Shown here: one piece after another, positions 1-64,000 of the stretch
How the letters are laid out: each line of letters opens with the position of its first letter
How positions within the stretch are numbered: position 1 is the first letter of the stretch
From: Microgenomates group bacterium Gr01-1014_5
Lineage (GTDB): Bacteria > Patescibacteriota > Microgenomatia > UBA8517 > UBA10165
Assembly: GCA_007376395.1 (NCBI GenBank)
Contig: VMGE01000004.1
Span: 6,431-70,430 of the forward strand
Length of the DNA: 64,000 bases
Direction: 5' to 3'
The notes under the pieces: model-generated
The model's database searches: none
Seen by the model: the letters and a program-made list of their open reading frames with translations, nothing else
Told to the model about the DNA's origin: nothing
Program-made: the position numbers and the translations under genes

Positions 1-218
1 AAAATTTTCTAAATATCGGGATGAAGTTCTAGGTTTTAAACAGGAAGTGCTCGGCGAGATTGAGAAGTTGAGAGAAGAATCCTCAGTCTCGGCATATCAA
101 TAGAAAAGAATAACAGATCGCGTTGAGGTGGTAGAGAAGCATTTGAATATTACTCCGCAAGACTAATTTTCCTGATCAAAAAGTTGCTACAAAAAGCTTC
201 GTTTGAGTACAATTAGTT

Positions 219-1163
219 ATGTTGAAAAAATTCCTTTTTGTGAGCCTTATCGTATCAATTGTTGCTGGCGGGCAATTGACAGACGCTGTCAAAGCAGGGA
301 AGATTCCCACAAAGTTCGAGTACTCCGCTTGTGACACTCCGATTTATTACAGCGTTGGCGAAGTAGACGAGAAATTCGGGGTTAAAAAGGAAAATTTTTT
401 ATCTTCTGTGAACCGCGCGGCGCAAATTTGGAACAAAGAAGCAGGAAGAGACATTTTCCGTTATACAATGAACGAGAACTTAGCCTCAAAAGGTGAGACC
501 CTGCAGATTCATTTTAAGTACGATAAACGTCAGGCATTAACGACACAAATAGGTCAAATTACAGGGAAAGTTTATAAAGACGAAAGTTCGTTAAGGGCGG
601 CGATTACAGACTATGAAGGCAAAGTTGCGGATTTTAACTCGCGCATGGAAGCTTTTAACGCCGAAGTGCAGAAATGGAATGAAAAAGGCGGCGTTTCGCC
701 AGAGGAATACGAACGGTTGCGAGGCCAAGAGCGCCAATTACAGGAGGAGGCAACTTCTCTTGCCAATCTTGCCAAGGAGTTAAGCCTATCGTCTGAGAAA
801 TACAGCTCGCAAGTGGGAAAGCTAAACTCAACAATTGAGGCTTTTAATTCGGAACTTGCGCGCCGGCCTGAAGAAGGACTGTTTAATCCTAACAATAATA
901 CAATTGAAATTTATTTTTTCGCCAACCAAACAGAGCTTTTACACACCCTGGCTCATGAACTCGGACACGCGCGGGGACTAGAACATATAAATAACGAGAG
1001 TGAGATTATGTTCCCATACACAACTGATGTTTTAATGCCGGGAGAAGAAGACAGGCTTCAATTGAATGAAATCTGCCGCGAGAGAGATATTATTGACGAG
1101 ACATTGCAGACGGGAAGGGCTTTTATTGAAAAATACAAACTACTTCTAATTCAAAATTTTTGA
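219..1163 (+). CDS. secreted zinc metalloprotease, metzincin/matrixin-like
   Basis: N-terminal hydrophobic signal-like segment. Extended zinc-binding motif HELGHARGLEH (HExxHxxGxxH) near the C-terminus. Long coiled-coil-like insert. Confidence 0.55.
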   Translation: MLKKFLFVSLIVSIVAGGQLTDAVKAGKIPTKFEYSACDTPIYYSVGEVDEKFGVKKENFLSSVNRAAQIWNKEAGRDIFRYTMNENLASKGETLQIHFKYDKRQALTTQIGQITGKVYKDESSLRAAITDYEGKVADFNSRMEAFNAEVQKWNEKGGVSPEEYERLRGQERQLQEEATSLANLAKELSLSSEKYSSQVGKLNSTIEAFNSELARRPEEGLFNPNNNTIEIYFFANQTELLHTLAHELGHARGLEHINNESEIMFPYTTDVLMPGEEDRLQLNEICRERDIIDETLQTGRAFIEKYKLLLIQNF

Positions 1164-1186
1164 ATTGACAATTCGGGATTGGAAAG

Positions 1187-1846
1187 CTAAAAATCTTGTA
1201 GAATAGAGGCAATTGCTTGAGTTCTATCTGGCTCTTTCGGCCAACGCTGCATATCTTCATTGTAGTTAGCTTCTTTTGGAAACTTGAAAGGGTCATCAAA
1301 TCCTCTTCTTTTATACCAATGGTAAATATCTCCCTGGCCCAATTTACCCCCCTTGTCAACCGGATTTAAGTATACCCTCCATGATTTAATATCAGCCAAG
1401 GTACACAGATTCTGCATAAGAAAACTTCCGACACCCTCTGCACGGCTATATCCAAACTCAGGTGGTAAATGCTCTGTTTCAGTTCGAACCATGTCTACTC
1501 TAATCGCCAAAGCATTGTCTGGAGGGTCTAGATTCTCAATTTCTAAAAATCCTACTTTCCCATTGCCCAAGTTGTGTCTCTCGAGCCATTTGTCAAAACC
1601 GGCACTAATTTTCTCAGTTCTCATCATTTCGTCAGCTGCGGGTTTTTGCTCCTCCCAATTTGGAACGCTAACCGACCACACAAAGTCTGCCGGTTCAACA
1701 GGGATATCTCCTTCAAAAATATAGCGCAATCCTTTTATCACAACCTCTTGTTTAAAGTGTAATGGTTGAGGAGACTCAAGTTCTGCGGATTGAAGATCGC
1801 CTCCTGTCTCTGATGAAGTTGCAGACATCTTATATAAGTATATCAC
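1187..1846 (-). CDS. hypothetical protein
   Basis: 219-codon ORF convergent with the protease gene. No motif I recognise. Confidence 0.35.
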   Translation of the reverse strand: MIYLYKMSATSSETGGDLQSAELESPQPLHFKQEVVIKGLRYIFEGDIPVEPADFVWSVSVPNWEEQKPAADEMMRTEKISAGFDKWLERHNLGNGKVGFLEIENLDPPDNALAIRVDMVRTETEHLPPEFGYSRAEGVGSFLMQNLCTLADIKSWRVYLNPVDKGGKLGQGDIYHWYKRRGFDDPFKFPKEANYNEDMQRWPKEPDRTQAIASILQDF

Positions 1847-1910
1847 CTGCAGTTTCTTGGAACTTAGGACGAAACTGGGTTTGGCTGAGGGATTGTTGTA
1901 GAATAATACT

Positions 1911-4118
1911 GTGAACCAAGTAAAAAATAACCAACCTCAAAACTCACTCGCTTTTTTGTTTGTTAAAATCCCTGCTAAAAACGAGGCCAAAGCTTCAGAG
2001 ATGGAGGAGTTTTTGAAGGCTTTGCATCGCGTCCTTCCGAACGGATCTACCATCTCTTTGGAAATGATGTCTCGGGATCAATTTTTACGTTTTTATATTG
2101 TCATTGAAAGAATTTACAAATCAGCTTTCGAATCTCAGTTGTATTCCCAATATCACGATGCGGAAGTCGAAGAAGCGGTAGAATATGTGCCCCAATTCGG
2201 AGTAAATACTGCTTTTGCAGAGGTTACTTTCCGCCACCATAGCATGCGGCCAATTGCGACACATAAAGAAAATCAGGAAGATTTCTTGAAAAGTTTTACT
2301 GCCTTTTTGTCTAAAACAGATCCTGGTGAAGAAATTTACATGCAGCTTGTAGTTAATAGAGTAGGATCGAAGCCCTGGAACCGGGGTTTATCTGGCATCG
2401 CTTCTCTGTTTAGTGGTAAACAATACACAAAAGAAGGAGAGGCAACAGCATCAACCTTAAAAATATCCCAAGATTTGTTTCGGGGAAGATTACTACTGGC
2501 TTATACGGCACAGGATAAAACAGTTGCAAAACAAAAGTTAAATCTTTTAATTAACTTATACAAACACACAGATTCAGGTAACAAACTAAGGAAGAAATGG
2601 TTTAATCTTTTCAGAGACTTATCGCTCGATTTCAAAACCCGTAAAGTTTCAGGGGGAGATTTTTGGAGTCCTGCCGAAATTGCAACAATCTATCACTTCG
2701 TTCCATATAAAGGAACCGTAGTTTCAAACGTTGTGAGCACAACTTCCCGTCGTTCTCCTGCGCCTGATTTTCTCCCCCGCGAAGGTTCGACAGCAGAGAG
2801 TAAAATTTCCTTGTTTGGAGTTACAAACTACAGGAACGACAACAAAAAATTTGGAATTTTGCGCGCAGATCGGTCAAAACACCTTTATGTTGTCGGTAAA
2901 ACAGGTTCAGGAAAAACCAAGCTTTTAGAGTTGTTAGTTATTGCTGATATTTTACAGGGGCACGGTTGTTGTTTTTTGGATCCGCATGGAGATTCGGCAG
3001 ACGAAATCTTAAAATATGTTCCAGAAGCGCGTATTAAAGATGTGGTTTATATTAACCCGACAGACCGTGATTTCCCGGTGGGATTCAATCCTCTTGAGCC
3101 GACTCAAGATTATGAGGAACGTCACAGACTTGCGTATTTCTTCGTCTCAATTTTCAAGAAAGAGTTCACGGCAACTTGGAACCCTAGAATGGAACATTTA
3201 ATCCGTTTTATTGTTTTGGCACTTCTTGAGACTCCAGACTCTAATATCTTAGGCATTGAGCGGATGTTGTCAGACACTGGATTTCGGCAAAGGGTTATCC
3301 GCCAAATCCAAGACCCTGTAGTGAAAAGCTTTTGGGCAAATGAATATGGAACTTGGGCAGAACGTTACGCTAACGACGCGGTTGTACCCATCTTAAACAA
3401 AGTAGGACAATTTATTTCCAACCCTGTAATGCGCAATATGGTAGGGCAAACCAGAAACGCTCTCGATTTTGAAGCTTTTATGAATGATGGCAAAATAGTG
3501 GTTATTAATATGTCTAAAGGAAGGCTGGGCGAAGAAAACATTGGGCTTTTGGGCTCCATGTTTGTTACCCGGATACAACAAGCAGCCCTCTCCCGTTCAA
3601 AAATACGGGAAGAAGACCGCCGGCCATTTTATTTTTATGTTGACGAGTTTCAGAACTTTGCTAACGATGCTTTGGCGACCATCCTTTCTGAGGCACGAAA
3701 ATACCAGCTCTGCATGACTATCGCTCACCAATATATTGCCCAGCTTCCCCAAGCAGTTAAAGACGCAACGTTTGGAAATGTAGGATCGCTTATTTCGTTT
3801 GGAGTTGGCGGGGACGACGCTAGTTATTTAACCAAAGAGCTGTTGCCGACTTTTTCACCCGAGGATTTAATCAATCTGGACAACCGCGATATGTATTTAA
3901 AAATTTTAGTAAACGGAAAAGTGACTCCGCCATTCTCTGCCCGCACCATTGACATGCCCAAACCCGAGGTTGATAACACCCGTGAGATTTTAAGTTATTC
4001 GAGAATGACTTACGGAAAAAATAGAATAGAGGTAGAGAGGGAAATAGAAAAATGGACTGCGGTTTCAGAATCAGTAACTGCCTCAGGCGAGGATTCTTTC
4101 CCGGAACCGATTCTTTAG
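1911..4118 (+). CDS. TraG/TraD/VirD4-family (type IV coupling protein-like) P-loop ATPase with a soluble N-terminal domain
   Basis: Walker A VVGKTGSGKT, followed by FLDPHGD (the TraG-family DPKGE-like motif). Walker B-like FYFYVDEFQNF. About 300-aa N-terminal region without TM helices. Confidence 0.5.
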   Translation: MNQVKNNQPQNSLAFLFVKIPAKNEAKASEMEEFLKALHRVLPNGSTISLEMMSRDQFLRFYIVIERIYKSAFESQLYSQYHDAEVEEAVEYVPQFGVNTAFAEVTFRHHSMRPIATHKENQEDFLKSFTAFLSKTDPGEEIYMQLVVNRVGSKPWNRGLSGIASLFSGKQYTKEGEATASTLKISQDLFRGRLLLAYTAQDKTVAKQKLNLLINLYKHTDSGNKLRKKWFNLFRDLSLDFKTRKVSGGDFWSPAEIATIYHFVPYKGTVVSNVVSTTSRRSPAPDFLPREGSTAESKISLFGVTNYRNDNKKFGILRADRSKHLYVVGKTGSGKTKLLELLVIADILQGHGCCFLDPHGDSADEILKYVPEARIKDVVYINPTDRDFPVGFNPLEPTQDYEERHRLAYFFVSIFKKEFTATWNPRMEHLIRFIVLALLETPDSNILGIERMLSDTGFRQRVIRQIQDPVVKSFWANEYGTWAERYANDAVVPILNKVGQFISNPVMRNMVGQTRNALDFEAFMNDGKIVVINMSKGRLGEENIGLLGSMFVTRIQQAALSRSKIREEDRRPFYFYVDEFQNFANDALATILSEARKYQLCMTIAHQYIAQLPQAVKDATFGNVGSLISFGVGGDDASYLTKELLPTFSPEDLINLDNRDMYLKILVNGKVTPPFSARTIDMPKPEVDNTREILSYSRMTYGKNRIEVEREIEKWTAVSESVTASGEDSFPEPIL

Positions 4119-4122
4119 AAAA

Positions 4123-5046
4123 TTAATACTTGAGAGGTCCCCAGCCAAAGTTTCTGGAATTTATCTCAGCCTGTAGGAGAGGAACAATTCTTTCGTATTC
4201 TTCGCGGGTCAGCTGCCGATTTAATATGCAGTATTGCATATTTTTAAGACCTGTGCAGCCAAAACAGTATTTGCAGTTTCCGCAATCAATAACATAAGAA
4301 GAGTCTTGACAATGACCTGACCAGATAACATAGTCGCAGTTAAATAGAGAAGTCGAATCCGACACCTCATAACTCAGTTGGCACTCGCCAGAACTATCAA
4401 TGTCGAAACAAGTTTTATTATCGTGAGCGTCATAAAGATATCCCGAGTTTTCGTTCTTGCTGGCGTCAAAACAAAGATAACAATTCTTGTTGTAGTAAAT
4501 ATAATTTCCAAAACTTGAATTAATGTTACCCTGCTCATTTGTTTGTGTCCAAGGGAAGCGATGGCCTAAAGTCCCAACTTCTTTTAGAACATCTTCTGGT
4601 TTCCAGGCAAGGTATTTTGGTAATAGTTGTTTGTATTCAGCCTCAGATAATTGACGGTTAAAAATACAAAACGATTTATTTTTTAGATTTATACAACCAA
4701 AGCAGTCGTGGCAGTTGCTGGACCATGTACAGAAATACGAATCGCGCATATTTTCACAATGATTAAGGTAATTACAGTTGTAGCACTTATAAGCGTCTGT
4801 GCACTCATAGCACAGTTCAGATTCCAAGCAATAGTCGCAATCCGCACTTTTTACCGTTAGGTAGCAATTATAAAGAAACAAGGAATCGTTAGACTTTGAT
4901 GTGTCAAATGTCCAATAAACGTTCTTGCAGAAATAAGTGCTGTTTGCCCATTCAACATTTTCTGTATTCATAAGGAGTGTGGGTCTTCTTGGGCGTAGAT
5001 TATTTAATCGTACAAGCTCTTGGAAAAATAAATCTGCTGTCAGCAT
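4123..5046 (-). CDS. cysteine-rich protein with two internal repeats (putative multi-zinc-binding)
   Basis: More than 30 Cys arranged as CxxC/CxxCxxC clusters. Two roughly 110-aa repeats each ending in C..CFGC..LKN...CI.NRQL..EEY. Confidence 0.5.
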   Translation of the reverse strand: MLTADLFFQELVRLNNLRPRRPTLLMNTENVEWANSTYFCKNVYWTFDTSKSNDSLFLYNCYLTVKSADCDYCLESELCYECTDAYKCYNCNYLNHCENMRDSYFCTWSSNCHDCFGCINLKNKSFCIFNRQLSEAEYKQLLPKYLAWKPEDVLKEVGTLGHRFPWTQTNEQGNINSSFGNYIYYNKNCYLCFDASKNENSGYLYDAHDNKTCFDIDSSGECQLSYEVSDSTSLFNCDYVIWSGHCQDSSYVIDCGNCKYCFGCTGLKNMQYCILNRQLTREEYERIVPLLQAEINSRNFGWGPLKY

Positions 5047-5047
5047 A

Positions 5048-5368
5048 TTATTGTGGAGTATTTGTATCAGGTAATGGTTCGTTGACCATTAAATCGCCTT
5101 CAACATTCCATTTGTCATAATCCTCGCGGCATAATATTGGACTAGTGGCAGTTTGCGGATCATAAGAAGTAACAATATCTTTCCCGCATTTAGAACACTT
5201 AGCTCGGTAAAGTTTTCGTCCTCCACGAAGCTCCAAACGTCTCGCTTGGCGGCATTCAGGGCATTGAGAGGGAGTTGGTAAGTTCTTTTCGCGTAGAAAC
5301 TGTTGTTCTTGGTCAATGACCAAAAACTGTTTTGTACACTTTGCGCAAGTCTGTGTTATAGCGGCCAT
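5048..5368 (-). CDS. zinc-ribbon protein
   Basis: Three CxxC pairs (CAKC, CPEC, CSKC). 1-nt gap to the downstream Cys-rich gene on the same strand, so a likely operon. Confidence 0.45.
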   Translation of the reverse strand: MAAITQTCAKCTKQFLVIDQEQQFLREKNLPTPSQCPECRQARRLELRGGRKLYRAKCSKCGKDIVTSYDPQTATSPILCREDYDKWNVEGDLMVNEPLPDTNTPQ

Positions 5369-6013
5369 TTTATGATGTGATTACAGAATAATGTATGGAT
5401 TTGCGAATGTAAAGTAATTTCGACCTTGACAGGGGCTGCTGCACTCATGTTAAAGTTAATTTTAGAATGACTCCGGGCGGTAAAGAAGCAATTCTTCCCA
5501 AAACCATCCTTTCTCTTGCTCCCGATATATACACCCCTGACCACGATACACCACAGGTGAGAATAGCTTGGGCTGGCGGCAGTTTTCTTATTGCTGTTAG
5601 ACACAGTTGCCCAGAGTATTGTGAGCCAAGCAGTCCCAAGTGTAGCGGAGTGGTAGTTGTTCCTGTAGCGTCAAGGGATATCGGTGATAAAAAGCGTTTT
5701 TGCGATAATTGCCAACAAGAGGTGCTTGTTAAAGGTGTCGGAGGGTTACGGATTGAAGCTGCTTCTATTCTTCAAGCCATGCAGAAAAACAGACTATAGA
5801 GAGTAATTTTGCATTCTTCTTGCCGGTTTGCTAAAATACTTACGTTTACACACATTCGGCCTGTAATGGTTCCTGCAGAGCGATCTGTTAATCCCCAGGA
5901 CGAATGGAGGCAAAAAGGAACCTTTTAAGTAATAAGTAACAAGCGAAAAGTAAGAAGTTAAATCGCTTTAGAGAATTCTTGTTACTTGTTGCTTATCACT
6001 TTTTACTATCATT

Positions 6014-6751
6014 ATGAATATATCACTTGAACAATTATTGGAAGCCGGAAGCCATTTTGGACATCAGGTTAGACGCTGGAATCCGAAAATGGCTCCTTAT
6101 ATTTACGCCCAGCACGACGGGGTGCATGTTTTTGACCTGACTAAAACTAAAGCAGGATTAGAAGAAGCGTGCGAAGCGGTTAAAAAAGCCGTTACAGAAG
6201 GGCAAGTTATTCTTTTTGTAGCTACAAAGCGCCAGGCAAAGGATATCGTCACCCAAGCGGCTCAAAGTGTCGGTATGCCGTTTGTCTCAACCCGCTGGTT
6301 AGGCGGAATGTTAACCAACTTTGATCAAATAAAGCGTTCTTTGCGTAAGCTTCAAGATCTTAAGAAATCCCGCGATTCTGGCGAATTTGATGAATACACT
6401 AAACACGAACGTTTACTTCTTGACCGTGAGATAGCAAGCCTCGAAAGAATGCTTGGGGGAGTGGCAAGTCTTACCAAGACCCCTGATATGTTGTTTGTGC
6501 TGGATACCCACGAAGAAGCGACGGCGGTTCGCGAGGCAAACAAGATAGGAATTCCGGTTGTGGGAGTGGTTGATACTAACGGAGATCCGCAGATTATCGA
6601 TTATCCAATTCCGGCAAATGACGACGCGGTCAAAAGTATTACACTGCTTGTTAACGCTATTACCGAAGCTGTTAAAGAAGGGCAGAAAAAGATTGAGATA
6701 GAGACAGAGAAAGAGAATAAAAAGAAGGCTAAGGAAGAAAAGAAACTCTAA
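6014..6751 (+). CDS. rpsB: 30S ribosomal protein S2
   Basis: N-terminus MNISLEQLLEAGSHFGHQVRRWNPKMAPYIY is the S2 signature. Lys/Glu-rich tail. Confidence 0.95.
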   Translation: MNISLEQLLEAGSHFGHQVRRWNPKMAPYIYAQHDGVHVFDLTKTKAGLEEACEAVKKAVTEGQVILFVATKRQAKDIVTQAAQSVGMPFVSTRWLGGMLTNFDQIKRSLRKLQDLKKSRDSGEFDEYTKHERLLLDREIASLERMLGGVASLTKTPDMLFVLDTHEEATAVREANKIGIPVVGVVDTNGDPQIIDYPIPANDDAVKSITLLVNAITEAVKEGQKKIEIETEKENKKKAKEEKKL

Positions 6752-6833
6752 GCGCTAAATCCTAAATTCTAAACAATATTTAAATTACAATTTTCCAAGG
6801 TTTAAAACATTAGTATTTACAATTTGTAATTTA

Positions 6834-6865
6834 TTTAGAGTTTAGATATTAGATATTAGAATTTT
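6834..6865 (+). repeat. tandem heptamer leader (TTTAGAG/TTTAGAT/ATTAGAT/ATTAGAA) abutting the tsf start codon
   Basis: Read directly: 7-nt periodic TTAGA units ending at the ATG. Confidence 0.6.
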
Positions 6866-7318
6866 ATGAAAATAAGTATCACTCAAATTAAAAAATTACG
6901 CTCCGAAACCGGTGCCGGAATTAATGATATTAAAAGTGCCCTTGAAGAGGCTAAAGGGGATGAGACAAAAGCAAAAGAGCAATTGCGGAAAAAAGGCTTT
7001 GAAAAAGCTGATAAAAAGGCTTCCCGCGAAATAAAAGCAGGCAGAGTTTTTTCATACGTTCATCACTCGGGAACAGTAGGGGCAATGATTACCTTGGGGT
7101 GCGAGACAGATTTTGTGGCTAAAACCGATGAGTTTCAACTGTTGGGACGCGAGTTGGCAATGCAGGCGGCCTCAATGAAGCCGGAAAACAAAGAAGAATT
7201 CTTAAAACAAGACTATATCCGTGATCCGCAAAAAACAATCGAGACTTTAATTAAGGAAGTTATAGCCAAAACCGGCGAAAACTGCCAGCTTCTTGACTTC
7301 AAACGCTTCGAGGTTTAA
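6866..7318 (+). CDS. tsf: elongation factor Ts (short form)
   Basis: N-terminal UBA-like ITQIKKLRSETGAGINDIKSALEEAKGD. Follows rpsB. Confidence 0.9.
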   Translation: MKISITQIKKLRSETGAGINDIKSALEEAKGDETKAKEQLRKKGFEKADKKASREIKAGRVFSYVHHSGTVGAMITLGCETDFVAKTDEFQLLGRELAMQAASMKPENKEEFLKQDYIRDPQKTIETLIKEVIAKTGENCQLLDFKRFEV

Positions 7319-7353
7319 TTTCACTTGACAGGCGTGTTATAGTAATAATTAAC

Positions 7354-7599
7354 ATGGGTTTATTTGAACGGTTTAGGAGAAAAGAAGAACCGGTAATGCA
7401 GTTTGTTAGGGTCCTGGAAGCATCTGGAGCGCCTGAGTTGTTACAGCTAAAGTCTGAAGAGATAAGCGGAAGAACTCACACAGGAACATCCGGTCAGTGG
7501 CTTGCGTGGCAAGAGTTAAGTTGGGATAAACAGCATTCAAGCGAGAGAGCTAAAAGACTTCGTGTAGAGGCAAGTGCCTATAATCTTTTGTATGGATGA
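7354..7599 (+). CDS. doubtful small ORF in the tsf-frr spacer, where pyrH normally sits
   Basis: 81 codons with no recognisable family. Overlaps the start of frr. Confidence 0.2.
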   Translation: MGLFERFRRKEEPVMQFVRVLEASGAPELLQLKSEEISGRTHTGTSGQWLAWQELSWDKQHSSERAKRLRVEASAYNLLYG

Positions 7600-8146
7600 A
7601 AATCAGATAAAACAGAGGATGCAGCAGGTCTTGGATTTGGTGCGCCAAGATATTGGCACTATAAGAACCGGTCGGGCGACTCCTTCTTTGGTAGAAGATA
7701 TTATGGTTGACGCCTATGGAGGAACTTCGAAACTGCGTATTCTGGAACTAGCTTCAATTTCCGCTCCTGATCCGCAAACCCTAATTATCAGCCCTTGGGA
7801 TAAGCAGGTCGTTGGCGAAATCCGCAAGGGGATTGAGGCGGCAAATACTGGATTAAGCCCGGTTATCTCAGGCGAAATTATCCGTATTAATTTACCGCCA
7901 ATGACGACTGAAGACCGAGAAAAATATGTCAAACTATTACATCAGAAACTCGAGAATGGACGAGTAATGGTGCGCCAGACGCGGCAAGATGCAAACCACG
8001 AAATAAAAAAGGCATTTGAAGATAAAAAGTCTTCCGAAGATGAAAAAGACAGGCGGGAAAAGCAGGTGCAGACGTTAACCGATCAGTTTATTGGTCAGAT
8101 TGAGACTTTAGGTATCACTAAAGAGAACGAACTTAGACGTATATAA
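7592..8146 (+). CDS. frr: ribosome recycling factor
   Basis: RTGRATPSLVEDIMVDAYG...NLPPMTTEDREKYVK is typical of RRF. The start is probably MDENQ at 7592 rather than the upstream ATG at 7574. Confidence 0.9.
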   Translation: MDENQIKQRMQQVLDLVRQDIGTIRTGRATPSLVEDIMVDAYGGTSKLRILELASISAPDPQTLIISPWDKQVVGEIRKGIEAANTGLSPVISGEIIRINLPPMTTEDREKYVKLLHQKLENGRVMVRQTRQDANHEIKKAFEDKKSSEDEKDRREKQVQTLTDQFIGQIETLGITKENELRRI

Positions 8147-8242
8147 ATTTCTAATTGACCTAATTTACCTAATTGATCTAAACATTAGGACGTTAGAGTT
8201 TATTTAGAAATTAGAGTAATTAGTAATTAGAATAATTTTTTT
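8147..8242 (+). repeat. TAATT/TTAGA-rich periodic leader (CTAATTGAC/CTAATTTAC/CTAATTGAT, then TTAGAGT...TAGTAAT TAGAATA) abutting the rseP ATG
   Basis: Read directly. Contains CTAATTGACCTAATT, the reverse complement of AATTAGGTCAATTAG seen at 54.79 kb and 63.55 kb. Confidence 0.55.
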
Positions 8243-9310
8243 ATGACTCCTTTTATTTTTCTAATAGTTTTGTCTATTTTAATATTTGTCCATGAACTTG
8301 GGCATTTTATTGCAGCGCGCCGCTCTGGAGTTAAAGTCGAAGAGTTTGGTTTGGGTTTTCCGCCCCGTATTTGGTCGCGAAGAAGAGGCGACACGGTTTA
8401 TTCGATTAACCTTCTCCCTATCGGCGGATTTGTCAGGCTTTACGGCGAAGAACATTCGGTAAATGTCGACAAGACCCAAGCTTATTATCACAAAGGGAGA
8501 TTGGCAAGGACAGCAATTGTTGTTTCAGGAGTATTGATGAATTTTCTCCTTGCAGTGTTTGCTTTTGCGGCAATTACCTGGTTTGTCGGCGTTCCCCGCG
8601 ATTTAGGGCATGTTAAGGTGCTAAGCGTTTCCGAAAACTCTCCAGCTTCTCAAGCCGGACTTTTGACAGACGACGTGGTTGTGGCGGTTGCAGGACAAAA
8701 TGTAGTCCAGACAAAAGAGTTTATCGAGACTGTAAATAACAGACGGGGTAAAGAAACAGAGCTCGTGGTTCGCCGCGGCTCGGAAGAAGTCAAACTTAAG
8801 GTAACCCCGAGGGAAAATCCTCCGCAAGGGCAAGGGGCATTGGGGGTTGGCATAACTTCGAGCGAAATTTACAATCCGCCTTTAGCTGAAAAACCCTTTG
8901 TTTCACTTTTTGAGGGCTTTAAACAAGCAACCTTTTGGGTGAAAGCTACGGTTTTGGGAATAACAGATTCGTTAGTGAAAGTCTTTGGCGGGAAAGCGCC
9001 TGAAGGCCTTGCTGGGCCAATTGGAATTTACCAAATCACAGAAATTGCCGCCGGGCAGGGGATTTTGGCTTTACTTTCTTTTATTGCCATACTTTCAGTC
9101 AACCTTGCGGTGTTAAATATTTTGCCGATTCCGGCACTTGACGGAGGAAGGTTGTTGTTTATCGGGGTAGAAGCGCTTTTCGGCAGACGAGTTTTGCCCA
9201 CCTTTGAAAAATACGCCCACAGAGTGGGGATGATAATTCTTTTGGCTTTAATTTTCTTAATCACCATAGGGGATATCAAGCGCCTCTTCTCCGGCGGATT
9301 TAATTTTTAG
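8243..9310 (+). CDS. rseP: RIP metalloprotease RseP (site-2 protease, M50)
   Basis: HELGHFIAAR in the first TM helix. PDZ region. C-terminal LDGG motif. Confidence 0.9.
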   Translation: MTPFIFLIVLSILIFVHELGHFIAARRSGVKVEEFGLGFPPRIWSRRRGDTVYSINLLPIGGFVRLYGEEHSVNVDKTQAYYHKGRLARTAIVVSGVLMNFLLAVFAFAAITWFVGVPRDLGHVKVLSVSENSPASQAGLLTDDVVVAVAGQNVVQTKEFIETVNNRRGKETELVVRRGSEEVKLKVTPRENPPQGQGALGVGITSSEIYNPPLAEKPFVSLFEGFKQATFWVKATVLGITDSLVKVFGGKAPEGLAGPIGIYQITEIAAGQGILALLSFIAILSVNLAVLNILPIPALDGGRLLFIGVEALFGRRVLPTFEKYAHRVGMIILLALIFLITIGDIKRLFSGGFNF

Positions 9311-9375
9311 GTGTTGACCCCGCTGAGCGGGGTTGACCCTTCGACTTCGCTCAGGGCTTGACAGCGCGTATTTTT
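9311..9375 (+). repeat. GC-rich palindromic element (terminator-like) after rseP
   Basis: CCCCGCTGAGCGGGG hairpin plus GACCCTTCGACTTCGCTCAGGGC, a motif shared with 60.83 kb and 63.01 kb. Confidence 0.6.
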
Positions 9376-9699
9376 GAGGAGTAAGCTATATATCAGTTTA
9401 CAAATTACCTCGGGATTGGTTTCGGGGTTTATTTTTGCGTCGCGAAGCAAAGCATAAAACAAGCTTCGCTTATGTTTGGTTAAAACAGCAATGAATAAAC
9501 AAGAAAATCTATATGTACACGTAGAACCATTAGTAGGATATGTATCCCCCGAAAACGGGGAGTATATTACAATGGCGGATATAAAAAGAGCCAGAGCTGA
9601 GCTTGCAATAACTGGTCCTACTCCTCGCGTAACACCACGACCAACGCCTTTTGACCCTGAATCTCTAAAGAAGAGACTGCCATCTCAATATATCCACAC

Positions 9700-9925
9700 T
9701 TGACTTCTGAGAGGGTGAGTATTATATTTATTTTAACGCAATGAAGGAGTTCCCAGCTTTTTCAAACCCTGAGTGAAATCGAAGGGGGAGCGGGCAAGGA
9801 TTAAGTAACTTGCACGGGTAAGCCCGAAATAGCAGTAATAAGTCACGACCAGGTTTATGGTTGTGTAAACAAAGGTGGTACCACGGCATAGCCGTCCTTT
9901 ACTAAAGGATGGCTATTTTTGTTTT
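9700..9925 (+). promoter_or_regulatory. putative T-box leader (promoter, Stem I region, canonical antiterminator/terminator)
   Basis: -35 TTGACT 9700-9705, -10 TATATT 9723-9728. AAAGGTGGTACCACGG 9871-9886 matches the T-box consensus with the 7-nt UGGUACC bulge. A1 helix AAAGG/CCTTT and A2 helix ACGG/CCGT. The competing terminator AGCCGTCCTTT..AAAGGATGGCT is followed by ATTTTTGTTTT. Confidence 0.5.
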
Positions 9926-9928
9926 AAG

Positions 9929-10189
9929 ATGATAAAACCAACAATTAAATACGAAGATTTTGAGAAGGTCGATATGCGAGCTGGCAGGGTCACACGTGTC
10001 GAGGACTTTCCTGAAGCCCACAAGCCTGCATATAAACTTTGGATTGACTTCGGGCCAGAGATTAGGACAAAGCAGTCTAGTGCCCAGGTGGTTAAGCATC
10101 AAACAAAAGAAGATTTATTGGGAAAACTTGTGGTTTGTGTAGTCAATTTTGAACCAAAACAAATTGGCCGTTTACTTCTGAGGTATTAA
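9929..10189 (+). pseudogene. CsaA/Trbp111-like tRNA-binding domain protein, apparently frameshifted near the 3' end
   Basis: [28 protein letters not shown] matches the OB-fold tRNA-binding domain. The ORF stops at 10189, but the +2 frame continues as [31 protein letters not shown] to 10279, a typical C-terminus. Confidence 0.55.
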
Positions 10190-10280
10190 CCTTAGGGGTT
10201 GCAGATGAAACCCAAGATGCAAGCAACTGGATAATCTTGCGACCTTTTAAAGAGGCGCCGTTAGGAGGTATGATTAAGTA

Positions 10281-11720
10281 ATGGCGGACAAAATAACCAA
10301 AAAGTCTGAAAATATTTCTTCTTGGTATAACGATGTAGTTTTGGCGGCAAAGCTTGCCGAACACGGGCCAGCGCGGGGAACGATTATTATCCGCCCCTAT
10401 GGATATGCGATTTGGGAAATAATCCAGCGTTATCTGGATGCTAAGATCAAAAGCTTCGGGGTTGATAATGCTTATTTCCCTTTATTTATTCCAAATTCTC
10501 TTTTACAAAAAGAAAAATCACACGTCGAGGGATTTTCTCCAGAACTTGCAGTTGTAACTCATGGCGGAGGAGAAGAACTAGCCGAACCTCTTGTTGTGCG
10601 TCCGACATCCGAAACTATTATGTACGATGCTTATTCTCACTGGATTTCGTCTTACCGAGATTTACCTTTAAAAATTAATCAATGGAATAATGTTGTCAGA
10701 TGGGAAAAAAGGCCGTACCTTTTCCTGCGCGGGACAGAATTTTTGTGGCAAGAAGGGCACACTGCGCATGCAACTCACGAAGACGCAATTGATATGACTA
10801 AAAAAGCTTTGGATGCTTATGTTGATACTTACCAAAACCAAATGGCTTTATTTGGCTATGCTGGCCGCAAGTCTGAAAGCGAAAAGTTTGCCGGTGCCGC
10901 AGTTACTTACACTTATGAAACTTTAATGCCTGATGGGAAAATTGTGCAAAGTTGTACATCCCACGATTTAGGGCAAAATTTTGCGAAAGCTTTTGATATT
11001 AAATTCCAGGACCAAAATTCTGAAAATCAGTATGTCTGGCAGACTTCTTGGGGGCTTTCAACGCGTTCAATTGGAGTATTAATTTTGGCGCACGGTGACG
11101 ACAATGGCCTTGTCTTGCCTCCTGCGGTTGCACCGTACCAGGTAGTGATTGTTCCTATTCATGGTAAAGACGGCGATCACGAAAAAATTGGGCAATTATC
11201 GCAACGTGTCTTTGAAGTTTTAGAGACTTCCAGTCTCCGGGTTAAAGTGGATAGTACAGAAAATTCTACTGGTTGGAAGTTTAATGAAGCAGATTTGCAA
11301 GGAATACCCTTGCGAATTGAAATAGGGAAGACAGAGATAGAGACAGAGAAAGTGAAGGTTGTGGTCAGATGGCCTGAGACCCGAGATGTGTTCAACTTTG
11401 GAATCAGCGAGTTGGCGCAAGAAGTTGAGAAGCTTTTGGACACAATGCAAAAAGATCTTTTACGGGCTCACAAAGACTGGACCCTTGCTAATACCAGGGA
11501 GGTAGGAACATACGATGAGTTCAAAGAGATTATGTCAACTGTCCGCGGATTTATTAAGGCTTACTGGTGCGAAGAAGCCGAGTGTGAAGCAAAGATTAAA
11601 GAAGAAACAAAGGCGACTGTACGCGTTTTACCTTTTGATGAGGAGGTTGAGACAGAAGGTAAGTGTGTCCAATGCGGCAATAAAGCTTTTCGCCGTTGGC
11701 TCTTCGGCCAGAGTTATTAA
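10281..11720 (+). CDS. proS: prolyl-tRNA synthetase, archaeal/eukaryotic type
   Basis: Class II motifs. C-terminal zinc-binding CxxC...CVQCG and conserved terminal Y (..RRWLFGQSY). Confidence 0.9.
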   Translation: MADKITKKSENISSWYNDVVLAAKLAEHGPARGTIIIRPYGYAIWEIIQRYLDAKIKSFGVDNAYFPLFIPNSLLQKEKSHVEGFSPELAVVTHGGGEELAEPLVVRPTSETIMYDAYSHWISSYRDLPLKINQWNNVVRWEKRPYLFLRGTEFLWQEGHTAHATHEDAIDMTKKALDAYVDTYQNQMALFGYAGRKSESEKFAGAAVTYTYETLMPDGKIVQSCTSHDLGQNFAKAFDIKFQDQNSENQYVWQTSWGLSTRSIGVLILAHGDDNGLVLPPAVAPYQVVIVPIHGKDGDHEKIGQLSQRVFEVLETSSLRVKVDSTENSTGWKFNEADLQGIPLRIEIGKTEIETEKVKVVVRWPETRDVFNFGISELAQEVEKLLDTMQKDLLRAHKDWTLANTREVGTYDEFKEIMSTVRGFIKAYWCEEAECEAKIKEETKATVRVLPFDEEVETEGKCVQCGNKAFRRWLFGQSY

Positions 11721-12311
11721 GTTTGCCTTCTCTTTAGCTTCAGATAGTAGAATTATTGAAGAAAAATCCTTAGGTGCAAAGCTGTTCCACAGCCTGTCTG
11801 CTTCCTGCTTCAATGTTCTGGTAAAAGCAAGAGAAAGGTCTTTGTTAGTTCGGGGATCAATTGCGCCGTTCTTGTTGCGGGTAACATAATCTTCTGGATA
11901 CAATACAATCAGCGCTTTTCTAAAAGGGGTTGCTCCGAGGTCTTTAACTAAATCTCTATTCCAGGTTTCAGTGGCTTCTAAGAGGTAATTATTTCTTTGC
12001 TGTACTGACGACTGCGCTCTTGTAAAAAACACGGCGATAGCTGTTCCGTCTGGAATTTGAGCTCCGTTTGGATCAGCAAGTAGAACCTCTATAAATCTGG
12101 AACTTATACTCATTCCTAAGTTAGGAAAGTCATTGTAAAGGTAAATTTTCTTCTTGTAGTTTTTTGCTTGAGCTGGCTCAAGGTTAAATCTTTGATCTAT
12201 AGAAAGATTAGCTTCGGGTTGGGTGCAAGATAGGGCTGTAACTGCGGAACCAAGACCTAGTAAAGTTAAAAATTCTTTTCTTGTAAATTTCCTTCTATTT
12301 TGTTCAGCCAT
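11628..12311 (-). CDS. putative lipoprotein
   Basis: N-terminal signal with lipobox ALSC. The 3' end overlaps proS by 93 nt. Confidence 0.4.
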   Translation of the reverse strand: MAEQNRRKFTRKEFLTLLGLGSAVTALSCTQPEANLSIDQRFNLEPAQAKNYKKKIYLYNDFPNLGMSISSRFIEVLLADPNGAQIPDGTAIAVFFTRAQSSVQQRNNYLLEATETWNRDLVKDLGATPFRKALIVLYPEDYVTRNKNGAIDPRTNKDLSLAFTRTLKQEADRLWNSFAPKDFSSIILLSEAKEKANLITLAEEPTAKSFIAALDTLTFCLNLLIKR

Positions 12312-12314
12312 GGT

Positions 12315-13010
12315 TCATTTTAACAAATTTGAAAGAAATTCGCCATTAAGTCTTACCTTGATAGGTTTATATTTATCTTCAAAATCGATAAGAATTTTTA
12401 ATTTACCCGACTGAATATCTGTTTGTCCTCTGGACATAGTGCGTGCAATAGAACCGAATATTGCCAAAGATAAATAAGTGCCAAGCAGAAGTTGAAATTG
12501 ACAACCTTCTTTTTCCTGATTTTCGGAAGCGAACCTATCCTCCACTCTTTTTATTGCATCTGGAATCGAGATGAGGATATTGACAGGTTTTTGTGGAGAT
12601 AACTTTTTGTTTTGTTTTTCCAGCTCCCTCATTCTTTCTCTTAAAAGAGTAATATCAGAAGCTACGTTTGTATACTTTTTAGTTGCCTGGTCTTGCAACT
12701 CTTTTGACATCAGGCTTGTCGGAACAAAATGCACAAGAAAGACAACGTTTTCAGGTAAATTCAAAGCTCCTAAATTAGGAGAATTGACATACTCCTGAAG
12801 TTTTTTAGGATCGACTGATATTGAATTATTTACATCGTGGTTTACGACAGTTAAATTTATCGAGACGGCAATTTTTTCAAAACTACGAAGAGCAACGTGC
12901 TCCGGTGTTTTAGCAACAGGAGAACATTCTTGAAGAGGCTGTTGTCTTGTGTCCCGACAACCAGCGAGTACAGCGCCAGTTAAATATGCCAAAACTCTGC
13001 GTCTTTCCAT
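12315..13010 (-). CDS. putative lipoprotein
   Basis: MERRRVLAYLTGAVLAGC lipobox. Coiled-coil segment. Confidence 0.4.
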   Translation of the reverse strand: MERRRVLAYLTGAVLAGCRDTRQQPLQECSPVAKTPEHVALRSFEKIAVSINLTVVNHDVNNSISVDPKKLQEYVNSPNLGALNLPENVVFLVHFVPTSLMSKELQDQATKKYTNVASDITLLRERMRELEKQNKKLSPQKPVNILISIPDAIKRVEDRFASENQEKEGCQFQLLLGTYLSLAIFGSIARTMSRGQTDIQSGKLKILIDFEDKYKPIKVRLNGEFLSNLLK

Positions 13011-13090
13011 AGTTAATTGTAACACTAAAAACACTAAATATCAACCCATAGTAGAATTTGACAAGCAGTGTCAAGTAAGGGACAATTTGA

Positions 13091-14073
13091 GGAAATCGAT
13101 GGCAAAGAAGCGTGTTGTAGTTATTGGCGGAGGGACAGGGGCTTACCAAGTACTTGTAGGTTTGAAAAAATATCCGGTAGATCTTTCTGCCGTTGTAACC
13201 ATGTCGGATTCGGGTGGGTCTACCGGAAAATTACGCCGTGAATTTAGCATCTTGCCTCCAGGGGATGTCAGGCGTGCACTAAGTGCCTTATCAAATCTTC
13301 CATTGGCTGAAAAAACACTAGAAACGCTCTTTGATTTCCGCTTCCACTCTAAAGGGTCCTTAGGCGGGCATTCAGTTGGCAACTTGTTATTGGCCGCTTT
13401 AACCCAAATTACAGGCCGGGAAGATCTCGCCATTAAAGAGGCTGGGAAAATTTTGGCTGTTTCGGGTAACGTCTGTCCTGTAACGCTGGACAAAACAACT
13501 CTTGTTGCTGAGCTTGAGAATGGTAAAAAGATTGTCGGAGAGACAAAAATTGATTTGCGCTGGCAGGGTAAAGAATTTGCCGAAGTGCCGATTAAAAAGG
13601 TTTATCTCCGTCCTGGGGCAAAAGTTTTTAAAGAGGCCTCTGAGGCGATAAAAAAAGCCGATCTTGTAATCTTGGGGCCGGGAGATTTATACACCAGCAT
13701 TATCCCAAACCTGCTCGTTGACGGAGTAAACGAGGCAATTGCCGCCTCCCGCGCAAAAGTTGCTTTAATTGTAAACCTGATGACCAAGCCCGGGGAAACA
13801 GATAACTTTACCGCTTCTGATTTCATACGAATTATCAGGCAATATTTGCAAAAGGCCGGTAATAAAATTTCGCATGTTGTGGTCAATACAAAATTTCCGG
13901 AAGACGTGCAAACATTGGCTTGGTATCTGAAGCACTCTTCAAAACCTGTGCTCGACGACGTAGATTCAAGGCGGGAAAAGATAAAACTTATCCGCGGAGG
14001 GTTTACCCAGCGTGGGGAATTATTGCGCCATGACCCCGCAAAACTTGTTCGGGTATTGACAAAGTTATTATAA
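13091..14073 (+). CDS. YvcK/CofD-family (gluconeogenesis factor / 2-phospho-L-lactate transferase-like) protein
   Basis: KKRVVVIGGGTGAYQVLVGLK...VTMSDSGGSTGKLRREF is typical of the UPF0052/YvcK family. Confidence 0.7.
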
Positions 14074-14103
14074 ATGCTATTTTGAAACCACTGTTCACAA
14101 AAT

Positions 14104-15561
14104 ATGCCAGCTTGGAATGAACTACTAAAACCGCCACTTGAAGCCCTCCGTTACCTTTCTCCTTTTACGATCAAATACGGATCTGATGAAATGCATGCTG
14201 TATGGTCTGAAAAAAGTCGTGCTCTTGCAGTACGAGATCTTTGGATTGCAACGGCATACGTTCAGATGGAAGCAGGTCTTGTAACACAAGAGCAGTACGA
14301 CGACTTAGTTGTTAATAGAGAAAAGTTAGACATTAGAGAAGCTTATCGGATGGAGTTAGATAGAGACTATTCGAGATTTACAGGACACGATATAGTCGCA
14401 GCAAGTCGAGAATACGGAGATAAAGCAAAAATCGGCGGTTCTATTATAGGAAAAGGTGAAACTTCTGAAGAACCTCTTTCTAATTCAGAGATTTTATTAA
14501 CCCATAAAGGGATAGATATTCTTGATAGAAGGATTGTAAGTGTTTTAACCTCACTAGTGAGCCCAATTAGAAAGTATAAAGATTTAATTTGTATGGAATG
14601 GACTCATCTACAAGCTGCTGAACCCACAACTGTTGGTCTTCGTTTAGCCGGATATGCACAAGACTTACTTAATGATTTGAGTATACTTCGTTTTTTTAAG
14701 ACATTAATACTGGGAAAGGGGATTAAAGGTGCTGTTGGGACTTCTGCTTCTTTTACACACATGTTAGAGGGTAATCCGATGACAGCACGAGAAATGGAAG
14801 ATAAAATAATGGCAAGATATGGCTTGACTCCAGCCTTAATTACCACTCAAACATATCCTCGCAAATTTGCCTTAATGGCGGTAACCGCGAACGCTTTTAT
14901 GGGGCAAAGTGCTTATAAATTTGCAAACGATTTAAAGATTCTTCAATCTACTCCATTTGGTGAATGGGCTGAACCTAGACGTAGAGATCAAGTTGGTTCA
15001 TTTGCTATGCCTCACAAAGAGAATCCTAATAACGCTGAGGGAATAAAAGCTTTGGCAAGAGGTTTAGCTTTCCATGTTGCACATATGTGGTTTATTGCAG
15101 CAGATACTACTTTAGGCAGGGGATTGGAAGATTCAGCAGGAAAACGAAGTGTTATACCTGAATCTTTCTTGGCTGCAGATGAAATTTTAGTGAGGATGGA
15201 TAGAATGGTTAAGGGACTACAAATAAGAGAAGTTCCTATTGCAAGAAATTTGGCAGCGTATGGACCTTTTGTGGCAATGGAAATTATTCTTTCAGAGTTA
15301 TCAAGAAATCCCAATGTTGATCGTCCAGCAATGCATGACTCGTTAAGAGAAAAAGCTAGAACTGCAAATGAAGCCGTAAGACGAGGCGAACCAAATCCAT
15401 TACAGGACCTAGTAAGAACTGATTCTGAATTAACGAAATATTTGTCAACAGAAGAGATTGACTCGGCATTTACTTCTGTTAATAAATATATTGGAGATGC
15501 ACCAGAAAGGTGTCATGAAATGGCTGATATAATTGAAAAGGAGCTAGTAAAAACAACATGA
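14104..15561 (+). CDS. purB: adenylosuccinate lyase
   Basis: Lyase class I signature region GSFAMPHKENPNNAEG (GSSxMPxKxNP). Confidence 0.75.
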   Translation: MPAWNELLKPPLEALRYLSPFTIKYGSDEMHAVWSEKSRALAVRDLWIATAYVQMEAGLVTQEQYDDLVVNREKLDIREAYRMELDRDYSRFTGHDIVAASREYGDKAKIGGSIIGKGETSEEPLSNSEILLTHKGIDILDRRIVSVLTSLVSPIRKYKDLICMEWTHLQAAEPTTVGLRLAGYAQDLLNDLSILRFFKTLILGKGIKGAVGTSASFTHMLEGNPMTAREMEDKIMARYGLTPALITTQTYPRKFALMAVTANAFMGQSAYKFANDLKILQSTPFGEWAEPRRRDQVGSFAMPHKENPNNAEGIKALARGLAFHVAHMWFIAADTTLGRGLEDSAGKRSVIPESFLAADEILVRMDRMVKGLQIREVPIARNLAAYGPFVAMEIILSELSRNPNVDRPAMHDSLREKARTANEAVRRGEPNPLQDLVRTDSELTKYLSTEEIDSAFTSVNKYIGDAPERCHEMADIIEKELVKTT

Positions 15562-16604
15562 GAGAAAGATGTAGGAGGCTATTTCCGGATGTTCCCCCCG
15601 CTAATTTAATGAACGGGCTAGTCTCTTTTGTTATGCCTGAATGGGGGCCTCCGATCCGTGGGAAGGTAAGAGAGAGTTGGGTGAGAGAGCACGGCGGGAG
15701 AAGTGTCCGCGTGATGGTCACGACTGACCGTAAATCAGCTTTCGACAGAATAGTTGCCACGGCTCCTGACGTCGGCAGGGTCTTAAACCTTCTTTCTGCT
15801 TTTTGGTTTGAAAGAACAAGCCATATTATTCCAAATCACATGATTGACGTGCCCCATCCAAACGTCTTGATTGCCGAACAGGTTGACATAACGCTTCCTG
15901 TGGAGCTTGTTTTGCGCCGTTATATGGCAAAAAGTTCAACTTCAACATCAGTCTATGTAAACTATGTAGATTTAGGGAGAAGAAATATTTATGGCGTGGA
16001 CTTTCCTGACGGGTTGAGAGCAAACGAGGCATTTCCTGAAACACTTGGAAAGAGTGGAGTAATTGTAACTCCTACAACCAAAGCAGGGGAAGGAGAACAC
16101 GACCAGGAGCTGAAGGATGAACAGGCGCGAAGCATAGTCGATGCTAGGTGTGGCGCGGGTACTTGGGATAAAGCAAAAAGAGGCTGTTTAGATGTGTTTC
16201 TATGTGCGGCAGATTGGCTTGAAAAACAAGGGATCGTGTTAGTTGACACAAAAATAGAAATGGGGATAAAAGACGGTCGGATTATGATTATAGACGAACT
16301 GTTTACTCCCGACTCTTCGCGTTTTTGGCTTAAGAGTACTTACCAGCAAAGGTTGCGAGCAGGTCAAAACCCGGAAACGTTCGACAAAGAATTACTTAGA
16401 GGTGTTTTAGTTCAAAAAGGATTTACCGGTGAAGGCCCTGTTCCTGTTTTAGAACAAGAGGCTATCGAAAGGTTATCTGTGGTATACAGGGAAATATTCC
16501 ACAGAATCACGAGTAGTGAATATGTAAAAGGCAGATCGTTGTCCCCCACAACAGCAACAGCAATTAGGGCATCTTTAGTTGATTACTTTGGTCTTGCTGC
16601 CTAA
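15558..16604 (+). CDS. purC: SAICAR synthetase
   Basis: GKVRE..., DRKSAFDRIV, VLVDTKIEMG and ELFTPDSSRFW match conserved PurC blocks. Confidence 0.8.
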   Translation: MRERCRRLFPDVPPANLMNGLVSFVMPEWGPPIRGKVRESWVREHGGRSVRVMVTTDRKSAFDRIVATAPDVGRVLNLLSAFWFERTSHIIPNHMIDVPHPNVLIAEQVDITLPVELVLRRYMAKSSTSTSVYVNYVDLGRRNIYGVDFPDGLRANEAFPETLGKSGVIVTPTTKAGEGEHDQELKDEQARSIVDARCGAGTWDKAKRGCLDVFLCAADWLEKQGIVLVDTKIEMGIKDGRIMIIDELFTPDSSRFWLKSTYQQRLRAGQNPETFDKELLRGVLVQKGFTGEGPVPVLEQEAIERLSVVYREIFHRITSSEYVKGRSLSPTTATAIRASLVDYFGLAA

Positions 16605-16713
16605 CTTCTTGAAGAAATCCCGATGTGCAAACGTAATCCACACCTGGTGTGGAATAGCTTTGCACCTGCGTACCCTTGCCTCTAGAAATATATCGCGTTA
16701 TACTGAGAGCCAA

Positions 16714-17274
16714 ATGGCTGATCAGCCCCAAGAACCAACAATTGTCCAACCCAGCCCGCCAGTAGCTATTCCTACAGCTCCAGCAGAAGACTGTATTTTT
16801 TGTAAAATAGTCCGTGGCGAGGCACCTGTACATAAAATTTGGGAAGATAGCGAACACATGGCTTTCTTAAGCATATTTCCCAACACACCAGGATTTACTG
16901 TGGTAATTACCAAAGTTCACCACCCAAGCTATGCTTTTGCCAACTCTGACGAAATATTGACTAAATTGACGCTTGCCGCAAAGAAAGTAGGAGAGCTTTT
17001 GGATTTGGCTTTTGAAGACGTGGGCCGTACCGGATTAATGTATGAAGGGTTTGGGGTTAATCATTTGCACGCTAAGTTGTTTCCTATGCATGGAACCGGC
17101 AATATGGAAACCTGGGAACCAATCAAAAGCCCGTTGAAAACGTTTTTTGACCAATATCCCGGATTCATGTCTTCGCACGACGCTGACAAGGCAGACGATG
17201 CCCAGCTTGAGGCACAAGCTTCCAAAATCCGCAACAAAGCAAAACAGGTTGCAGAACTGGGCGGGAAGATTTAA
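16714..17274 (+). CDS. HIT-family hydrolase
   Basis: DCIFCKIVRGEAPVHKIWEDSEHMAFLSIFPNTPGF.VVITKVHH followed by a NHLHAKLFPMHG His cluster. Confidence 0.65.
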   Translation: MADQPQEPTIVQPSPPVAIPTAPAEDCIFCKIVRGEAPVHKIWEDSEHMAFLSIFPNTPGFTVVITKVHHPSYAFANSDEILTKLTLAAKKVGELLDLAFEDVGRTGLMYEGFGVNHLHAKLFPMHGTGNMETWEPIKSPLKTFFDQYPGFMSSHDADKADDAQLEAQASKIRNKAKQVAELGGKI

Positions 17275-17341
17275 CTAGAGACTAGAGACTGGAGACTAGA
17301 GACTGGAGACTAGAGACTGGAGACTGGAGATTAGAGGCTAG
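17275..17341 (+). repeat. about 9.5 tandem copies of the heptamer CTAGAGA/CTGGAGA, running from the stop codon of one gene to the ATG of the next
   Basis: Read directly: CTAGAGACTAGAGACTGGAGACTAGAGACTGGAGACTAGAGACTGGAGACTGGAGATTAGAGGCTAG. Confidence 0.85.
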
Positions 17342-17788
17342 ATGTTGAAAGATGAACTGTCAAAGCAAATTATAGAATCCCTTAAATCCGGGAATTCAGT
17401 GCGTGTTTCAACCTTAAGACTTCTGGCAAGCGCGCTTCACAACGAAGAAATAGCCAAACAAGCACAACTCTCTAACGACGACGAAGTGGTGATTATCAAA
17501 AGACAATTAAAGCAAAGAGAAGAAGCCGTAGAGGCTTATGAAAAAGCAGGAAGAACCGAATCGGCAGAAAAAGAAAGGTCAGAGGGAGAAATCCTGAAAG
17601 AATTCCTGCCAGAACAGATAGGAGAAAATGAATTGAGCGATATAGTTAATAAAGCGATTGAGGAAAGTAGCGCACACTCAATGAGCGATTTTGGAAAGGT
17701 AATGAGTGCGGTTATGGCTAAAGTTAAAGGACAAGCAGATGGGAAGCTTACCTCAGAGCTAGTTAGAGCAAAACTATCGGGTGGTTAA
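17342..17788 (+). CDS. yqeY: GatB/YqeY-domain protein
   Basis: Typical YqeY N-terminus (LKSGNSVRVSTLRLLASAL) and length. Confidence 0.7.
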   Translation: MLKDELSKQIIESLKSGNSVRVSTLRLLASALHNEEIAKQAQLSNDDEVVIIKRQLKQREEAVEAYEKAGRTESAEKERSEGEILKEFLPEQIGENELSDIVNKAIEESSAHSMSDFGKVMSAVMAKVKGQADGKLTSELVRAKLSGG

Positions 17789-17808
17789 ATTACGCATGTT
17801 CCAAATAT

Positions 17809-17837
17809 GGCCTCATAAGGTCTCACCTTGCGAAGCT
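17809..17837 (+). repeat. degenerate copy of the AGCTTCGCAAGG-TCTCT-CCTTGCGAAGCT palindromic element
   Basis: GGCCTCATAAGGTCTCACCTTGCGAAGCT. Right arm intact, left arm decayed. Confidence 0.45.
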
Positions 17838-17863
17838 AAGATACAAACATATAATCTTATAAG

Positions 17864-18250
17864 ATGATTAGAATATTAATCACTCGCCAGGCTCGGTACC
17901 CGACAGATATCCGCGAATTAAGAGAAAGGGTAAAAACAACCTTGACCAAACAAGGAGTGGGACAAGCAGAGGTGAGTGTCGCGTTGGTTGGAGAACGGAA
18001 AATGCGGGAGCTGGCACAAAAGTATTTAGGAGAAAGCTCCAAGTACCCAGTCCATGAGGTTCTTTCGTTTCCCTCGTCTGGTGATATTGCTTTTCCCGAC
18101 TCCGGCAAACTGACACAGCTTGGTGATATAGTGATTTGCTATCCCGAAGCGCGCAAAATTGCTATCAAAAGAAACAGAATGATGGATGATGTTATTGGGG
18201 AATTGGCCCAGCACGCGACTTTGCATTTGTTGGGGATACACCACGACTAA
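17864..18250 (+). CDS. ybeY: rRNA maturation endoribonuclease YbeY
   Basis: C-terminal HATLHLLGIHHD matches the H..H..GxDH metal site. Confidence 0.85.
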   Translation: MIRILITRQARYPTDIRELRERVKTTLTKQGVGQAEVSVALVGERKMRELAQKYLGESSKYPVHEVLSFPSSGDIAFPDSGKLTQLGDIVICYPEARKIAIKRNRMMDDVIGELAQHATLHLLGIHHD

Positions 18251-18261
18251 TTTTTAATTTT

Positions 18262-19803
18262 ATGTCATCGACTTATTACTTGAAGTATCGTCCGCAAAGA
18301 ATTTCTGAACTTGATCTTGAAAGTGTCCGTGGTCAGCTGCAAAAGATTGTTTCTTCCGGGCGCATGCCGCACGCGTTTTTGTTTCCCGGTCCCCGCGGCG
18401 CAGGTAAAACTTCAACCGCCAGGATTTTAGCGAAAGTGCTCAACTGTGAGCACTTAGAACAAAGTTACGAACCCTGTAACGAGTGCTCTCAGTGCAAGGA
18501 AATAACACGCGGCGCAAGTTTGGATGTGGTCGAAATAGACGCCGCTTCAAACCGCGGAGTTGACGACATCCGCTCTCTTCGCGAAACAGTCAAGCTTGCC
18601 CCAATCGGAGCAAAGAAAAAGGTTTATATCATTGACGAAGCTCACATGTTAACTACTGAAGCGGCAAATGCTTTATTGAAAACTCTTGAAGAGCCGCCCT
18701 CCCACGCAGTTTTTATTTTAGCGACAACTGCGCCTGAGAAACTTTTAGATACTATCCGTTCCAGGTGTACGACTATTTCTTTCTATAAAGGGAAAGAAGC
18801 AGAAATTATCCGGGCGCTTAAAAAGGTTGTAGAGGGTGAAAAGTTAGAGATTAACGAGGAGGCTTTGACTGAAATTGCCCGCGGGGTTGACGGTAGTTTT
18901 CGCGAAGCTCATAAGATTCTTGAGCAATTGTCATTCACAAAAGGCGCGATTACACAGGAAGCTGTGCGCGGGCTTACACAAGAGAATTTTGCCGACCCCG
19001 CGACTTTACTCGCGCTTCTTGCCAAAAAAGAAACCAAAGCCGCGCTTTCCGAGGTTGATGATTTGGTCAATAAAGGGATAAACCTTAAAACTTATTTAAC
19101 AGGCGCCATGGCAGTATTGCGTAAATCTCTTTTAACAAAAATGGGGGCAATAGAAGACGTGGTTATCGAAGGTTTGGAAGTTCGAGATCACCAAGTTTTG
19201 ATTGAGTATCTTACGGACGCGGCACGGCTTTATCCGACTGCTCTTATTCCGCAACTGCCTTTGGAGATTGCGGTGGTGAAGTGGTGTGTGGGAGGTAAAG
19301 AGAAGTTAGAAGTTAGAAGCGAGAAGCTAGAGGAAGAAGTGGGAAGTGGGAAAGAAAAAAAAGAGGTATCAGAAATATCCCACGTCTCACCTCGAAACGA
19401 AGTGATTCCCACGTCCCAAGTCACACCTCTCATGTCCAAACTCAGCCCATCTGAGTTGGACAATCTCTGGCCGCAGATTATGAAACTTACAAAGGAAAAG
19501 AATCATTCCGTGGAAGCCTTGTTGCGCGCGGCGCGCCCGACTGCGTTTGACGGAAAGTTTTTACAAATCGAAGTTTTTTATAAATTTCATAAGGAACGTT
19601 TAGAAAAAGAGCCTTACAGAACTTTAGTCGAAGAGGTTGCCGCCAGTCTCTTGGGAGGACCTTTAAGACTGACCTGTGTTTTAACAGAAGGACAAAAACG
19701 GGCGGCAGATGTGCGGAATGTGACAACCCCCGAAGACGAAGAATTGGCAAAACTCGCAGAAGATATTTTCAACACTGCGTCCGGCAACGGTAAGATTCAT
19801 TAA
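18262..19803 (+). CDS. dnaX: DNA polymerase III subunit gamma/tau
   Basis: YRPQRISELDLESVRGQL...FPGPRGAGKTSTARILAKVLNCE, zinc module C..C..C..C, IIDEAHMLT. Confidence 0.9.
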   Translation: MSSTYYLKYRPQRISELDLESVRGQLQKIVSSGRMPHAFLFPGPRGAGKTSTARILAKVLNCEHLEQSYEPCNECSQCKEITRGASLDVVEIDAASNRGVDDIRSLRETVKLAPIGAKKKVYIIDEAHMLTTEAANALLKTLEEPPSHAVFILATTAPEKLLDTIRSRCTTISFYKGKEAEIIRALKKVVEGEKLEINEEALTEIARGVDGSFREAHKILEQLSFTKGAITQEAVRGLTQENFADPATLLALLAKKETKAALSEVDDLVNKGINLKTYLTGAMAVLRKSLLTKMGAIEDVVIEGLEVRDHQVLIEYLTDAARLYPTALIPQLPLEIAVVKWCVGGKEKLEVRSEKLEEEVGSGKEKKEVSEISHVSPRNEVIPTSQVTPLMSKLSPSELDNLWPQIMKLTKEKNHSVEALLRAARPTAFDGKFLQIEVFYKFHKERLEKEPYRTLVEEVAASLLGGPLRLTCVLTEGQKRAADVRNVTTPEDEELAKLAEDIFNTASGNGKIH

Positions 19804-19826
19804 AAATTGTAAATTGAAAATTAAAA

Positions 19827-19849
19827 ATTCCCAAATTATGTTATAATTT
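19827..19849 (+). promoter_or_regulatory. perfect 10-bp inverted repeat containing TATAAT (CCCAAATTATgttATAATTTGGG)
   Basis: Read directly. Lies between dnaX and the ybaB-like ORF. Confidence 0.4.
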
Positions 19850-19855
19850 GGGCAT

Positions 19856-20081
19856 ATGTTTCAAAAGATGCAGCAAGCCAAACAGCTTTGGGATTTACGC
19901 AACAAAGCTATGGCGATGCAAAAAGCGCTCGCGCAGGAATTTGTCACTATTGAGAATTGACGGAACGGAAAACCGCAATGTCGCAGAAGCGGTGAACGAG
20001 GCCATTAAAGAGTCGCAGAAAATCGCCGCTAAAAAAATCCAAGAAATGGGTGGAGGGTTAGGCGGATTGCTGGGAGGTTAA
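19856..20081 (+). pseudogene. ybaB: degenerate YbaB/EbfC-like gene (frameshift plus internal deletion)
   Basis: Frame 1 MFQKMQQAKQLWDLRNKAMAMQKALAQEFVTIEN* matches the YbaB N-terminus. A second frame carries IDGTENRNVAEAVNEAIKESQKI...GGGLGGLLGG, the YbaB C-terminus. The central beta-core is absent. Sits in the conserved dnaX-ybaB-recR position. Confidence 0.5.
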
Positions 20082-20093
20082 TTAAAATAGCGC

Positions 20094-20396
20094 GTGGTAG
20101 CAATGACTGAACTAGCTGAAGGAGTTAAAAGGACACCTTTGCCTGCCGGGACGTGTATCAGTACCGGGCCGGATTTTGATGGAATGCCTCTTGAGCGCCT
20201 ACCTGAAAATGCAGTTTTAGTGCATATTGATAATGGTAAACGTCCGGCCAGAGATGGCCGAGGTAGGGGTATTTGGTTTTATGGAGAAATCGAATCTCCG
20301 CCGGAGTTGAGAAATTCATATCCGGGTAAGGTTTGGGCTCGCTTGGAGGTAAAAAAAGGCAGGCAAGGTGGGCACTGGCGCGGTTCTAATGTATAA
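20094..20396 (+). CDS. doubtful ORF in the ybaB-recR spacer
   Basis: ORF only. No recognisable motif. Confidence 0.2.
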   Translation: MVAMTELAEGVKRTPLPAGTCISTGPDFDGMPLERLPENAVLVHIDNGKRPARDGRGRGIWFYGEIESPPELRNSYPGKVWARLEVKKGRQGGHWRGSNV

Positions 20397-20404
20397 TTTG
20401 AACA

Positions 20405-21028
20405 ATGCGCATTCCCCAAGCCATAAAGCGTTTAATTGAAGCCTTCGAGAAACTTCCCGGCATAGGTCCAAAAACGGCACAGCGTTTAACTTTTTATCTT
20501 CTGCATGTTCCCCAAGGACAATTGGAAGGTTTTGCCGAAGCTTTAGCGAGCCTTAAGAAAAATACAGTTCTTTGTTCTGTCTGTAAAAATGTGGGTGAGA
20601 CAGACCCGTGTTCAGTATGTGCCAACTCTGCGCGGGATCACAGTACGATTATGGTTGTTGAACAGCCGTTAGACCTATTGGCTCTTGAGCGGACAGGTAA
20701 ATATCATGGTGTTTATCATGTTTTGCATGGCGCGATTAATCCAATGGATAATATCGGCCCTGATGAGATATTTATCGGGAAGTTAATTGAGAGAACTAGA
20801 GAATTAAGTGAATCAACCCCAAATATCGAAATAATCCTTGCTACCAATCCAACAATGGAAGGCGAGGCCACAGCAATGTATATAAAAAAACAGCTTCAAG
20901 AACTGGAAAATGGACATTGGAAATTGGAAATTTCCCGTCTGGGCGTTGGGTTGCCGACCGGAGCGGATTTAGAATACGCAGACGAAACAACACTAATGCG
21001 GTCAATAGAAGGACGAAGAATTTTTTAA
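20405..21028 (+). CDS. recR: recombination protein RecR
   Basis: HhH IGPKTAQRLTFYLL. C4 zinc finger CSVC...CSVC. Toprim region. Confidence 0.9.
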   Translation: MRIPQAIKRLIEAFEKLPGIGPKTAQRLTFYLLHVPQGQLEGFAEALASLKKNTVLCSVCKNVGETDPCSVCANSARDHSTIMVVEQPLDLLALERTGKYHGVYHVLHGAINPMDNIGPDEIFIGKLIERTRELSESTPNIEIILATNPTMEGEATAMYIKKQLQELENGHWKLEISRLGVGLPTGADLEYADETTLMRSIEGRRIF

Positions 21029-21031
21029 AAT

Positions 21032-21484
21032 ATGCAACCGACTGCCAAAAAACCTAAAGATAAAAAAAGAATATACACACAAAATCCTTTCGAGGAACCT
21101 CTAAAGATTTTAGAAGAGGCAGGAAAACAACTTTCTGGAGATTATTCTCCTGCGAACCAGCAAGAACAGCAAACAGAAAATACATCAGCGGTAGATCATG
21201 CTGCAATTAAAAAACGCGAACAGAGACATTATCAGACTTTCCAAAACGAACTAATCGAAATTAGAAACATTCAAAAAGAGAGAGAACAAGAGCGTCAACA
21301 ATTGAGGGTGCAGGAAGAACGGCAAAAACAGATGCAAGAAGAACAGAAAAAGAAAAAAGAACAAGAAGGGCTAATTGAACCAATTACCCGCAAGGCAAGA
21401 GGAATGCTCGGGGGTGCAGGGGCAATGCTGGGGGTTAAAAGAAAACAGCGAAGCACAGAATTGGTAAAAACGCCGAGCAACTAG
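21032..21484 (+). CDS. hypothetical Lys/Glu/Gln-rich coiled-coil protein
   Basis: Low-complexity ORF. Its stop codon TAG is the first unit of the downstream heptamer repeat. Confidence 0.35.
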   Translation: MQPTAKKPKDKKRIYTQNPFEEPLKILEEAGKQLSGDYSPANQQEQQTENTSAVDHAAIKKREQRHYQTFQNELIEIRNIQKEREQERQQLRVQEERQKQMQEEQKKKKEQEGLIEPITRKARGMLGGAGAMLGVKRKQRSTELVKTPSN

Positions 21485-21514
21485 AGACTAGAGATTGGAG
21501 GTTAGAGGCTAGAC
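21481..21514 (+). repeat. tandem heptamers CTAGAGA CTAGAGA TTGGAGG TTAGAGG CTAGAC abutting the ATG at 21515
   Basis: Read directly. Confidence 0.8.
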
Positions 21515-21874
21515 ATGGCAGTTGATTTTACAGAGCTAAGAGTTTGGCAGATTGCACATAAACTAACTATCGATATTTATCTTCTTACAAAGAAGTTCCC
21601 TAAAGAAGAAATCTACGGACTAATTAGCCAACTTAGGAGGGCGGCGGTTTCTGTGGAAGCTAATATTGCAGAAAGTCATGGACGGTTTCATTCGGCTGAT
21701 ATTGTCAGATTTTTACTAGATTCTCGAGGGTCTATATATGAAGTTCAAAGCCTACTAATGATATCCCAAGACGTGGGCTATTGCACGAGTCACAGTACAG
21801 ACGCTTTGTTGAAACAGTATTCAGATCTTGCGAAACAAGTTAACAGTTTAATTAGATACAAAAGAAACAATTAA
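21515..21874 (+). CDS. four-helix-bundle protein (23S rRNA intervening-sequence protein family)
   Basis: WQIAHKLTIDIYLLTKKFPKEEIYGLISQLRRAAVSVEANIAES is the family signature. Confidence 0.65.
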   Translation: MAVDFTELRVWQIAHKLTIDIYLLTKKFPKEEIYGLISQLRRAAVSVEANIAESHGRFHSADIVRFLLDSRGSIYEVQSLLMISQDVGYCTSHSTDALLKQYSDLAKQVNSLIRYKRNN

Positions 21875-21944
21875 AACAAGTTCTGAGTAATCCAGCCTCC
21901 AGTCTCTAGTAGTCTAATCTCATCTGTTGTACAATTAGCTTCAG

Positions 21945-23363
21945 ATGATTACTCTCTACAACAGCCTAACTCGCTCCAAAGAGGAATTTACTCCCATAAA
22001 TCCTCCTCACGTTTCGCTCTATACTTGTGGGCCGACGGTTTATGATTATCAGCATATTGGAAACTGGCGGACCTTTGTTTTTGAGGATATCCTGCGCCGG
22101 ACTTTAGAGAAAAACAACTACAAAGTTAACCATGTAATGAATGCAACAGACGTAGGGCACTTGTCAGGCGACAACTTGGGAGACGCCGACACAGGTGAGG
22201 ATAAAATGGAAAAAGGGGCTAAGCGCGAGAAGAAAAACGTTTGGGATGTGGCCCAATTTTATTTGGATGACTTTGTTCAAACCCGCGAATGGCTAAATAT
22301 TCTTCCTCCGGCAAAGTTTGTCCGCGCAACTGAATTTATTCAAGAACAAATCGCGCTAATCCAAAAACTGCTGGACAAGGATTTAGCCTACGAAACCGAG
22401 ACAGGCGTGTTTTTCAGTGTTGACAGCTATCCTGAGTATGGGAAACTATCAGGACAAAAGTTGGTTGATAAAAGGGTGGCTTCAAGAGAGGAAGTAGAAG
22501 AAGACAAATTAAAGAAAAACCCTGCCGATTTTGCGCTTTGGTTTAAGACAGTCGGTAAATTTGCAGACCACCAAATGCGCTGGCCTGCTCCTTGGGGAGA
22601 AGGGTTTCCGGGATGGCACATTGAATGTTCGGCTATGGCTATGAGTTTGTTGGGGGAACAAATTGATATCCACACAGGAGGCGTTGACCATGTAGCAATT
22701 CATCACACGAATGAAATCGCGCAATCTGAAGGAGCAACGGGTAAGCCTTTTGCTAAATACTGGATGCATGGAGAATTTTTGATGGTTGACGGGGGGCGTA
22801 TGGGAAAATCTTTAGGCAACGCTTATACGTTACACGACATTAAAGGAAAGGGCTTTGACCTTTTAGCTTTGCGCTATTTATATCTTGGGGCACATTACAG
22901 AGATAAATTAAACTTTACTTGGGATTCTCTAGAGGCTGCGCAAACGGCGCTGGTAAGGCTAAGAAATCAGTTCATAGCGCACAGCGAACAGCGTATAGGT
23001 GTGGAAGCAACTTCAGATACGGGAAAGATGTATTTACAAAAATTTATGGATGCTATAAATAACGATTTAAACACACCCCAAGCTTTAGCTGTCGTTTGGG
23101 AAGCTGTAAAAAGCGACTTACCTCAAGAAGCAAAAAGATCTTTACTGCTCGGTTTTGATAAAGTACTGGGGCTAGGACTGGAGACAGAAATAGTGACGGA
23201 AGCAGAAACCTCCCAGGAAGTACAAGAGCTGGTAAGCGCGCGGGAAGAGGCGCGCAGAGAGGGGGATTTTGCAAAAGCGGATCAGGTTCGACAACGCCTT
23301 GAAAATTTGGGTTATACAGTAAAAGATACTAAGTCCGGACCGCTGGTTGTACCGAAGGTCTAG
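21945..23363 (+). CDS. cysS: cysteinyl-tRNA synthetase
   Basis: YTCGPTVYDYQHIGN (HIGH region) and KMGKSLGN (KMSKS). Confidence 0.9.
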   Translation: MITLYNSLTRSKEEFTPINPPHVSLYTCGPTVYDYQHIGNWRTFVFEDILRRTLEKNNYKVNHVMNATDVGHLSGDNLGDADTGEDKMEKGAKREKKNVWDVAQFYLDDFVQTREWLNILPPAKFVRATEFIQEQIALIQKLLDKDLAYETETGVFFSVDSYPEYGKLSGQKLVDKRVASREEVEEDKLKKNPADFALWFKTVGKFADHQMRWPAPWGEGFPGWHIECSAMAMSLLGEQIDIHTGGVDHVAIHHTNEIAQSEGATGKPFAKYWMHGEFLMVDGGRMGKSLGNAYTLHDIKGKGFDLLALRYLYLGAHYRDKLNFTWDSLEAAQTALVRLRNQFIAHSEQRIGVEATSDTGKMYLQKFMDAINNDLNTPQALAVVWEAVKSDLPQEAKRSLLLGFDKVLGLGLETEIVTEAETSQEVQELVSAREEARREGDFAKADQVRQRLENLGYTVKDTKSGPLVVPKV

Positions 23364-23952
23364 CCTTTTGTATGACTACTACTTCTGCTATGAACCTATA
23401 ACCTTTCCCGAGTACCGTTACAATAATATCTTCTGGTAGACCAAACTCTTCAAGTTTCCTTCTTAAATGATGAATACTTGTCTTAATATTTTGTTCAGAA
23501 GAAGAGAACCCAGCGTCATTAAGTGCGCACCTAACATTGTCGTGGGTGGCAATATTTCCTTGTTTAGAGATAATAGCTGAGAAGAATACTGAGAGTCGAT
23601 TCGTAAGAGTAAAACGCCCTTCCGGTGTGTTGATAGTTCTGATTTCAGGATAATATGCGCTGTCTAGAAATTGATAGACTGCGCCTGAAGATAAAGGCTC
23701 TTTTCCTGTGTTTGTTGTTTTTAGACGCACCTCCTTCGGTGTAAACACGCCGAGTTCCACAAGACCTTGTCCCATCGTGTTAACGAAATCTGCATAGGTT
23801 ATTTTTCCGTTAGATCCCCTTAGACCTGGTACCTCATTAACCGCCTCGTAACATCTCTCTATCAACCTTTTAACGTATTCGTAATATGCTTCCGTTTTTT
23901 CCCGTTCTGTTATCATGTTGGGTATTATATCAAAAGGTAGCGTTTTGCGCAC
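23329..23952 (-). CDS. OmpR/PhoB-type winged-helix DNA-binding protein without a receiver domain
   Basis: C-terminal NIKTSIHHLRRKLEE...IVTVLGKGYRF matches the trans_reg_C domain. N-terminal 110 aa unassigned. 35-nt convergent overlap with cysS. Confidence 0.5.
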   Translation of the reverse strand: MRKTLPFDIIPNMITEREKTEAYYEYVKRLIERCYEAVNEVPGLRGSNGKITYADFVNTMGQGLVELGVFTPKEVRLKTTNTGKEPLSSGAVYQFLDSAYYPEIRTINTPEGRFTLTNRLSVFFSAIISKQGNIATHDNVRCALNDAGFSSSEQNIKTSIHHLRRKLEEFGLPEDIIVTVLGKGYRFIAEVVVIQKARPSVQPAVRT

Positions 23953-23989
23953 CTTTTTGTGTGCTACAATCAGTTAAAGCCCTGCCTAT

Positions 23990-24625
23990 ATGCAAGAGTT
24001 CTTTTGGAAGCACGACGCCTCAATAAAGTCTGTTTTTGTAGTTATTCTTCTTGTCTTAGTGATGTGGATTGTTAGTTTGCAAAGCCAGCTGACCTTTGTT
24101 CCTGCAACACCTCCCGAAGTAATTACAAATGACGTTTGCGGGGAAGATTGCAAGAAGACGATACAAGAAATTGTTACAGAGTCAGTCTCGTCGATTTCTG
24201 CCTCGCCGAAAATTGTTTATGCAATTCCAAAACAAACCGGTAATCAGCAAAAAGTAACTTATAACCAGCAGGTTACATATATTCCAATTCCCGGAGGGTT
24301 TTCAACCCGTTTAACAGAATGGTCGGACGTGGCGCGATCCGAGGTTTATATCGATCTTGCGGAGTATTCCAGCGAGCCATATATTGACTGGGAAGCAACG
24401 GTAAGAGCAGTGAGCGGCAATATACAGGTACGTTTGTTTGACGTGACACACACGATCGCTGTGGGGGAAAGCGAAATAAAAAGTGTCTCCAGTACCTTTA
24501 CCACTATTTCTTCTGGAAACATAAGTTTGTGGAGAGGTAAAAATTTGTACCGAGTACAGGTAAAATCATTGGACGGATCCGAAGTTTTCTTCGATTCAGG
24601 GAGAATAAAAATAGTTTCAAAATAG
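23990..24625 (+). CDS. membrane-anchored hypothetical protein
   Basis: Single N-terminal TM helix. No motifs. Confidence 0.4.
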   Translation: MQEFFWKHDASIKSVFVVILLVLVMWIVSLQSQLTFVPATPPEVITNDVCGEDCKKTIQEIVTESVSSISASPKIVYAIPKQTGNQQKVTYNQQVTYIPIPGGFSTRLTEWSDVARSEVYIDLAEYSSEPYIDWEATVRAVSGNIQVRLFDVTHTIAVGESEIKSVSSTFTTISSGNISLWRGKNLYRVQVKSLDGSEVFFDSGRIKIVSK

Positions 24626-24680
24626 TAAGCAGTGGTCAGTAACCAGTAGTCAGTGAGTTAGTAGTGAATAGAGTGATTAG
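24626..24680 (+). repeat. heptamer-periodic leader (CAGTGGT CAGTAAC CAGTAGT CAGTGAG TTAGTAG TGAATAG AGTGATT AG) abutting the ATG
   Basis: Read directly. Confidence 0.75.
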
Positions 24681-25040
24681 ATGGACAATTTAGAATTTGC
24701 AAAAAGGCTAGAAGTAAGGACAGAACGATTTGCCGATGACGTGTATGTTCTTTGTCGTGCGTTGGAGAAAGTAGATCTAGTTGTAAAAGAAATTATATCT
24801 CAATTAGTAAGGTCAGCAGGTTCTGTAGGATCAAATTACATAGAGGCGAACGAAAGTTTAAGCAGGAAAGACTTTTTTCATAGGATCAGGATATGTCGGA
24901 AAGAGAGCAGAGAATCTCGTTTCTGGCTTAAGAGACTATTAATTTTGTTACCAGAGAAACACACTAAAGAAGTCAATCGCTTAATAAGTGAATCTTCAGA
25001 ATTCATTTTGATTTTTTCTAAAATATTAACTAAAGCATAA
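24681..25040 (+). CDS. four-helix-bundle protein (second copy, same family as 21515..21874)
   Basis: LVRSAGSVGSNYIEANESLSRKDFFHRIRICRKESRESRFWL is the family signature. Confidence 0.65.
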   Translation: MDNLEFAKRLEVRTERFADDVYVLCRALEKVDLVVKEIISQLVRSAGSVGSNYIEANESLSRKDFFHRIRICRKESRESRFWLKRLLILLPEKHTKEVNRLISESSEFILIFSKILTKA

Positions 25041-25099
25041 CTGTTTACTTTATTTACTGATTGTTTACTGTTAACTGAATACTGGATACTTTAATACAT
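25041..25099 (+). repeat. TACTG-periodic leader (..TTAACTG AATACTG GATACTT TAATACA) abutting the ATG
   Basis: Read directly. Confidence 0.6.
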
Positions 25100-25753
25100 A
25101 TGAAATACAGTGCTGTTCTTTTTGACCTTGATGGGACAATTTTAGATAACGAGGATGTTTACGGCAAGGCTTTTGCCGCTGTTTTTAATAAACATAAAAT
25201 TCCGCCTCTTGATAGCGAATACCCGCACACTCCGGGAATCGGCATGGAGGCTAACTGGAAAGCTCTAAAAGAAAAATACGATGAGTTACGCGATGTTTCG
25301 GTTGTACAGCTGGTGCATGAAACCCAAGGAGAGTATCACGACAGAATTAGAGACGTGGTTATCCGTCCCGGATTTTTTGAATTCCACCAAGCATTAATTG
25401 ACAAAGAGGTTGTTGTGGCTCTGGCGACCTCAAACGACTGGTGGCTGGTCGAGGACGAATTGGACGACCTGGATTTACACCGGTATTTTGAAACAATTAC
25501 AACAGGTGAAGAGGTCTATGAACGCAAACCTGCGCCCGATATTTTTATTCTTACTGCCCGCAAAATTCACGCCGAACCGGAAGATTGCATTGTTATCGAG
25601 GATTCGCGAGCAGGAGTTAAAGCCGGAAAAGAAGCAGGAATGAAAGTTGTGGTAATCCGCAATTCACACAACACACAAGAAGATTTTTCAAATGCAGATT
25701 TAGTCGTTGAAGGTTTTTACGACCTTAACCCGCAGGTTCTTGAAAATCTTTAA
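25100..25753 (+). CDS. HAD-superfamily hydrolase (beta-phosphoglucomutase-like)
   Basis: Motif I FDLDGTILD. Motif IV region IEDSRAGVKAGKEAGM. Confidence 0.8.
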   Translation: MKYSAVLFDLDGTILDNEDVYGKAFAAVFNKHKIPPLDSEYPHTPGIGMEANWKALKEKYDELRDVSVVQLVHETQGEYHDRIRDVVIRPGFFEFHQALIDKEVVVALATSNDWWLVEDELDDLDLHRYFETITTGEEVYERKPAPDIFILTARKIHAEPEDCIVIEDSRAGVKAGKEAGMKVVVIRNSHNTQEDFSNADLVVEGFYDLNPQVLENL

Positions 25754-26943
25754 TCCTCGTCGTCTTCTTCTTGGGTAAATTCAACACCTTTTTTCAAAAA
25801 ATAGTTAAGCGCTCTTTTATTGTTACCCACGATCTCTTTTAAATTTTTAATAACTTGATTTAAAGGCATTAGATTTCTGCGTACATATTTCCCAATAAAA
25901 TTAACCCATATTTTTTGCTCCTCTTCTGTAAATCTGTTGCCAACGAACTCACTGTTTGAGAAAGTAAATTTGAAAGGTATGACTGGAATGAGTTTATTAA
26001 TTCCAACTATGAAAATAGCAGATGCGATGCCGAGTGCCTTAGGCACTTGTCTAGTCTTTTCTTTTGCTAAAAACGCATATCCTGTCGCGGGATTTTTAAA
26101 GACTGTACCAAATTTTTCTGCCAATTTATCGATAAATAAACACAAAAAATCATCTGCGTTATCAACTAGTTTAATAATGCCAGCAAGATCTATTACATCT
26201 TTTATGTCTACGTTAGTGTCTAATTTGTGACAAATTTTAGAAATTGCTCTTAAAACTGGTTCACCAGCTATTACAAATCGCTCTTTGCTGGTTTGATAGT
26301 CCGGAAGAGTCTCAATTAAATAAGTATCAACTTTATTCCAAAGTTCTATCATCGGTGATTCGAAAATATCTCTCTCAACAACGTTTTGAATAATTGCCAT
26401 CAAAGGTTTTTCCTCATTGCTTAAGCCGCTAGAAAAAGATAAGCGTTGAGAGAGATTGCCCGCTTTTTTGACAAACGTTGCGTACCAAACTTTATCCAGG
26501 ATCTCTACAATAACTTCTGTGTCGTTATTTTCAAAAAACTTGATTTGTATGCCTTCTTTGAGCGGTTGTTCGTGGTTTCTCGTAGAAATACGCACGTAGA
26601 CACCACTTAACAAACTATGCACTTTTATTGATTTTGGATCTTTAGCCTTTATTCCGAGCGCATAACACTCGGCTGTAAATTCATTTGTGGAATCTGTCAA
26701 ATTATCTATAATAATTTGCCTGTTAGGATTTCCTGGTTCTCCTAAAAAAATCTTTCCGCTATCTGAGGTAATTTTAATACCTCTTGCTAACATTCCTCCA
26801 AAAATTGCTGCTTGATGTAATTTATCTGCGAGGTCTACAGTTGCTGTTTCTATCCATCCGACAGAGAGAATAGATGCAGGTATTTTTTCGCCCAGCAAAA
26901 CTGCTTCTTGAGGTAAAATGCGCGGACTTCTTTCTGAACTCAT
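25750..26943 (-). CDS. hypothetical protein
   Basis: 397-codon ORF. No motif I can assign. Confidence 0.4.
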   Translation of the reverse strand: MSSERSPRILPQEAVLLGEKIPASILSVGWIETATVDLADKLHQAAIFGGMLARGIKITSDSGKIFLGEPGNPNRQIIIDNLTDSTNEFTAECYALGIKAKDPKSIKVHSLLSGVYVRISTRNHEQPLKEGIQIKFFENNDTEVIVEILDKVWYATFVKKAGNLSQRLSFSSGLSNEEKPLMAIIQNVVERDIFESPMIELWNKVDTYLIETLPDYQTSKERFVIAGEPVLRAISKICHKLDTNVDIKDVIDLAGIIKLVDNADDFLCLFIDKLAEKFGTVFKNPATGYAFLAKEKTRQVPKALGIASAIFIVGINKLIPVIPFKFTFSNSEFVGNRFTEEEQKIWVNFIGKYVRRNLMPLNQVIKNLKEIVGNNKRALNYFLKKGVEFTQEEDDED

Positions 26944-27034
26944 GAAGCTATTATATCAATTTTGAAGCCGATAGTAAACTGTTATTTGCAGGTGTTGACA
27001 AAGTCTGATATATAGTTAACAATTGTCTTGTTAA

Positions 27035-27823
27035 ATGTCTGCCAAGAATAAAAGTATACAAACGACGGACGAGTCGGTTATAGTTGAGGAAGTACAACCT
27101 GCTGAAGAGACAGAGCAGACAGACACATCTGGCCAAAGTAGTACCGAAACAGCAGATACCCCTGCCATAGACACTTCTGCCCAACCAAGTGCTGATGTTA
27201 CGGATTCGTCCGCTAGCAACACGCCCGAGACAGAACAACAACCAGAAATGGAACAACACGATACAGAACAAACACAAACCCCTAAAGCAAATGATTTTTT
27301 TGGTGCTCCTCCTGAGCCGTCAAAGGGCGGAATCCCCAAAGTCTTAATAGCAGTTATCTTACTTATTGTTGCCGGAGGCGCGGCAAGTTTTATGTTCCTT
27401 GGCGGTGGAGGGCAGTTTTTAGGGGTTAAAACAGAAGCAACTCCCGCTCCGATTACGGAAGAAATTCCAACCCCCATGCCTTCACCAGAGACAGAAGTGA
27501 TTGATTTAACAGAATTTACTGTTAGAGTTCTTAACGGGACAGGAACTGCCGGAGAAGCGGGCAAAGTAAAGGTTTTATTAGAGGAAGCTGGATTTGAAGA
27601 AATTAAGACGGGTAATGCGCCTTCAGATGACAATACTATAACCACAGTTTCTGCAAAAGCAGACGTTCCGGCAGGAGCGGTAAAAGCTATAGAAAATGCC
27701 TTGAAAGGCACATTTACAACCGAGGCTGGAGACGCGCTGGCAGAAGACTCTGATTATGACATCGTGGTAACTACCGGCGGCGCGAGTGCAAAAGACGCTA
27801 CCGGATCTGCAGAAGAAGAGTAA
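27035..27823 (+). CDS. LytR_C-domain (cell-envelope-related) protein with acidic low-complexity N-terminus and a TM helix
   Basis: TVRVLNGTGTAGEAGKVKVLLEEAGFEE...TTVSAK matches the LytR C-terminal domain. Confidence 0.6.
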   Translation: MSAKNKSIQTTDESVIVEEVQPAEETEQTDTSGQSSTETADTPAIDTSAQPSADVTDSSASNTPETEQQPEMEQHDTEQTQTPKANDFFGAPPEPSKGGIPKVLIAVILLIVAGGAASFMFLGGGGQFLGVKTEATPAPITEEIPTPMPSPETEVIDLTEFTVRVLNGTGTAGEAGKVKVLLEEAGFEEIKTGNAPSDDNTITTVSAKADVPAGAVKAIENALKGTFTTEAGDALAEDSDYDIVVTTGGASAKDATGSAEEE

Positions 27824-27837
27824 CGGCCCATTAAAAT

Positions 27838-29940
27838 ATGGCAGTTCAAGCAGAAACACTCAGAGAATTAACTGCCGAAAGACTTCAATTTATAAGTGCC
27901 GCACTAGCCAGAAAAGCTGCTAATGAATACTCAGAAGGAAACCCCGATATAGCTGACGCAAGCTTGCGATTAGGTGTTGACATAGCTGAAACAAGACAGC
28001 GTCTTCGAGTAGAGTTAACAGAAATTGCCGCCAGGTTGCGTGGTCTTGGGTTAGACGATCTCGAAGGAACAACAATATCTCCACCGGTTGTTCCTGCAAA
28101 GGAAAATTTACCACCGGAAAATCCCTACGGAAAGCTTTGGATAGGATTGGGAAGAAAACCAGTTAATGTATATGCGATGGGCACGGCTCTTTTCTCATTA
28201 AACGAAAATGGCACTTTATTACACAAGTCAAAAGATGAAGTAGTAGACGCTGCAAATTTAGGGAGTCATCCTAATTTTCAGACCACAAGAATAGATTTAA
28301 GAGATAAAATGTTGAAAATTGGTGAAGAGGAGTGCCTGACAATCTTTTCGGGTTTGAATAAATGCCTTGAGATAGCCAGAAAAGAAGTTCCCAATAGACC
28401 GTTTGCTGATTGCTTACAATATTTAATGTATGACAGGTTTTATCCCCCTTCGCGAACCGAGAGCGTTAGCTCGCAGGTCAGAGCGAAGTGTTGTTCGCTT
28501 CGGAGGGATTCCGCTCCCGACGAAGCGCGGGGAGAAGATACTCCGACCGTCAGGTCGTGGGAGCTTCATGGCGTGGAAAAAGAACCTGTTGAATCAGCCA
28601 CAGAGCCTAATAAAAGGAATGGGCAAAGACAGGAAACGCTAGTCAGAGAGTTATTCGCTTTGAACGAAGAACAGACAGGTTTGCGTCATCAGGATTTTAA
28701 CCAGGTGGTCGAGTCAGCATACGCTGATAAGTTAAAAGGCATAGATGGTCAAAGAAGGGAAAAGCAGATCAGAATTAATCAATCGAGCGGTTATCAATCC
28801 AGGAACTTGATAAGGAGTCGTATTGCAATGCAAGGCGAAGAATGGGTAGTGTTTAAATATCCGGACGTAAAAACGTTTCTTGTTTGGGCAAGACAACAAC
28901 CCCAATTTGCCAAGATGTGGAGTTTTCTTGATTTGGTAGATTATGGTCTAAGGCTCAAGAAGGTTGAGGTGGCAATTACGCCTGTTCAGCCTGTGGTTGA
29001 AACCCCAATTATTGCACCAAGTCCAAACGGCGCAGTCGCGGAAACTGAGCAAACTATTTATTCTGCACCTCTTGAGCCAAAAACCGAACCAGAACCAGAA
29101 CAGCCGAGCGTTACTATTAATAATTCTACTTATTTCCACTTACTGACTATTTTGCGTGAAGTTGATTCTGAAAAAGGAAGAGAGTTTAACCTAAGCTTTA
29201 CTAGAGAAGATAGAAGTTTGATAGCTATTTACCATTCAAGACTCCGCTCTGTGCTTTCTTTAAGAGATTTATCACGAGAAGGTATTAATATTCTCATCCA
29301 GGCTGTACGTTTACTGCAAAACAAAGCCATGGTTGTTAACGAGGTTGCTGTTGCGGGTGTAGAAAGCTCAAAAATACTAGCCGAAGTAGCAAAATCAAAC
29401 GCAGACTTTATAAATTTTATTAGGAGCAAGAGAAAAACTTTCAAACCAAGTGTGCAAGTTGTTGAGCGGGTGGAAGCTAAGGAAGCCCCAAAAACCCTAA
29501 AATTAAGTACTGGTGAGAGGTTTTGGTTGGTCAAGGCTGCTTGTGAACTGCCTCCGGCTGATTACAGATTCTCAGGTATTCCGGATTCGCATCTTCCGAC
29601 AAATACTTGGAGGTTAAGAATTGGAGAAGAAGTGTTGGGACTTTTATCTGAGCCTATTTTGCTTGAACAAAAAGACGAAGACATAGAAAGTCTTAGGGAA
29701 AAAATCTGGGGTGCGTACTGTGAAGGCAGAAAGAGTGAATTTTTTCACGCAAACAGCGCTTATAAAGCAAAAGAAGTTTTAGAACTTTTGTTTAGCATTG
29801 ATGATAAAAGAAGTTTTGCTACAATACTTGATCGTCTAATAGAAGTCGCAAGGAAAGCCTCGACCGATAAGGTTGTGGTTGATCCCAACTGGATGATTCA
29901 AGCAAGACATATGTCCCCTTCGATAGCTCGACAAGCCTAA
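27838..29940 (+). CDS. large hypothetical protein carrying an in-frame GC-rich element
   Basis: 700 codons. Segment 28441-28570 is abruptly GC-rich and palindromic but preserves the frame. Confidence 0.5.
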   Translation: MAVQAETLRELTAERLQFISAALARKAANEYSEGNPDIADASLRLGVDIAETRQRLRVELTEIAARLRGLGLDDLEGTTISPPVVPAKENLPPENPYGKLWIGLGRKPVNVYAMGTALFSLNENGTLLHKSKDEVVDAANLGSHPNFQTTRIDLRDKMLKIGEEECLTIFSGLNKCLEIARKEVPNRPFADCLQYLMYDRFYPPSRTESVSSQVRAKCCSLRRDSAPDEARGEDTPTVRSWELHGVEKEPVESATEPNKRNGQRQETLVRELFALNEEQTGLRHQDFNQVVESAYADKLKGIDGQRREKQIRINQSSGYQSRNLIRSRIAMQGEEWVVFKYPDVKTFLVWARQQPQFAKMWSFLDLVDYGLRLKKVEVAITPVQPVVETPIIAPSPNGAVAETEQTIYSAPLEPKTEPEPEQPSVTINNSTYFHLLTILREVDSEKGREFNLSFTREDRSLIAIYHSRLRSVLSLRDLSREGINILIQAVRLLQNKAMVVNEVAVAGVESSKILAEVAKSNADFINFIRSKRKTFKPSVQVVERVEAKEAPKTLKLSTGERFWLVKAACELPPADYRFSGIPDSHLPTNTWRLRIGEEVLGLLSEPILLEQKDEDIESLREKIWGAYCEGRKSEFFHANSAYKAKEVLELLFSIDDKRSFATILDRLIEVARKASTDKVVVDPNWMIQARHMSPSIARQA
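28441..28570 (+). repeat. GC-rich palindromic mini-element embedded in-frame in a CDS
   Basis: CCCCTTCGCGAACCGAGAGCG...CGCTTCGGAGGGATTCCGCTCCCGACGAAGCGCGGGG. Composition and palindromes contrast with the AT-rich flanks. Confidence 0.5.
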
Positions 29941-29948
29941 TTTAATTC

Positions 29949-30686
29949 ATGCATTTTCTGGTAGTTCTTATAATTTCTCTAGCTGTTGCGGCCTTCGCGT
30001 TTTTTGGAAGTGGAAATATAAATAAACCCGAGGCGCCAGCCGACGGAGTTTACTCCCCGCAACCAGTTATTTCTGCGTCACCCTCCCCGGTTTTAAAATC
30101 AAAGGTTTTATTTGATGTGCCGTTTGTATCCCAAGCACCCACAGGAAACTGGGACGACCCGCGCCAGCAAGACGGGTGCGAAGAAGCTGCGGCTTATATG
30201 GTTATGTTGTGGGTAATGGGTAGTGAGGCACCAAAAACTCAAATAGAGCAAGAGAAGAAAATTGTTGAGATAGCGGATTGGGAAGAAGAGGAATATGGAA
30301 ATTATCACGATACAGCAGTTGAGGATACCGTCGAGAGGGTTTACCGCCAATACTTTAAATACGAGAAAGTAAAGGTGGTAAAAGACGTAACAGTAGAAAA
30401 AATAAAGCAGGAACTCTCAAGCGGCAATTTAGTTCAGGTTCCGGCAGACGGCAGAGCACTGGGTAATCCGAATTACACGGCACCTGGCCCCGAGCGCCAC
30501 AACTTACTGATAATCGGTTATGACGAGGCGAACGGCGAATTTATCACTAATGATAATGGAACCAGGAAGGGTAAAGGTTATCGTTATAAATACGAGGTGA
30601 TGATGTCTGCTATCCGCGATTATCCGACAGGTTATCACGAACCAATCACAGGTAAGCACAAGGCGATGATAGTAATTTCTAAATGA
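29949..30686 (+). CDS. papain-like C39_2-type peptidase-domain protein (secreted or anchored)
   Basis: N-terminal TM helix. VPFVSQAPTGNW...DGCEEAAAYMVMLW (putative catalytic Cys) and HNLLIIGYDEANGEFITNDNG (putative His). Confidence 0.45.
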   Translation: MHFLVVLIISLAVAAFAFFGSGNINKPEAPADGVYSPQPVISASPSPVLKSKVLFDVPFVSQAPTGNWDDPRQQDGCEEAAAYMVMLWVMGSEAPKTQIEQEKKIVEIADWEEEEYGNYHDTAVEDTVERVYRQYFKYEKVKVVKDVTVEKIKQELSSGNLVQVPADGRALGNPNYTAPGPERHNLLIIGYDEANGEFITNDNGTRKGKGYRYKYEVMMSAIRDYPTGYHEPITGKHKAMIVISK

Positions 30687-30761
30687 TAATATTTAAATTT
30701 TCTCCGTTCTACGTAGAATGGTAGAAAACAAGAAAAGTTAGACCTTTGATATAATTGATTT

Positions 30762-33194
30762 GTGTTCAAGCGTGAAAATATTTTAATTGCGAAGCAACAA
30801 GCTTTGCTTATCCTTCTTATTACACTTCTTCTGACAGGTATTGTTTTTAGGCAGTTTTTCACTAAAGGCTTTTTGCCTATCCCGGCAGATATTATTACGG
30901 CTGGATACTATCCTTGGGCAGATTCCTCCTGGGGTTATCCTGTCCGTGTCCCAATTAAAAATAGTTTGCCGTCTGACGTCCCCTCGCTTCTATACCCCTG
31001 GCGCGTCCAGGCTTTAGAAATTTTTAAGTCAGGCTATCTCCCTCTTTGGAATCATACAATTCTTTTAGGTACTCCGCTTTTTGCTAACTTTCAGTCTGCA
31101 GTTCTAAATCCTGTCAATGTTTTGTTTTTTGTCTTACCGACGAAACTTGCCTGGAGTTGGCAAGTCATTTTACAAATACCTTTATTATTTTTAACTACGT
31201 TTCTTTTTCTTAGGAATTTAAAACTTTCCTTGCCGGCGACTGTATTCGGCGCTTTATGTTTTACGCTTTCCGGACAAGTATTAGTTTGGCTTGAATATAA
31301 CACTCTAGTTTACACTTATATTTACTTTCCCTTATTGTTTTTTCTAGTAGATTCTGGTTATCCTTTGAACACGCTTTACACCTTGGTTTTTCTTGCTCTT
31401 TATTTTTTATATCGAATACTTCGTTCTGGAAATGTAACCCCCGGGAAATTCATTCTCTTGTTTCTGGGAATTATTGGGGGTTTAGGTTTATCAGCAATCC
31501 AACTGATTCCCGGGCAAGAAATGGCTAACCTTTCTGTCCGCGCGTTTGATAATACCGCTATTGCAGGAGACGTCAAATATTTACCCCTTTCTCATATTCT
31601 TAGTTTTTTTATGCCCGACTTGTTTGGCAACCCCGGTACGCAAAATTATTGGAGTTCGGGAAGTTTTGATAACTTTTCGTTTTTTATACCTGCAGTAGGG
31701 GCTTACTTTTTTCTTCTCTCACTTTTTACCAGGACTGCCTTTAGAAGAGGGAACTTGATCTTTTTACTATTTTGCGTCATATCTCTTTTTTGGGCGGTCG
31801 CGAGTCCGTTAACAGAAGCTTTTGGAAGTTTAAGTTTTGCAGGAATTGGAGCGGCAGTTAACACTCGGGTATTGTTTATTTTTACTTTTAGCGCCTCGGT
31901 TTTGGCAGCATTTGGATTTGAGGAAGTCTTAAAAAACAAGGTGAGTTTATTCTGTAAAATTTTGCCTTTAACTGTCTTTTTTGCAATTGTTTTAGCTTTT
32001 TTAATAGCTTATCAGGCTTCCCAAAAGTTAGAAAAAGAAGTAGAGGATCTTGTGGCAAGTAATATTTCTCCTAGTGCACTTTTTACAGACGCGGGTGAAA
32101 ACGCACTAAATTCTGCCCGAGAGGGAATTAGTAATTTCAAAATTGGTTTGCGCAACACTGTAATTCCAACCTCGGTTGCCCTCCTAACCTTTGCCCTGAT
32201 AACAATTAATTTTAGGAGGTTTAATATGTTGGTAATTCCGCTTTTGGTTTTAGCAGTCTTGCCGACGTTTGATAAATATCTTTCGTTCGTGCGGCCTGAT
32301 TTAGTTTTCCCAGAGACTCAAGCAATGACTCGTTTGCAAGAGTTAACAGGAATTCATAGATTTGAACGCGAAAAAGCAGAGATATTACCTTCCAACACGT
32401 GGTCATTATATGGATTGAGCTCTCCTTCCGGACAAAACGCATTTGCCCCGCTTTCTGCTGTTCGTTATCTAGATATGATCAATCGTGGAAAACTTGACGA
32501 CCGCTTGTTAACCCGTTTTGTGCATGTTGAAAACACAAAGTCGCCCCTTTTCGATACGTTGGATATCGAAACTGTGGCTTACTTGGATCGACACGTAAAA
32601 GAATCCATACCTTACAAAGACGGTAGGCCATTCCCCTGGATTATGCCAAACGATTTTACCGAACTTGCCAATATCGATACTGTCAGAATTTATAAAAATA
32701 CGAACAATTTAGGTTCCGCCTGGTTTGCCAAGAATGTTATTTGCGAACACGATTTGGCAAAAAGTTCTCAGATTTTGACGGCAGAAGGTTTTAATCCCCG
32801 CGAGACTGCTGTGGTTTCCTGTAGTCAGGGTATAGTTGACGCCGACCTAGGCGAGGCAAAACTATTAGAGAAACAGCCCAACGGTCTGAATTTTTTAGTT
32901 AACACGCCGGAAGGGAATTATTTAGTTCTTTCCCAAACTAACTTTCCCGGTTGGAAGGCGTATATTGACGGAGGAGAAAGCTCAATAACACCAGCCAACA
33001 TCGGCCTCTCTGCCGTGTATGTCCCGCAAGGCAAACACGAAATAGAGTTAAAATACGAGCCTTTGAGTATTAAGGCCGGCTCTGTTATTTCTGGTTTTAC
33101 CTTAATTGGTTGGATATTGATTTGTTATCTGAATGTAATTAAAATCAGGTCAACTGCTCGCAATATATGGCAAAAGAAAGATGGGCTTCATTAA
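30762..33194 (+). CDS. YfhO-family polytopic membrane protein
   Basis: More than 12 predicted TM helices. N-terminal YPWADSSWG...LPLWNHTILLGTPLFANFQSA is typical of the YfhO family. Confidence 0.65.
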   Translation: MFKRENILIAKQQALLILLITLLLTGIVFRQFFTKGFLPIPADIITAGYYPWADSSWGYPVRVPIKNSLPSDVPSLLYPWRVQALEIFKSGYLPLWNHTILLGTPLFANFQSAVLNPVNVLFFVLPTKLAWSWQVILQIPLLFLTTFLFLRNLKLSLPATVFGALCFTLSGQVLVWLEYNTLVYTYIYFPLLFFLVDSGYPLNTLYTLVFLALYFLYRILRSGNVTPGKFILLFLGIIGGLGLSAIQLIPGQEMANLSVRAFDNTAIAGDVKYLPLSHILSFFMPDLFGNPGTQNYWSSGSFDNFSFFIPAVGAYFFLLSLFTRTAFRRGNLIFLLFCVISLFWAVASPLTEAFGSLSFAGIGAAVNTRVLFIFTFSASVLAAFGFEEVLKNKVSLFCKILPLTVFFAIVLAFLIAYQASQKLEKEVEDLVASNISPSALFTDAGENALNSAREGISNFKIGLRNTVIPTSVALLTFALITINFRRFNMLVIPLLVLAVLPTFDKYLSFVRPDLVFPETQAMTRLQELTGIHRFEREKAEILPSNTWSLYGLSSPSGQNAFAPLSAVRYLDMINRGKLDDRLLTRFVHVENTKSPLFDTLDIETVAYLDRHVKESIPYKDGRPFPWIMPNDFTELANIDTVRIYKNTNNLGSAWFAKNVICEHDLAKSSQILTAEGFNPRETAVVSCSQGIVDADLGEAKLLEKQPNGLNFLVNTPEGNYLVLSQTNFPGWKAYIDGGESSITPANIGLSAVYVPQGKHEIELKYEPLSIKAGSVISGFTLIGWILICYLNVIKIRSTARNIWQKKDGLH

Positions 33195-33667
33195 TCAGTG
33201 GCGGCGGTTCAACGATGTTTGAAATGGCCAGCGCAATTCAGAGCGGAGAAATAGAGATGGAGGCAGCCTGTGTAATTGCGAGCACTCCCGAGGCAGGTGG
33301 GCTGATAAAGGCTCAAACTTTAGGTATACCTGTTGAAGTTGTTAACCCAAAGGATTATACAGGGGCAGATGGCAAAGTAGACTTATACGCTTTTGGAGTT
33401 GCAAACCTCGCTGTATTAAGAAAGTATGGAGCAACAGTAGTTACTCAAAACGGCTATCTTGCCCGCACTTCTGATATTGTCATCGACGCCTTCCGCGACT
33501 CAATTTTTAACCAACACCCAGGGCCCAAGCGTGAAACCCACGGAACCAAAGGTACGCAACCCCACGCGATTATGCTTTATATTGCGCAAGCTACCGGGCG
33601 CAACCGCGGTACAGAAGTTATTACTCACCGCGTTAACTCTAAATGGGATGATGGGCTCTTCCGGTAG
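33167..33667 (+). CDS. purN: formyltransferase-domain protein, PurN-like (phosphoribosylglycinamide formyltransferase)
   Basis: LISGGGS...GIPVEVV...FNQHPGP resembles the PurN N-x-H catalytic region. Shorter than canonical PurN. Confidence 0.45.
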   Translation: MAKERWASLISGGGSTMFEMASAIQSGEIEMEAACVIASTPEAGGLIKAQTLGIPVEVVNPKDYTGADGKVDLYAFGVANLAVLRKYGATVVTQNGYLARTSDIVIDAFRDSIFNQHPGPKRETHGTKGTQPHAIMLYIAQATGRNRGTEVITHRVNSKWDDGLFR

Positions 33668-33709
33668 AGCATAAACTCCAAATTACGCTTTTACAGCAAA
33701 TTGTAAAAG

Positions 33710-35137
33710 GTGAAGTTTGTGAGGTTGAAATTGCAAGACGATATACGGCCATACGCGAAGAGGAAATTTTACGGTCTGCACGGGTTTATGCCCGAAAAAG
33801 ATATCCTAATGGTTAAAGAAAGAGGGCAGACAGTTTTAGTTGTGGACGGTGGTGGAAGGGGGTCGGCTCTAGTACATAAATACTCGCTCTCTCACCGAGT
33901 CTCCAGAATTTTGTGTATCCCAGGAAACGATCTAAACGGACTTAATTCTAAAAAACCGGTCAAGATTTATCCTCACCTTGAGACAACTTCAGTCAGCCAA
34001 ATAGTTGAAATTTGTAAAAAAGAGAAGGTCGACTTGGTTGACGTTAACCAAGATAACGCAGTAGAGGCGGGTTTGACTGATGAACTGATTAAGAACGGAA
34101 TTAAGGCAATCGGACCGTCAAAACTTGCCGGGCAGATTGAATGGGACAAAGCTTGGGCTCGGGATTTTATGAAGAAATATAAAATTCCGCAACCAAAATA
34201 CCACGTATGTAATTCTCAAAAAGAGGGGATTACTTATATCAAAAAACAAAAAGACGGGAAGTGGTTTGTTAAAGCAGCAGGACTGGCGTTTGGCAAAGGA
34301 GCGCTTCCTGCTGAAAATAATAAACGGGCAATAGAAAGGATTAAGGAGATGAATAAATTTGGTAAATCTGGTGACACTTACGTAATTGAGGAGTGGTTAG
34401 AAGGTGAAGAATTTTCATTGTTCGTGCTTTGTGATAGTATCTCATACCACATAGTCGGTTGTGCTCAAGATCACAAACGAATGTATAACTGGGATTTAGG
34501 AGAAAACACCGGTGGTATCGGTTGCAGTACTCCACCTTTAGTTGTTGCTCCGAAAGTTTTGCGCGAGACCGATAGAAATATAATTAAAAAGACAGTTGAC
34601 GGGTTAAAAAAAGAAGGAAGAGAATTTAAAGGAATTTTGTATTTGGGAGCTATCATAGTCCGTGGTAAGGTATACGTAATTGAATTCAATGCTCGCTGGG
34701 GGAGCCCTGAGGCAGAAGTTTTGGTTCCGGCAATTGTGAATGATTTATTTGTAGTTTCAGATGCGATGGCCGAAGGTAGATTGTCAAAAATACATGTAAG
34801 GGTAGATAAAAAAGCCAGAGTAGCGGTGACACTTTCCTTAAGGGAAAACCCGACACCCGTGAACTCTAAGGTTGGTAGAAGAATTTATGGTATAGACCAA
34901 GTAAAACTAATTCCAGGTGTTACGCTGTATGGGGCAAGAGTTAGTAAGAAGGGTAACAAATACTATGCCGGATCCGGAAGACTGCTTCATATTGTGGGGG
35001 AGGGAAAAAATGTAATTGAGGCAAGGGAGAAAGCGTATCAGGCCGCATCACTTTTTTCTGTTGAAGGAAATAATCTTCATTATAGAACCGACATCGGCTG
35101 GCGGGACGTGGAGAGATTAAGGGTGGGAAACGCTTGA
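33710..35137 (+). CDS. purD: phosphoribosylamine--glycine ligase
   Basis: VLVVDGGGRGSALVHK. ATP-grasp segments EEWLEGEEFSLFVLCD and VIEFNARWGSPE. The true start may be an internal Met. Confidence 0.8.
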   Translation: MKFVRLKLQDDIRPYAKRKFYGLHGFMPEKDILMVKERGQTVLVVDGGGRGSALVHKYSLSHRVSRILCIPGNDLNGLNSKKPVKIYPHLETTSVSQIVEICKKEKVDLVDVNQDNAVEAGLTDELIKNGIKAIGPSKLAGQIEWDKAWARDFMKKYKIPQPKYHVCNSQKEGITYIKKQKDGKWFVKAAGLAFGKGALPAENNKRAIERIKEMNKFGKSGDTYVIEEWLEGEEFSLFVLCDSISYHIVGCAQDHKRMYNWDLGENTGGIGCSTPPLVVAPKVLRETDRNIIKKTVDGLKKEGREFKGILYLGAIIVRGKVYVIEFNARWGSPEAEVLVPAIVNDLFVVSDAMAEGRLSKIHVRVDKKARVAVTLSLRENPTPVNSKVGRRIYGIDQVKLIPGVTLYGARVSKKGNKYYAGSGRLLHIVGEGKNVIEAREKAYQAASLFSVEGNNLHYRTDIGWRDVERLRVGNA

Positions 35138-35167
35138 TCAAGCTCTGAAAGACAATGTCGTAAATTT

Positions 35168-35196
35168 AGCTTCGCAAGGTCTCTCCTTGCGAAGCT
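35168..35196 (+). terminator. perfect 12-bp-stem hairpin AGCTTCGCAAGG-TCTCT-CCTTGCGAAGCT after purD (member of a dispersed palindromic family)
   Basis: Read directly. Confidence 0.6.
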
Positions 35197-35210
35197 GACT
35201 TCAGCGCACT

Positions 35211-35233
35211 GTTTAAGGCGCCCCCTTAAACAA
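35211..35233 (+). repeat. 21-bp hairpin GTTTAAGG-CGCCC-CCTTAAAC, left copy flanking the 618-aa gene
   Basis: Near-identical copy at 37131-37153. Confidence 0.7.
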
Positions 35234-35271
35234 CCCAAACATTTTAGAAAAATGTTATATATACTTAAATT

Positions 35272-37128
35272 ATGAGTGAAAATGGCGAATCTGGCTCAAT
35301 ACCAAAAACTACTCCACCTTTTATTCGAGAATTTTCAAAAGTTAACAGTAAAGATGACCGCCTCGCTCTTGCACAGGAATTGAGAGCAAAACGGGCAGAA
35401 TATTTTGAGAGAAAAAGTTCTTTAACACAAAAATCATCAGAGGTTGCAATCAACATAGAGCAAACAGGAGAGCAGAAAAAAGCTGCTTTGGAAAATTTAG
35501 GAAACACACTTGAGGCAATCAATTCACTTCCAAGCCGCTGGTACGATAAGGTTTTAAATCTGTATAGAATTGTCAAATTAAATGCTCAAAAAGGAACCGA
35601 AAGTAGAGTTGCCAGTGAATTGCAAAAAGCAGAAGAGAGCCTGAATGAAGAGGAAAGTAAAATTGAAAAAGAGCTTAAAATACCTGGAAAAGATTTGGAA
35701 TTGGGAGAGGCTCGGCGCATGCTTGCTGGTTTTTACGAGAGACAAACCAAGCTTTGGCAGGAAGCGCCAATTGATCCAAAAGATCTCGAATATCTGCACG
35801 AATCTTATTTATCAAAACTAAATTTAGATCAATATATAACTTTGTTAAAAAAGTTTCCTTCCCGATTTTTAACACATGTAACAAGGCAGGGAATTAGGGA
35901 TCATATATCCCACCACGCGGTTCATCATGGCGATTTTATTGACGGTTTTGTTGATATTTTAAAAGCAGGAAAGCTTGATTCGGTTGTGAGCCAAATATTT
36001 AGAAACGGATTAAAAGATGAAGCAGTTGCAGAATTTTTAGGTCTTGAGAGGTACAAAAAATATGAAGAAGAAAGTTTAAAAAGACAATATGCGGATGAGC
36101 AGATGATGGGAGTTTATATTAGGAATATGGGTACTGAGCCTGCTATGCAATTTGTTAAGAAGAAGGTAAGAGACGAAACATTGAGCTCAGTTATACAAAA
36201 TCCTAATTCGCCTAGAATTTTTAGAGACAAGTCGTCTATACATTTCGCGTTTGACTGGGTTGCGGATTGTTATTATGGAGGTGAATCGGGAAACGAAATA
36301 TTTTTTGCGCTTCCTGCTGTATATGCGGCTTCAGAGTTGGGGTTAACAAGCGGTATTTCAAGAGAAAAAGAAACATATGAAAATTTTTCAAGAGTAGAAG
36401 CCGATGGTTGGAATGATGTTTGGGTTAATGGCGTCAAAAACGGAATAAACATTAATACTGCCATAGTTTTTATTCCGGCAAATACTCAAGTAGATAGAAA
36501 TACAGGTTCGCAATATGAATTGGATGAGAATTTAAAACCGGTTGAAAATAGCGAGCTGATAAACGAGGTTGTTAAACTCATGCGCAGGCCGGATATAGTT
36601 GATTATGCAAAAAAAAGCTTGCTTGCACATACTGCAGATTATGAAAAAGTGTCAGACCTAGAAGAATTAACCGGACTTAAAAGTGATTTGCTTTACATTG
36701 TTGCTAGAAATTTATCTACTGTAAGATTTCTTGACGAATTAGAATCACGCGACCCTTCAATTGATCCAGGGGGCGGCAAACAAAACTATATAAACAATGG
36801 CGGCGCATATAATGAGGTGAGGAAGATGCTATCCCAAGGCGGATATAATTTTAAGCTAAGCTCTGACACAATTTCTTCAAAAGATTATTGGGAAGACTTT
36901 TTTGCCAAAAATCCGAACCTGAAGCCAACAAAAATTGTTTATTACAGAGGTAGTCCTGAACGGGCTTTGGATGAATTTTACAAAAATAACGGGCTAGGGA
37001 CGGGGGACGCAGGTAAATTTTCCAATGTTGAAAAAGGTAAATTAAACGATCAGGAAATAAACGACGACTATAAAAGATTTATGGATATCGCCAAGGGAGT
37101 TATTGAGCGGTATTTTGCAGACAATTAA
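35272..37128 (+). CDS. large hypothetical protein (618 aa)
   Basis: Long ORF with coiled-coil N-terminus. Bracketed by two near-identical hairpins. Confidence 0.5.
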   Translation: MSENGESGSIPKTTPPFIREFSKVNSKDDRLALAQELRAKRAEYFERKSSLTQKSSEVAINIEQTGEQKKAALENLGNTLEAINSLPSRWYDKVLNLYRIVKLNAQKGTESRVASELQKAEESLNEEESKIEKELKIPGKDLELGEARRMLAGFYERQTKLWQEAPIDPKDLEYLHESYLSKLNLDQYITLLKKFPSRFLTHVTRQGIRDHISHHAVHHGDFIDGFVDILKAGKLDSVVSQIFRNGLKDEAVAEFLGLERYKKYEEESLKRQYADEQMMGVYIRNMGTEPAMQFVKKKVRDETLSSVIQNPNSPRIFRDKSSIHFAFDWVADCYYGGESGNEIFFALPAVYAASELGLTSGISREKETYENFSRVEADGWNDVWVNGVKNGININTAIVFIPANTQVDRNTGSQYELDENLKPVENSELINEVVKLMRRPDIVDYAKKSLLAHTADYEKVSDLEELTGLKSDLLYIVARNLSTVRFLDELESRDPSIDPGGGKQNYINNGGAYNEVRKMLSQGGYNFKLSSDTISSKDYWEDFFAKNPNLKPTKIVYYRGSPERALDEFYKNNGLGTGDAGKFSNVEKGKLNDQEINDDYKRFMDIAKGVIERYFADN

Positions 37129-37130
37129 CT

Positions 37131-37153
37131 ATTTAAGGCGTCCCCTTAAACAG
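37131..37153 (+). repeat. 21-bp hairpin TTTAAGG-CGTCC-CCTTAAAC, right copy, 4 nt after the stop codon
   Basis: 20/21 identity to 35211-35233. Confidence 0.7.
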
Positions 37154-37428
37154 TTTTGCCGGCTTTACCGTTTGGATTTTCACTTTGAGCGTTGCGAAAA
37201 GCAAGGTTCTGCGGAGCAGATTCTTATTTCTCCATTGTTAATTTCAACCGTAAAATTATTTTCCTGCGGCATTTTGGAAAGCTGATCATTCAAAAGTTGC
37301 TGGCCGATACCTCCAAAAATATCGGGAAAGGGGTTAAAAGAGAGACCGCCTAAGCTAATTTTTGTTATCTGTTGCACTTCCATATTCTACTACTGGAAGT
37401 GTCGGATATTTAAGTTGAATACAACGCG

Positions 37429-37460
37429 GGTTTGACAAGTCAGTACATTGTCAGTACAAT
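37429..37460 (+). promoter_or_regulatory. toxin-antitoxin promoter with overlapping direct-repeat operator
   Basis: TTGACA, 17-nt spacer, TACAAT. GTCAGTACA occurs twice (GTCAGTACAttGTCAGTACAatg) across the spacer and -10. Confidence 0.5.
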
Positions 37461-37466
37461 GTTTGT

Positions 37467-37709
37467 ATGTATATTCAAAAACTCTATAAAAACGGCAATT
37501 CAGTGGCCGTTACCATACCTAAACAGGTTTTGAGAGAACTTGACCTTCGTGATGGCACAAAGGTTGTGGTCGAGAAGCGGGGACAAGAAGTAGTGCTTAA
37601 ATCTGCAAGGAAGGTTAAAGCTCCTGGAGTGGATGCAAAGTTTATGAAAATGGTTGACGAGTTTATGCTGGGACATGAAGACGTCCTTGCAGAACTTGCA
37701 AGAAAGTGA
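37467..37709 (+). CDS. AbrB/MazE/SpoVT-type antitoxin
   Basis: KNGNSVAVTIPKQVLRELDLRDGTKVVVEKRGQEVVL is a swapped-hairpin signature. Overlaps the toxin start by 4 nt. Confidence 0.7.
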   Translation: MYIQKLYKNGNSVAVTIPKQVLRELDLRDGTKVVVEKRGQEVVLKSARKVKAPGVDAKFMKMVDEFMLGHEDVLAELARK

Positions 37710-38095
37710 AAATCAATTACCTCAACGTTCCTCAGGTTTTGGCCATTCACGATCAAGCGGTAAGGAGGTTTGGCGGATCGTTTGGTGTTCGTGATATTGG
37801 TCTTGTTGAGTCGGCTATTGCCAGGCCGCGTGCGACCTATGATGGAAATGACCTTTATCGAGATATTTTTGATAAGACAGCGGCTCTTTTGCAATCTCCT
37901 TTAAAGAATCATCCCTTTATTGATGGCAACAAACGGACAGCCCTGTCTTCAGCTGGCATCTTTCTTAAAATGAATGGGTATAGTTTGCAAAACAAACATG
38001 AAGAAGAAGTGAAATTTGCAATTAAAGTCGATAATGAACACCTAAGTTTAGAACAAATTTCCTCCTGGTTAAAAAAGAATTCAAAGAAAAATTAA
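37706..38095 (+). CDS. doc: Doc (death-on-curing) Fic-fold toxin
   Basis: HPFIDGNKRTA motif. Confidence 0.8.
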   Translation: MKINYLNVPQVLAIHDQAVRRFGGSFGVRDIGLVESAIARPRATYDGNDLYRDIFDKTAALLQSPLKNHPFIDGNKRTALSSAGIFLKMNGYSLQNKHEEEVKFAIKVDNEHLSLEQISSWLKKNSKKN

Positions 38096-38102
38096 CATAG
38101 GT

Positions 38103-38396
38103 TTAACTTATCCTTACACCAATGAAGTCGATCTTGGAAAAATGGGTTCGCACCTCGCTTCTAAATTTGTCTGCTAGATTTCCCGAAAAATTAGAATAAA
38201 CCCCGCGCTCGGTTTTGCCGCAAAGCCGCGCCTCGTGCTCCCGGAGAACCGGCAAAACTCTTTTCCCTACCTTATTGAAGCGGTAAGAGTATGCATCGGG
38301 GTTTTTGACAAAATTGTCGTGTATAACCTTGAAAGAAGCAAAAAGTTCTTTATTTTGCTCAAGCATTTCCTGGACTGCCTTTTTGTATCTTGTCAC
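38103..38396 (-). CDS. hypothetical protein
   Basis: ORF only. Confidence 0.3.
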   Translation of the reverse strand: MTRYKKAVQEMLEQNKELFASFKVIHDNFVKNPDAYSYRFNKVGKRVLPVLREHEARLCGKTERGVYSNFSGNLADKFRSEVRTHFSKIDFIGVRIS

Positions 38397-38434
38397 GAAA
38401 TGTATTGTATCAGACGGGAGAGAAATGGAGTTAA

Positions 38435-38965
38435 TTATCCGGCAAAAATGCCAATTAAGTTTGCTTTGCGAACCATTTTTCTAAATTCTTCTTCTGAGTA
38501 GACGACGTCATGATGTTTGACTGTAACCCTAAAACCCTGATCTGATAATATACGTTTTGTTTTATCTGTTTTACTAAGCGAATTATTAAAAATACCTCCT
38601 ACAAGAGACTGAGCAGGGTATGCACGCGGTAGGGCATATGTATCAGTAGTTTGCGTAAAGCTTATCCTTTTGCCCCATAATCCCTTTGCCGTAAATTTTG
38701 TGTAGTATTCCCATTCGTCATACCCTCTGGGCAATGATATTTGTTCATCCGGTTGGACAAGAACTTTTCTTTCGCCGATTTGTGCCAGAACTTCCTTTGC
38801 TCTTGCTAACCGCGCGACTTCAATAAAATCCCCAAGGGTTCCTATTTTTATTTCTGGGCGGAAATGTTCTACAACAGTTTGTCTAAATCTTTCTAACCTT
38901 CCAGCCATGCAAGGATTATACTCCGGCAAACAGGCATAGTCAAAAAAACTGCAAATGTTTGACAA
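38435..38965 (-). CDS. hypothetical protein
   Basis: ORF only. Confidence 0.35.
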   Translation of the reverse strand: MSNICSFFDYACLPEYNPCMAGRLERFRQTVVEHFRPEIKIGTLGDFIEVARLARAKEVLAQIGERKVLVQPDEQISLPRGYDEWEYYTKFTAKGLWGKRISFTQTTDTYALPRAYPAQSLVGGIFNNSLSKTDKTKRILSDQGFRVTVKHHDVVYSEEEFRKMVRKANLIGIFAG

Positions 38966-39555
38966 TTAAAATGGAGTGCCTATACTATGAGACTATGGAA
39001 CTTATACTAGGTAATGTTCTTGAAGGTGTTAACCCGGAAAATCTATCTTCACGCGCAATGTGGAATAAGATCAATGCAATTATTGATGTTGATCAAGAAG
39101 CGGCAAGAAGCTTTGCAGGGGTAATGGTTCACCCAACTCTTAAAGGAAAAACAAAGCAGGAAATTATAGAAGGTTTGAAACAGAGAGGTGGAGATTTAAT
39201 AAGAACAAGTGTTATGACAGGACATCTCGAAACATGCTTAGATTGCGGAAAGCATTATGTAGCCGGTTCAATTGAATTAGAACGGGTAATGCCGGATGAT
39301 TCTACCCAAAATCCATATATAGAAAGAGGGCCAAATTACACAAGAGTTACATCGTTCGTAGATGCAATAAATTGGAAAAGGAAAAGAAAAGACCAGAGAA
39401 CATTTTCTATTCCCGCTGCTGTAGGACACGCAATGCAAATACATAATAGTTGTGCAGCAAGGTTTAGGGCGCCAGCCAGCGAAGATTACCCTGTACTTGT
39501 TAATAAGACGTCGAGTATAAACCCCCATGAACTTAAGACATTTTTAGGGGTATAA
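38959..39555 (+). CDS. hypothetical protein
   Basis: ORF only. One CxxC. Confidence 0.35.
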   Translation: MTIKMECLYYETMELILGNVLEGVNPENLSSRAMWNKINAIIDVDQEAARSFAGVMVHPTLKGKTKQEIIEGLKQRGGDLIRTSVMTGHLETCLDCGKHYVAGSIELERVMPDDSTQNPYIERGPNYTRVTSFVDAINWKRKRKDQRTFSIPAAVGHAMQIHNSCAARFRAPASEDYPVLVNKTSSINPHELKTFLGV

Positions 39556-39572
39556 TATCTCTACCTTTCTAA

Positions 39573-39989
39573 ATGAAAAAGTATTTAATTATTCTGCTTC
39601 TTGTAACGTCAGGCGTTTTGGCTTTTGGAGGTAATAACTTTGCATTTTTGAAATCAACATTGTCTCCCGCTATGCCAGCTTCCGAAGTTGCCCGCGAGGT
39701 GAAGAAAGCAACTGTCGAAATTGTCGATAGAGGTGAGTTGCGAAAATATCCGGATCTTGAGTTTAAAGAGGGTGAAACAGCGCTTGGCTTAACCCGCTTA
39801 GTCGTGGAAGTTGAGACCAAAGGGGAAGGGGAACAAGCATTTGTAACCGCAATTAGCGGAAAGTTAGCCGATTCGGTCAAGAAAGAATTTTGGTCGTTTT
39901 TAGTCAACGGTAAAATGGCAGAGACAGGGGCGGGAAGTTATAAAGTGCAAAATGGCGACACAATTACTTGGAAGATATCCACATTTTGA
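39573..39989 (+). CDS. secreted DUF4430-like small protein
   Basis: Signal peptide. C-terminal YKVQNGDTITWKI resembles DUF4430 domains found beside ECF S-components. Confidence 0.35.
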   Translation: MKKYLIILLLVTSGVLAFGGNNFAFLKSTLSPAMPASEVAREVKKATVEIVDRGELRKYPDLEFKEGETALGLTRLVVEVETKGEGEQAFVTAISGKLADSVKKEFWSFLVNGKMAETGAGSYKVQNGDTITWKISTF

Positions 39990-40507
39990 TGTTAATTTAC
40001 GGACTTATTGCACTAGGCGCGTTATTTAGAATCGTTTCGCACCTTTCTGGATTTGAAATTTTTCCACCAAACTTTGCGCCGATTGGGGCAATGGCTCTCT
40101 TTGGCGGTTTTTACCTTCCGCGGAAGATGAGTATAGTTATGCCGCTCGCGGCTATGTTTATCTCGGATTTAGTTATCGGATTTTACTCGCTTCCCGTAAT
40201 GTTCTCAGTTTACATAAGTTTTATTTTAATTAACTTTATTGGACAAGCACTGAGACAAAAGAAAAACACAGTTTTGACTTTTGGCGGGGTAATTAGTTCT
40301 TCTGTTTTGTTCTTTTTAGTTACAAACTTTGCTGTTTGGGCAATACCGAATTCTATGTACAGCCACAACTTCCAAGGATTACTCGCAAGCTATATTGCAG
40401 GTTTGCCATTTTTGAAATTTACTTTAGCAGGAGACCTTTTCTTTAATGGTTTGTTTTTTACAGCCTATGCTTTAGGAAGCCAGAAGAAGTTTTTAAGAGC
40501 TTTTTAG
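39968..40507 (+). CDS. small polytopic membrane protein, ECF-transporter S-component-like
   Basis: About 6 TM helices, 179 aa. Overlaps the preceding gene. Confidence 0.35.
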   Translation: MEDIHILMLIYGLIALGALFRIVSHLSGFEIFPPNFAPIGAMALFGGFYLPRKMSIVMPLAAMFISDLVIGFYSLPVMFSVYISFILINFIGQALRQKKNTVLTFGGVISSSVLFFLVTNFAVWAIPNSMYSHNFQGLLASYIAGLPFLKFTLAGDLFFNGLFFTAYALGSQKKFLRAF

Positions 40508-40560
40508 GGTTTGTAAATTGATATGTAGAGAAAGTTGCAAACGTAGCATATAATTCCTAC

Positions 40561-41694
40561 ATGAGTTTAGAAAACAGAATCGGGATTGTTGGCGGCGGTC
40601 AGTTGGGTCGAATGATGACTTTGGATGCCAAGCGTTTGGGATTTGAGGTAATAGTGGTTGACTCAACACCAAACAGTCCCGCAAAGCAAGTTGGCGCTGA
40701 GCAGATTGTTGCACCTCTTACAGACGAAGCCGCAACAAGGCAATTGGCTGAGGTTTCCGACTTTCTCACTTTTGAAATAGAACACATTAACACAGACGTG
40801 CTTCGTGAACTAAGAGAAAGTGGAATAAGAGTAAATCCTTCTCCGGAAACATTAGAGACGATTAAAGATAAGTTAAATCAAAAACGATTTCTTCAAGGTT
40901 GGGGTATACCAGTTGTTGAGTTCTCCGAAGTGACCGACAGAGACGGAGCATTGGAAGTAGCCAGTTTGTTTGGTTTTCCCTTTGTTCTCAAGTCTCGTTT
41001 TGGCGGTTACGACGGGAGGGGGAATTTGGTGGTTATGGACGGAAAGGAGCTTGATTGGGCTCTGGAAAAATTTGGAAAGCAACCGCTCTATGCAGAGAGA
41101 TACGTTCGTCTTGAAAAAGAGCTAGCTATAATGGTTGCCAGAAGCATGAGTGGGGAAATAGTGACTTATCCTGTAGTTGAAACTATTCATAGAAACAACA
41201 TCTGCCATATCGTGCTTGCTCCTGCGCCTGTTGACATAAAGGTATATCAACAAGCGGAGAATATTAGTAGGGAAATAATGCGACATCTTAAAGGAGCCGG
41301 TGTGTTTGGAATCGAGATGTTTATGACAAGAGACGGAGAGGTTCTTGTCAATGAATTAGCGCCTCGTGTACATAATTCCGGTCATTATACAATTGAGGCT
41401 TGCAGAACCTCGCAGTTTGAACAGCATGTGCGGGCAATAACAGGCCTGCCGCTTGGTAGTACAGAGATGACAGTGCCGGCCGCTGTAATGGTAAATATTT
41501 TAGGCGATAGACAAGGGAAAGCTCAGGTTCTTGGCCTTAACGAAGTATTAAAAATCCGTAACGCAGGTGTGCACATCTACGGGAAGGCAGAAACAAAACC
41601 AGAGAGGAAAATGGGCCATATTACCGTAGTTGCAGACAGTATCGAAGAAGCTCGAAGAAACGCCGAATTAGCAAGAAGTTTAATTTCAATTTAA
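40561..41694 (+). CDS. purK: N5-carboxyaminoimidazole ribonucleotide synthase
   Basis: IGIVGGGQLGRMM. ATP-grasp core. Length fits PurK. Confidence 0.8.
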   Translation: MSLENRIGIVGGGQLGRMMTLDAKRLGFEVIVVDSTPNSPAKQVGAEQIVAPLTDEAATRQLAEVSDFLTFEIEHINTDVLRELRESGIRVNPSPETLETIKDKLNQKRFLQGWGIPVVEFSEVTDRDGALEVASLFGFPFVLKSRFGGYDGRGNLVVMDGKELDWALEKFGKQPLYAERYVRLEKELAIMVARSMSGEIVTYPVVETIHRNNICHIVLAPAPVDIKVYQQAENISREIMRHLKGAGVFGIEMFMTRDGEVLVNELAPRVHNSGHYTIEACRTSQFEQHVRAITGLPLGSTEMTVPAAVMVNILGDRQGKAQVLGLNEVLKIRNAGVHIYGKAETKPERKMGHITVVADSIEEARRNAELARSLISI

Positions 41695-41736
41695 ACATAA
41701 TTTGACAGAGAGTAAAAATTTGCTTATTGTTAAACA

Positions 41737-42699
41737 ATGCCCAAGAACTCTAAAACACAAGCCGGTATAGTTCACTTACTAACACTTCTTGTCATAGCAG
41801 GATTGGGTTTATTTGTTGCAGGTAATATTCCAACCACGAAAAATCTAGCTTCAACCCAAAGCGTTTTAGGAGAAAACGAAGAAGCTAAAAAGGCTGAAGA
41901 ACAGGCAAAAGAAGTAGCCAAGAAAACAGAAGAACGGCAAAAAGAAGACAGTAAATCAAATTCTGGTTCGGGAAACCCTAAAAAATCTGAGTCAGAAACT
42001 ATTTCTTCAACAGGCACAAAATCGAAAACCAAGATAGAAGGTAATAAGCAAGAAACAGAGATAGAAACTGCCGATGGGCAAAAAATCAAGACAAAGGTCG
42101 AAGACGACGGTACTGCAAAGGTAGAAATTGAGCGCGGTCAGCTTAAGGTAAAGTATGTATTCGAAAACGGTGTGTTAAAACTAAAGGCGGAGAATGAAAG
42201 TGGCAAAGAAGTGGAATTGGAAGACGACGAGCTTGACGAAGTTGAATCAGAGCTGGAAGACGATGGAATTAAAATTGCCTCAGCCTCAGGCAGACCTGTT
42301 CTTTCGAGAAATAAAATTGGAGCGCAAACCGATTTCCCGCTTTCAATTGATATTGGAACCAATCAGTTGATAGTTAGTACTCCGGCAGGGCAAAAAGTAG
42401 TTACAGTTTTACCCGATCAGGCGGTGCAAAATTTACTGGCGACTAATATTATAAATAGTGTAGATTCTACAGGCACGGATGCTGCAGGAGAGTTGGGGGC
42501 GTTGGATAGCGTAGTAAAGCTGGAGATGAGAAACGACGAAGTTGTCTATAGGGTCAAGGGAGTAAAGACACGAAGATTATTTGGGTTGTTTAGCGTCAAC
42601 AATTCCACCACTGTCTTTGTGTCTAGTGAAAGCGGACTGCCTGTTGCCCAAGAACAATCTTTGCTGGCTAATATAGTCGACTCCCTTTCTCCTCAATAA
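41737..42699 (+). CDS. secreted hypothetical protein with Lys/Glu-rich region
   Basis: N-terminal TM/signal. Low-complexity charged repeats. Confidence 0.4.
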   Translation: MPKNSKTQAGIVHLLTLLVIAGLGLFVAGNIPTTKNLASTQSVLGENEEAKKAEEQAKEVAKKTEERQKEDSKSNSGSGNPKKSESETISSTGTKSKTKIEGNKQETEIETADGQKIKTKVEDDGTAKVEIERGQLKVKYVFENGVLKLKAENESGKEVELEDDELDEVESELEDDGIKIASASGRPVLSRNKIGAQTDFPLSIDIGTNQLIVSTPAGQKVVTVLPDQAVQNLLATNIINSVDSTGTDAAGELGALDSVVKLEMRNDEVVYRVKGVKTRRLFGLFSVNNSTTVFVSSESGLPVAQEQSLLANIVDSLSPQ

Positions 42700-42704
42700 C
42701 CTTC

Positions 42705-42923
42705 TTAAGGTAGTTTTGAAGTAATTTCTTCGATTTCCGGATAGCGGCCTTGTTCATGTTTTGAAAAAACCAGTTTGTCGTTTACCCAAACATCAAACAC
42801 GCCTCGGTCGCCTTCAACAAGTTCAACCTCACCCCCTTTTTCTTCTAGAGCTTTTTTAAATTCTTCTGCTTTAGCAAGGTATCCGCACGGAACACAGTAC
42901 TTAATTTTAATTTTTGTTGTCAT
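42705..42923 (-). CDS. Rdx-family (SelW/SelT-like) redox protein, Cys form
   Basis: KIKYCVPCGY places CxxC at the Rdx position. 72 aa. Confidence 0.6.
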   Translation of the reverse strand: MTTKIKIKYCVPCGYLAKAEEFKKALEEKGGEVELVEGDRGVFDVWVNDKLVFSKHEQGRYPEIEEITSKLP

Positions 42924-42956
42924 AAGTAATTATAGTATTATTTACTCAAGATATAT

Positions 42957-44066
42957 ATGGCTGGAAAACCAATAACATATGCATCAACAGGCGTCAATTA
43001 TGGCGCCATGGATCCTTTTAAAAGATTAGCTCAACTTCGAGCTAGAGCCACCGCTCGAAACCTTGAACGCTTTGGCATGAGAGAAGTAGAAGCAAGCCGC
43101 GGTGAATCAGCTTATGTTTGGGAAGAGCCTGATAGTTTTAGAGCATTTGTTATAGAAGGGTTAGGAACTAAAAATAGAGTTGCAGATGAAACGAGAAAAA
43201 TAACTGGTAAAACTTATTATGATGCGCTTGCTCAAGATACAGTTGCCATGATTGTAAATGACTTAATTGTGGTTGGAGCAGAACCCCAAGTAATTAATGC
43301 TTATTTTGCGGTGGGAAGTTCAGACTGGTTTTTAGACGAAGAACGGGCAAGAGATTTAGTTGAAGGCTGGGCTAAGGCGTGTAGTCTTGCCGGAGCAGTT
43401 TGGGGAGGTGGAGAAACACCTACATTAAAAGGAATTATAGAACCTGATACTATTGATTTATCTGGTTCGGCTGTTGGCATAATAAAGCCCAAAGAGCGTT
43501 TAACATTAGGAGAAAAATTAACTCCAGGTGACGCGATTTTATTGGTTGAAAGTAGTGGAATTCATGCAAATAGCTTAACTCTGGTCAGAAAAATTGCCTC
43601 AAAACTTCCTGATGGGTATGCAACTCCTTTACCGGGTGGAATTAGCTATGGTGAATCCATCCTTGCCCCTACACACATTTATGCAGGTTTGGTAAGAGAT
43701 TTATTTGAAGCGGAGATAGACATTCATTATATGGTCAATATTACAGGTCATGGTTGGAGAAAATTGATGAGGGCTACCAGAGATTTGAGTTATGTAATTG
43801 ACCAAATTCCAGAACCTCAGCCTGTTTTTGGGTTTATTCAAAAACACTCGGGTAATGACGATACTGAGATGTATGGAAATTTCAACATGGGAGCAGGTTT
43901 TGCAATCTTTTTACCGGAAAAGGCTGTTGGATTGGCTCAACAAATTGCTGTGGAAAACCATTCACTGAGTTCATTAAGGGCAGGTTGTGTCGAAGAAGGG
44001 CAAAAACAGGTTGTTATCCGACCCAAAAATGTAATTTTCAAAGGCGAGACACTAGGTGTTCGTTAA
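42957..44066 (+). CDS. purM: AIR synthetase (phosphoribosylformylglycinamidine cyclo-ligase)
   Basis: YASTGVNYGAMD, EGLGTKNRVA and DTVAMIVNDLIVVGAEP align with PurM blocks. Confidence 0.75.
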   Translation: MAGKPITYASTGVNYGAMDPFKRLAQLRARATARNLERFGMREVEASRGESAYVWEEPDSFRAFVIEGLGTKNRVADETRKITGKTYYDALAQDTVAMIVNDLIVVGAEPQVINAYFAVGSSDWFLDEERARDLVEGWAKACSLAGAVWGGGETPTLKGIIEPDTIDLSGSAVGIIKPKERLTLGEKLTPGDAILLVESSGIHANSLTLVRKIASKLPDGYATPLPGGISYGESILAPTHIYAGLVRDLFEAEIDIHYMVNITGHGWRKLMRATRDLSYVIDQIPEPQPVFGFIQKHSGNDDTEMYGNFNMGAGFAIFLPEKAVGLAQQIAVENHSLSSLRAGCVEEGQKQVVIRPKNVIFKGETLGVR

Positions 44067-44152
44067 GCTTCTAACATACTCCTCCATCAGTACCGCAAGA
44101 ACCGCCAAAGTTTTTTGTTGTCAAGAACTGGTTCAAATGAGATAATACGCGC

Positions 44153-44683
44153 ATGCAGCTAAAAAATGTTTTTGCCTTTATTGACGCCCAAAATTTAAAT
44201 CTTGGGGTACGCTCGCAGGGGTGGAAGTTGGACTGGCGTAAGTTCAGACAATATCTACGCCATAAATATGTTGTGGTTAAGGCATATCTTTTTATTGGTC
44301 AAGTAGCCGGAAACGAAGCTTTATACACCTTTTTACAGGAAAGTGGCTATATTTTAATTTTCAAACCCACGATGGAGCTACCCGATAAGATGGTAAAGGG
44401 AAATGTCGATGCGGAGCTGGTTTTACATTCGATGATACAGTATAAGAATTATAGTAAGGCCATTATTGTTTCAGGAGACGGAGATTTTCATTGTTTAGTT
44501 GAGTACTTAGATCAGCAAGGGAAACTTCTACACATTCTCACCCCAAATAGACACTATTCTGGACTTTTGAGAAAATTTAACCAACATGTAGTACGAGTAG
44601 ATCTGCTTAGAAGCTCTTTAGAATTAAGCGGAGCTTTTCTTCGAATAAAAAAGACCGAGATCAGCGGTCGGTCGAAACCTTAG
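44153..44683 (+). CDS. NYN/LabA-like PIN-domain protein
   Basis: FIDAQNLNL...IIVSGDGDF. Confidence 0.65.
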   Translation: MQLKNVFAFIDAQNLNLGVRSQGWKLDWRKFRQYLRHKYVVVKAYLFIGQVAGNEALYTFLQESGYILIFKPTMELPDKMVKGNVDAELVLHSMIQYKNYSKAIIVSGDGDFHCLVEYLDQQGKLLHILTPNRHYSGLLRKFNQHVVRVDLLRSSLELSGAFLRIKKTEISGRSKP

Positions 44684-44760
44684 GCTGCTTAGCTCGGTCA
44701 TCGTGATAATAGTATGATACTACAAATATATAGGAAAATCAAGTTAGAAGGGCTAGAAAC

Positions 44761-45069
44761 ATGAGTCTAAAAGTTGGGATAGTAGGTTTGCCAAATGTTG
44801 GGAAAAGCACGTTGTTTAACGCACTCTTAAAAAAACAACAGGCATATGTTGCGAATTTTCCGTTTGCTACCATTGAGCCGAATGTCGGTATTGTTCCGGT
44901 TCCTGACGCAAGGCTGGATGAATTGGCGCGAGTTGTCATGGCCTCTGAAAACATGGGAAGCGTACCACCTAAAGTTCCCGCAACCGTAGAGTTTGTTGAT
45001 ATCGCAGGCCTAATTGCCGGCGCACACAAAGGCGAAGGTTTGGGTAATAAATTTTTAACTCTAAATTAA
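44761..45069 (+). pseudogene. ychF: 5' fragment of a divergent ychF copy (encodes residues 1-98)
   Basis: [23 protein letters not shown]...[14 protein letters not shown] is about 80-85% nucleotide-identical to the start of full-length ychF at 47862. Similarity ends near 45055, followed by TLN*. Confidence 0.75.
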
Positions 45070-45095
45070 TTAGCTTTTATATTAAACAAAATTAT

Positions 45096-45338
45096 AGTGT
45101 CCTTGGAATTGATGGTGGGATAAATTTTACTACTGATCTGATTGATAAACTACCCTTTCCAGACTTTAACCCAAAAGACACAAAAAATAGAATTATTGAG
45201 TTAACTAATAATATTTTGAATTCTAAAGTTGAAGGTAAGGTAAAAATATTCAAATCTCAGATTGATGAATTGATTTACAAACTCTACGGCCTCACGTCGG
45301 AAGAAATTGCAATTGTGGAAAATTCAAATAATAAATAA
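45096..45338 (+). pseudogene. 3' remnant of an N6-adenine DNA methyltransferase (type IIG/BREX-like) gene
   Basis: Frame without a start codon encodes ...IDELIYKLYGLTSEEIAIVENSNNK*, the characteristic C-terminal LYGLTxEEIxxIE motif. Confidence 0.5.
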
Positions 45339-45343
45339 TTTTT

Positions 45344-45691
45344 ATGTCAAACAAATATGGCATTTCTGAAAAAGAATTAATAAAGATTAGGGAAAGAGAC
45401 AAGACTTGTGTGTATTGTCACAAAGTAATGATCGATCCTAGATCAAGGGGTAGGCGAATCGATTGGGCGACAATTGAACATTTAAACTTTATGCCCCCAT
45501 GGAACAACGCTTCTACTGTTGCAATCTGCTGTTGGAGTTGTAACTCAAGTCGTGGTAGCAAGAAATTGTTGGATTGGTTTAAAGGAGAATATTGTTTGAT
45601 TAAGAAAATAAATGAAAAGACTGTAGCCAAGCCCGTCAGAGAATTTATCAAAGTTCAAGTAAAATCGGTATTGACAATATTATCGAATTAG
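45344..45691 (+). CDS. HNH-type nuclease
   Basis: CVYCHK...IEHL...CCWSCNSSRG Cys/His pattern. Confidence 0.5.
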   Translation: MSNKYGISEKELIKIRERDKTCVYCHKVMIDPRSRGRRIDWATIEHLNFMPPWNNASTVAICCWSCNSSRGSKKLLDWFKGEYCLIKKINEKTVAKPVREFIKVQVKSVLTILSN

Positions 45692-45727
45692 TGTAATATC
45701 GATAACAAGGAAATACTAATTATCGAT

Positions 45728-46912
45728 ATGAATATTATTAATAATCGAGCAGGTATATACAAAAAAATCTTATCAGGGAATATTGCATACAAAGCATTTG
45801 TTCCTAATTTTTTGCCACTCTATCCGTCAATAAAGATGGATGACACGATTCAAATGCTATTATCTAACGCGGATAGAGCGATAGGTGGCCTTAATATAGT
45901 TACCGAACTATTGCCGGATTCAGATTATTTTATCCTTTCGTATTTAAGAAAAGAAGCTACTTTATCAAGCCAAATTGAAGGTACAAAAGCTACCTTTATT
46001 GATGTTGCTAAAGCAGAGGCAGGAGAGATAGATAGAGAAACTCCTCAGGATTACCCTGAAATCGTTAATTATATTAATGCTATAAATTATGGACTAAAAA
46101 GAATTCGTGAAGATGATTTTCCTATGGCATTACGTTTACTTAGAGAGATTCATGAAAGAATTTTAAAAGAAGTTCGTGGTCAATATAAAACTCCGGGAGA
46201 ATTTAGAAAATCACAAAATTGGATTGGCGGTGCATCTATCAACACAGCATCATATATACCTCCAACGGCTGAGGATATGAACGCAGCACTAGATAACTTG
46301 GAAAATTTTATGAACGACAAAAAACCAATGCCCGTACTAATTAGAATAGGATTAATTCATTCACAGTTCGAAACAATTCATCCCTTTTTAGATGGAAATG
46401 GTAGAGTTGGAAGACTCATGATTACTTTATTGTTATGCCATTATGGTTTGTTACCAAAACCAGCCCTTTATTTATCAGAGTATTTCAAAGCTTTTAGGAA
46501 TGAGTATTACGATAGATTAAACGCTGTACACGAAAAGGGAGATTTTGAAGGTTGGTTAAAATACTTTTTAGAAGGTGTTTGGTTGGTTGCAGAAGAGGCT
46601 ACAAGTACAGCTATGAAAATTAAAGCTTTAAAGGATAGAGATATTATGAAACTATCGGGTTTAAGCGCTCAAACTTCGCGTAATGCGATTAAATTACTTG
46701 AGAATTTATTTAGTAGCCCTATCATGACAGTGAAAGACGTTTCAAAATACACAGGATTGTCTTATGCTAACGCAAATAACCTTGTTAAAAAGTTAATAGA
46801 TTTAAAAATACTAGAACCTCTTGTTGAAAGAAAAAGGAACAGAGTTTTTGCTTATTCTGAGTATATGAACCTATTTAAAAATAGAGAATCTTATAAAAGA
46901 CAATTAAACTAA
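45728..46912 (+). CDS. Fic-family protein with C-terminal winged helix
   Basis: HPFLDGNGRVGRLM Fic motif. Upstream inhibitory-helix-like region. Confidence 0.85.
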   Translation: MNIINNRAGIYKKILSGNIAYKAFVPNFLPLYPSIKMDDTIQMLLSNADRAIGGLNIVTELLPDSDYFILSYLRKEATLSSQIEGTKATFIDVAKAEAGEIDRETPQDYPEIVNYINAINYGLKRIREDDFPMALRLLREIHERILKEVRGQYKTPGEFRKSQNWIGGASINTASYIPPTAEDMNAALDNLENFMNDKKPMPVLIRIGLIHSQFETIHPFLDGNGRVGRLMITLLLCHYGLLPKPALYLSEYFKAFRNEYYDRLNAVHEKGDFEGWLKYFLEGVWLVAEEATSTAMKIKALKDRDIMKLSGLSAQTSRNAIKLLENLFSSPIMTVKDVSKYTGLSYANANNLVKKLIDLKILEPLVERKRNRVFAYSEYMNLFKNRESYKRQLN

Positions 46913-46967
46913 TATGTCTAAATATTACCCTCCAAACAGAACACAGGAAGATATTTAGCTTCATAAC

Positions 46968-47003
46968 TGATAAAATACTCAAATGTCATTAAAAGTTGGG
47001 ATA
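46968..47003 (+). repeat. 36-nt copy of the ychF upstream region plus first 7 codons (att-like direct repeat)
   Basis: TGATAAAATACTCAAATGTCATTAAAAGTTGGGATA against TGATAGAATGATCAAATGTCATTAAAAGTAGGAATA at 47847-47882, 31/36 identical. Confidence 0.7.
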
Positions 47004-47143
47004 CGCCACACGCTATCCTATCTTTAGACTTCAGCTTCAAATTCTCACTTCCTGATCCTAAAAAGCAAAGGATTATTCTTCAGAGAGACGCTAAAGGTCG
47101 AATTTTACATTCAACTACTCAAACCTAAGCTTTTTGTCTAGTC

Positions 47144-47818
47144 TTATTCTGATATTTTCCAACGTTCTGTATCAACTAAAATTATTTTTGGTTGTTCGCT
47201 GGTGATTATGTATCCAAAATTGTCAGTATCAAAAACTCCCACTTCGTGTAATTTATCGACGATTTCATTATATTCCTTTTCCCAACTGGTTCCCCTCATT
47301 TCAAAACGGGGAGAATTTGATAGAGTTGGATAATATCTATATATCATATAGTTCTTTGTTGAATTAGCATCAGTATAATAAGCTAGTAATTGCTCTACTG
47401 GCAAATCTTCAGAATAGGCTTGCTTATAGCGTTTACTGGCTTCATTGACGATTCTAATTTGAGCTAATGGAATATTTGCCTCTAAGCGTCTCTTATACCA
47501 AGGTTCCCCTTTTTCGTTGTGGACGTCATAAGTAGAATATGCCATCTCTTTCACTAGAATTTCTGTATTACCAATTGAAAACTTTTCTACTCTCCTGGTT
47601 GATTTGCTTATTTCTTCTCCACCCTTATTTTTCCAATTAAGTGGAATTCCATTTTTTCGCCAAGGTGTTTCTGCTAATAATAGTTCCTGAAAATCTGCAG
47701 ATAAATCAGGTGGAAGAGATTTTAATACGAATAGATGTCCATCAGTGAATTTGACCCTTTCGAAATGAGGCCACTGAATCGTTGGAGTTGTATTATCGAC
47801 ACCCTCTGACATAATCAC
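47144..47818 (-). CDS. hypothetical protein (224 aa), cargo of the segment bounded by the 36-nt repeats
   Basis: ORF only. Possible kinase-like ILVDTERW. Confidence 0.4.
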   Translation of the reverse strand: MIMSEGVDNTTPTIQWPHFERVKFTDGHLFVLKSLPPDLSADFQELLLAETPWRKNGIPLNWKNKGGEEISKSTRRVEKFSIGNTEILVKEMAYSTYDVHNEKGEPWYKRRLEANIPLAQIRIVNEASKRYKQAYSEDLPVEQLLAYYTDANSTKNYMIYRYYPTLSNSPRFEMRGTSWEKEYNEIVDKLHEVGVFDTDNFGYIITSEQPKIILVDTERWKISE

Positions 47819-47861
47819 AATTATATATTAAATAATTGTGAAAATTTGATAGAATGATCAA

Positions 47862-48866
47862 ATGTCATTAAAAGTAGGAATAGTCGGTTTGCCAAATGTA
47901 GGGAAAAGCACATTGTTTAACGCTCTTCTAAAAAGGCAACAGGCATATGTTGCGAATTTTCCGTTTGCTACCATTGAGCCGAATGTAGGCATTGTTCCGG
48001 TTCCAGACAGTCGGCTCGACAAGCTCGCCGAGGTGATTAGTGATTCTTGGATAGTGAATGGTGAGAAGAAAAAACCACCCATTGTCCCCGCAACTGTAGA
48101 ATTTGTAGATATCGCAGGGTTAATTGCCGGAGCTTCCAAGGGCGAAGGGCTGGGGAATAAGTTCTTATCCCATATCCGCGAAGTTGACGCAATTTGCCAT
48201 GTTATCCGGCATTTCAAAGATAAAAATATTATTCAAACAGGAACTAATCCCAAAGAGGACTTTGAGATTGTCAAAACCGAATTAGATTTGGCAGACTATG
48301 AAATGGAAGAACAGCACAAAGAAAGAAATAAAGGAAAGGTTGACGAAAACCTACCCCTCTTTAAGAAGAAACCGATTTTAGTTGTGCTTAACGTTGACGA
48401 AGAGGATTTAATAAACGCAAAGAATATCGAGGCTGGGTTTGCGACTTCTGTGGGGCTTAATAAAGAGCAGGTGATTGCAATTTGTGCTAAAACTGAAGCG
48501 GAATTGGCGGATCTTTCAGAAGACGAACAAAAGGAATATTTAAGTGACTTGCGAATTGACAAACCGGGTTTGGAAAGGCTGGCGCAAAGCGCTTTTACCA
48601 CCCTTGGTTTAATTACGTTTTTAACCGCAGGAGAAAAGGAAGTGCGGGCTTGGACCATTCGGCGAGGTGCGACGGCTCTAGAGGCTTCCGGGGAAATCCA
48701 CACCGACTTTATGGCTAAGTTTATTAAAGCGGAAGTTGTGAAGTATGAGGATTTTGTAAATTCAGGAGGATGGAAGAAATCCCGCGATGTCGGTAAAGCC
48801 AGACTTGAAGGCAGAGATTATATCGTCCAAGACGGTGATGTGGTTGAATTTAAGATTGGCGCTTAG
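47862..48866 (+). CDS. ychF: ribosome-binding ATPase YchF (Obg-family GTPase)
   Basis: G1 [16 protein letters not shown]-terminal TGS domain (KARLEGRDYIVQDGDVVEF). Confidence 0.9.
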   Translation: MSLKVGIVGLPNVGKSTLFNALLKRQQAYVANFPFATIEPNVGIVPVPDSRLDKLAEVISDSWIVNGEKKKPPIVPATVEFVDIAGLIAGASKGEGLGNKFLSHIREVDAICHVIRHFKDKNIIQTGTNPKEDFEIVKTELDLADYEMEEQHKERNKGKVDENLPLFKKKPILVVLNVDEEDLINAKNIEAGFATSVGLNKEQVIAICAKTEAELADLSEDEQKEYLSDLRIDKPGLERLAQSAFTTLGLITFLTAGEKEVRAWTIRRGATALEASGEIHTDFMAKFIKAEVVKYEDFVNSGGWKKSRDVGKARLEGRDYIVQDGDVVEFKIGA

Positions 48867-48881
48867 TATAGTTAACTTGTT

Positions 48882-51116
48882 ATGCCAGAACCATCTGCCG
48901 ATACTCCGCAATTATCATTAAGAGACAGGCTCGAGAGAATTTTCCATAAACCAATGACGCGGAGAGAGGTTGTTGCCGCCGGAGCCGGGGCGGGTTTAAG
49001 TTTAATCGCAACAGGAGTTATTGGAGTCCCCAAATTTCTACAAATGGAGGCAAGCCTAGAAACTTCCCGGAAGGAAACAAACGAAGCAAGGGCAGGATTG
49101 GAAGAGGCTAAGGATCGGGTTGAAAAAGCTCAAGATCGGGCTCAACAAGCTCAGGAAGAAACAGCAGTTCTGCAAAAAGACTTGGAAAAAGTCAATCTTT
49201 CTGAGGAGAGAGCCAGGATTGTAGCTGATCAGGCCAAAATTGAGAAAATTGAGTCAGAAAAAGAGCGGGGTCTTGCATTAGAAGAAATGTCGAGATTATT
49301 CGTTAAAGATTATGATCAAAATGTAAAAGCATCAAATACATTGGTTGATACATATGTTTATGCTCAAGAGGTAAGAAAGTCGGGTGGTAATGCCAGTTCT
49401 TCAGGATTGGAATTGCGAATAGCCTTTGAAAGGGCATGGTTAATTCTTGAAAGAGGGGTTGCCTTGACTTCAGCTTGGCAAAGGCTAAAAGGGGAGAAGA
49501 ATCCTGTGGGTTTTGATAAAGACGGCAGATTGATAATTGAAGGAAAAAAACTGCAGGTTAACGAAGATGTGTGTGATTATCACCTAGCACTAAACCTTTT
49601 AAGGGCAAAAATAGATTTAGCAAGTAACAACGACTCTGACAAGCGGGCTTTGGCAGATGAAGATATTCAAAATCTCTTGCGTTTTATTGACATTCGTCCG
49701 AAAGTTGATATTGAAAAAACAGCATGGGCAGTTATGCCGCCTGACTGGGCAGGGGCTCTTGCGCGTTTTACGATCTTTTTAGACGAACGGAGAATTCCAC
49801 CACCCCAACTATATAGAATTTATCGCGATGTCCTCCTGGACGGGAGCCGATCCGGTGGGGGATTTTACGTCGGCGGTAAAGAGAAGTTCCCGCAGGCATC
49901 TCAGTTTTTACAATTGGGATCCCGTATGGATGCAACTGTTGTTTTCCACGAAGGGGGGCATTATATTGCTGACGCCTCTTCAATAAAAGAGAGATTAATT
50001 GGGGCCGGACGATTACAGGGGCATGCTGATTATCAGCGAGACTTTGATAGTCTGACAGCTAGAATGCAGAAAACTCTATTGTCTGCGGCTCGGAAGTCGG
50101 GAAAAAATTTAGGGGTATGGATGTCCAAAAGCTTTGTGAGCGCGTATGCCAGTTCCAATACAGCAGAAGATTTTGCGGAAACGTTTCGTGAGTTTTTAGG
50201 TTATGGCCCAGCTTTTAGAGAGAAGATAGAAAACCTGCGTAAAGAAGACCCTATTGCCGCATCTCTGCTTGAGGTTAAGTATGAATTTATGCGTGTTAAT
50301 GTGGCTCAGGGTGTTGAATATGGCATGAATGGTAGAAAAGCGGGTGCGCCTTTACTTTTTGAAGATAAAGAAAAGATAAAGGGTCGTAATAGTAAGTTAA
50401 ACTCACTTGCCTCATTACTTGAAGAAACGGGCAAGAGGTTTACAGAATATCTCTCCAGAGAGTCTGCTTTTAAAAATGCACAAGGTAAACTTGTGATACC
50501 GGAGTCTGATTTTGACCTTGATACCGCTCTGCTTGAGCCTAGAATTTGGAACGATATTATTGATTCGTTCAGAGGAGAAGTGATAGATGTATCTTCGGTT
50601 GTTCCTGTTCCTCATTATGAATTTCAAGGGGTAGCAGATATTGCCGTTAAATTAAAAAATGATAAAACAGTACGTTTAATTTTGGACACAAGAATCTCGG
50701 AAAGCGCCCAAAGTCTTATAAAATTAATTCCTGAATTTACAGACAAAGAGATCATTAAAACAAGAATGGTAAACAATGACCGCGGCCGTTTTTCTCAGGA
50801 GAGTTTGGATTATTTTAAGGCGCAAGGAGTTAAAAGCCCTCATGTTGCCTTTTCCGGAATATGGGAATCTTCTTATCCTCCAAGCCATGTCGACCGAGAA
50901 GGTGTGTTGTTTGTAAGATTTCAATATGAAAACGGGGAGTGGAAGCAAAAGCCGCTGGATGTACGCAGGACGAACCTTTTTATTAAGTCTGTGGCAGATG
51001 GGAAAGAAGAGGTTAGATCTTCCGGATATCACACTATAACTTTAGGAGAGAAAGATATCCTTTTTGGGTTTAATATAGACGGAAATCTTCGTGAGGTAAG
51101 AACCCACAATATTTAA
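48882..51116 (+). CDS. large hypothetical protein with twin-arginine-like N-terminus and an HExxH motif
   Basis: MTRREVVAAGAGAGLSLIATG signal-like segment. Coiled-coil. VVFHEGGHYIADA (HExxH) with a downstream AEDFAETFREF segment. Confidence 0.45.
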   Translation: MPEPSADTPQLSLRDRLERIFHKPMTRREVVAAGAGAGLSLIATGVIGVPKFLQMEASLETSRKETNEARAGLEEAKDRVEKAQDRAQQAQEETAVLQKDLEKVNLSEERARIVADQAKIEKIESEKERGLALEEMSRLFVKDYDQNVKASNTLVDTYVYAQEVRKSGGNASSSGLELRIAFERAWLILERGVALTSAWQRLKGEKNPVGFDKDGRLIIEGKKLQVNEDVCDYHLALNLLRAKIDLASNNDSDKRALADEDIQNLLRFIDIRPKVDIEKTAWAVMPPDWAGALARFTIFLDERRIPPPQLYRIYRDVLLDGSRSGGGFYVGGKEKFPQASQFLQLGSRMDATVVFHEGGHYIADASSIKERLIGAGRLQGHADYQRDFDSLTARMQKTLLSAARKSGKNLGVWMSKSFVSAYASSNTAEDFAETFREFLGYGPAFREKIENLRKEDPIAASLLEVKYEFMRVNVAQGVEYGMNGRKAGAPLLFEDKEKIKGRNSKLNSLASLLEETGKRFTEYLSRESAFKNAQGKLVIPESDFDLDTALLEPRIWNDIIDSFRGEVIDVSSVVPVPHYEFQGVADIAVKLKNDKTVRLILDTRISESAQSLIKLIPEFTDKEIIKTRMVNNDRGRFSQESLDYFKAQGVKSPHVAFSGIWESSYPPSHVDREGVLFVRFQYENGEWKQKPLDVRRTNLFIKSVADGKEEVRSSGYHTITLGEKDILFGFNIDGNLREVRTHNI

Positions 51117-51130
51117 AGAGAGTAATACAG

Positions 51131-51145
51131 CTTGCTAACCAGCCT
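51131..51145 (+). repeat. 15-bp direct repeat CTTGCTAACCAGCCT, left, overlapping the Fic stop codon
   Basis: 14/15 match to 52171-52185. Confidence 0.55.
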
Positions 51146-52109
51146 GGTAGTAAACACCTCTCGTCGTGCCTAGTTTTCGAATTAGCCGCTGGTCGGCTAA
51201 CTTTTTTAAGTCATAGCGTAAGGTTCTATCATTTACTTTGCTAAATCTTCTTTTAATTTGGTCAAAATTTACTAGCTTTTGCTCTTTTACGATGTTTAAA
51301 ATCTCTGCACGCCTAGGGAGTAAATAGTCTTCAGGGGTTAAATCTTTCTTTTTTAAGACTTGATCTTTTGCTTTATTTGCGCTCTCGGCTATTGCTTCAA
51401 GCATAAATTCGACATAATCTGTAACATCCTTTTGGCCTTCAGAGAGCATCGTATAGTATGTGCTTCTGTATTTATCGAGGTATTCCTCTATAGCTAAAAG
51501 CCCTTTCATTCCATAACCGCTCTTTTGTAAAGATAATTGGATTAATAATCTTCCGACCCTGCCATTTCCATCTAAAAAGGGGTGGATTTTTTCAAAAGAG
51601 TAATGGGCAAGTACAGCTCTAATTGGTACAAATTGTTCCTTTGGGCTGTTGGCAAACTTTATAAGCTTTTTTAGTAATCCTGGGATTTGTCTAGGAGGTG
51701 GCGGTATGTACACTGCAATACCGGCGGAGTTAAAAATAGCACTTACCTCGGTTCTGAATTTTCCGGGTGTATCGGTAAGTTTCAACATTGTGATTTTATG
51801 CATATCTAGAACGATACTTTGGGTAATATCGCGGAGCCCTTGTTTCTGAACCTTATTTAAGGCTTTTAAGATGTTAAACACTTCTTGCCTTTTTTGATCA
51901 GTTGAAGTTTTTCCTAACTCTTCAATTGTGAGCGGATTCCCCTCAATTCTTGCTGAAAAAAGGGAACTTTTTAACGTAGATTGGCGCCGGATATTGGTCT
52001 CTACTTCTGGTGGAATATTGATGGAGTCAATAACTTGTTTTGCAGCTTCAATTTGGCTTAATAACTCTGAAATTTTTGGGGTATGGATATACTTTGGAGG
52101 AATTAGCAT
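51135..52109 (-). CDS. Fic-family protein (second copy)
   Basis: IHPFLDGNGRVGRLLIQ motif. C-terminal wHTH. Confidence 0.8.
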   Translation of the reverse strand: MLIPPKYIHTPKISELLSQIEAAKQVIDSINIPPEVETNIRRQSTLKSSLFSARIEGNPLTIEELGKTSTDQKRQEVFNILKALNKVQKQGLRDITQSIVLDMHKITMLKLTDTPGKFRTEVSAIFNSAGIAVYIPPPPRQIPGLLKKLIKFANSPKEQFVPIRAVLAHYSFEKIHPFLDGNGRVGRLLIQLSLQKSGYGMKGLLAIEEYLDKYRSTYYTMLSEGQKDVTDYVEFMLEAIAESANKAKDQVLKKKDLTPEDYLLPRRAEILNIVKEQKLVNFDQIKRRFSKVNDRTLRYDLKKLADQRLIRKLGTTRGVYYQAG

Positions 52110-52170
52110 GATTTACCAGATATTACCAAATATATCCTAATATTACCAGATGTTACCCAAAATTCCGATT

Positions 52171-52185
52171 CTTGCTAGCCAGCCT
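52171..52185 (+). repeat. 15-bp direct repeat CTTGCTAGCCAGCCT, right
   Basis: See the left copy. Together they bracket the Fic gene and its promoter. Confidence 0.55.
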
Positions 52186-52209
52186 CGGAATTGGTATACT
52201 TCCATTTAG

Positions 52210-52629
52210 ATGAATACTTACGAATTAACAATTGTTTTGGCGGGTTCCATGACAGAGCCGAAGCAAAAGGCAGTTTTGGATAAAATTAAGAAAGCCGTTG
52301 CCGATTCTGGAGGTAAAGTCGACAAAGAAGATAGTTGGGGCAAAAAGCAATTTGCTTATCCTATAAAACACGAAAAAGAAGGCTATTATTTTTTCTTCGA
52401 GCTTACACTTCCTCCTGACCATGCCAACGGGATCAAGCGTTTAATTGAAAACGATGAACAAGTGGCGCGCCACCTCTTGATAGTAAAACGTGACAAGGTA
52501 CAAGTAACAAGTTCCAAGAAGGTAGAAACTCCGAATAGTGCAAGCACAGTAGCGCCAGAAACAGAAAAACAGAGTGTTGATAAAGAGAAAAAAGTGGTAA
52601 AATCTAAAAGGAAAGCAAGGAAAAAATAA
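52210..52629 (+). CDS. rpsF: 30S ribosomal protein S6
   Basis: MNTYELTIVL...YFFFEL. Basic tail. Confidence 0.9.
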   Translation: MNTYELTIVLAGSMTEPKQKAVLDKIKKAVADSGGKVDKEDSWGKKQFAYPIKHEKEGYYFFFELTLPPDHANGIKRLIENDEQVARHLLIVKRDKVQVTSSKKVETPNSASTVAPETEKQSVDKEKKVVKSKRKARKK

Positions 52630-53132
52630 TGGCGTCACGTTCTTTAAACAAAGTAATACTCATTGGTAATTTAACCCGGGATCCGGAATTGCGCTACACT
52701 CCTCAAGGAACCGCTGTTTGTACTTTCGGCCTTGCTACAAACCGTTCTTGGAAAACTGAAGATGGAACACAAAGGGAACAAACCGAATTCCACACAATTG
52801 TTACCTGGACCAGGCTTGCAGAAATTGTAGCTGAGTATTTAACCAAAGGTAAGCAGGCATACGTTGAAGGTCGTCTTTCAACCCGCGAGTGGGAAGGTCA
52901 AGATGGACAAAAAAGGCGCACGACAGAAATTATAGCCACAGAAGTTATTTTCTTAGGGTCACCGGGCGCGCGACCTGAGTCAATAGACGTTCCAGAGGAC
53001 TTGGGGATTAACGAGCAAAAGCCAGAAACAGAAACAGAGCCAGATACAGAGAAAGGGACAAAAGAAAAACCCGCAACTAAAACCAAAACTGAAGAAACAC
53101 CAGTTGTTGAAGGGGAAGATATTCCTTTCTAG
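52629..53132 (+). CDS. ssb: single-stranded DNA-binding protein
   Basis: LNKVILIGNLTRDPELRYTPQG OB fold. C-terminal acidic DIPF. Confidence 0.9.
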   Translation: MASRSLNKVILIGNLTRDPELRYTPQGTAVCTFGLATNRSWKTEDGTQREQTEFHTIVTWTRLAEIVAEYLTKGKQAYVEGRLSTREWEGQDGQKRRTTEIIATEVIFLGSPGARPESIDVPEDLGINEQKPETETEPDTEKGTKEKPATKTKTEETPVVEGEDIPF

Positions 53133-53203
53133 AGGCTAGAGAGCTGGAGGCTAGAGGTTAGATTCTAGCCTCTAATCTCTAATTATCTAGTAATCTAATT
53201 TTT
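53133..53203 (+). repeat. CTAGAGA/CTGGAGG heptamer-related repeat plus 8-bp-stem hairpin (AGGCTAGA..TCTAGCCT) and TAATCT repeats abutting the rpsR ATG
   Basis: Read directly. Confidence 0.7.
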
Positions 53204-53467
53204 ATGGCCAAGAAAAAAGACAAAGATAAAAACCGACCGCAAAGAGAAAAGCGCAAACCAGTGAACGAGGTTTGTCCTTTTTGTGAATCGCACAGGGCTC
53301 CTGATTACAAGGATGCGGTAAACTTAGACAGGTTTGTCAGTGAGCGCAGGAAAATTTGGAGCAGGGCGCGAAGCGGAGTTTGCGCCAAACATCAAAGGGC
53401 ACTTTCCCGGGAAATTAAACGGGCACGCCATTTAGCCCTACTTCCCTTCTCGCAAACTCCGTATTAA
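53204..53467 (+). CDS. rpsR: 30S ribosomal protein S18
   Basis: CPFCE...DYKDAVNLDRFVSERRKI. Confidence 0.9.
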   Translation: MAKKKDKDKNRPQREKRKPVNEVCPFCESHRAPDYKDAVNLDRFVSERRKIWSRARSGVCAKHQRALSREIKRARHLALLPFSQTPY

Positions 53468-53533
53468 TGCGTTAAAATAACTCTTGCTGATGTTCTTGTT
53501 ACTTTTTACTTATTACTCATAACTCTACTCTTT

Positions 53534-54751
53534 ATGAAGCTGACACTTCCCAAAATCCGGCTCTACACAATAATTCTCATTTTAATCGTTGTCTCTTTCG
53601 GCGGCGGTGTTTGGCTTGGGAAAAGGGATGTTTCTCTCCAAGCCGAAGGGCTAAAGTCTAAAATTACGATTAGCCGCAATATTCCCGAGCGGCACGCAGA
53701 TGTAGATTTCAATCTTTTCTGGGAAGTTTGGGATCGGCTTGAAGGTTCATACTTTGACAAGTCAAAAGTCGACAAAGCTAAAATGGTTTATGGCGCAATT
53801 TCAGGCATGGTTTCAGCAGTAGGTGATCCCTACACTGTTTTCCTTCCCCCTGAAGAACAAAAGAGAACGAAAGAGGACTTGGGAGGGGAGTTTGAAGGCG
53901 TCGGAATTCAGATAGGTTTCAAAGGCACCCAGCTTGCAGTCATTGCGCCTCTTGAGGGTACTCCAGCTTTTAAGGCGGATGTTAAGGCGGGAGATTATAT
54001 TGTTGGAATAAAGGATAAAAATAAAAATCTGGAACTAGGGACAGTTGGAGTTTCCTTGCCCGACGCTGTTAACGCGATCCGCGGGCCTGCAGGAACGGCT
54101 GTGGCCTTAATTTTAACCCGTGAAGGGGTAGACAAGCCGTTTGAGGTAGAAATTGTCCGCGAAAAAATTGACGTACCTTCAGTAATTCTGACAAAAGAAG
54201 GAGAGATAAGTCACCTAAAATTACTCAAATTTGGTGATCAAACTGATGGTGAATGGGATAAGGCAATAGCTAACATTAAAAAGCAAAATCCCAAAGGCTT
54301 GATTCTTGACCTGCGGAATAATCCCGGGGGATATCTCAACGGAGCGGTTACTGTGGCTGGAGAATTTATCACGCGGGGCAACGCTGTTTTACGCGAAGAC
54401 AGTAAAGGAACCCGAACCGGTATCGCGGTTAACGGTAAAGGTCAATTAATAAATACTCCATTGGTAGTGTTGGTGAATAAAGGAAGTGCTTCAGCGTCAG
54501 AAATTGTCGCGGGTGCTCTTAAAGATTACGGAAGAGCAAAGATTGTTGGTACTAAGACGTTTGGAAAGGGAACAATACAAGAATCTATTGATTTAGGGGA
54601 AGCTGGCATACACATCACTACCGAGCGCTGGCTGACACCAAACGGAACATGGGTAAATACAGTTGGACTCACGCCTGACGTGGAAGTTGAAGATGATGTC
54701 AAAACAGAGGAAGATGAACAAGTCGAAGCCGCGTTGCAGCTTCTTAAATGA
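53534..54751 (+). CDS. ctpA: carboxyl-terminal processing protease (S41)
   Basis: TM anchor. PDZ. LVVLVNKGSASASEIVAGALKDYGRAKIVGTKTFGKGTIQ. Confidence 0.85.
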   Translation: MKLTLPKIRLYTIILILIVVSFGGGVWLGKRDVSLQAEGLKSKITISRNIPERHADVDFNLFWEVWDRLEGSYFDKSKVDKAKMVYGAISGMVSAVGDPYTVFLPPEEQKRTKEDLGGEFEGVGIQIGFKGTQLAVIAPLEGTPAFKADVKAGDYIVGIKDKNKNLELGTVGVSLPDAVNAIRGPAGTAVALILTREGVDKPFEVEIVREKIDVPSVILTKEGEISHLKLLKFGDQTDGEWDKAIANIKKQNPKGLILDLRNNPGGYLNGAVTVAGEFITRGNAVLREDSKGTRTGIAVNGKGQLINTPLVVLVNKGSASASEIVAGALKDYGRAKIVGTKTFGKGTIQESIDLGEAGIHITTERWLTPNGTWVNTVGLTPDVEVEDDVKTEEDEQVEAALQLLK

Positions 54752-54821
54752 CAAATTATTCTAATTTCTAATTGCTCTAAAAGTTTAGAAATTAGGTCAA
54801 TTAGGTTAATTAAAAATCATT
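54752..54821 (+). repeat. TAATT/TTAGG periodic leader (..TTAGAAATTAGGTCAATTAGGTTAATTAAAA..) abutting the htrA ATG
   Basis: Read directly. Shares AATTAGGTCAATTAGGTTAATTA with 63.55 kb. Confidence 0.7.
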
Positions 54822-55970
54822 ATGCTTATAAAAAAATACCTGCTTCAAACGGCCATAATATTTGTAATCCTGGTTGCAGCTTTGGGAGGAGCTGTCTCTG
54901 ATCGTCTTTTTGGTCTTCGCCCTTTAGATTATATTTTCCCCAGGTCTGCCACCTCTGATACAGGATTTCAAGCCATAACCGAGCGTCAGGTGATCAAAGA
55001 GGAATCTCTCGTTATAGAAGCGATCAAGAAAGCTTCACCTGCCGTGGTAACAATTTCAGTCCAGACTCCGAAGAGGAAGGTTTTACAATTCAATCCGTTT
55101 GGCGGTTTGGACGTACGCGAGCAAGGAGGCGGACAGCAGGACTTGGCAACGGGATTTATCGTCTCTGCTGACGGACTTTTGGTTACCAATAAACACGTAG
55201 TGTCCAACTCAGAATATAAATATATTGTTATTGATAAAGACGGAAAGGAATACGAAGTCAAGAATATTTACCGCGACCCGGCCAACGACCTGGCACTTTT
55301 GAAGATTGAGGCTACGGGTTTACCTATAGTTGAACTTGGCGATTCTGAAAATTTGCAGGTAGGGCAGACTGTCGTGGCTATCGGTACGCCTTTGGGCGAA
55401 TTCCGCCAATCTGCGACATCCGGCATTATCTCGGGTTTGGGGAGGGGAATTGATACAGGTAATCCGTTTGAAGGATATGTAGAGCGGCTGGATAACATTA
55501 TCCAAACTGATGCCGCTATTAACCCCGGCAACTCGGGTGGGCCGCTTTTGGATAGCGGCGCGCGCGTAATCGGGATTAATGTTGCAGTAGCCGCGGGGGC
55601 GCAAAACATTGGGTTTGCAATTCCGATTAATGTTGTCAAAACTTCAATCGAACAATTCCGTCAAACTGGTGAATTTGCCAGGCCATTCTTAGGAGTACAG
55701 TACCAAATCATTTCAAAGGAGGCGGCTCTGGCAAATGATTTGCCGCAAGGAGCTTACGTGCGGGGTGTGGTTGACGGTTCGCCGGCAGCGCTTGCTGGAA
55801 TTAAAACAGAGGATGTAATTACAAAATTCGGTGGGGAAAAGATTGATGCTGAAAAAGGAGGACTTGCACAATTAGTAAATAAACACAAAGCAGGAGATGT
55901 TGTCCAGGTAGAACTATGGCGTAATGGCAAAACTCAAACTCTCCAAATCATCCTCCAAGAAGCAAAATAG
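54822..55970 (+). CDS. htrA: HtrA/DegP-family serine protease with PDZ domain
   Basis: Catalytic H (TNKHVV), D and GNSGGPLL. C-terminal PDZ. Confidence 0.85.
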   Translation: MLIKKYLLQTAIIFVILVAALGGAVSDRLFGLRPLDYIFPRSATSDTGFQAITERQVIKEESLVIEAIKKASPAVVTISVQTPKRKVLQFNPFGGLDVREQGGGQQDLATGFIVSADGLLVTNKHVVSNSEYKYIVIDKDGKEYEVKNIYRDPANDLALLKIEATGLPIVELGDSENLQVGQTVVAIGTPLGEFRQSATSGIISGLGRGIDTGNPFEGYVERLDNIIQTDAAINPGNSGGPLLDSGARVIGINVAVAAGAQNIGFAIPINVVKTSIEQFRQTGEFARPFLGVQYQIISKEAALANDLPQGAYVRGVVDGSPAALAGIKTEDVITKFGGEKIDAEKGGLAQLVNKHKAGDVVQVELWRNGKTQTLQIILQEAK

Positions 55971-55984
55971 GCTATAATCCTCAC

Positions 55985-56518
55985 ATGACTACACCAGAAA
56001 GAGAATCTGTAAGGTTTAAGTCCAGACAGATTACAGCCTTGAACGACCTTGTTAATGAAGTTGCTGAAAATAATGCAGGTTTATCTTCGAATGATATTGA
56101 AAGAGCGTTTGTTTACAAACTGCAACGCGCTCTTGGCGTAGAAAGACTAGAGAGTTTGCCGTTACATGACGAGAAGATCATAACAGTTGGCGGCATAACT
56201 CTTTATCCCGAAAGAGGTATTGTGATCTTGCCAGACGGAACGAGAAAAGACTTCTCTAGACAAGAGGTTAGATTTTTATGGCCTTTAATTTCTAATCCCG
56301 GAAGGGTTATTCCGTACAATTTAATTGCAAAGTCTATGTTTGGAAGAACTCGTTCGATTGGGGATTTTGCAATGGGTGATTTGAGGGTTTATGCGCAATA
56401 TGTACGAAAAAAGATTGGGGATTGTCGTATTAGCAGTTCAGGATCAGGTGCCAAATTTCGCTATATCAATTCAGTTATGGGCCACGGTTATATTTTTACG
56501 CCAGAGAGCGAATTATGA
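55985..56518 (+). CDS. OmpR/PhoB-type winged-helix DNA-binding protein without a receiver domain
   Basis: FSRQEVRFLWPLISNPGRVIPYNLI...LRVYAQYVRKKIG...VMGHGYIF. Confidence 0.5.
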   Translation: MTTPERESVRFKSRQITALNDLVNEVAENNAGLSSNDIERAFVYKLQRALGVERLESLPLHDEKIITVGGITLYPERGIVILPDGTRKDFSRQEVRFLWPLISNPGRVIPYNLIAKSMFGRTRSIGDFAMGDLRVYAQYVRKKIGDCRISSSGSGAKFRYINSVMGHGYIFTPESEL

Positions 56519-56522
56519 ATAG

Positions 56523-57221
56523 TTAAATTCCTTTTGTCGCTTCGACAATCTTATCCAAACTTCCGTCGACAACTGCTTCTAAATTGCCGAATGATTTTCC
56601 CAGTCTGTGGTCTGTTACCCTGTCTTGAGGAAAATTATAGGTACGGATTTTTTCCGCACGGTCTCCTGAGCCGATTGCTGATCTAAAATCCTTAACTTGA
56701 GCATTTCTTTCTTCCTCCCGGCGCTGATAAAGTTTTGCGCGCAAAAGTTCGAGGGCAATTTGGCGGTTTGCTTCCTGAAAACGTTCTGTTTGCGAGGTAA
56801 CAATTACTCCAGATGGCTTGTGGGTAAGCCTGACAGCGGTAGAGACCTTGTTAACGTTTTGTCCCCCTGAGCCGCCTGAGCGGTAAAACTGCCACTCTAA
56901 ATCTCCGGGGTTGATTTGTAATTGCGATTGAGAAATCTGCGGAACGACGGCTATGGTCGCGGTTGAGGTGTGGACGCGTCCTCTTTTTTCCGTTTGAGGG
57001 ATTCTTTGTACCCTGTGTACTCCGCCTTCGTGTTTTAGGGCTTCAAAACATCCCTGACCGCTGATCATCAAAGTTCCCTCATCAACTTGGGTTGTTTTCC
57101 AGTTTTTCTTAACCGCGAACCTGGCATACATGCGCAAAAGGTCAGAAGCCCAAATTTTAGCTTCGTCGCCGCCAGCCGCACCGCGGACTTCTAAGTATAA
57201 AGTTGAGTTTTGACTATCCAT
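56523..57221 (-). CDS. prfA: class-I peptide chain release factor lacking N-terminal domain 1 (RF1-type PxT motif)
   Basis: Begins at LEVRGAAGGDEA, which aligns to about residue 110 of E. coli RF1. Tripeptide motif PQT (RF1 P-x-T). GGQ motif in RSGGSGGQNVNKV. C-terminal RTYNFPQDRVTDHR. Only 51 nt separate it from upstream rpmE. Confidence 0.7.
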   Translation of the reverse strand: MDSQNSTLYLEVRGAAGGDEAKIWASDLLRMYARFAVKKNWKTTQVDEGTLMISGQGCFEALKHEGGVHRVQRIPQTEKRGRVHTSTATIAVVPQISQSQLQINPGDLEWQFYRSGGSGGQNVNKVSTAVRLTHKPSGVIVTSQTERFQEANRQIALELLRAKLYQRREEERNAQVKDFRSAIGSGDRAEKIRTYNFPQDRVTDHRLGKSFGNLEAVVDGSLDKIVEATKGI

Positions 57222-57272
57222 ATGGTGGGGTAGGTAATGGGTTGTGGGTAGTTGGGTGAGCCCAACAACTAA

Positions 57273-57599
57273 CTACTTACTCCCCACTACCGTTTTACGT
57301 ACTTCTTCTAGCGAGGTTGGCCGTGACATTTCTTCCTCGACCTTTTCTTTTCGTTTTGCCGCCCTGCGCTCTTTTTTGGAAAGACCTTCTAATTTATATG
57401 CATTCTCTTGTTTTGCTTTAAATTTATCTACTCGTCCTGCTGTATCTACAAAACGCATTTGCCCTGTGTAGAAAGGGTGACAGGCAGAACAAACCTCGAC
57501 ATGAATATTTTCCATGGTCGAGCCTGTGATAAAGGTGTTGCCGCAGGTGCAAACGACTTTTGCCGCGGGAAACCACGCTGGATGAATTTGTGCTTTCAT
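57273..57599 (-). CDS. rpmE: 50S ribosomal protein L31 with Lys/Glu-rich C-terminal extension
   Basis: [10 protein letters not shown]...[30 protein letters not shown]...[10 protein letters not shown]. Confidence 0.85.
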
Positions 57600-57640
57600 A
57601 ATTAGAAACTGGAGACTAGATACTAGAGGCTAGGTCCAGT
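57600..57640 (+). repeat. AGACTAG-type heptamers (AAACTGG AGACTAG ATACTAG AGGCTAG) abutting the rpmE start on the opposite strand
   Basis: Read directly. Same unit family as 17275-17341. Confidence 0.7.
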
Positions 57641-57704
57641 AATTTATTATACCCTAAATTTAGTTTAGCTTCAAGACCGTTATTTAATGTCTAGCCTCAA
57701 AACT

Positions 57705-58673
57705 CTACTTATGGTGTGCAAGGTGGTGTCCGTCTAGGCTCGGTCTAGCCGAGACTGATCCGCGTACTCTATGGGGAGAGTTAAGTAAACCTTTTTTGTA
57801 TTCGGCGATGATTATTCCCACCAAAATCAACAGAGAACTGGCAAGCAGGGTAAAATCAAATTTCTCTCCCAGCCAGATAATAGCCAAGGGAATAGACCAA
57901 ACTGCCGCCAAGTATCCAAAAGGATCTGCCTGAGAAGCATTAATTTTAGATACAGCAACTTCGTAAGCTGTGTAGGCAATAAGCGAGGAAAAAACAGCCA
58001 TGTAAATAATCGGAAGAATAACGGGTTTTGGAATCGAGTATAGGGAAAAACTTATATTTTGAGTAAAAAGGGTGATAAGAAAAAAACTAAGCAAACCCAC
58101 GAAGAAAGAGAAGGAAACAATATGAAAAGGTTTGAGGTCCGGATGTTCCCATTTTTTAGACAACAAGACAAATCCCACCCAGGCGAATCCTCCCAAGACT
58201 AACAATAAGTTACCCGAGAAGTTCGAAAACGCTCTTCCTTGTAAAAGAGGCTGGAAAATTGTAAGCGTACTACCCAAAAGTGCTAATCCTAATCCGAGCC
58301 GCATTCTCCGGCTTATTTTTTCGTGCAGAAAAAAGCTTGAGAAGACAACTACAAGCAGGGGAGTTAGACTCCCAATCAGGGTTGCTTCGATTACAGTCGT
58401 TTTAGAAAGTCCGATGAGCAGAAAACTTAAGTTAATCGTGGTGCATAATAAACCAAGAACAAATAGCTTCACATAGTCATGAGTTTTAAGAGGATGTTTT
58501 TTAAAATACCAAAACATTATTGGAAGGGTAACAATACAGGCTAGAAGAAAGCGCCAAAAAAGGAATTCAAAGGGAGAAATGTAGGCAAAGGAATATTTAA
58601 GGATTGGTCCGGCAAATCCCCAAATAATGGAGGTGATAAGTAATAAAAGATATGCAAAAAGACGAGTATTCAT
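57705..58673 (-). CDS. EamA/DMT-superfamily transporter
   Basis: 10 TM helices with two EamA-like halves. Confidence 0.7.
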   Translation of the reverse strand: MNTRLFAYLLLLITSIIWGFAGPILKYSFAYISPFEFLFWRFLLACIVTLPIMFWYFKKHPLKTHDYVKLFVLGLLCTTINLSFLLIGLSKTTVIEATLIGSLTPLLVVVFSSFFLHEKISRRMRLGLGLALLGSTLTIFQPLLQGRAFSNFSGNLLLVLGGFAWVGFVLLSKKWEHPDLKPFHIVSFSFFVGLLSFFLITLFTQNISFSLYSIPKPVILPIIYMAVFSSLIAYTAYEVAVSKINASQADPFGYLAAVWSIPLAIIWLGEKFDFTLLASSLLILVGIIIAEYKKGLLNSPHRVRGSVSARPSLDGHHLAHHK

Positions 58674-58711
58674 AGGGCAGATGTATGATATATCAATATA
58701 TCATACAAAAA

Positions 58712-59950
58712 TTAGAACGAGAGTTTCCTAACCAGCTCATCAATTTTAACTGTTTCTTGTTTGCCTGTTTGCATGTTTTTTAACTGTATAACACCTTGTT
58801 CGTTTTCTTCTGGACCGATGATTAAAACGAACGGGATGCTCTTTAGATCTGCGTATTTTAGTTGTTTTTCCATTTTTTCATTATCCGAGGGATAGACTTC
58901 TGTGTTTACACCCTTTTCTCTTAATCCACTCGCAATTTTAAGCGCTTCTTGAGCTAAGTTTTGGTTGAAAATTGTAACAAGAACTTTGGAAGCAGTTTTG
59001 GGAAGATTGGGCCAAAGATTTAATTCTTCAATAACATCACAAACCCGATCCAGGCCTATTGTGGTTCCTGTTGCCGGTAAATCCGGACCCCCAAGAGTTT
59101 TGAGTAGTCCGTCGTATCGGCCGCCGCCTGTCAGCGAGCCGATTTTGGGCTCTTCTACAACCGACTCAAAAATAGGTCCGGTGTAATAATCTAAACCGCG
59201 TGCCAGGGTCGGGTCAAAAACTAATGTATTTTGAATGCCCAAACTTCTTGCATATGCAAGAGTTGTGGTCAGAAAGTCATCGGGCTTTGCTTTAGAAATT
59301 GCCTCAAAAACGCTTTTAATTTGTTCTTTTGTTATGCCTTTGGTGTCTAGTTCAGCTTCAACTTCCACGCGGGTTTTTTTGTCCAACTTATCTATTGATC
59401 GGATAACTGTCAACCACCTAGGCTGTTCAACTCCTGCTTTTTCCATAATTGAAAAAAGAACTTGCCGGCTGTTAACTCTTATCTTGTAATTTGTGAATCC
59501 TAGAGCCGATAAGCAATCGTTTACAACAGCAATAATTTCGGCGTCAGCCATGGGAGAGGAAGAGCCTGCAATGTCGACGTCGCACTGATAGAACTCGCGG
59601 TAACGGCCTTTTTGTGTGTTTTCGGCGCGGTATGCAGGTTGGATTTGGTAGCGCTTAAATGGTTTTGGCAGGGCGGGATTATTGGCAATTGCCCGGGCAA
59701 AAGGGACTGTTAAGTCGTAGCGCAAGCCCACTTCCCGGTCGCCGGGATCACGGAAGAGATACATTAACTTTTCTGCCTCCTCGCCGTATTTTCCTGTTAA
59801 GACTTCGGCATATTCAAGAGCCGGAGTTTGCAGCTCGTCAAAACCGTATTTTTCAAAAACAGCACGCAAACGTCTAATGGCTTCATTTCTGATCACCATT
59901 TTCCCGGGTAAGAAGTCCCTAAATCCTTTAAGTGTTTGCAGTTTATCCAT
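58712..59950 (-). CDS. hisS: histidyl-tRNA synthetase
   Basis: GFRDFLP. Motif 2 region YRYDLTVPFAR. C-terminal anticodon-binding domain. Confidence 0.9.
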   Translation of the reverse strand: MDKLQTLKGFRDFLPGKMVIRNEAIRRLRAVFEKYGFDELQTPALEYAEVLTGKYGEEAEKLMYLFRDPGDREVGLRYDLTVPFARAIANNPALPKPFKRYQIQPAYRAENTQKGRYREFYQCDVDIAGSSSPMADAEIIAVVNDCLSALGFTNYKIRVNSRQVLFSIMEKAGVEQPRWLTVIRSIDKLDKKTRVEVEAELDTKGITKEQIKSVFEAISKAKPDDFLTTTLAYARSLGIQNTLVFDPTLARGLDYYTGPIFESVVEEPKIGSLTGGGRYDGLLKTLGGPDLPATGTTIGLDRVCDVIEELNLWPNLPKTASKVLVTIFNQNLAQEALKIASGLREKGVNTEVYPSDNEKMEKQLKYADLKSIPFVLIIGPEENEQGVIQLKNMQTGKQETVKIDELVRKLSF

Positions 59951-60099
59951 GTGATATTCCTTACTTTAGCATTTTTAACAATAAAAAAACCAGCTGTTGG
60001 CTGGTTTTAGGATACGAAATCTCAGCCAACTCTTACGCTGGTTGAAAATGATGAGCTTGTGACAAAATTCTTAACACTGTATAGTAATTATACCATTTT
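59951..60099 (-). promoter_or_regulatory. hisS leader: extended -10 promoter plus antiterminator/terminator attenuator
   Basis: On the minus strand, TGGTATAAT (extended -10). GTTGGCTG can pair with CAGCCAAC, the 5' arm of the terminator AAAACCAGCcaacaGCTGGTTTTTTT. Confidence 0.45.
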
Positions 60100-60804
60100 A
60101 TGGTTAAATACGCAATTATTTTGGCAGGAGGCAAGGGAGAGCGTTTAAGGCCCCATACTGATGACAAGCCTAAACCGATGATTCCCTTAGCAGGCAGACC
60201 AGCAGTTGAAAACCAAGTACTTCAATTAATAAAAGCGGGTGTTAAAGAGATCGTTTTTGCCGTTTCTTACAAGAGAGAGGTGTTGATGAAACACTTTGGC
60301 GACGGTTCGCGCTGGGGGATTAAAATTAGTTATTCGGAAGAAAATGAACCTTTGGGGCGGGGTGGGGGAATTAAAAAAGCAATGAGTTTTCTGCCTGAAA
60401 CTTGGGATAATGTATATGCTACAAATGGCGACAATCTCTGGCGGGTGGATTTCGAAAAGTTTCAGGAAGTACACTGCAAAAACAAAGCAATAGTTACCAT
60501 GATGGTGACCAAGCTAAAAAGCCCTTATGGGATTGTGCATATTGACGATTTGGACCGGATCGAAGGGTTTGTTGAAAAGCCGCTTCTTCCTCACTGGCTT
60601 AACGCCGGAGTATATTTATTTAATCGCGAAATTTACGATCTTCTGCCCGATAAAGGAGACATGGAAGACAGTACTTTTCCCGAGCTTCCAAAAGAAAAAT
60701 TCCTAGCTTTCAAGTCAGAAGGGTATTGGAAAGGCTTTGATACGATAAAAGACCTAAACGAGGCTGAGACGGAAGCTTCCGAAATCTTTGCCGACCTTGT
60801 TTGA
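60100..60804 (+). CDS. sugar-phosphate nucleotidyltransferase
   Basis: AIILAGGKGERLRPHTDDKPKPM N-terminal NTP-transferase signature. Confidence 0.8.
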   Translation: MVKYAIILAGGKGERLRPHTDDKPKPMIPLAGRPAVENQVLQLIKAGVKEIVFAVSYKREVLMKHFGDGSRWGIKISYSEENEPLGRGGGIKKAMSFLPETWDNVYATNGDNLWRVDFEKFQEVHCKNKAIVTMMVTKLKSPYGIVHIDDLDRIEGFVEKPLLPHWLNAGVYLFNREIYDLLPDKGDMEDSTFPELPKEKFLAFKSEGYWKGFDTIKDLNEAETEASEIFADLV

Positions 60805-60809
60805 ATTTT

Positions 60810-60870
60810 AGCTTCGTAAGGTCTCTCCCCTTCGAGGCTCAGGGTCTACGACTTGCGAAGCTAGTTTTTG
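60810..60870 (+). terminator. composite palindromic element: the AGCTTCGyAAGG...CTTGCGAAGCT hairpin interrupted by CCCTTCGAGGCTCAGGG, followed by a T-run
   Basis: Read directly. Combines both GC-rich element families. Confidence 0.6.
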
Positions 60871-60910
60871 TGTTAAATCGAAAAAGCTAATAGCTATAAT
60901 AAACGCAACT

Positions 60911-61606
60911 ATGAGTTGGCATGAGCAAGAACCACAGTATCAAGAAGCCCCAGTATGTCTTCCTCATCACGATTTTTTCGAGTTTGACCCTAAAAATTGG
61001 ATGTTTATTGTTCGCAGCGCGACTTCAGGATTGCGTTTTGAAGCGTCTCCCGCAAGCGATCTCGTTCAGGATATTTGGGATTTAAAAGTCACGCAAACTA
61101 CACAAAAAGAGATTGAGAGCAATAATCCCATAACCCCAGAGCCGTTACTAATTATGCCCTTAACTGGAACTTTAATTATTTCTCAGTCTTTGAGGAAGTG
61201 GCTTAAAGATTCCGACCAAGAGCGAGTAGCTGAGGTATTTGAAAGTACGAGAAAAGTAATCGAGGCTGTTTGTTGTGAACTTATGAAAAGGCAGGGCATT
61301 TCTTTCTCAAGAAGGACTGCAGCTAGATTTATAAAAAACGATGGTACAAAAAAATATTCTGGAGGGACTTTTATTTTAAATACAGTTGGCAGTTGTGCAT
61401 GCTTAGGACCAAATCCATACCCGACTTTTATGGCTTATAGGGACTCTCCCGTATCTGTTTACGACGATTTGTCTTTGCCGGTTGAAATGGTATTGCACAA
61501 CGCAGACTATCCTTATCAGAGTTTGAGTTTATATGCAGGCGCGGGAACAATAGCTCATTTCGCCAGGGAAGATATGATTAAGGCTGGGATGTTGGAGACG
61601 GCTTAG
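60911..61606 (+). CDS. hypothetical protein
   Basis: ORF only. Confidence 0.4.
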   Translation: MSWHEQEPQYQEAPVCLPHHDFFEFDPKNWMFIVRSATSGLRFEASPASDLVQDIWDLKVTQTTQKEIESNNPITPEPLLIMPLTGTLIISQSLRKWLKDSDQERVAEVFESTRKVIEAVCCELMKRQGISFSRRTAARFIKNDGTKKYSGGTFILNTVGSCACLGPNPYPTFMAYRDSPVSVYDDLSLPVEMVLHNADYPYQSLSLYAGAGTIAHFAREDMIKAGMLETA

Positions 61607-62351
61607 GTGAAGGTTTGGCTGAGGCTTTTGGGCTTGGAGAAGGGCTTACGGTTGGGCGTGGCGTACCTTTAGAACCGGGAATTACTTGGACTAAAGTAGC
61701 AACAAGCGTTTTGTCTTTCTTTGCGTTCAGTGTTCCAACGGCTACAATTCTATCTCCTTCTTCAATCTCTTTAGCCTCAATTTTTCCGTCCAGCCTTTTA
61801 ACAATTTCAGTTTTAACTGACGTTTCAACTGTCCAGACCTCTGCCGTTTTAAGATGCTTAATGGTCAAAACACCTTTTTTATTTGTCTCAACCTTGCCGT
61901 AGACTACTTGCTTTTGCAAGAAAGGGGTTTCGTCAAAAGCTAAAACACGTTGGGCGCCTAAAATATCGTCTCCGTTTTTATATCCCAAGGCGGCAATAAA
62001 ATCACCGATAGCCAAGTCAACAAACTTAACTTCCGCCTGTTTACCTTTTATGGTTTTAATGTATTTAGTATCTTTGTTTGTGGCAACCAAGACGAACTTT
62101 CCATCATCGGTTTTTATAGCGGAGCTGGTTTTTATCTTTAGTGTTGAGTCTGTAACACTATCCAGAGTGCCGATTACAGCTTTTGGTTTTTTAATCAGAT
62201 TTTCTATAGTTTTGCGGACTTTGTCGCGTACCGCATCAGTTCCAGAAGGGGAAGACTCGTCTTGGGCAGAAACGGTTGGAATTAGGAATAAAGAAGCAAG
62301 AATTAAGGAAAAAGACACGAGCGAAACCTTAATTCGTAATTCGTAATTCAT
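61578..62351 (-). CDS. secreted hypothetical protein with C-terminal Pro/Ser/Lys-rich tail
   Basis: Signal peptide. C-terminal TPRPTVSPSPSPKASAKPSPKPSP. Confidence 0.4.
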   Translation of the reverse strand: MNYELRIKVSLVSFSLILASLFLIPTVSAQDESSPSGTDAVRDKVRKTIENLIKKPKAVIGTLDSVTDSTLKIKTSSAIKTDDGKFVLVATNKDTKYIKTIKGKQAEVKFVDLAIGDFIAALGYKNGDDILGAQRVLAFDETPFLQKQVVYGKVETNKKGVLTIKHLKTAEVWTVETSVKTEIVKRLDGKIEAKEIEEGDRIVAVGTLNAKKDKTLVATLVQVIPGSKGTPRPTVSPSPSPKASAKPSPKPSPTSQP

Positions 62352-62779
62352 TATTCTGTTTCTCCCAATTCTGTTGTATAAACTACCACCAGTCTTTTTT
62401 GAGACTCGCTGCCGGAATCGTCAAAGCTAATAACTTTAATTTCATTCAGACCTACTTTAAGCTCAATTTCCTTTTCAAAACTTCCGTCTGCATCTGCCTC
62501 TAGGATGTACTCATCTATCCCTGTGGTAACAACGACCGTTGCCCGAGGGGTAGCAGCGCCTTTTATGAGTGTTGTGTCTTTTGTAACGACTAAATTATTT
62601 TCAGGTTGGGTAATTACGAGTTCGGAAAAATTATCAGGTTCCGGAGAAGCAAGCGGCGCCTCAGTTTGCAGAGCTCCAAGTTTCGGAGCAAGGGCTAAAT
62701 TTGCACGCCAAATCCCAAAGGCAACAGCAAGCCCTAACCCGACCCCAAGGATTATTGCAACAAGAACTTCCTTGCGCAT
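62351..62779 (-). CDS. membrane-anchored hypothetical protein
   Basis: N-terminal TM helix. Abuts the downstream gene, so a likely operon. Confidence 0.4.
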   Translation of the reverse strand: MRKEVLVAIILGVGLGLAVAFGIWRANLALAPKLGALQTEAPLASPEPDNFSELVITQPENNLVVTKDTTLIKGAATPRATVVVTTGIDEYILEADADGSFEKEIELKVGLNEIKVISFDDSGSESQKRLVVVYTTELGETE

Positions 62780-62847
62780 TCTTGTGCAATATAACTTATG
62801 ACTGATATCTTGTCAACCAAGTTGGCAAGTGATATATTGCAAATTAC

Positions 62848-63516
62848 ATGGAAATTCAATATCTCGGTCATTCCTCATTCCGCATAAAAGGTAAAACAGT
62901 AACCATTGTTACTGATCCTTACGATTCCGAAAAAGTAGGTTTTAAGTTTCCCAAACTTGAGGCAACAATTGTCACTATCTCACACGACCACTTTGATCAT
63001 AACCAAGCGCAATTGGTCGACCCTTCGGCAGGCTCAGGGCAAGCTCCGAAAGTTGTTTCAGGCCCGGGAGAGTATGAAATTGCCGGTGTTTCCATCTTTG
63101 GCACACATACTTATCACGACAACAAGAATGGGGAAGAAAGAGGTTCAAATACGGTCTATACAATAACTATTGACGGGGTTAACATTTGCCACTTGGGCGA
63201 TTTAGGACACAAGTTATCAGACGAACAGCTTGATTCGATAGGGAACGTTGACGTGTTGCTTGTTCCGGTTGGCGGGGTTGATACTATTGATCCATCAGAA
63301 GCAAGTCAGGTGATATCACAAATTGAACCAAAAATAATTATCCCCATGCACTACAAAGTACCAGGGTTGGCGATTTCTAAAAGAGATGATATGTCAGACG
63401 TCGAGGCATTTGTTAAGGAGATTGGCATAGAGCCAGTCAGAGACAATAAATTCGTAATTACTCCCGACAAAATGCTGGAAGAAGTACAGCTTGTCGTCTT
63501 GGAAAGACGATCTTAA
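62848..63516 (+). CDS. MBL-fold metal-dependent hydrolase (UPF0173-like) carrying an in-frame GC-rich element
   Basis: SHDHFDH metal motif. Segment 63005-63050 is homologous to the intergenic GC-rich element at 9327. Confidence 0.7.
   Translation: MEIQYLGHSSFRIKGKTVTIVTDPYDSEKVGFKFPKLEATIVTISHDHFDHNQAQLVDPSAGSGQAPKVVSGPGEYEIAGVSIFGTHTYHDNKNGEERGSNTVYTITIDGVNICHLGDLGHKLSDEQLDSIGNVDVLLVPVGGVDTIDPSEASQVISQIEPKIIIPMHYKVPGLAISKRDDMSDVEAFVKEIGIEPVRDNKFVITPDKMLEEVQLVVLERRS
63005..63050 (+). repeat. GC-rich element GTCGACCCTTCGGCAGGCTCAGGGCAAGCTCCG inside the MBL hydrolase ORF (in frame, encodes VDPSAGSGQAPK)
   Basis: About 24/31 identity to GTTGACCCTTCGACTTCGCTCAGGGCTTGAC at 9327-9357. Confidence 0.6.
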
Positions 63517-63593
63517 ATTTCTAATTTCTAATTACTCTAATTTCTAAAATTTAGGTCAATTAAAATAATTAGGTTAATTAGGTCAATTTGCAT
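63517..63593 (+). repeat. CTAATTT heptamer repeats plus AATTAGGTCAATTA motifs abutting the dnaB ATG
   Basis: CTAATTT CTAATTT CTAATTA CTCTAATTTCTAAAATTTAGGTCAATTAAAATAATTAGGTTAATTAGGTCAATTT. Confidence 0.7.
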
Positions 63594-64000
63594 ATGGCAA
63601 ATATCCAAGTTAAAATTCCTCCTCACTCGTTTGACGCAGAAGCCTCAATTTTAGGCGCTCTTCTTTTGGATAAAAACGCAATAGTAAACGTGGCCGAGTT
63701 TTTACAGGCTGACCATTTTTACGACAACAGACACTCATTTATTTTTGAAGCGATGATTGAGCTTTATGAAGCCAGAGAGCCAATCGATGTTTTGACTGTT
63801 TCTGATAAATTAAAGAAAAAGAAAAAACTGGTTGAAGTAGGCGGAGTGACTTATTTAGCAGATCTGGTCAATAAAGTTCCGACGTCGGCACACGTTGAAC
63901 ATTACGGGAAGATTGTCAAAGATTCGGCGATTAAACGCTCTTTAATGCGGTCTGCCGCGAGGCTTGTTGAGCTTTCCATGGACGAGGGAACAGCGACAGA
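63594..64000 (+). CDS. dnaB: replicative DNA helicase DnaB (N-terminal part; continues beyond the window)
   Basis: FDAEASILGALLLDKNAI...HFYDNRHSFIFEAMIELYEAREPIDVLTVSDKL is the DnaB N-terminal domain. Confidence 0.8.
   Translation, partial: MANIQVKIPPHSFDAEASILGALLLDKNAIVNVAEFLQADHFYDNRHSFIFEAMIELYEAREPIDVLTVSDKLKKKKKLVEVGGVTYLADLVNKVPTSAHVEHYGKIVKDSAIKRSLMRSAARLVELSMDEGTAT

What the first reader, a model, noticed from the sequence alone, without database searches (positions are those of the whole stretch)
35138..40560. Accessory block splitting purN-purD from purK: a 618-aa unknown gene flanked by two near-identical 21-bp hairpins, an AbrB/Doc toxin-antitoxin pair, three unknown ORFs, and DUF4430-like plus ECF-S-like genes
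purD ends at 35137 and purK starts at 40561. In between lies non-pur cargo. The 618-aa ORF is bounded by TTTAAGG-CGCCC-CCTTAAAC at 35211 and TTTAAGG-CGTCC-CCTTAAAC at 37131, which are 20/21 identical with the same 8-bp stem and 5-nt loop. The second copy begins 4 nt after the stop codon. That is the geometry of an inserted cassette or a duplicated attachment or terminator hairpin. Downstream is a toxin-antitoxin pair whose promoter carries a tandem GTCAGTACA operator. Three further ORFs have no detectable family.
Basis: partly seen in the sequence, partly recalled or inferred. Interest (0 to 1): 0.58.

Follow-up and report, generated by a model that had tools for sequence, protein, structure and literature searches.

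The report
Transposase-linked hairpin repeats flank gene
The two near-identical hairpins on either side of the 618-residue gene are copies of a short palindromic repeat that, in related uncultured bacteria, flanks a hairpin-acting (Y1/HUH) transposase gene, so they look like REP-type repeats lodged at gene ends rather than the borders of a newly inserted cassette.

Summary
A 25-nt direct repeat (23/25 identical, hairpin-forming) lies at 35208-35232 and 37128-37152. These are the only two copies in 64 kb (0.01 expected). The window comes from the CPR bacterium Microgenomates Gr01-1014_5.

The cassette reading is only partly supported. Four related strains keep the 618-aa gene, the AbrB/Doc pair and two minus-strand ORFs after purD, whether or not the hairpins are intact. 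The 618-aa protein belongs to a large, uniform CPR-wide family (686 clusters at 50% identity). Its distant members sit among housekeeping genes without hairpins. Each gene here has its own consensus promoter and looks leaderless, so no operon is split.

The exact 24-mer CTGTTTAAGGCGTCCCCTTAAACA abuts the stop codon of a Y1 transposase gene in Microgenomates contigs from the same groundwater metagenome as one relative. An inverted copy lies upstream of that gene. Other Y1 genes of this family carry cognate AAGG-N5-CCTT hairpins with co-varying stems and loops.

Best reading: these are solo REP-like, Y1-transposase-associated hairpins at gene 3' ends, likely acting as transcript-end structures and rearrangement hot spots. 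The function of the 618-aa protein remains unknown: its model is confident, but no fold, Pfam or PDB match was found. Interest is moderate.

The parts
35168..35196 (+). Hairpin A: AGCTTCGCAAGG-tctct-CCTTGCGAAGCT, a 12-bp stem 30 nt after the purD stop. It is a REP-like palindrome of a sister subfamily (loop TCTNN).
   Evidence: Searches show the fold. A second copy lies at 17810-17836. L002 has two compensatory pair changes and L001/L017 a G.U wobble. Its stem is nearly identical to the Y1-flanking hairpins of L021, AGCTTCGAAAGG-ggacg-CCTTGCAAAGCT.
35208..35232 (+). Upstream copy (REP1) of the 25-nt repeat ACTGTTTAAGG-cgccc-CCTTAAACA. It has a 9-bp perfect stem and lies upstream of the 618-aa gene promoter.
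   Evidence: It is identical in L001/L017, degenerate in L002 and disrupted in L003.
35238..35265 (+). Palindrome AACATTTT-aga-AAAATGTT (35238-35256), followed by the -10-like box TATACT (35260-35265). The ATG at 35272 is the 7th base after the box, so the mRNA is likely leaderless.
   Evidence: (palindrome) and reading. This is inference; the start site has not been mapped.
35272..37128 (+). 618-aa protein. It is a member of a CPR-wide family of about 590 aa with no annotation. It has an N-terminal long helical hairpin (about residues 16-165) and a C-terminal alpha/beta domain with invariant residues H202 T204 R205 Q206 G207 R209 D210 H211 H215 H324 Y335 E338 N341 E342.
   Evidence: (686 clusters) define the family. 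The AF2 models are good: pLDDT 82.8, pTM 0.76, and pLDDT 77, pTM 0.77 for the C-terminal domain. There is no Pfam, NCBIfam, PHROG, PADLOC, PDB-sequence or Foldseek match.
37128..37152 (+). Downstream copy (REP2): ACTATTTAAGG-cgtcc-CCTTAAACA. It overlaps the last base of the stop codon and has the same orientation as REP1.
   Evidence: Its 20-mer is identical to the hairpin at the stop of the Y1 transposase genes of L015 and L019. Homology with L001/L017 breaks right after it, at 37155.
37180..37383 (-). 3' remnant (67-aa ORF) of a convergent membrane-anchored gene. The gene is longer in L002 and absent in L001, L017 and L003.
37432..37460 (+). Toxin-antitoxin promoter TTGACA-17-TACAAT. Tandem GTCAGTACA repeats (37439-37447, 37450-37458) are the presumed operator. 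The ATG lies 7 nt after the -10 box.
   Evidence: It is conserved in L001, L002 and L003. The operator role is inferred.
37467..37709 (+). AbrB/MazE-fold antitoxin (80 aa). It overlaps the toxin gene by 4 nt.
   Evidence: PF04014, E 1.9e-9.
37706..38095 (+). Doc-type toxin (129 aa) with the Fic-fold motif HPFIDGNKR.
   Evidence: PF02661, E 2e-17; weak PADLOC matches to Fic-domain candidate models.
38103..38396 (-). Unknown ORF, at most 97 aa (87 aa in L001-L003). It is the second gene of a minus-strand pair.
   Evidence: No family was found.
38435..38943 (-). Unknown ORF. Its real start is probably ATG 38908 (157 aa). It has its own promoter, TTGACT-17-TATAAT (38943-38915).
   Evidence: It is conserved in relatives at 155-166 aa. 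No family was found.
38959..39555 (+). Divergent promoter TTGACA-16-TATACT (38959-38986) and an unknown ORF. The likely start is ATG 38995 (186 aa). The ORF is absent in L001, L017 and L002.
   Evidence: No family was found.
39573..39989 (+). DUF4430 protein with an N-terminal signal-like segment. DUF4430 is the C-terminal domain type of transcobalamins.
   Evidence: searches (E 6e-19; Transcobalamin-1, E 0.003) and PMC4350170.
39968..40507 (+). DUF6580 multi-pass membrane protein. It overlaps the DUF4430 gene, so the two are probably one unit. The bulk is deleted in L001/L017, which keep the last ~105 nt.
   Evidence: (E 6e-47).
40526..40554 (+). purK's own promoter-like site, TAGAGA-17-TATAAT. 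The ATG at 40561 lies 7 nt after it.
17810..17836 (+). Second copy of the hairpin A family (GCCTCATAAGG-tctca-CCTTGCGAAGC).

Best explanation
The two hairpins at 35208-35232 and 37128-37152 are solo copies of a REP-like palindromic repeat with the unit CTGTTTAAGG-CGYCC-CCTTAAACA. The stronger hairpin just before the first one, at 35168-35196, is a sister type. The cognate enzyme of this repeat is a Y1 (HUH) tyrosine transposase of the RAYT/IS200 kind that is widespread in Microgenomates.

Such enzymes bind and cut single-stranded DNA hairpins and seed copies of them into intergenic DNA. The copies here landed at the 3' ends of purD and of the 618-aa gene.

In place they most likely act as transcript-end stem-loops, giving termination or 3'-end protection. 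They also act as break points for deletions and rearrangements. That fits the observation that strain-to-strain homology breaks exactly at them.

The genes between purD and purK are not one inserted element. They are a string of independently promoted, apparently leaderless genes:
- a vertically inherited CPR-specific 618-aa protein of unknown function;
- a Doc/AbrB toxin-antitoxin pair;
- small unknown genes;
- a DUF4430/DUF6580 uptake-like pair.

These lie in a deletion-prone stretch of a reduced genome.

Shown: the sequence identity with Y1-flanking hairpins, the architecture at the Y1 genes, the conservation of gene order, and the family distribution. Inferred: that a Y1 enzyme of this genome made these two copies, and that they act on transcripts.
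For: 1. Link to a Y1 transposase.
- An exact-match scan of metagenome contigs for the 20-mer gave 4 loci: L017 (a 91%-identical relative with both copies), two chance hits (L014 and L016), and L015.
- In L015 the hairpin starts directly after the stop codon of a 225-aa Y1_Tnp protein (PF01797, E 4e-12; HUH motif PNHFHLL; Tyr in SRYIH).
- The same 24 nt, CTGTTTAAGGCGTCCCCTTAAACA, is shared by L001/L017, L015 and L019.

2. Architecture at the Y1 genes.
- Upstream of the L015 and L019 Y1 genes lies the same palindrome in inverted orientation, CTGTTTAAGG-GGACG-CCTTGyAC.
- This is the REP/RAYT arrangement described in PMC5581495.

3. Co-variation across the Y1 family.
- The L018 gene (71% identity) has GAACAAGG-CGACC-CCTTGAAC and GAACAAGG-GGTCG-CCTTGTTC.
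- L020 has AAGG-GGWCC-CCTT.
- L021 has AGCTTCGAAAGG-GGACG-CCTTGCAAAGCT and AAAGG-CCWGG-CCTTT.
- So each Y1 subfamily has its own hairpin built on an AAGG-N5-CCTT core.

4. Naming and distribution of the Y1 proteins.
- The only NCBIfam match for these proteins is REP-associated tyrosine transposase, below its cut-off.
- The family is very large, and its few named hits are all CPR: Levybacteria, Curtissbacteria and 'Patescibacteria group'.
- The L015 FtsZ is closest to Blackburnbacteria and other Microgenomates.
- The identical Y1 protein occurs in the same samples as L001 and L017.

5. Situation in the window.
- AAGG-N5-CCTT occurs 7 times against 1.77 expected (0 of 100 shuffles reach 7). Five of the seven lie at gene 3' ends or in intergenic gaps.
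- Hairpin A keeps its pairing through two double substitutions in L002 and a G.U wobble in L001/L017.

6. Break points.
- Homology between strains ends at REP2 (37155). REP1 is the site of the L003 rearrangement.

7. Not a cassette.
- See (gene order kept; distant members among housekeeping genes, no hairpins; 686 clusters; no clear GC anomaly; no viral relatives).
Against: - No Y1 gene lies in the 64-kb window (tblastn). The rest of this genome could not be read, so the cognate enzyme is not shown to be in the same genome.
- L015 is not proven to come from the window's lineage. Its FtsZ has no listed hit from Gr01-1014_5, and its tetranucleotide correlation of 0.92 is compatible but not diagnostic.
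- Copy number is low: 2 copies in 64 kb, and only the two gene-flanking copies on each of the L001 and L017 contigs. Classical REPs occur tens to hundreds of times. No REPIN doublets were seen.
- That the only two copies flank the same gene in the same orientation is not explained by random seeding. The chance is roughly a few per cent if about 60 gaps are equally available.
- Neither copy fits a canonical intrinsic terminator, and the scan called none of them.
- The Y1 proteins score below the NCBIfam RAYT cut-off. In L021 three paralogues lie within 10 kb. In L002 a Y1 gene is an insertion polymorphism. These traits are more IS-like than RAYT-like.
Confidence: 0.6

Rival explanations
1. Mobilisable cassette. 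The two hairpins lie in direct orientation, which mimics the left and right subterminal hairpins of an IS200/IS605-type element. A Y1 transposase supplied in trans could then excise and reinsert the 618-aa gene as single-stranded DNA. On this view the gene reached this site, or can leave it, as a passenger.
For: - Both copies have the same orientation and enclose exactly one gene with its promoter.
- They are the only two copies in 64 kb.
- In L003 the sequence upstream of the gene contains the right half of the hairpin together with flank that lies downstream of the gene in L001/L017 (CTTAAACAGTTAAAC plus the TTGACAATCCGGGATTGGAAAGCTA element). That is what a circle junction or a tandem copy would give.
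- Y1 genes are variable in this lineage. L002 carries a ~1-kb Y1 insertion that the window lacks.
Against: - The gene follows purD in the window, L001, L017 and L002, across 83-100% aa identity. In L003 the stretch upstream of the gene is not purD and is unexplained, so its position is not informative. No empty site and no second location was found.
- Distant family members are single genes in housekeeping neighbourhoods without hairpins.
- The family is uniform and CPR-wide, as expected for vertical inheritance.
- There are no relatives on viral contigs.
- At the Y1 genes themselves the flanking hairpins are mostly inverted, not direct.
- L003 is a 3.6-kb contig and may be chimeric.
Confidence: 0.08
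2. Local regulatory or terminator palindromes unrelated to transposases. A host hairpin, either a terminator or the binding site of a dimeric DNA-binding protein, was duplicated locally. Its identity with the Y1-flanking hairpin is coincidence or convergence.
For: - Both copies sit where terminators or operators sit. REP2 lies 3 nt after a stop codon, between convergent genes. REP1 lies about 40-60 nt upstream of the 618-aa gene's ATG.
- In L002 the downstream copy keeps the outer stem GTTTAAG/CTTAAAC while the inside is replaced by another GC hairpin. This suggests selection for structure.
- In L002 both copies share the change GGCG to GGGG.
Against: - A 24-nt identity with the hairpin abutting Y1 genes in two independent contigs, plus an inverted partner upstream of those genes, is very unlikely by chance.
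- The whole Y1 family shows cognate AAGG-N5-CCTT hairpins.
- There is no T-run after REP1, and the terminator scan did not call either copy.
- L003 lacks REP2 yet keeps the gene and the TA pair.
Confidence: 0.2
3. Integron-like or tyrosine-recombinase attachment sites (attC/att) bounding a gene cassette.
For: The only support is the geometry: a palindrome directly after a single promoter-bearing ORF, repeated on the other side.
Against: - The repeat is 25 nt, whereas attC sites are about 55-140 nt. From established knowledge, attC sites carry RYYYAAC/GTTRRRY cores, which are absent here (reading).
- None of the genes scanned between 29949 and 44683 is an integrase.
- Gene order is stable in relatives.
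Confidence: 0.02

Closest known systems
REP sequences and REP-associated tyrosine transposases (RAYT; Nunvar 2010, Bertels and Rainey 2011, Ton-Hoang 2012, Bertels 2017 = PMC5581495)
   Same: - Short imperfect palindromes of 20-35 nt lie in extragenic DNA, mostly at gene 3' ends.
- The cognate Y1/HUH transposase gene is flanked by copies in inverted orientation (L015, L019, L018, L021).
- Hairpin sequence co-varies with the transposase subfamily.
- The Y1 gene keeps its position next to ftsZ in L015 and L018, as expected for a resident gene.
   Different: - Copy number is low: 2 copies plus 2-3 sister copies in 64 kb.
- Only singlets were seen, no REPIN doublets.
- The core is AAGG-N5-CCTT preceded by CTG, not the enterobacterial GTAG-REP.
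- There are several Y1 paralogues per genome, each with its own hairpin.
- The Y1 proteins fall below the NCBIfam RAYT cut-off.
- A further copy of the hairpin lies inside the Y1 coding sequence, 536 nt from the upstream copy.
- The host is CPR. Two full-text searches found no description of REP/RAYT systems in CPR.
IS200/IS605-family insertion sequences and their non-autonomous derivatives
   Same: - They use a Y1 HUH transposase.
- They have subterminal hairpins instead of inverted terminal repeats.
- Hairpins in direct orientation bound the mobile segment, which is the geometry seen around the 618-aa gene.
- L002 shows presence/absence of a Y1 unit relative to the window.
   Different: - The segment bounded here carries no transposase.
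- It shows no sign of mobility.
- At most of the Y1 genes themselves the flanking hairpins are inverted.
Phd/Doc-type toxin-antitoxin modules
   Same: The toxin is Doc (Fic fold, HxFxDGNKR motif), preceded by a small overlapping antitoxin gene. An autoregulation-type repeat lies in the promoter.
   Different: The antitoxin has the AbrB/MazE fold rather than the Phd fold. The mRNA is apparently leaderless.
CPR-enriched protein families of unknown function (from my own knowledge: Meheust et al. 2019, Nat Commun)
   Same: The 618-aa protein belongs to a large family whose named members are all CPR. Its length is uniform and it has no domain annotation.
   Different: No family label could be assigned. 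The confident model has no Foldseek neighbour in PDB or BFVD.

Membership tests
REP / RAYT system | A Y1 (HUH) tyrosine transposase with the HUH motif and a catalytic Tyr | tested here: met
   L015, L019, L018, L020 and L021 proteins match PF01797. The motifs PNHFHLL and SRYIH are present. The only NCBIfam match is NF047646, at 34-52 bits against a cut-off of 80. This is met in related contigs, not in the window itself.
REP / RAYT system | The transposase gene is flanked by the palindromes in inverted orientation | tested here: met
   Flanks are inverted in L015, L019, L018 and the third L021 gene. They are direct in L020, and the downstream copy is missing at the first L021 gene.
REP / RAYT system | The same palindrome is over-represented in extragenic DNA of the same genome | tested here: inconclusive
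   The window has 2 copies in 64 kb against 0.01 expected, and the AAGG-N5-CCTT core occurs 7 times against 1.77 expected. One solo copy follows a CHASE-domain gene in L021. The whole genome was not available (one search did not contain this MAG).
REP / RAYT system | The cognate transposase is encoded in the same genome as the repeats | tested here: inconclusive
   There is none in the window. The identical Y1 protein is found in the same two samples as L001 and L017, but binning could not be checked.
REP / RAYT system | Single-copy, vertically inherited transposase gene | tested here: inconclusive
   The gene lies next to ftsZ in L015 and L018. However, L021 has three paralogues within 10 kb, and L002 has a Y1 insertion polymorphism.
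REP / RAYT system | REP doublets (REPINs) as the replicating unit | tested here: not met
   Only singlets were found. Hairpin A and REP1 are adjacent, but they are in direct orientation and of different subtype.
IS200/IS605-type transposable unit (for the 618-aa gene segment) | Similar subterminal hairpins on the same strand at both ends | tested here: met
   The two copies are 23/25 identical and in the same orientation.
IS200/IS605-type transposable unit (for the 618-aa gene segment) | Evidence of mobility: several copies, empty sites, or different locations in relatives | tested here: not met
   The gene follows purD in the window, L001, L017 and L002. L003 differs upstream in a way that is unexplained. 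Distant homologues are not hairpin-flanked.
Integron gene cassette / attC | An attC site of about 55-140 nt with R''/L''/L'/R' boxes, and an integrase nearby | tested here: not met
   The palindrome is 25 nt and lacks those cores. None of the genes scanned between 29949 and 44683 is an integrase.
Intrinsic (Rho-independent) terminator | A GC-rich stem followed by a T-run | tested here: not met
   The consensus scan called none of the three hairpins. The tails are AACCCAAAC for REP1 and AGTTTTGCC for REP2. This does not exclude termination or 3'-end protection by another route.
Doc/antitoxin module | A Fic-fold Doc toxin with the HxFx(D/E)(A/G)NKR motif, and an upstream overlapping antitoxin | tested here: met
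   PF02661 matches at E 2e-17, with HPFIDGNKR in the translation. PF04014 antitoxin matches at E 1.9e-9. The two genes overlap by 4 nt.
   Pfam assigns only DUF6580. No PDB sequence match was found. The neighbouring DUF4430 protein weakly matches the transcobalamin-1 C-terminal domain.

The most novel reading that the evidence does not exclude
CPR bacteria have their own kind of REP/Y1-transposase system. The master copy of the hairpin lies inside the transposase coding sequence, at a fixed 536 nt from an upstream copy and over the motif after the catalytic Tyr. The enzyme seeds low-copy solo hairpins at gene ends. Two direct copies, as around the 618-aa gene, would then make a host gene excisable as a single-stranded circle. 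This would be a way to shuffle or lose single genes in reduced genomes. The odd upstream junction in L003 would be a trace of such an event.
Probability: 0.1. Interest if true: 0.7.

Novelty: new member of a known kind. Interest (0 to 1): 0.42.

Why it matters
- It explains a striking pair of repeats without invoking a new mobile cassette, and it corrects the picture of a split pur operon.
- It points to REP-like repeats and RAYT/IS200-like Y1 transposases as agents of micro-rearrangement in the small genomes of CPR bacteria. Two literature searches found no description of them there.
- It isolates a large CPR-wide protein family (686 clusters at 50% identity). The family has a confident predicted structure, many invariant polar residues and no detectable relative. 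It is a well-defined target for function discovery.

Tried and rejected
- Generic terminator: rejected. There are only 2 copies, and only 13 strong perfect hairpins in 64 kb.
- Genome-collection scan for the 20-mer: 4 hits. The three Clostridium/Clostridiaceae hits are one homologous sequence, which in the two contigs examined (L010, L013) lies inside a coding gene. The fourth is a 59% GC Pyrinomonadaceae contig. I count them as chance, and the MAG itself is not in that collection. In the metagenome scan, L014 (human gut) carries that same Clostridium-type sequence and L016 is 58% GC.
- Known RNA families: none in 34500-41000. No tRNA gene is present as an integration target.
- Function of the 618-aa protein: there were no hits from:
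  - Pfam on the protein and on 49 family members;
  - NCBIfam, PHROGs and PADLOC;
  - a PDB profile search;
  - Foldseek against PDB (whole model and C-terminal domain) and BFVD.
  The only matches were coiled-coil hits to the N-terminal helices.
- An ADP-ribosyltransferase-like or 2H-phosphoesterase-like reading of the motifs HVTR / HFA..YYG / GNEIFF was considered from memory. I dropped it because the confident model finds no such fold.
- A 1616-aa fusion protein of the family (P0148) gave no informative domain.
- Phage or defence association: no relatives on viral contigs, and no PADLOC hit except weak matches of the Doc protein to Fic-domain candidate models.
- Foreign origin by composition: the 618-aa gene has 37-38% GC against 38-46% nearby, so no clear anomaly.
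- Placing L015 in the window's lineage through FtsZ: only Blackburnbacteria-like hits at 76% or less, so unresolved.

Full report
**1. What is there**

The window comes from the CPR bacterium 'Microgenomates group bacterium Gr01-1014_5'. The 618-aa ORF is 100% identical to its protein G01um10145_525 (TSC89368.1).

Pfam confirms these genes:
- YfhO at 30762-33194;
- a PurN-like gene at 33167-33667;
- purD at 33710-35137;
- an AbrB/MazE-type antitoxin at 37467-37709;
- Doc at 37706-38095;
- DUF4430 at 39573-39989;
- DUF6580 at 39968-40507;
- purK at 40561-41694;
- an unknown 320-aa ORF;
- purM at 42957-44066.

The repeat is real. It reads ACTGTTTAAGGCGCCCCCTTAAACA at 35208-35232 and ACTATTTAAGGCGTCCCCTTAAACA at 37128-37152, which is 23/25 identical. 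No third copy exists in 64 kb even with three mismatches allowed, against 0.01 expected. Copy 1 folds with a 9-bp stem. Copy 2 has 7 bp, an A.C mismatch, then 4 more pairs.

AGCTTCGCAAGG-tctct-CCTTGCGAAGCT lies at 35168-35196, between purD and copy 1.

**2. The block in relatives**

Four contigs from related strains were recovered. Their 618-aa proteins are 87% (L001 and L017), 83% (L002) and 80% (L003) identical to the window's.
- L001 and L002 show the order YfhO-purN-purD-618aa-AbrB-Doc-87aa(-)-~160aa(-).
- L017 shows purD-618aa-AbrB-Doc-97aa(-)-166aa(-), followed by purK.
- L003 shows 618aa-AbrB-Doc-87aa(-)-~160aa(-).

The core of the block is therefore old and stable in this genus. Its edges are not:
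- L001 and L017 lack window 38945-40402, which holds the 186-aa ORF, DUF4430 and most of DUF6580. They keep the last ~105 nt of the DUF6580 gene in front of purK, so this is a deletion in them.
- L002 also lacks purK. It has a PIN/MazE pair and an Rdx gene before purM.
- The window's 67-aa ORF at 37180-37383(-) is the stump of a gene that is longer in L002 and absent in the others.
- The window's own purN is cut at residue 164 of 239.

The hairpins vary independently of the genes:
- both are intact in L001 and L017;
- in L002 the upstream copy is degenerate, and the downstream copy keeps GTTTAAG...CTTAAAC around a different inner GC hairpin;
- in L003 the downstream copy is absent and the upstream one is replaced by a rearranged stretch.

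Homology between the window and L001/L017 stops at 37155, directly after copy 2.

**3. Transcription layout**

The consensus scan finds strong sigma-70-type promoters in front of six units. In each case the ATG is the 7th base or so after the -10 box, with no Shine-Dalgarno sequence (plus reading):
- the TA pair (TTGACA-17-TACAAT, 37432-37460);
- the minus-strand pair (38943-38915);
- the 186-aa ORF (38959-38986);
- purK (40526-40554);
- the 320-aa ORF (41702-41730);
- the 618-aa gene, by reading (TATACT at 35260-35265).

These genes therefore look individually transcribed and leaderless, which is an inference. The idea of a pur operon being split loses its force. Two ORFs listed from TTG codons inside their own -35 boxes should start at ATG 38908 (157 aa) and ATG 38995 (186 aa).

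**4. The 618-aa protein**

It has 88 further homologues in the word-indexed search, all about 550-680 aa and none with a Pfam domain. Source names include Parcubacteria, Saccharibacteria, Taylorbacteria and Microgenomates. A profile search of 1.8 billion representatives finds 686 clusters (409 at E<1e-30), almost all covering the whole profile.

The 49-sequence alignment has 25 invariant columns. They include H202, T204, R205, Q206, G207, R209, D210, H211, H215, H324, Y335, E338, N341 and E342.

AlphaFold2 gives a confident model with pLDDT 82.8 and pTM 0.76. It has a long N-terminal helical hairpin (about residues 16-165) and an alpha/beta C-terminal domain. The C-terminal domain alone gives pLDDT 77 and pTM 0.77.

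Foldseek finds only coiled-coil matches for the N-terminus, and nothing with probability above 0.3 for the C-terminal domain in PDB or BFVD. Pfam (also run on all 49 members), NCBIfam, PHROGs, PADLOC and a PDB profile search are empty.

Distant members lie in varied housekeeping neighbourhoods, and their flanks carry no comparable hairpins:
- next to RNase J and TrpRS;
- next to signal peptidase, ParB and L21/L27;
- next to an adenosylhomocysteinase fusion.

One genome has two paralogues. No relative occurs on viral contigs. This is a vertically inherited CPR family of unknown function. My guess, weakly held, is a cytoplasmic metal-dependent enzyme on a coiled-coil stalk, based on the cluster of invariant His, Asp and Glu residues. 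Nothing here tests that.

**5. What the hairpins are**

An exact scan of species-representative genomes gave four hits. Three are one homologous Clostridium-group sequence, which lies inside a coding gene in the two contigs examined. The fourth is a GC-rich Pyrinomonadaceae contig. All look like chance.

The metagenome scan gave four loci. L017 is the relative, and two are chance hits: L014 (human gut) carries the same sequence as the Clostridium contig L010, and L016 has 58% GC.

The fourth is L015. There the hairpin, with an extended 13-bp stem, begins directly after the stop codon of a 225-aa protein that Pfam calls Y1_Tnp (IS200-like), E 4e-12. It carries the HUH motif PNHFHLL and the Tyr motif SRYIH.

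The upstream flank of that gene holds the same palindrome in the opposite orientation, CTGTTTAAGG-GGACG-CCTTGTAC. A second contig with an 84%-identical Y1 protein (L019) has the same pair.

More distant members of this Y1 family show the same design with changed sequence:
- L018 (71% identity) has GAACAAGG-CGACC-CCTTGAAC and GAACAAGG-GGTCG-CCTTGTTC;
- L020 (64%) has AAGG-GGWCC-CCTT;
- L021 (63%, plus two further paralogues) has AGCTTCGAAAGG-GGACG-CCTTGCAAAGCT, AAAGG-CCWGG-CCTTT and TTCACCT-TCC-AGGTGAA.

The last type also flanks the unrelated-subfamily Y1 gene that L002 carries as a ~1-kb insertion, relative to the window, between the C39 peptidase gene and YfhO.

Each Y1 subfamily thus has its own hairpin, mostly built on an AAGG-N5-CCTT core. 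The flanking copies are inverted in four of six genes. This is the hallmark arrangement of REP sequences and REP-associated tyrosine transposases (PMC5581495). RAYT is also the only NCBIfam model these proteins touch, though below its cut-off.

The Y1 family is very large; its few named hits are all CPR (Levybacteria, Curtissbacteria and 'Patescibacteria group'). L015 carries an FtsZ closest to Blackburnbacteria. The identical Y1 protein occurs in the same two assemblies that yielded L001 and L017.

Hairpin A of the window has nearly the same stem as the L021 hairpins, with another loop. It has a second copy at 17810-17836 and an imperfect one around the stop codon at 23361-23363. The AAGG-N5-CCTT core occurs 7 times in the window against 1.77 expected, and 0 of 100 shuffles reach 7.

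**6. How it most likely works**

- Shown: the window's two hairpins are sequence-identical members of a palindrome family that flanks Y1 transposase genes in Microgenomates.
- Inferred: a Y1 enzyme of this lineage, acting on single-stranded hairpin DNA as established for IS200/IS605 TnpA and E. coli TnpA-REP, deposited them in the gaps after purD and after the 618-aa gene.
- Inferred: once there they serve as transcript-end stem-loops. Hairpin A keeps its pairing through two double substitutions in L002 and through a G.U wobble in L001/L017, which argues for selection on an RNA structure. None of the three fits the classical terminator pattern.
- Observed: they coincide with rearrangement and deletion end points among strains.

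**7. Rivals**

- The cassette reading treats two direct hairpins as left- and right-end mimics that mobilise the gene. The geometry and the odd L003 junction fit it. The stable position, the family's vertical pattern and the lack of any second location argue against it. I give it 0.08.
- A purely local terminator or operator palindrome unrelated to transposases gets 0.2. It fails to explain the 24-nt identity with the Y1 flanks.
- An attC-like site gets 0.02, because the repeat is far too short and no integrase was found among the scanned neighbours.

**8. Limits**

- The cognate Y1 gene is not in the window, and I could not read the rest of the genome.
- L015 is not proven to be from the same lineage.
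- Copy number is low, and no REPIN doublets were seen.
- No structure jobs remained for the small unknown ORFs.

**9. Verdict**

The hairpins are best filed as REP-like, Y1-transposase-associated repeats, a new member of a known kind in a phylum where two literature searches found no description of them. The rest of the block is an ordinary, deletion-prone mix of a toxin-antitoxin pair, small orphans and an uptake-like pair. The 618-aa protein is a well-defined CPR-wide unknown. Interest is 0.42.

Noticed in passing
L015 2042, L019 546, L018 1552, L020 10491, L021 8386 and 17085 (core start positions): Every Y1 transposase gene of this family carries a further copy of its own hairpin core inside the coding sequence. 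In five genes it lies exactly 536 nt after the upstream copy, and in the sixth 559 nt. It encodes [QK]-G-x-[PA]-[LF] just after the catalytic Tyr. Its 5-nt loop co-varies with the flanking copies (CGACC, GGWCC, GGACG, CCAGG).
   Followed up: partly
window 35260-35274, 37455-37469, 38906-38920, 38981-38997, 40549-40563, 41725-41739: Six genes in a row have a consensus-like -10 box, with the ATG as about the 7th to 9th base after it and no Shine-Dalgarno sequence. This suggests leaderless mRNAs as the rule in this stretch (plus reading).
   Followed up: partly
window 33167-33667: The purN-like gene is truncated at residue 164 of 239 compared with L001 and L002 (89-92% identical up to that point). 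L002 in turn lacks purK. The pur genes look eroded in this genus.
   Followed up: partly
window 1165-1189; L001 6599-6623; L017 3047-3071; L003 290-314: A promoter-like 25-mer, TTGACAATYCGGGATTGGAAAGCTA, has an inner palindrome AATCC-N-GGATT. It recurs after a stop codon in the window, after the downstream hairpin in L001/L017 and before the 618-aa gene in L003. In the window it points into the end of a minus-strand gene.
   Followed up: no
L003 195-382: Upstream of the 618-aa gene, L003 has this order: hairpin A, a 39-nt fragment resembling the purD 3' end, the 25-mer above, and the right half of the hairpin with flank that is downstream of the gene in L001/L017. This could be a rearrangement, a tandem or circle junction, or an assembly chimera. 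It is unresolved.
   Followed up: partly
L002 36-1032 against window 30735-30760: A ~1-kb unit holds a 223-aa Y1 transposase gene (36% identical to the L015 one). It is flanked by TACACCT-tcc-AGGTGTA-type hairpins. It is present in L002 between the C39 peptidase gene and YfhO, where the window has 26 nt.
   Followed up: partly
L021 7896-17290: Three Y1 transposase paralogues lie within 10 kb, each with its own hairpin type, together with an IS1595-type DDE transposase gene. A solo AAAGG-CCAGG-CCTTT hairpin lies shortly after the stop of a CHASE-domain gene.
   Followed up: no
window 11289-11321 (inside ORF 10281-11720): An AAGG-N5-CCTT palindrome with an extended stem, TTTGCAAGG-aatac-CCTTGCGAA, resembles hairpin A but lies inside a 479-aa ORF.
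   Followed up: no
window 23345-23377: An imperfect palindrome of the hairpin A type (loop TCTAG) contains the TAG stop of the 472-aa gene. It sits where two convergent ORFs overlap.
   Followed up: no
window 39573-40507: The DUF4430 protein weakly matches the C-terminal domain of transcobalamin-1 (E 0.003). It overlaps the gene of a multi-pass DUF6580 membrane protein. This is possibly a corrinoid-type uptake pair, lost in L001, L017 and L002.
   Followed up: partly
P0148 (1616 aa), residues 1074-1615: One representative carries the 618-aa family region as the C-terminal third of a 1616-aa protein. Its N-terminal 1070 residues have no Pfam domain.
   Followed up: partly
window 41737-42699: An unannotated 320-aa ORF sits between purK and purM with its own promoter. 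It is conserved in L017 and L002 and has no Pfam, NCBIfam, PHROG or PADLOC match.
   Followed up: no

Follow-up and report, generated by a model that had tools for sequence, protein, structure and literature searches.

A probable serine recombinase scar and a separate recombination junction at the 5' end of ychF in a Microgenomates bacterium

The window, by which we mean the whole 64,000-nucleotide stretch analysed here, belongs to a Woesebacteria/Microgenomates (CPR) bacterium. In it, a fragment of ychF is separated from the intact gene by 2.8 kb of AT-rich cargo (Table 1), with a GC content of 0.28-0.36 across 45060-47850 compared to 0.40-0.47 in the flanks. Synteny is kept 3' of the intact gene (rpsF-ssb-rpsR), which shows 52-71% identity to 80 Microgenomates homologues. 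An earlier note on this DNA had described three copies of the ychF start, and alignment of the three regions found all of them where it had placed them.

Table 1. Features of the ychF locus in the window, with a putative attachment site from a related species
Feature	Position	Strand	Evidence or remark
NYN/LabA-like gene	44153..44683	+	Pfam NYN 1.2e-15; native neighbour 5' of ychF fragment
Copy 1, ychF 5' fragment	44761..45057	+	MMR_HSR1 2.2e-19
Type IIG restriction-modification remnant, C-terminal 95 codons	45051..45338	+	PADLOC REase_MTase_IIG 2.8e-14
115-aa Cys-rich protein, possibly HNH nuclease	45344..45691	+	Weak PADLOC PtuB match, 2.3e-4
SoFic-type Fic protein, C-terminal winged helix	45728..46912	+	Fic_N + Fic + MarR_2; PADLOC SoFic 3.4e-115
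Putative attL-type LSR scar (copy 2)	46960..47086	+	nhmmer E 4e-22 to motif built from related loci
Scar left arm, promoter-type, with ychF codons 1-6	46968-46999	+	
Scar P' arm outer box	47016-47022	+	Degenerate TCCTATC
Scar P' arm, putative coding remnant of LSR C-terminal tail	Open frame to 47125	+	
224-aa protein, predicted minimal protein-kinase-like fold	47144..47818	-	AF2 pLDDT 90.8; Foldseek
Copy 3 start: present ychF promoter + codons 1-7	47847..47882	+	Extended -10 TGATAGAAT; 31/36 to 46968-47003
Intact ychF, 334 aa	47862..48866	+	MMR_HSR1 + YchF-GTPase_C
Putative attP of L086-type LSR			GTTGGGAT...TCCCAAC

Copy 1 begins at 44761 as described, in an ORF of 102 aa (44761-45069), and its ychF homology extends over 99 codons, to 45057, rather than over 98. 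Against 47862-48167 it is 76% identical overall at the nucleotide level, with 88% matching between 44768-44918 and 47869-48019 and 80% between 44964-45057 and 48074-48167; the perfectly shared core that had been reported is present, and measures 50 nt (44836-44885 = 47937-47986) instead of 49. The 36-nt copy 2 was likewise found as described (46968-47003, spanning -15 to +21 around an ATG at 46983), and its 31 identities with copy 3 compare with a peak of 24/36 in 100 shuffles.

Such likenesses might be artefacts, produced by chimeric assembly or by the collapse of a strain mixture; the 36-nt match might also be no more than convergent promoter sequence. Short contigs of two other assemblies do end within ychF copies, and the 36-nt likeness partly reflects the family-wide promoter consensus TGnTAAAAT-N6-ATG. 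Yet these contigs (Logan SRR8863434, 44856-47966; ERZ27284376, 45024-48037) are 100% identical to the window over both internal junctions, which contradicts the assembly chimera allowed for in the earlier note, and one of them breaks precisely at the 50-nt exact repeat, as expected with a k=31 assembler. A 124-kb ENA contig shows the arrangement as well, and both the 224-aa and the 102-aa proteins occur in the NCBI MAG 'Microgenomates group bacterium Gr01-1014_5' (150-kb contig). Given, in addition, that the 36-nt match runs into a 130-nt motif described below and lies beyond the reach of the shuffles, we regard an artefact as extremely improbable.

The first cargo gene, previously called a methyltransferase remnant, is indeed a remnant, which retains ~95 C-terminal residues of a type IIG restriction-modification enzyme (PADLOC profile positions 1150-1246 of 1247); it is joined straight to ychF codon 99, its open frame beginning at the junction, and finds no match in Pfam or NCBIfam. 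The HNH assignment of the 115-aa protein retains the weak PtuB match but lacks support from Pfam: searches of Pfam, NCBIfam and PDB sequences returned nothing meaningful and no HNH family. The Fic protein, correctly recognized as such, covers positions 5-359 of the 361 of the PADLOC SoFic profile and is a candidate single-gene defence system; in one relative (L117) a SoFic homologue ends 10 nt 5' of ychF, so that the Fic-ychF adjacency also occurs outside the window. The 224-aa gene, listed as unknown, is the sole gene of the 879-bp unit between copy 2 and the present ychF start (cargo B). Its product has no Pfam match, matches only itself in a collection of 5.8 billion proteins, and yielded 26 distant representatives in an exhaustive search, but its AF2 model is predicted to adopt a minimal protein-kinase-like fold, the best Foldseek matches being WaaP (6dfl), PRPK/Bud32, IRAK4 and CK2. 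No integrase was detected in the window by tblastn with a large serine recombinase (LSR) or by Pfam searches of ~50 ORFs, none of which matched a recombinase, in agreement with the earlier note.

The LSR in question comes from the related loci. Among 80 related Microgenomates species (loci coded L0xx-L1xx), 27 carry an LSR, an LSR remnant or a scar motif at ychF, in line with the insertion hotspot that had been proposed. An LSR gene of 533-563 aa abuts ychF and overlaps its start in 10 species, assigned by tblastn as homologues of the L086 protein; in these and in L086-L089 the 3' end of this gene lies 32-58 nt within ychF. The L086 protein comprises Resolvase, Recombinase and Zn_ribbon_recom domains, matches a PHROG integrase family (2e-68), and is encoded after an excisionase-like HTH gene. 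Insertion exchanges the ychF promoter and first codons, as also previously claimed. The extended -10 promoter type of the present ychF start recurs in 39 of 65 LSR-free relatives and in 0 of 14 LSR-bearing ones.

Copy 2 opens a motif of ~130 nt that starts with the ychF promoter and start, with 22 strong matches (nhmmer E <= 3e-8) at 17 of the 80 loci and in the window, all 5' of ychF and on its strand, and often several per locus. In the L056, L039, L043 and L086 elements it marks the far end, 6-10 kb away. The motif shows coding-type 3-periodicity, and the conserved peptide that it encodes is found in 146 database clusters (48-85 aa). In L018, L053, L096 and L097, LSR 3' remnants run in frame into this tail, which argues that it belongs to the integrase. 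The motif is thus best read as an attL-type junction, in which the ychF promoter and codons 1-6 are followed by a P' arm coding the detachable C-terminal ~45 residues of the LSR, and this composition would place attP inside the integrase gene. Since GTTGGGA (-8 to -2) is mirrored by TCCCAAC (+34 to +40), the dyad centre falls at +16/17. The CCAAAC box of ychF lies 4 nt closer to it; a similar offset, of 5 bp, was described for LSR attB relative to attP by Rutherford et al. (PMC3783163). Judging from site symmetry and from where the repeats cease to match, the crossover in the scar may be placed at the GG of ychF codon 6 (46998-46999). On the right, 47847-47882 is the partner of the scar and resembles an unoccupied attB.

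Comparison with the relatives accordingly positions one event at 46999-47877. An LSR-bearing mobile element would have entered at the GG of codon 6, its left half-site consisting of the last LSR codons together with a replacement ychF start, and its right half-site (P') coding a further ~45 integrase residues. Because attP would lie inside the integrase gene with its half-sites so divided, the far side would keep the old ychF promoter, codons 1-6 and the P' tail, an attL-type motif corresponding to copy 2, while on the near side the new start would be joined to the remainder of ychF. Nearly the whole element, its integrase included, would since have disappeared from the window, leaving the scar, with its degenerate P' box, and the kinase-like gene. 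Copy 2 is thus likely to be a leftover attachment site of LSR elements that recurrently enter codon 6 of ychF in Microgenomates, and of the two origins offered in the earlier note for cargo B, a decayed element is the better one. The relatives form a graded series consistent with decay, from full LSRs through 130-aa (L054, L033) and ~50-aa remnants (L053, L018) to none. Neither an episomal form of the LSR element nor an IMG/VR match was found.

Compact single-gene units occur three in a row in L048 (721, 821 and 1023 nt), ahead of the full element in L086, and once each in L085, L028, L071, L077 and the window (879 nt). In the LSR-less units, including that of the window, the ychF-side arm is of promoter type, as in an unoccupied attB and unlike the LSR-coded arm expected of integration followed by integrase deletion. 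The tail ORF of an LSR-less cassette common to L048 and L085 has a dN/dS of 0.21, unexpected in a dead scar.

The motif-bounded units might alternatively be discrete integrase-less cassettes, each combining a promoter-type arm, one to a few genes and a P' tail that contains a small ORF, and captured at the ychF start by LSRs encoded elsewhere, giving an integron-like array with the newest unit beside ychF. The recurrence of compact units, promoter-type arms on both sides and purifying selection on a tail ORF with no adjacent LSR agree with this, as does the left half-site: since it lies in ychF codons 1-6, integration would regenerate an attB-like site and allow repeated capture. We nevertheless consider both the trans mobility and this cassette make-up unlikely. 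Neither circular nor free cassettes were seen, and the window is devoid of an LSR; graded LSR remnants stand at several junctions, as decay predicts; cassettes common to several loci show lower conservation than ychF, in keeping with old insertions passed on vertically and not with recent mobility; and the window has a degenerate P' box and a tail ORF without an ATG. Moreover, P' joined to a promoter-type arm amounts to an attL-like site for an LSR, and recombination between a site of this kind and attB is not normally catalysed by LSRs (PMC3783163).

Whereas copies 2 and 3 form an att-type pair, copy 1 does not extend the series. An attL at copy 1 is contradicted by its 99-codon span, the lack of a P' arm (the P' motif search found none 3' of it), the head-on fusion to a truncated type IIG gene and the native NYN-ychF context, and for the same reasons copy 1 is taken to be a recombination junction of another kind. 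The earlier reading of two tandem insertions at one att-like site is therefore supported in part: the window does contain at least two separate insertion junctions, but the three ychF starts do not all represent one att site. The extra ychF starts are genuine, and probably represent separate kinds of junction. Copies 1 and 3 are mutually nearest matches in the ychF comparison and differ at 17/13/41 sites in codon positions 1/2/3, with 34 synonymous-only against 15 non-synonymous codons; because the differences favour the third position, copy 1 appears to have diverged inside a working gene and not as a decaying local duplicate. A Shine-Dalgarno sequence (GAAGGG) precedes it, and its upstream region can be aligned with L015, where an NYN-like ORF lies 89 nt 5' of ychF and the intergenic region is alignable with that of the window. 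Copy 1 is probably the original ychF start of this genome, severed at codon 99.

The junction at 45057/45058 fits a single illegitimate or homologous recombination event. DNA of a fairly close relative, bearing the tail of a type IIG gene, the HNH-like gene, SoFic and a ychF 5' end, would have recombined with the resident ychF. On the homologous side, the 50-nt block, which exceeds the longest identical run (44) among all 2211 inter-species pairs, is a candidate crossover or gene-conversion tract; on the illegitimate side, ychF codon 99 would have been joined to the type IIG gene at approximately residue 1150 of its product, stranding the native 99-codon start beside the NYN gene. GC3 and similarity patterns do not separate the native from the incoming ychF copy. 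This junction probably brought in a small anti-phage defence islet.

Copy 1 could also derive from an element, its integrase since lost, that inserted into ychF around codon 99 and brought its own 99-codon surrogate, copies 1 and 3 then being the attL and attR of cargo A (the type IIG, HNH-like and SoFic genes) plus cargo B. The topology is suitable, with a truncated copy 5', an intact gene 3' and the two xenologous, and L068 carries a second long xenologous fragment (30 codons) 4.3 kb 5' of ychF. The fragment lengths, however, differ (99 vs 30 codons), so that the two share no crossover point. On its right, copy 1 ends in a fusion with a truncated gene instead of an element end, it sits in its native context, cargo A holds no integrase or integrase remnant, and the identical block is found in the middle of the repeat and not at either border. 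We think this origin quite improbable, and favour as the likely history two unrelated insertion events at the ychF start, one leaving the LSR scar and the other being the separate recombination at copy 1.

Copy 1 thus resembles homology-facilitated illegitimate recombination or a Campbell-type insertion, with ychF as the single homologous anchor, an incomplete copy of it left stranded, and one illegitimate joint at which two genes are truncated. It differs from these routes in being deduced from sequence alone, as neither a donor nor, for this species, an allele with an empty site was found (the closest ychF N-terminus in the database is 87% identical). Integron cassette arrays and CALINs share with the ychF units the tandem, mostly single-gene organization, the repeated recombination-site-like element, the adjoining fixed site and the frequent absence of the integrase; the ychF units, as putative cassettes, differ in lacking both an IntI tyrosine recombinase and attC hairpins with their R and L boxes, and their repeat is a 130-nt coding-derived LSR tail.

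SXT/R391 integrates in the 5' end of prfC, supplying a new promoter and N-terminus. There, as in a pneumococcal prophage and the ychF elements, element-borne 5' sequence keeps the host gene functional, although recombinase family and phylum differ. The pneumococcal attB lies beside ychF, with int directly 5' of it, and is intergenic rather than within the first codons; defective remnants persist there and can alter ychF expression (PMC8637289). Integration into the ychF start would further split or re-tail the integrase gene and leave an int coding piece at the far junction, as in two groups of tyrosine recombinases with attP within int. One is intP of Myxococcus phage Mx8. The other comprises the archaeal SSV-type 'suicidal' integrases (PMC8371274). 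The ychF enzyme is instead a serine recombinase, exchanging the C-terminal tail alone, and the tail persists as a small ORF able to stay under selection.

Serine-integrase prophages and islands (Listeria A118/LI, phiC31, Bxb1, SPbeta) have the same Resolvase, Recombinase and zinc ribbon architecture, a pseudo-palindromic attP of ~50 bp with the outer box farther from the centre than in attB (PMC3783163), an excisionase-like small gene beside int, and integration into host genes. In the ychF elements, by contrast, attP would lie within the 3' part of the integrase coding sequence itself, so that ~45 C-terminal residues of the enzyme would be swapped on integration; the elements target ychF codons 1-6 and must bring a promoter and start codon; and scars pile up in tandem, with nothing active in this window. 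Our comparisons thereby support the 5' end of ychF as a genuine, recurrently used insertion site in Microgenomates, and identify a family of integrases, LSRs whose own 3' end would span attP.

The additional ychF starts claimed in the earlier note are real: every copy was located (see table), and the best match to copy 2 in shuffled sequence reached 24/36 positions, against 31/36 for the copy itself, whose 36-mer occurs once in the window. GC content is 0.28-0.36 across 45060-47850, compared with 0.40-0.47 outside. A chimeric assembly, a possibility raised in the same note, is unlikely, given that two further assemblies show an internal arrangement 100% identical to that of the window. The genes of the locus are also recorded in the NCBI MAG 'Microgenomates group bacterium Gr01-1014_5', and a contig terminating within the repeats breaks at a 50-nt exact repeat, as expected of a k=31 assembler.

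Features of the ychF locus in the window, and copies of each genome's own ychF start at loci of related species (L numbers)
Locus	Feature	Position	Strand	Remark
Window	102-codon ORF (copy 1)	44761-45069		first 99 codons correspond to the ychF N-terminus
Window	95-codon open frame	45051-45335		upstream of ychF
Window	115-aa ORF			between the 95-codon frame and the Fic gene
Window	Fic gene, 394 aa	45728-46912		upstream of ychF
Window	36-nt ychF promoter/start copy (copy 2)	46968-47003		31/36 identical to 47847-47882
Window	promoter-type arm and codons 1-6 of copy 2			putative crossover at 46998-46999
Window	224-aa gene		-	upstream of ychF
Window	ychF, 334 aa (copy 3 at its start)	47862-48866	+	intact; MMR_HSR1 and YchF-GTPase_C
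L049	own-start repeat	-15 to +24		40/40 nt
L053	own-start repeat, 77 nt	-59 to +17		96%
L048, L014	own-start repeats			shorter
L068	30-codon ychF fragment

Related genomes were scanned at one per species, giving 80 Woesebacteria and Microgenomates loci with ychF at 47-71% identity. Across these loci the order ychF-rpsF-ssb is kept downstream, and gene content upstream is highly variable. Each locus was searched for repeats of its own ychF start, and the DNA that follows the short copies was found to be conserved between genomes. A hidden Markov model of the resulting ~130-nt motif (ychF promoter and codons 1-6, then the conserved arm, here P') had 22 strong matches (E <= 3e-8) in 17 loci plus the window, all upstream of ychF and on its strand, with three in L048 and two or more in L014 and L013. 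Conservation of the motif is 3-periodic, as in coding sequence, and the encoded peptide reads ..RD-x-(H/L)F-TVPTFDFYFK-x-x-LPKANKERLIIERNxLGQI... A profile search with this peptide returned 146 database clusters; the 120 listed, from Microgenomates and Patescibacteria, are all 48-85 aa long, which argues against its being the N-terminus of a longer gene. An independent fold was likewise rejected, AF2 being confident for one beta-hairpin only, and the JGI label 'YeeA' on one match found no support.

The coding periodicity also tells against other readings of the hairpin that follows copy 2 (terminator, small RNA, Xer/dif site, attC), the dyad of which is accounted for by half-sites of a large serine recombinase (LSR); an Rfam E-value scan of 44000-49000 returned nothing. 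Nor is the locus an integron or attC array, since the Pfam scan found no tyrosine recombinase domain in the window and the repeat is a coding-periodic LSR tail; the short GTTGGGAT/ATCCCAAC dyad is an LSR site and not an attC. In L042 (~8290-8320), L045 (~9390-9420) and L051 (~6100-6130), a 25-30-nt insertion (e.g. ..TGTCCTGAGCACAGTCGAAGGAC..) directly follows the TCCCAAC box of the motif and is partly common to L045 and L051.

The recombinase itself is present in relatives. In L086-L089 the small ORFs of the motif lie at the far end of an island of ~9.7 kb that encodes, at its near end, a 547-aa LSR (Resolvase, Recombinase and Zn_ribbon_recom domains; integrase by PHROGs, 2e-68), with an HTH_17 excisionase-like gene just before it and its stop codon 44 nt inside ychF. 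By tblastn, full-length homologues adjoin ychF in 10 of the 80 species, as they also do in L086-L089, and C-terminal remnants occupy the same position in L054 and L033 (~130 aa) and in L053 and L018 (~50 aa). Altogether, 27 of the 80 species carry an LSR, an LSR remnant or the motif at ychF. The full ~9.7-kb element of L086 (10176-18125) has about 17 small genes, among which only the integrase and the HTH gene of excisionase type had PHROGs matches. In IMG/VR, a scan based on the LSR alignment yielded neither episomal LSR elements nor a relative of the L086 element.

Comparison of remnants with intact genes points to an unusual location of the phage-type site. LSR 3' remnants in L018, L053, L096 and L097 continue in frame into the conserved tail, and integrated full-length LSR genes enter ychF in another frame, with a stop after 10-20 codons; the free enzyme would thus have ~45 extra C-terminal residues. 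Judging from these reading frames, attP appears to lie inside the LSR gene, with the P' arm encoding the extra tail, so that integration would exchange ~45 residues. In the L086-like subfamily, two mirrored boxes, GTTGGGA (-8 to -2) and TCCCAAC (+34 to +40), form a dyad centred on +16/17, which is the GG of Gly-6, and in L053 the identity of attL and attR stops at the same +16/17 point. The architecture of enzyme and site appears to be that of serine integrases (PMC3783163). In ychF the corresponding CCAAAC box is 4 nt closer to the dyad centre than TCCCAAC, an offset like the one reported for LI integrase, whose attB has the zinc-ribbon motif shifted 5 bp inwards (PMC3783163).

Where relatives carry an LSR, its 3' end contains the start of ychF. 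The earlier note had recognised the footprint of an element that brings a replacement gene end, and this holds for copies 2 and 3, which match over -15 to +21. The ychF site therefore looks like one of 5'-end-targeting integration, in which the element would supply the promoter and first codons and leave the displaced start at the far junction. Element and host differ little in the left half-site, which lies within ychF codons 1-6; integration would therefore regenerate an attB-like site, which in turn would explain tandem scars and the position of the intact element nearest ychF (L086, L043). The crossover position, the regeneration of attB and the re-tailing of the integrase are all inferred from sequence comparison.

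Within the window, 46960-47086 matches the motif model (E 4e-22), and its register agrees with that of attL in L056, L039 and L086, elements that carry an LSR. Copy 2 is thus best read as an attL-type LSR scar, a target-gene arm joined to a P' arm. Its P' outer box is degenerate (TCCTATC, 47016-47022), its left arm is without GTTGGGA, and its tail frame is open to 47125 without an ATG. Searches of the 64-kb window for an LSR (tblastn with LSR; Pfam scans) found none, in agreement with the earlier note that no integrase is present; this instance of the LSR site is probably an inactive fossil. From scar to ychF start, the unit measures 879 bp and holds one gene. Its 224-aa product matches only itself in a large clustered collection, and exhaustive search gave 26 distant representatives, with no Pfam match and no PDB sequence match. 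The predicted structure (pLDDT 90.8) resembles WaaP, PRPK/Bud32, IRAK4 and CK2 (TM about 0.4-0.46), consistent with a minimal protein-kinase-like fold.

Copy 1, which the earlier note had placed in the same att-type repeat set, probably does not belong there. It has a Shine-Dalgarno sequence, unlike the extended -10 leaderless arrangement of the att-type copies; it sits in native context, with an NYN gene 77 nt upstream, as in L015, to whose upstream region its own can be aligned; and the motif search found no P' motif after it. Differences from copy 3 number 17, 13 and 41 at codon positions 1, 2 and 3, affecting 34 codons synonymously only and 15 by replacements that are grouped in a variable loop, a pattern indicating that copy 1 diverged as part of a working gene. 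The nearest database relative is 87% identical over the fragment. Over the first 150 nt, copies 1 and 3 are mutual best matches at 86.7%, versus 80.7% or less with each of 67 other species, and they share an identical run of 50 nt rather than the 49 first reported (44836-44885 = 47937-47986), exceeding the longest such run among 2211 inter-species pairs (44 nt). Both observations indicate lineages that are related but distinct, and the identical tract may mark a crossover or gene conversion. Copy 1 is probably the native ychF start, left behind when foreign DNA recombined with ychF, either by Campbell-type single crossover of a circularised fragment or by homology-facilitated illegitimate recombination; both would fit. 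GC3 and the correlation of identities over 79 relatives were uninformative on the question of the native copy.

Two short database ychF proteins considered as further long fragments, P0171 and P0138, are frameshifted genes and not fragments. A second long-fragment case is seen in L068, where a 30-codon xenologous ychF start without P' motif (5640-5732) lies 4.3 kb upstream of ychF. The L068 cargo (5774-9901) encodes radical-SAM-like (335 aa, CNFRCWYC), P-loop-like (209 aa), Ham1-like (187 aa) and 605-aa proteins, and could be a nucleotide-modifying defence cluster.

In the window, the cargo next to copy 1, which would have come in with the foreign DNA, begins with a truncated gene. The methyltransferase remnant of the earlier note is indeed a remnant, more precisely the C-terminal end of a type IIG restriction-modification protein (PADLOC, 2.8e-14; profile positions 1150-1246 of 1247, the last ~97), the remainder of the gene being absent; Pfam and NCBIfam gave it no support. 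Its open frame begins exactly where ychF homology stops, so two truncated genes are fused head-on, which would be the mark of a single illegitimate joint. The Fic protein noted earlier appears to be of SoFic type and a candidate defence protein (PADLOC SoFic 3.4e-115, positions 5-359 of 361; Pfam Fic_N and Fic), with an NCBIfam SoFic score of 148, under the cutoff of 550. The 115-aa protein matches the HNH protein PtuB weakly in PADLOC (2.3e-4); Pfam, NCBIfam and PDB sequences gave no HNH family, only weak unrelated matches. A SoFic metagenome scan placed the nearest relative at 66% identity and found no type IIG-HNH-SoFic block elsewhere and a single Fic-ychF adjacency. In L117 a SoFic homologue stops 10 nt ahead of ychF, so the Fic-ychF neighbourhood that the position of copy 2 implies for the donor exists elsewhere.

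A second SoFic-like gene lies at 51135-52109 on the minus strand (PADLOC SoFic 7e-59), making three Fic-domain genes within 15 kb (37706-38095, 45728-46912 and 51135-52109), the two long ones mutually 31% identical. Together with a 744-aa Mx1-like metallopeptidase, it occupies 48882-52109, a second variable spot that lies 3' of ychF, before rpsF; in most of the 80 relatives ychF and rpsF are almost direct neighbours. Farther away, 1911-4118 encodes a 735-aa TraG/TrwB-like type IV coupling ATPase (Pfam TrwB_AAD_bind, TraG-D_C). Among the relatives, one LSR-scar-bounded unit, in L053, has a tyrosyl-tRNA-synthetase-like ORF (6759-7877) that runs from the HIGH motif and is N-terminally short; next to it are genes for a DHH phosphoesterase and a 2H-phosphoesterase-like protein, so that the cargo of this unit looks like housekeeping genes.

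Simple decay of complete elements leaves some features of units without an LSR unexplained; integrase-less cassettes may instead have been captured in trans at the ychF start. Such units have a promoter-type arm beside ychF, whereas an LSR-coded arm would be expected had an element integrated and then lost the integrase body; an extended -10 occurs at 39 of 65 loci free of LSRs and at 0 of 14 loci with an LSR or remnant. The units are often compact and single-gene, and the two arms in L049 are identical at all 40 positions. An intact tail ORF of ~57 aa spans the att scar in L048 (8983-9162) and L085 (10001-10171), with no adjacent LSR. In the cassette shared by these two loci this ORF has pS 0.585 versus pN 0.204 (dN/dS 0.21, close to the 0.13 of its neighbour gene), and its product may be functional; in the AF2 model a beta-hairpin at residues 37-51 is the one confidently predicted part. 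Shared cassette proteins are, however, less conserved than ychF (77% vs 89%; 40% vs 71%), which argues against recent mobility. Weighing arms, compactness and tail dN/dS against this lower conservation, we keep capture in trans as a live minority reading.

In its fullest form, which we consider improbable, the ychF start would be a serine-recombinase gene-capture platform. The left att half would be fixed by ychF codons 1-6, and each integration would renew an attB-like site; integrase-less single-gene cassettes with a P' module and the conserved ~57-aa ORF would be stacked in trans; and that ORF, the integrase's detachable C-terminal tail, would act as a separate peptide setting the direction of recombination. 

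The components of the LSR system at ychF are known, and their combination (LSR, attP within int, ychF-start target) appears to be new. SXT targets the 5' end of prfC and provides that gene with a new promoter and N-terminus, and the att site of Mx8 lies within its integrase gene. The same holds for archaeal SSV-type tyrosine integrases (PMC8371274), and a pneumococcal prophage has attB beside ychF and int directly upstream of it (PMC8637289). Full-text literature searches returned no paper combining Patescibacteria, prophage and serine recombinase, and none tying ychF to a serine integrase site.

To our knowledge, exchange of ~45 C-terminal residues through an attP within the gene has not been described for serine integrases; the design suggests a built-in switch between free and integrated state. 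Serine integrases are genome-engineering tools, and an LSR family whose natural target is mapped and conserved, and whose tail is removable, could be a useful one. Almost nothing is known to us of accessory-gene acquisition in CPR/Patescibacteria. The site at ychF codon 6 and its LSR family account for a variable region in about one third of the sampled Microgenomates species, a region that includes defence genes and genes of no assigned function.

Follow-up and report, generated by a model that had tools for sequence, protein, structure and literature searches.

SoFic, a Fic AMPylase, constitutes a single-gene anti-phage defence and is represented in PADLOC as PDLC03963 (PMC12249575). In CbFic2 of Coxiella burnetii, furthermore, Fic is combined with a helix-turn-helix (HTH) at the C terminus, and DNA binding switches the protein between AMPylation and deAMPylation; its abstract describes CbFic2 as a secreted effector on host histone H3 and names no tandem-repeat operator (PMC10628234). 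We compare with these systems a Fic gene located between ychF and rpsF in a 64-kb stretch of DNA (hereafter, the window) from a Microgenomates (CPR) MAG. The features of this region are as follows, in positions of the window.

47862–48866, plus strand: ychF, the left core anchor of a variable gap
48882–51116, plus strand: HExxH gene (Peptidase_Mx-like), 744 aa, the second variable gene of the gap
51131–51145, plus strand: left 15-mer, CTTGCTAACCAGCCT, interpreted as rpsF promoter sequence (−35 plus spacer) copied to a displaced position
51135–52109, minus strand: Fic gene, 324 aa, class II, SoFic-like, with a C-terminal winged-helix domain
52112–52161, no strand assigned: 10-bp tandem array of five units, TTTACCAGAT ATTACCAAAT ATATCCTAAT ATTACCAGAT GTTACCCAAA
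52162–52170, no strand assigned: junction filler, ATTCCGATT, 9 nt, from the array to the right 15-mer
52171–52185, plus strand: right 15-mer, CTTGCTAGCCAGCCT, composed of C followed by the −35 hexamer (TTGCTA) of the functional rpsF promoter and 8 bases from the start of its spacer
52172–52200, plus strand: rpsF promoter predicted by promoter scan, with −35 TTGCTA, a 17-nt spacer, −10 TATACT and a TG extension
52210–53467, plus strand: rpsF-ssb-rpsR, core genes anchoring the variable gap on its right

The Fic protein matched Pfam Fic (PF02661) with 71 bits against a cutoff of 24, and also HTH_DeoR weakly. Its catalytic motif, H176-PFLDGNGRVGR, fits HxFx(D/E)GNGRxxR, and an inhibitory motif, S52-A-R-I-E56-G57-N58, is located about 120 residues before H176; in an alignment of 28 sequences, H176, F178, D180, G181, G183 and R184-R187 of the former and S52, A53, R54, E56, G57 and N58 of the latter are invariant. 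The classification of Fic proteins that includes class II reportedly goes back to Engel et al. 2012. In class II, the protein itself contains a (S/T)xxxE(G/N) helix, placed N-terminal to the Fic core, and a separate antitoxin is unneeded; in toxin-antitoxin modules of the FicT/FicA or Doc/Phd type, by contrast, an adjacent antitoxin gene provides that helix. Because the SxxxEG motif of the window protein is in cis, no partner antitoxin, for which a sequence-only reading of this DNA had suggested a check, is expected; no small ORF adjoins the gene, which is monocistronic between the HExxH gene and rpsF.

As in SoFic, the window protein has HPFxDGNGRxxR and a C-terminal winged helix, and it fits the PADLOC SoFic model over nearly the full length (E = 7e-59, residues 9–321, i.e., 313 residues). 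Unlike SoFic, however, it lacks Fic_N (Pfam), which is found in the other Fic protein of the window (394 aa, 45728–46912), and its score against the NCBIfam SoFic equivalog NF046030 was 67.9 bits, for which the cutoff is 550. Like defence genes generally, the Fic gene is accessory between close strains and resides in a variable gap between core genes; unlike typical defence genes, it is conserved at 60–70% across the phylum, and synteny with ychF and rpsF is frequent. Judging from the sequence, we would regard the protein as SoFic-like with a putative role in defence. In terms of the Fic-wHTH family as a whole, the phylum-wide identity of 60–70% is above that of S6, S18, SSB and YchF, and yet the gene is replaceable between near-identical strains. 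CbFic2 is resembled in the arrangement of a Fic core followed by HTH, and one close database homologue of the window protein is named CoxFIC1 by its source, whereas the similarity to solved Fic-HTH structures is only remote; the best match to a solved structure was 4RGL (E = 8e-23). In the literature, we found no paper naming Fic together with Microgenomates or Patescibacteria.

A plausible DNA ligand for the HTH is the conserved array, which adjoins the Fic start codon and overlaps the predicted Fic promoter; a promoter-like site on the minus strand (GTAACA-16-TATATT) was noticed at 52156–52129. At least four units of the array are present upstream of Fic in 68 of 84 loci (shuffles, ≤2), where the 84 loci include four duplicate contigs of the window organism. 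The array is found upstream of Fic irrespective of the neighbouring genes, and nowhere else in the window do two or more units stand next to each other. We regard the array as a candidate for recognition by the Fic wHTH domain, as its operator or DNA ligand; our literature searches found no description of a 10-bp array with SoFic.

The sequence-only reading had described two 15-bp direct repeats at 51131–51145 and 52171–52185, and these are indeed identical at 14 of 15 positions. It had also placed them at the ends of Fic and its promoter region, the left one giving Fic its last codons and stop; the minus strand of the left 15-mer (CAG GCT GGT TAG) provides Q-A-G-stop, and the two copies bound the Fic ORF plus the conserved upstream array. 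The right copy is within the 100-bp gap between the starts of Fic (52109) and rpsF (52210), and no further copy with up to two mismatches occurs elsewhere in the window. By itself, nonetheless, the pair is statistically unremarkable, because 21 direct pairs of at least 14/15 at 300–3000 bp spacing exist in the window; it is the position and the comparative data that put it above chance. The inner edges of the repeats agree within about 15 nt with the limits of an anomalously divergent block, and the gene-bracketing pairs examined in the window (3 of the other 20) were all biological in origin.

The Fic block has a history separate from that of its flanks. When the window was compared with its closest Fic-bearing relative (L006; hereafter, relative B), identity at 4-fold sites was 27% in Fic, with dS saturated, versus 74, 69, 72, 64 and 64% in RpsF, SSB, RpsR, S41 and HtrA, respectively. 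The dS of the flanks was 0.46–0.78, and codons 603–744 of the HExxH gene exhibited 61–73% third-position identity at conserved codons, the core genes being at 69–80%.

Gain or loss of Fic is evident, furthermore, between near-identical strains. Strain L096 is 97% identical in nucleotides to the window in the rpsF region and mostly 95–100% identical in the 3' 760 nt of ychF, with two local dips to 70–80%, while the 5' 240 nt of ychF are foreign relative to this strain; neither of the two Fic genes of the window is present in this region of L096, whose flanks are 97–100% identical. L097, L100 and L101 are similar to L096, and in all four the ychF stop is followed by 38–42 nt and then CTTGCTAGCCAGCCTCGGAATTGGTATACTTCC..ATG(rpsF), without Fic and without the HExxH gene. 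No alignment of the window block with the 38/42-nt spacers of these empty alleles beat shuffles. The HExxH gene, which begins 15 nt past the ychF stop in the window, is missing from L096/L097 and most Microgenomates, and its protein alone as a query gave no matches in GTDB genomes. In L005, L045 and L089–91, the HExxH gene is on the opposite side of Fic (Fic-HExxH-rpsF), and a single rpsF −35 directly follows its stop. The order ychF-Fic-rpsF is conserved in 20 of 80 species. The ychF-rpsF gap is a hot spot of recombination, occupied in several alternative ways. As to the empty site joining the outer sides of the two repeats, for which the sequence-only reading had suggested a comparison with relatives, a single 15-mer is present in Fic-less relatives and a single −35 behind the HExxH stop in L005, L045 and L089–91; the block absent from the nearest Fic-less strain is HExxH plus Fic (3.3 kb) and not Fic alone.

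The right 15-mer is the native rpsF promoter. Together with CGGAATTGGTATACTTCC, it occurs once, upstream of rpsF, in the Fic-less L096, L097, L100 and L101; because the Fic-less alleles carry one copy, the right 15-mer corresponds to the target sequence, single-copy at the unoccupied site. Only 9 nt separate the −10 of this promoter from the rpsF ATG, and homologous promoters are found in L008 (TTGCGG-17-TATAAT), L005, L034 and L045. The rpsF promoter of relative B matches the 15-mer at 9/15 and differs at 6/15, so that the right-hand copy is not kept in every carrier; the 15 nt right of the repeat are 13/15 identical between the window and relative B. On the array side, the filler and A52161 make up AATTCCGA, the left arm of an inverted repeat (52161–52176 / 52177–52192, 13 of 16 pairs; DNA fold, z = −2.3), of which the right arm, TCGGAATT, is the promoter spacer; of the two arms, the left is lacking in relatives with an empty site. 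Because the window gave no matches in Rfam at the gathering threshold or in a tRNA scan, neither a known rpsF leader nor a tRNA target is indicated.

The left copy is best seen in comparison with relative B, in which a similar motif, CTTGCTAGCCAGACT, is 14 nt past the HExxH stop, exactly as the left 15-mer is in the window. This motif matches the left copy of the window at 13/15 and the right copy at 14/15, with the first 12 bases identical; namely, the 12-mer CTTGCTAGCCAG from the HExxH flank of relative B is identical in the rpsF promoter of the window, L096 and L097. L096, L097, L100 and L101 have the exact 12-mer solely as their own rpsF promoter, and among the other loci searched for it, it was found only in the contigs of the window organism and in relative B. 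The 15-mer at up to three mismatches is absent from L005 and L008. The 14 nt preceding the left copy are identical between the window and relative B at only 3/14 positions, and a match of 13/15 is above the expectation for a neutral relic at a dS of about 0.6, which hints at an unrecognised function or later recombination. As a live promoter the left 15-mer was rejected, because the window has no −10 suitably spaced from it, and as a hairpin or terminator it folded no better than shuffles. The left copy could in part (ACCAG..CTGG) consist of native Fic tail, for which L095 offers a parallel; the match would then be due to some extent to microhomology that guided the joint, and not to duplication.

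The array+Fic unit is recurrently bracketed by direct repeats, local and differing in sequence, in five other Microgenomates species:

L063: 53-nt repeat, ychF 3' end
L032: 49-nt repeat, ychF 3' end
L054: 32-nt repeat
L088: 23-nt repeat
L027: 23-nt repeat

In L063 and L032, a displaced copy of the ychF 3' end is on the far side of the insert. The copies of a repeat are 84–97% identical, and no sequence is common between species. Bracketing at ≥14/15 was detected at 8 of 77–78 Fic loci and at 1/78 after shuffling; among control genes, it was detected in 1/25 for ychF, 0/15 for S41 and 0/7 for HtrA, and the lone ychF case looks like a contig-edge artefact. Near the first Fic gene of the window, also, there are a truncated ychF 5' copy at 44761–45057 and a 24-nt copy at 46980; this gene is within an island bounded by ychF 5' duplicates, in agreement with the earlier suggestion that it is likewise repeat-bounded. 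The ychF-side duplicates appear to be scars of the same kind as the Fic repeats.

The unit has no mobility gene. In 51146–52170, the bracketed 1.03-kb segment, neither the ORF list nor Pfam contained a recombinase, transposase or integrase, the other ORFs being of at most 70 aa on the opposite strand inside Fic, and there is no inverted repeat joining the ends of the segment and no att-like core. The bracketing repeats of the six lineages, at 15, 23, 23, 32, 49 and 53 bp, exhibit no fixed duplication length. The proposal that Fic genes travel as small repeat-bounded cassettes accordingly is supported in what concerns the separate history, the Fic-less near-identical strain and the bracketing in other species; it is not in what concerns the repeats, which are target sequence (the rpsF promoter and ychF ends) and not element ends. 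In our best reading, nothing indicates that the Fic gene moves by itself, and the repeats are not a transposon-type target-site duplication. Tyrosine-integrase islands insert at the 3' ends of tRNA or protein genes, carry a replacement end and leave attL/attR direct repeats. Like them, the Fic unit is flanked by a direct repeat of target sequence, which is the ychF 3' end in L063 and L032; unlike them, it has no integrase, the sequence and length of the repeat differ by lineage, with the rpsF promoter used in the window and ychF ends or further intergenic stretches in the others, and the copies have diverged (84–97%).

We see about an even chance that the locus arose by import through host recombination, with homology on one side, an illegitimate joint on the other and the target duplicated. 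The stretch 51146–52170 would then be one functional module, a class II SoFic-like Fic AMPylase plus its array, that is horizontally exchanged among Microgenomates. A fragment bearing the array and a Fic gene whose 3' tail had been cut off past the YY codons would have been integrated by the host's own recombination. On its right, the join would have used homology in the rpsF promoter and operon, neighbours of Fic in many donors; on its left, the joint would have been illegitimate, directly past base 15 of the rpsF promoter of the recipient, a promoter then situated 14 nt behind the HExxH gene. The outcome would be two copies of the promoter start, of which the right still drives rpsF and the left is a dead relic that by chance gives Q-A-G-stop to the truncated Fic. 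The Fic tail is indeed YYQAG* in the window versus YYEPxxx* in orthologues, a truncation that points to an illegitimate joint at 51145/51146. In relative B, the last ~75 nt of ychF are present a second time, overlapping the Fic stop, and the left motif is fused to this copy via AGCCAG(N)CT microhomology; this junction probably represents a separate import of a ychF3'-Fic-array fragment.

Homology-facilitated illegitimate recombination takes place during natural transformation in Acinetobacter and Streptococcus pneumoniae. We infer this process, or an equivalent short-homology integration, together with the order of events and a recipient having only the HExxH gene. In likeness to it, a conserved flank would hold one junction, and the other would have had little or no homology to rely on (AGCCAG(N)CT in relative B, the truncated Fic tail in the window), with foreign DNA beside an anchor gene and no need of element-encoded functions. 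The difference is that the anchor is duplicated at the illegitimate joint, and that donor and recipient are reconstructed here; to our knowledge, duplication of the anchor sequence is not a textbook outcome in the Acinetobacter and pneumococcus studies, which counts against the import. The postulated recipient (ychF-HExxH-promoter-rpsF without Fic) and donor were not found among the relatives, and the 15 bases are short in a window with 20 other 14/15 pairs. Counting against the import, too, are the 6/15 differences in the rpsF promoter of relative B, the unexpectedly strong conservation of the left copy and the chance that part of that copy is native Fic tail.

A swap of gene order by tandem duplication and random loss is, in our estimation, unlikely. 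An ancestral ychF-Fic-HExxH-rpsF would have duplicated the stretch between the ychF 3' end and the rpsF −35 via AGCCAG microhomology and then lost the first Fic and the second HExxH gene, so that the left 15-mer would be the promoter start duplicated with the latter. The outgroups by relatedness, L005 and the L045 group, both have Fic-HExxH-rpsF, relative B has promoter-start sequence fused to the ychF 3' copy at AGCCAG, and no unseen Fic-less intermediate is required. Three events are required, however, and no relic of a second HExxH gene was detected in the 78-nt spacer of relative B, where no alignment beat shuffles. Also unexplained would be the synonymous saturation of Fic between the window and relative B with a flank dS of 0.5–0.8, and the repeat-bracketed Fic units in unrelated species without the HExxH gene.

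We strongly doubt that array and Fic are a non-autonomous mobile cassette, moved by a recombinase encoded elsewhere or by Fic-wHTH itself, with the array as cis site and the 15–53-bp repeats as true target-site duplications. The limits of the unit are alike in six lineages: in the cases inspected directly, no more than about 25 nt separate the start of the upstream repeat copy from the distal array end, and the downstream copy starts 4–32 nt past the Fic stop (overlapping the stop in the window); the array is upstream of Fic whatever the neighbours, and the unit is present or absent between near-identical strains. Nonetheless, the unit has neither terminal inverted repeats nor, at its opposite end, a second array, and the duplications are of 15–53 bp at unrelated targets; such variable lengths are unlike any transposase or integrase known to us. 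Two of the repeats, moreover, correspond to an end of the gene next to Fic in donor genomes, as homology-anchored import predicts, and the repeat copies are only 84–97% identical. As to the broader idea that the 1.0–1.2-kb array + Fic-wHTH unit is a recombinase-less mobile defence cassette of Microgenomates, we think it quite unlikely; the array would be more than an operator, namely a cis-acting end or a DNA-sensing ligand recognised by the Fic winged helix or a trans-acting factor, and the unit would insert repeatedly beside core genes with long and variable target duplications.

It is very improbable, too, that chance and microhomology suffice, i.e., that the left 15-mer consists of a −35-like CTTGC and otherwise mainly of native Fic 3' sequence, its resemblance to the promoter being a coincidence. 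The 21 comparable pairs in the window, the loose resemblance of the L095 Fic tail, CTAATTACCAGATGCTGG, to CTAACCAGCCTGG, and the match of only 9/15 in the promoter copy of relative B are in line with coincidence, but the exact 12-mer in the HExxH flank of relative B is not: this 12-mer is not Fic tail, because it is about 60 nt from the Fic stop. The position of the left motif also agrees with that of a real promoter behind the HExxH gene, the rpsF −35 (CTTGC...) being 21 nt past its stop in L005 and 6 nt in L045, and a biological origin of all three other gene-bracketing pairs examined further disfavours coincidence. Finally, the idea from ychF-Fic-rpsF synteny that Fic is simply resident and the HExxH gene alone is mobile was dropped, given the mosaic of synonymous-site divergence, the near-identical strain without Fic and the units in other species that are bracketed by repeats.

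If the import by host recombination is correct, the locus would illustrate, through alleles that are empty, occupied or rearranged, how single accessory genes are gained and lost in ultra-small CPR genomes without mobile-element machinery, each event leaving scars in which a short piece of a promoter or gene end is duplicated. This would help the annotation of CPR genomes in separating such scars from transposon footprints, and would flag the Fic-wHTH family as one that is conserved phylum-wide. The conserved five-unit array, by analogy with CbFic2, may then be a concrete candidate DNA ligand for a Fic enzyme of the kind regulated by DNA binding.

Two 15-mers bracketing the 324-aa Fic gene (51135-52109, minus strand), as the sequence-only reading had described, were recovered from the window sequence, in which the following features are placed:

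51131-51145, left 15-mer, CTTGCTAACCAGCCT
52112-52161, five tandem 10-bp units, directly upstream of and abutting the Fic start codon, consensus ATTNCC[A/T][A/G]AT
52161-52192, imperfect palindrome of 32 bp (13/16 pairs), centred between the GCT and AGC of the right 15-mer
52171-52185, right 15-mer, CTTGCTAGCCAGCCT, in the 100-bp gap before rpsF
52172-52200, predicted rpsF promoter TTGCTA-17-TATACT with a TG extension (promoter scan)

Indeed, the left 15-mer on the minus strand reads CAG GCT GGT TAG and supplies the final three codons and the stop of Fic, also as described. No third copy at two or fewer mismatches was found within the window, and the region is identical in four other contigs with the same Fic protein. 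Since 21 direct pairs with 14 or more of 15 bases matching occur in the window at 300-3000 bp spacing, nonetheless, the pair is unremarkable as a bare repeat, and the case for it depends on context.

In terms of that context, the right 15-mer is the rpsF promoter itself, as settled by the closest RpsF relatives. In L096, which was located like the other nearest Fic-less relatives through RpsF and is nearly identical to the window (RpsF, 98%; rpsF region, 97% in nucleotides; 760 nt of ychF 3' sequence, mostly 95-100%), 38 nt lie between ychF and CTTGCTAGCCAGCCTCGGAATTGGTATACTTCCATTTAGATG(rpsF); three further relatives (L097, L100, and L101; RpsF, 85%) are arranged in the same way but with a spacer of 42 nt. 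Fic and the 744-aa HExxH gene are both absent from these four, where the 15-mer is single-copy. The nearest Fic-less strain lacks HExxH and Fic together, and the variable block relative to it is HExxH plus Fic rather than Fic alone. At the insertion junction, the left arm of the palindrome, AATTCCGA, is specific to the window allele and absent from the empty-site relatives. Together with the final base of the array (A52161), a 9-nt filler at the right junction supplies 8 nt that repeat the neighbouring promoter spacer in inverted orientation, which is compatible with a repair-type joint. We also noticed that the rpsF -10 stands just 9 nt before the ATG in the window (52195-52212), so that the predicted mRNA would be nearly leaderless, unlike relative B (allele pieced together from L006 plus L008/L099), where a structured leader of ~85 nt precedes rpsF (L008 5275-5400).

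Relative B (Fic, HExxH, and S41 81%, 58%, and 95% identical to those of the window, respectively) carries CTTGCTAGCCAGACT at the same 14-nt offset past the HExxH stop as the left copy of the window. In L005 and the L045/L089-91 group, where the order is ychF-Fic-HExxH-rpsF, the real rpsF -35 (CTTGC...) lies 21 and 6 nt past the HExxH stop, respectively. Because of these offsets, the left 15-mer is best explained as the start of the promoter that formerly stood behind HExxH, present here as a displaced copy; the promoter scan gave no -10 at a usable distance from it, and no fold was found there. In relative B, the left motif is fused via a shared AGCCAG(N)CT to a repeat of the final ~75 nt of ychF that overlaps the stop of Fic; this ychF 3' repeat stands at both the start and the end of L006, and the copy is intact in L099 and frameshifted in L008. 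The window has neither this stretch nor the Fic tail usual in orthologues (YYEPxxx*), and its Fic ends in YYQAG* within the repeat.

At 4-fold-degenerate sites, window and relative B are 64-74% identical in rpsF, ssb, rpsR, S41, and htrA (dS 0.46-0.78) but only 27% identical in Fic, where dS is saturated from end to end; on these comparisons the Fic block has its own history, apart from its flanks. Furthermore, CGGAATTGGTATACT, just right of the right repeat, matches relative B at 13/15, whereas the repeat matches its promoter at only 9/15, which places the limits of the divergent block ~15 nt or less from the repeats. A swap of HExxH and Fic by tandem duplication and loss, to which the order in L005 might point, would not by itself give Fic this separate history and is considered rather unlikely; an origin of the left 15-mer by chance or microhomology alone, for which the many comparable pairs speak and its placement behind HExxH does not, is less probable still. 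HExxH itself is a mosaic against relative B: at third positions of conserved codons (core genes, 69-80% by the same measure), codons 1-100 and 603-744 are 61-79% identical and the middle mostly 33-54%. Amino acid identity at codons ~100-600 (49180-50690) is 30-70%, far below that of the two ends, a pattern pointing to a second tract of recombination or to diversifying selection.

The 10-bp array overlaps a promoter-like site for Fic (promoter scan), and at least four units were found upstream of Fic in 68 of 84 loci (Fic identities 47-81%; four duplicate contigs of the window organism included), with at most two units in shuffles. It accompanies Fic whatever the neighbouring genes (window and L005-L088), and nowhere else in the window do two or more units stand side by side; the repeat-bracketed unit is therefore array plus Fic. 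The array probably serves the winged helix of Fic as operator or DNA ligand; no description of it was found in the literature searched. When 77-78 orthologous loci were searched for direct repeats bracketing array plus Fic, eight had repeats matching at 14 or more of 15 positions; shuffling left one such locus, and flanking-gene controls gave 1/25 (apparently a contig-edge artefact), 0/15, and 0/7. Five of the eight are part of long repeats:

L063, 53 nt, 89% identity, ychF 3' end
L032, 49 nt, 84% identity, ychF 3' end
L054, 32 nt, 97% identity
L088, 23 nt, 91% identity
L027, 23 nt, 91% identity

In these five, the two copies lie immediately outside the unit, upstream past the array and downstream past the Fic stop, and the bracketing repeats are unrelated in sequence from species to species.

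Repeats were found on the ychF side as well:

44761-45057, truncated ychF 5' copy, 102 codons
46980-47003, 24-nt relic of the ychF start
47859-47882, live ychF start, third copy of the 5' end

These copies bound an island (~45058-48100) with an HNH-like ORF, the other Fic (45728-46912; a Fic_N-Fic-wHTH gene, PADLOC SoFic 383 bits), and orf224; the island, including the other Fic and orf224, is absent from L096. Over its first 240 nt, the live ychF is 55-83% identical to L096 and over most of the remainder 95-100%; the first part is foreign relative to this strain. L096 has its own ychF 5' relic (2668-2766; 33 codons, 94% identical) 2.1 kb upstream of ychF, which brackets a glycosyltransferase gene and an NYN-domain gene; the ychF start thus looks like a recurrent insertion point. 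In L097, a Blackburnbacteria relative, ychF (5076-5916) matches in two pieces (residues 3-116 and 199-334) with a called product of 131 aa and may be disrupted or frameshifted. Elsewhere in the window, a 21-nt hairpin motif, TTTAAGGCG(C/T)CCCCTTAAAC, flanks a 618-aa ORF (35272-37128) at 35212-35232 and 37132-37152 and probably represents a terminator-like element that recurs in intergenic positions.

Neither a recombinase gene nor terminal inverted repeats were found in the bracketed Fic segment, and the repeats on either side of it, 15 to 53 bp in length, derive from the target and often correspond to the end of the gene next to Fic in donor genomes; host-mediated integration of incoming DNA therefore fits the placement of array plus Fic. 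One side would be joined by homology (rpsF in the window, ychF in L063 and L032) and the opposite side illegitimately or by microhomology, with the few anchor bases beyond the joint becoming duplicated. Two points weaken this model: the HExxH-only recipient allele that it postulates was not found among the loci compared, and window and relative B agree more closely in the left 15-mer than would be expected of a relic evolving neutrally. Mobilisation of a cassette in trans, the array serving as the cis site, for which the constant company of array and Fic might argue, is improbable, the repeats differing between species. Host-mediated integration remains favoured, and the 15-mers are duplicated target sequence from recombination. 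The proposal that Fic genes here travel as repeat-bounded cassettes is supported in part: both Fic genes are accessory, horizontally exchanged, and repeat-bounded, but the repeats do not mark the termini of an element that moves by itself.

The 324-aa protein contains a Fic domain (71 bits) and a C-terminus with weak DeoR/winged-helix matches. Its canonical motif H176-PFLDGNGRVGR and, upstream in the same chain, the inhibitory S52-ARI-E56-G57, on which the sequence-only reading had suggested a check, are invariant across 28 homologues. By the established Fic classification, it is a class II, auto-inhibited Fic, for which no partner antitoxin is expected; none is encoded among the window ORFs. 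While the PADLOC SoFic defence model matches nearly its full length (E=7e-59), the protein differs from SoFic in having no Fic_N and falls far under the NCBIfam SoFic equivalog cutoff; the closest solved structures are 4RGL, followed by FICD and SoFic.

Across Microgenomates, the median identity to the window is 64% for Fic, compared with 54% (SSB), 49% (YchF), 48% (S18), and 37% (S6), and Fic exceeds S6, S18, SSB, YchF, and S41 from the same loci; it stays flat at 62-69% while YchF spans <45% to 85%. Between the closest relatives, Fic is less conserved than YchF, SSB, S18, and S6. It reaches 83-89% in pairs with YchF at 86-89%, but only 81% between window and relative B (S41, 95%). The order of ychF, convergent Fic, and divergent rpsF is seen at 20 of 80 GTDB species loci, and Fic is often syntenic yet replaceable or absent among close relatives.
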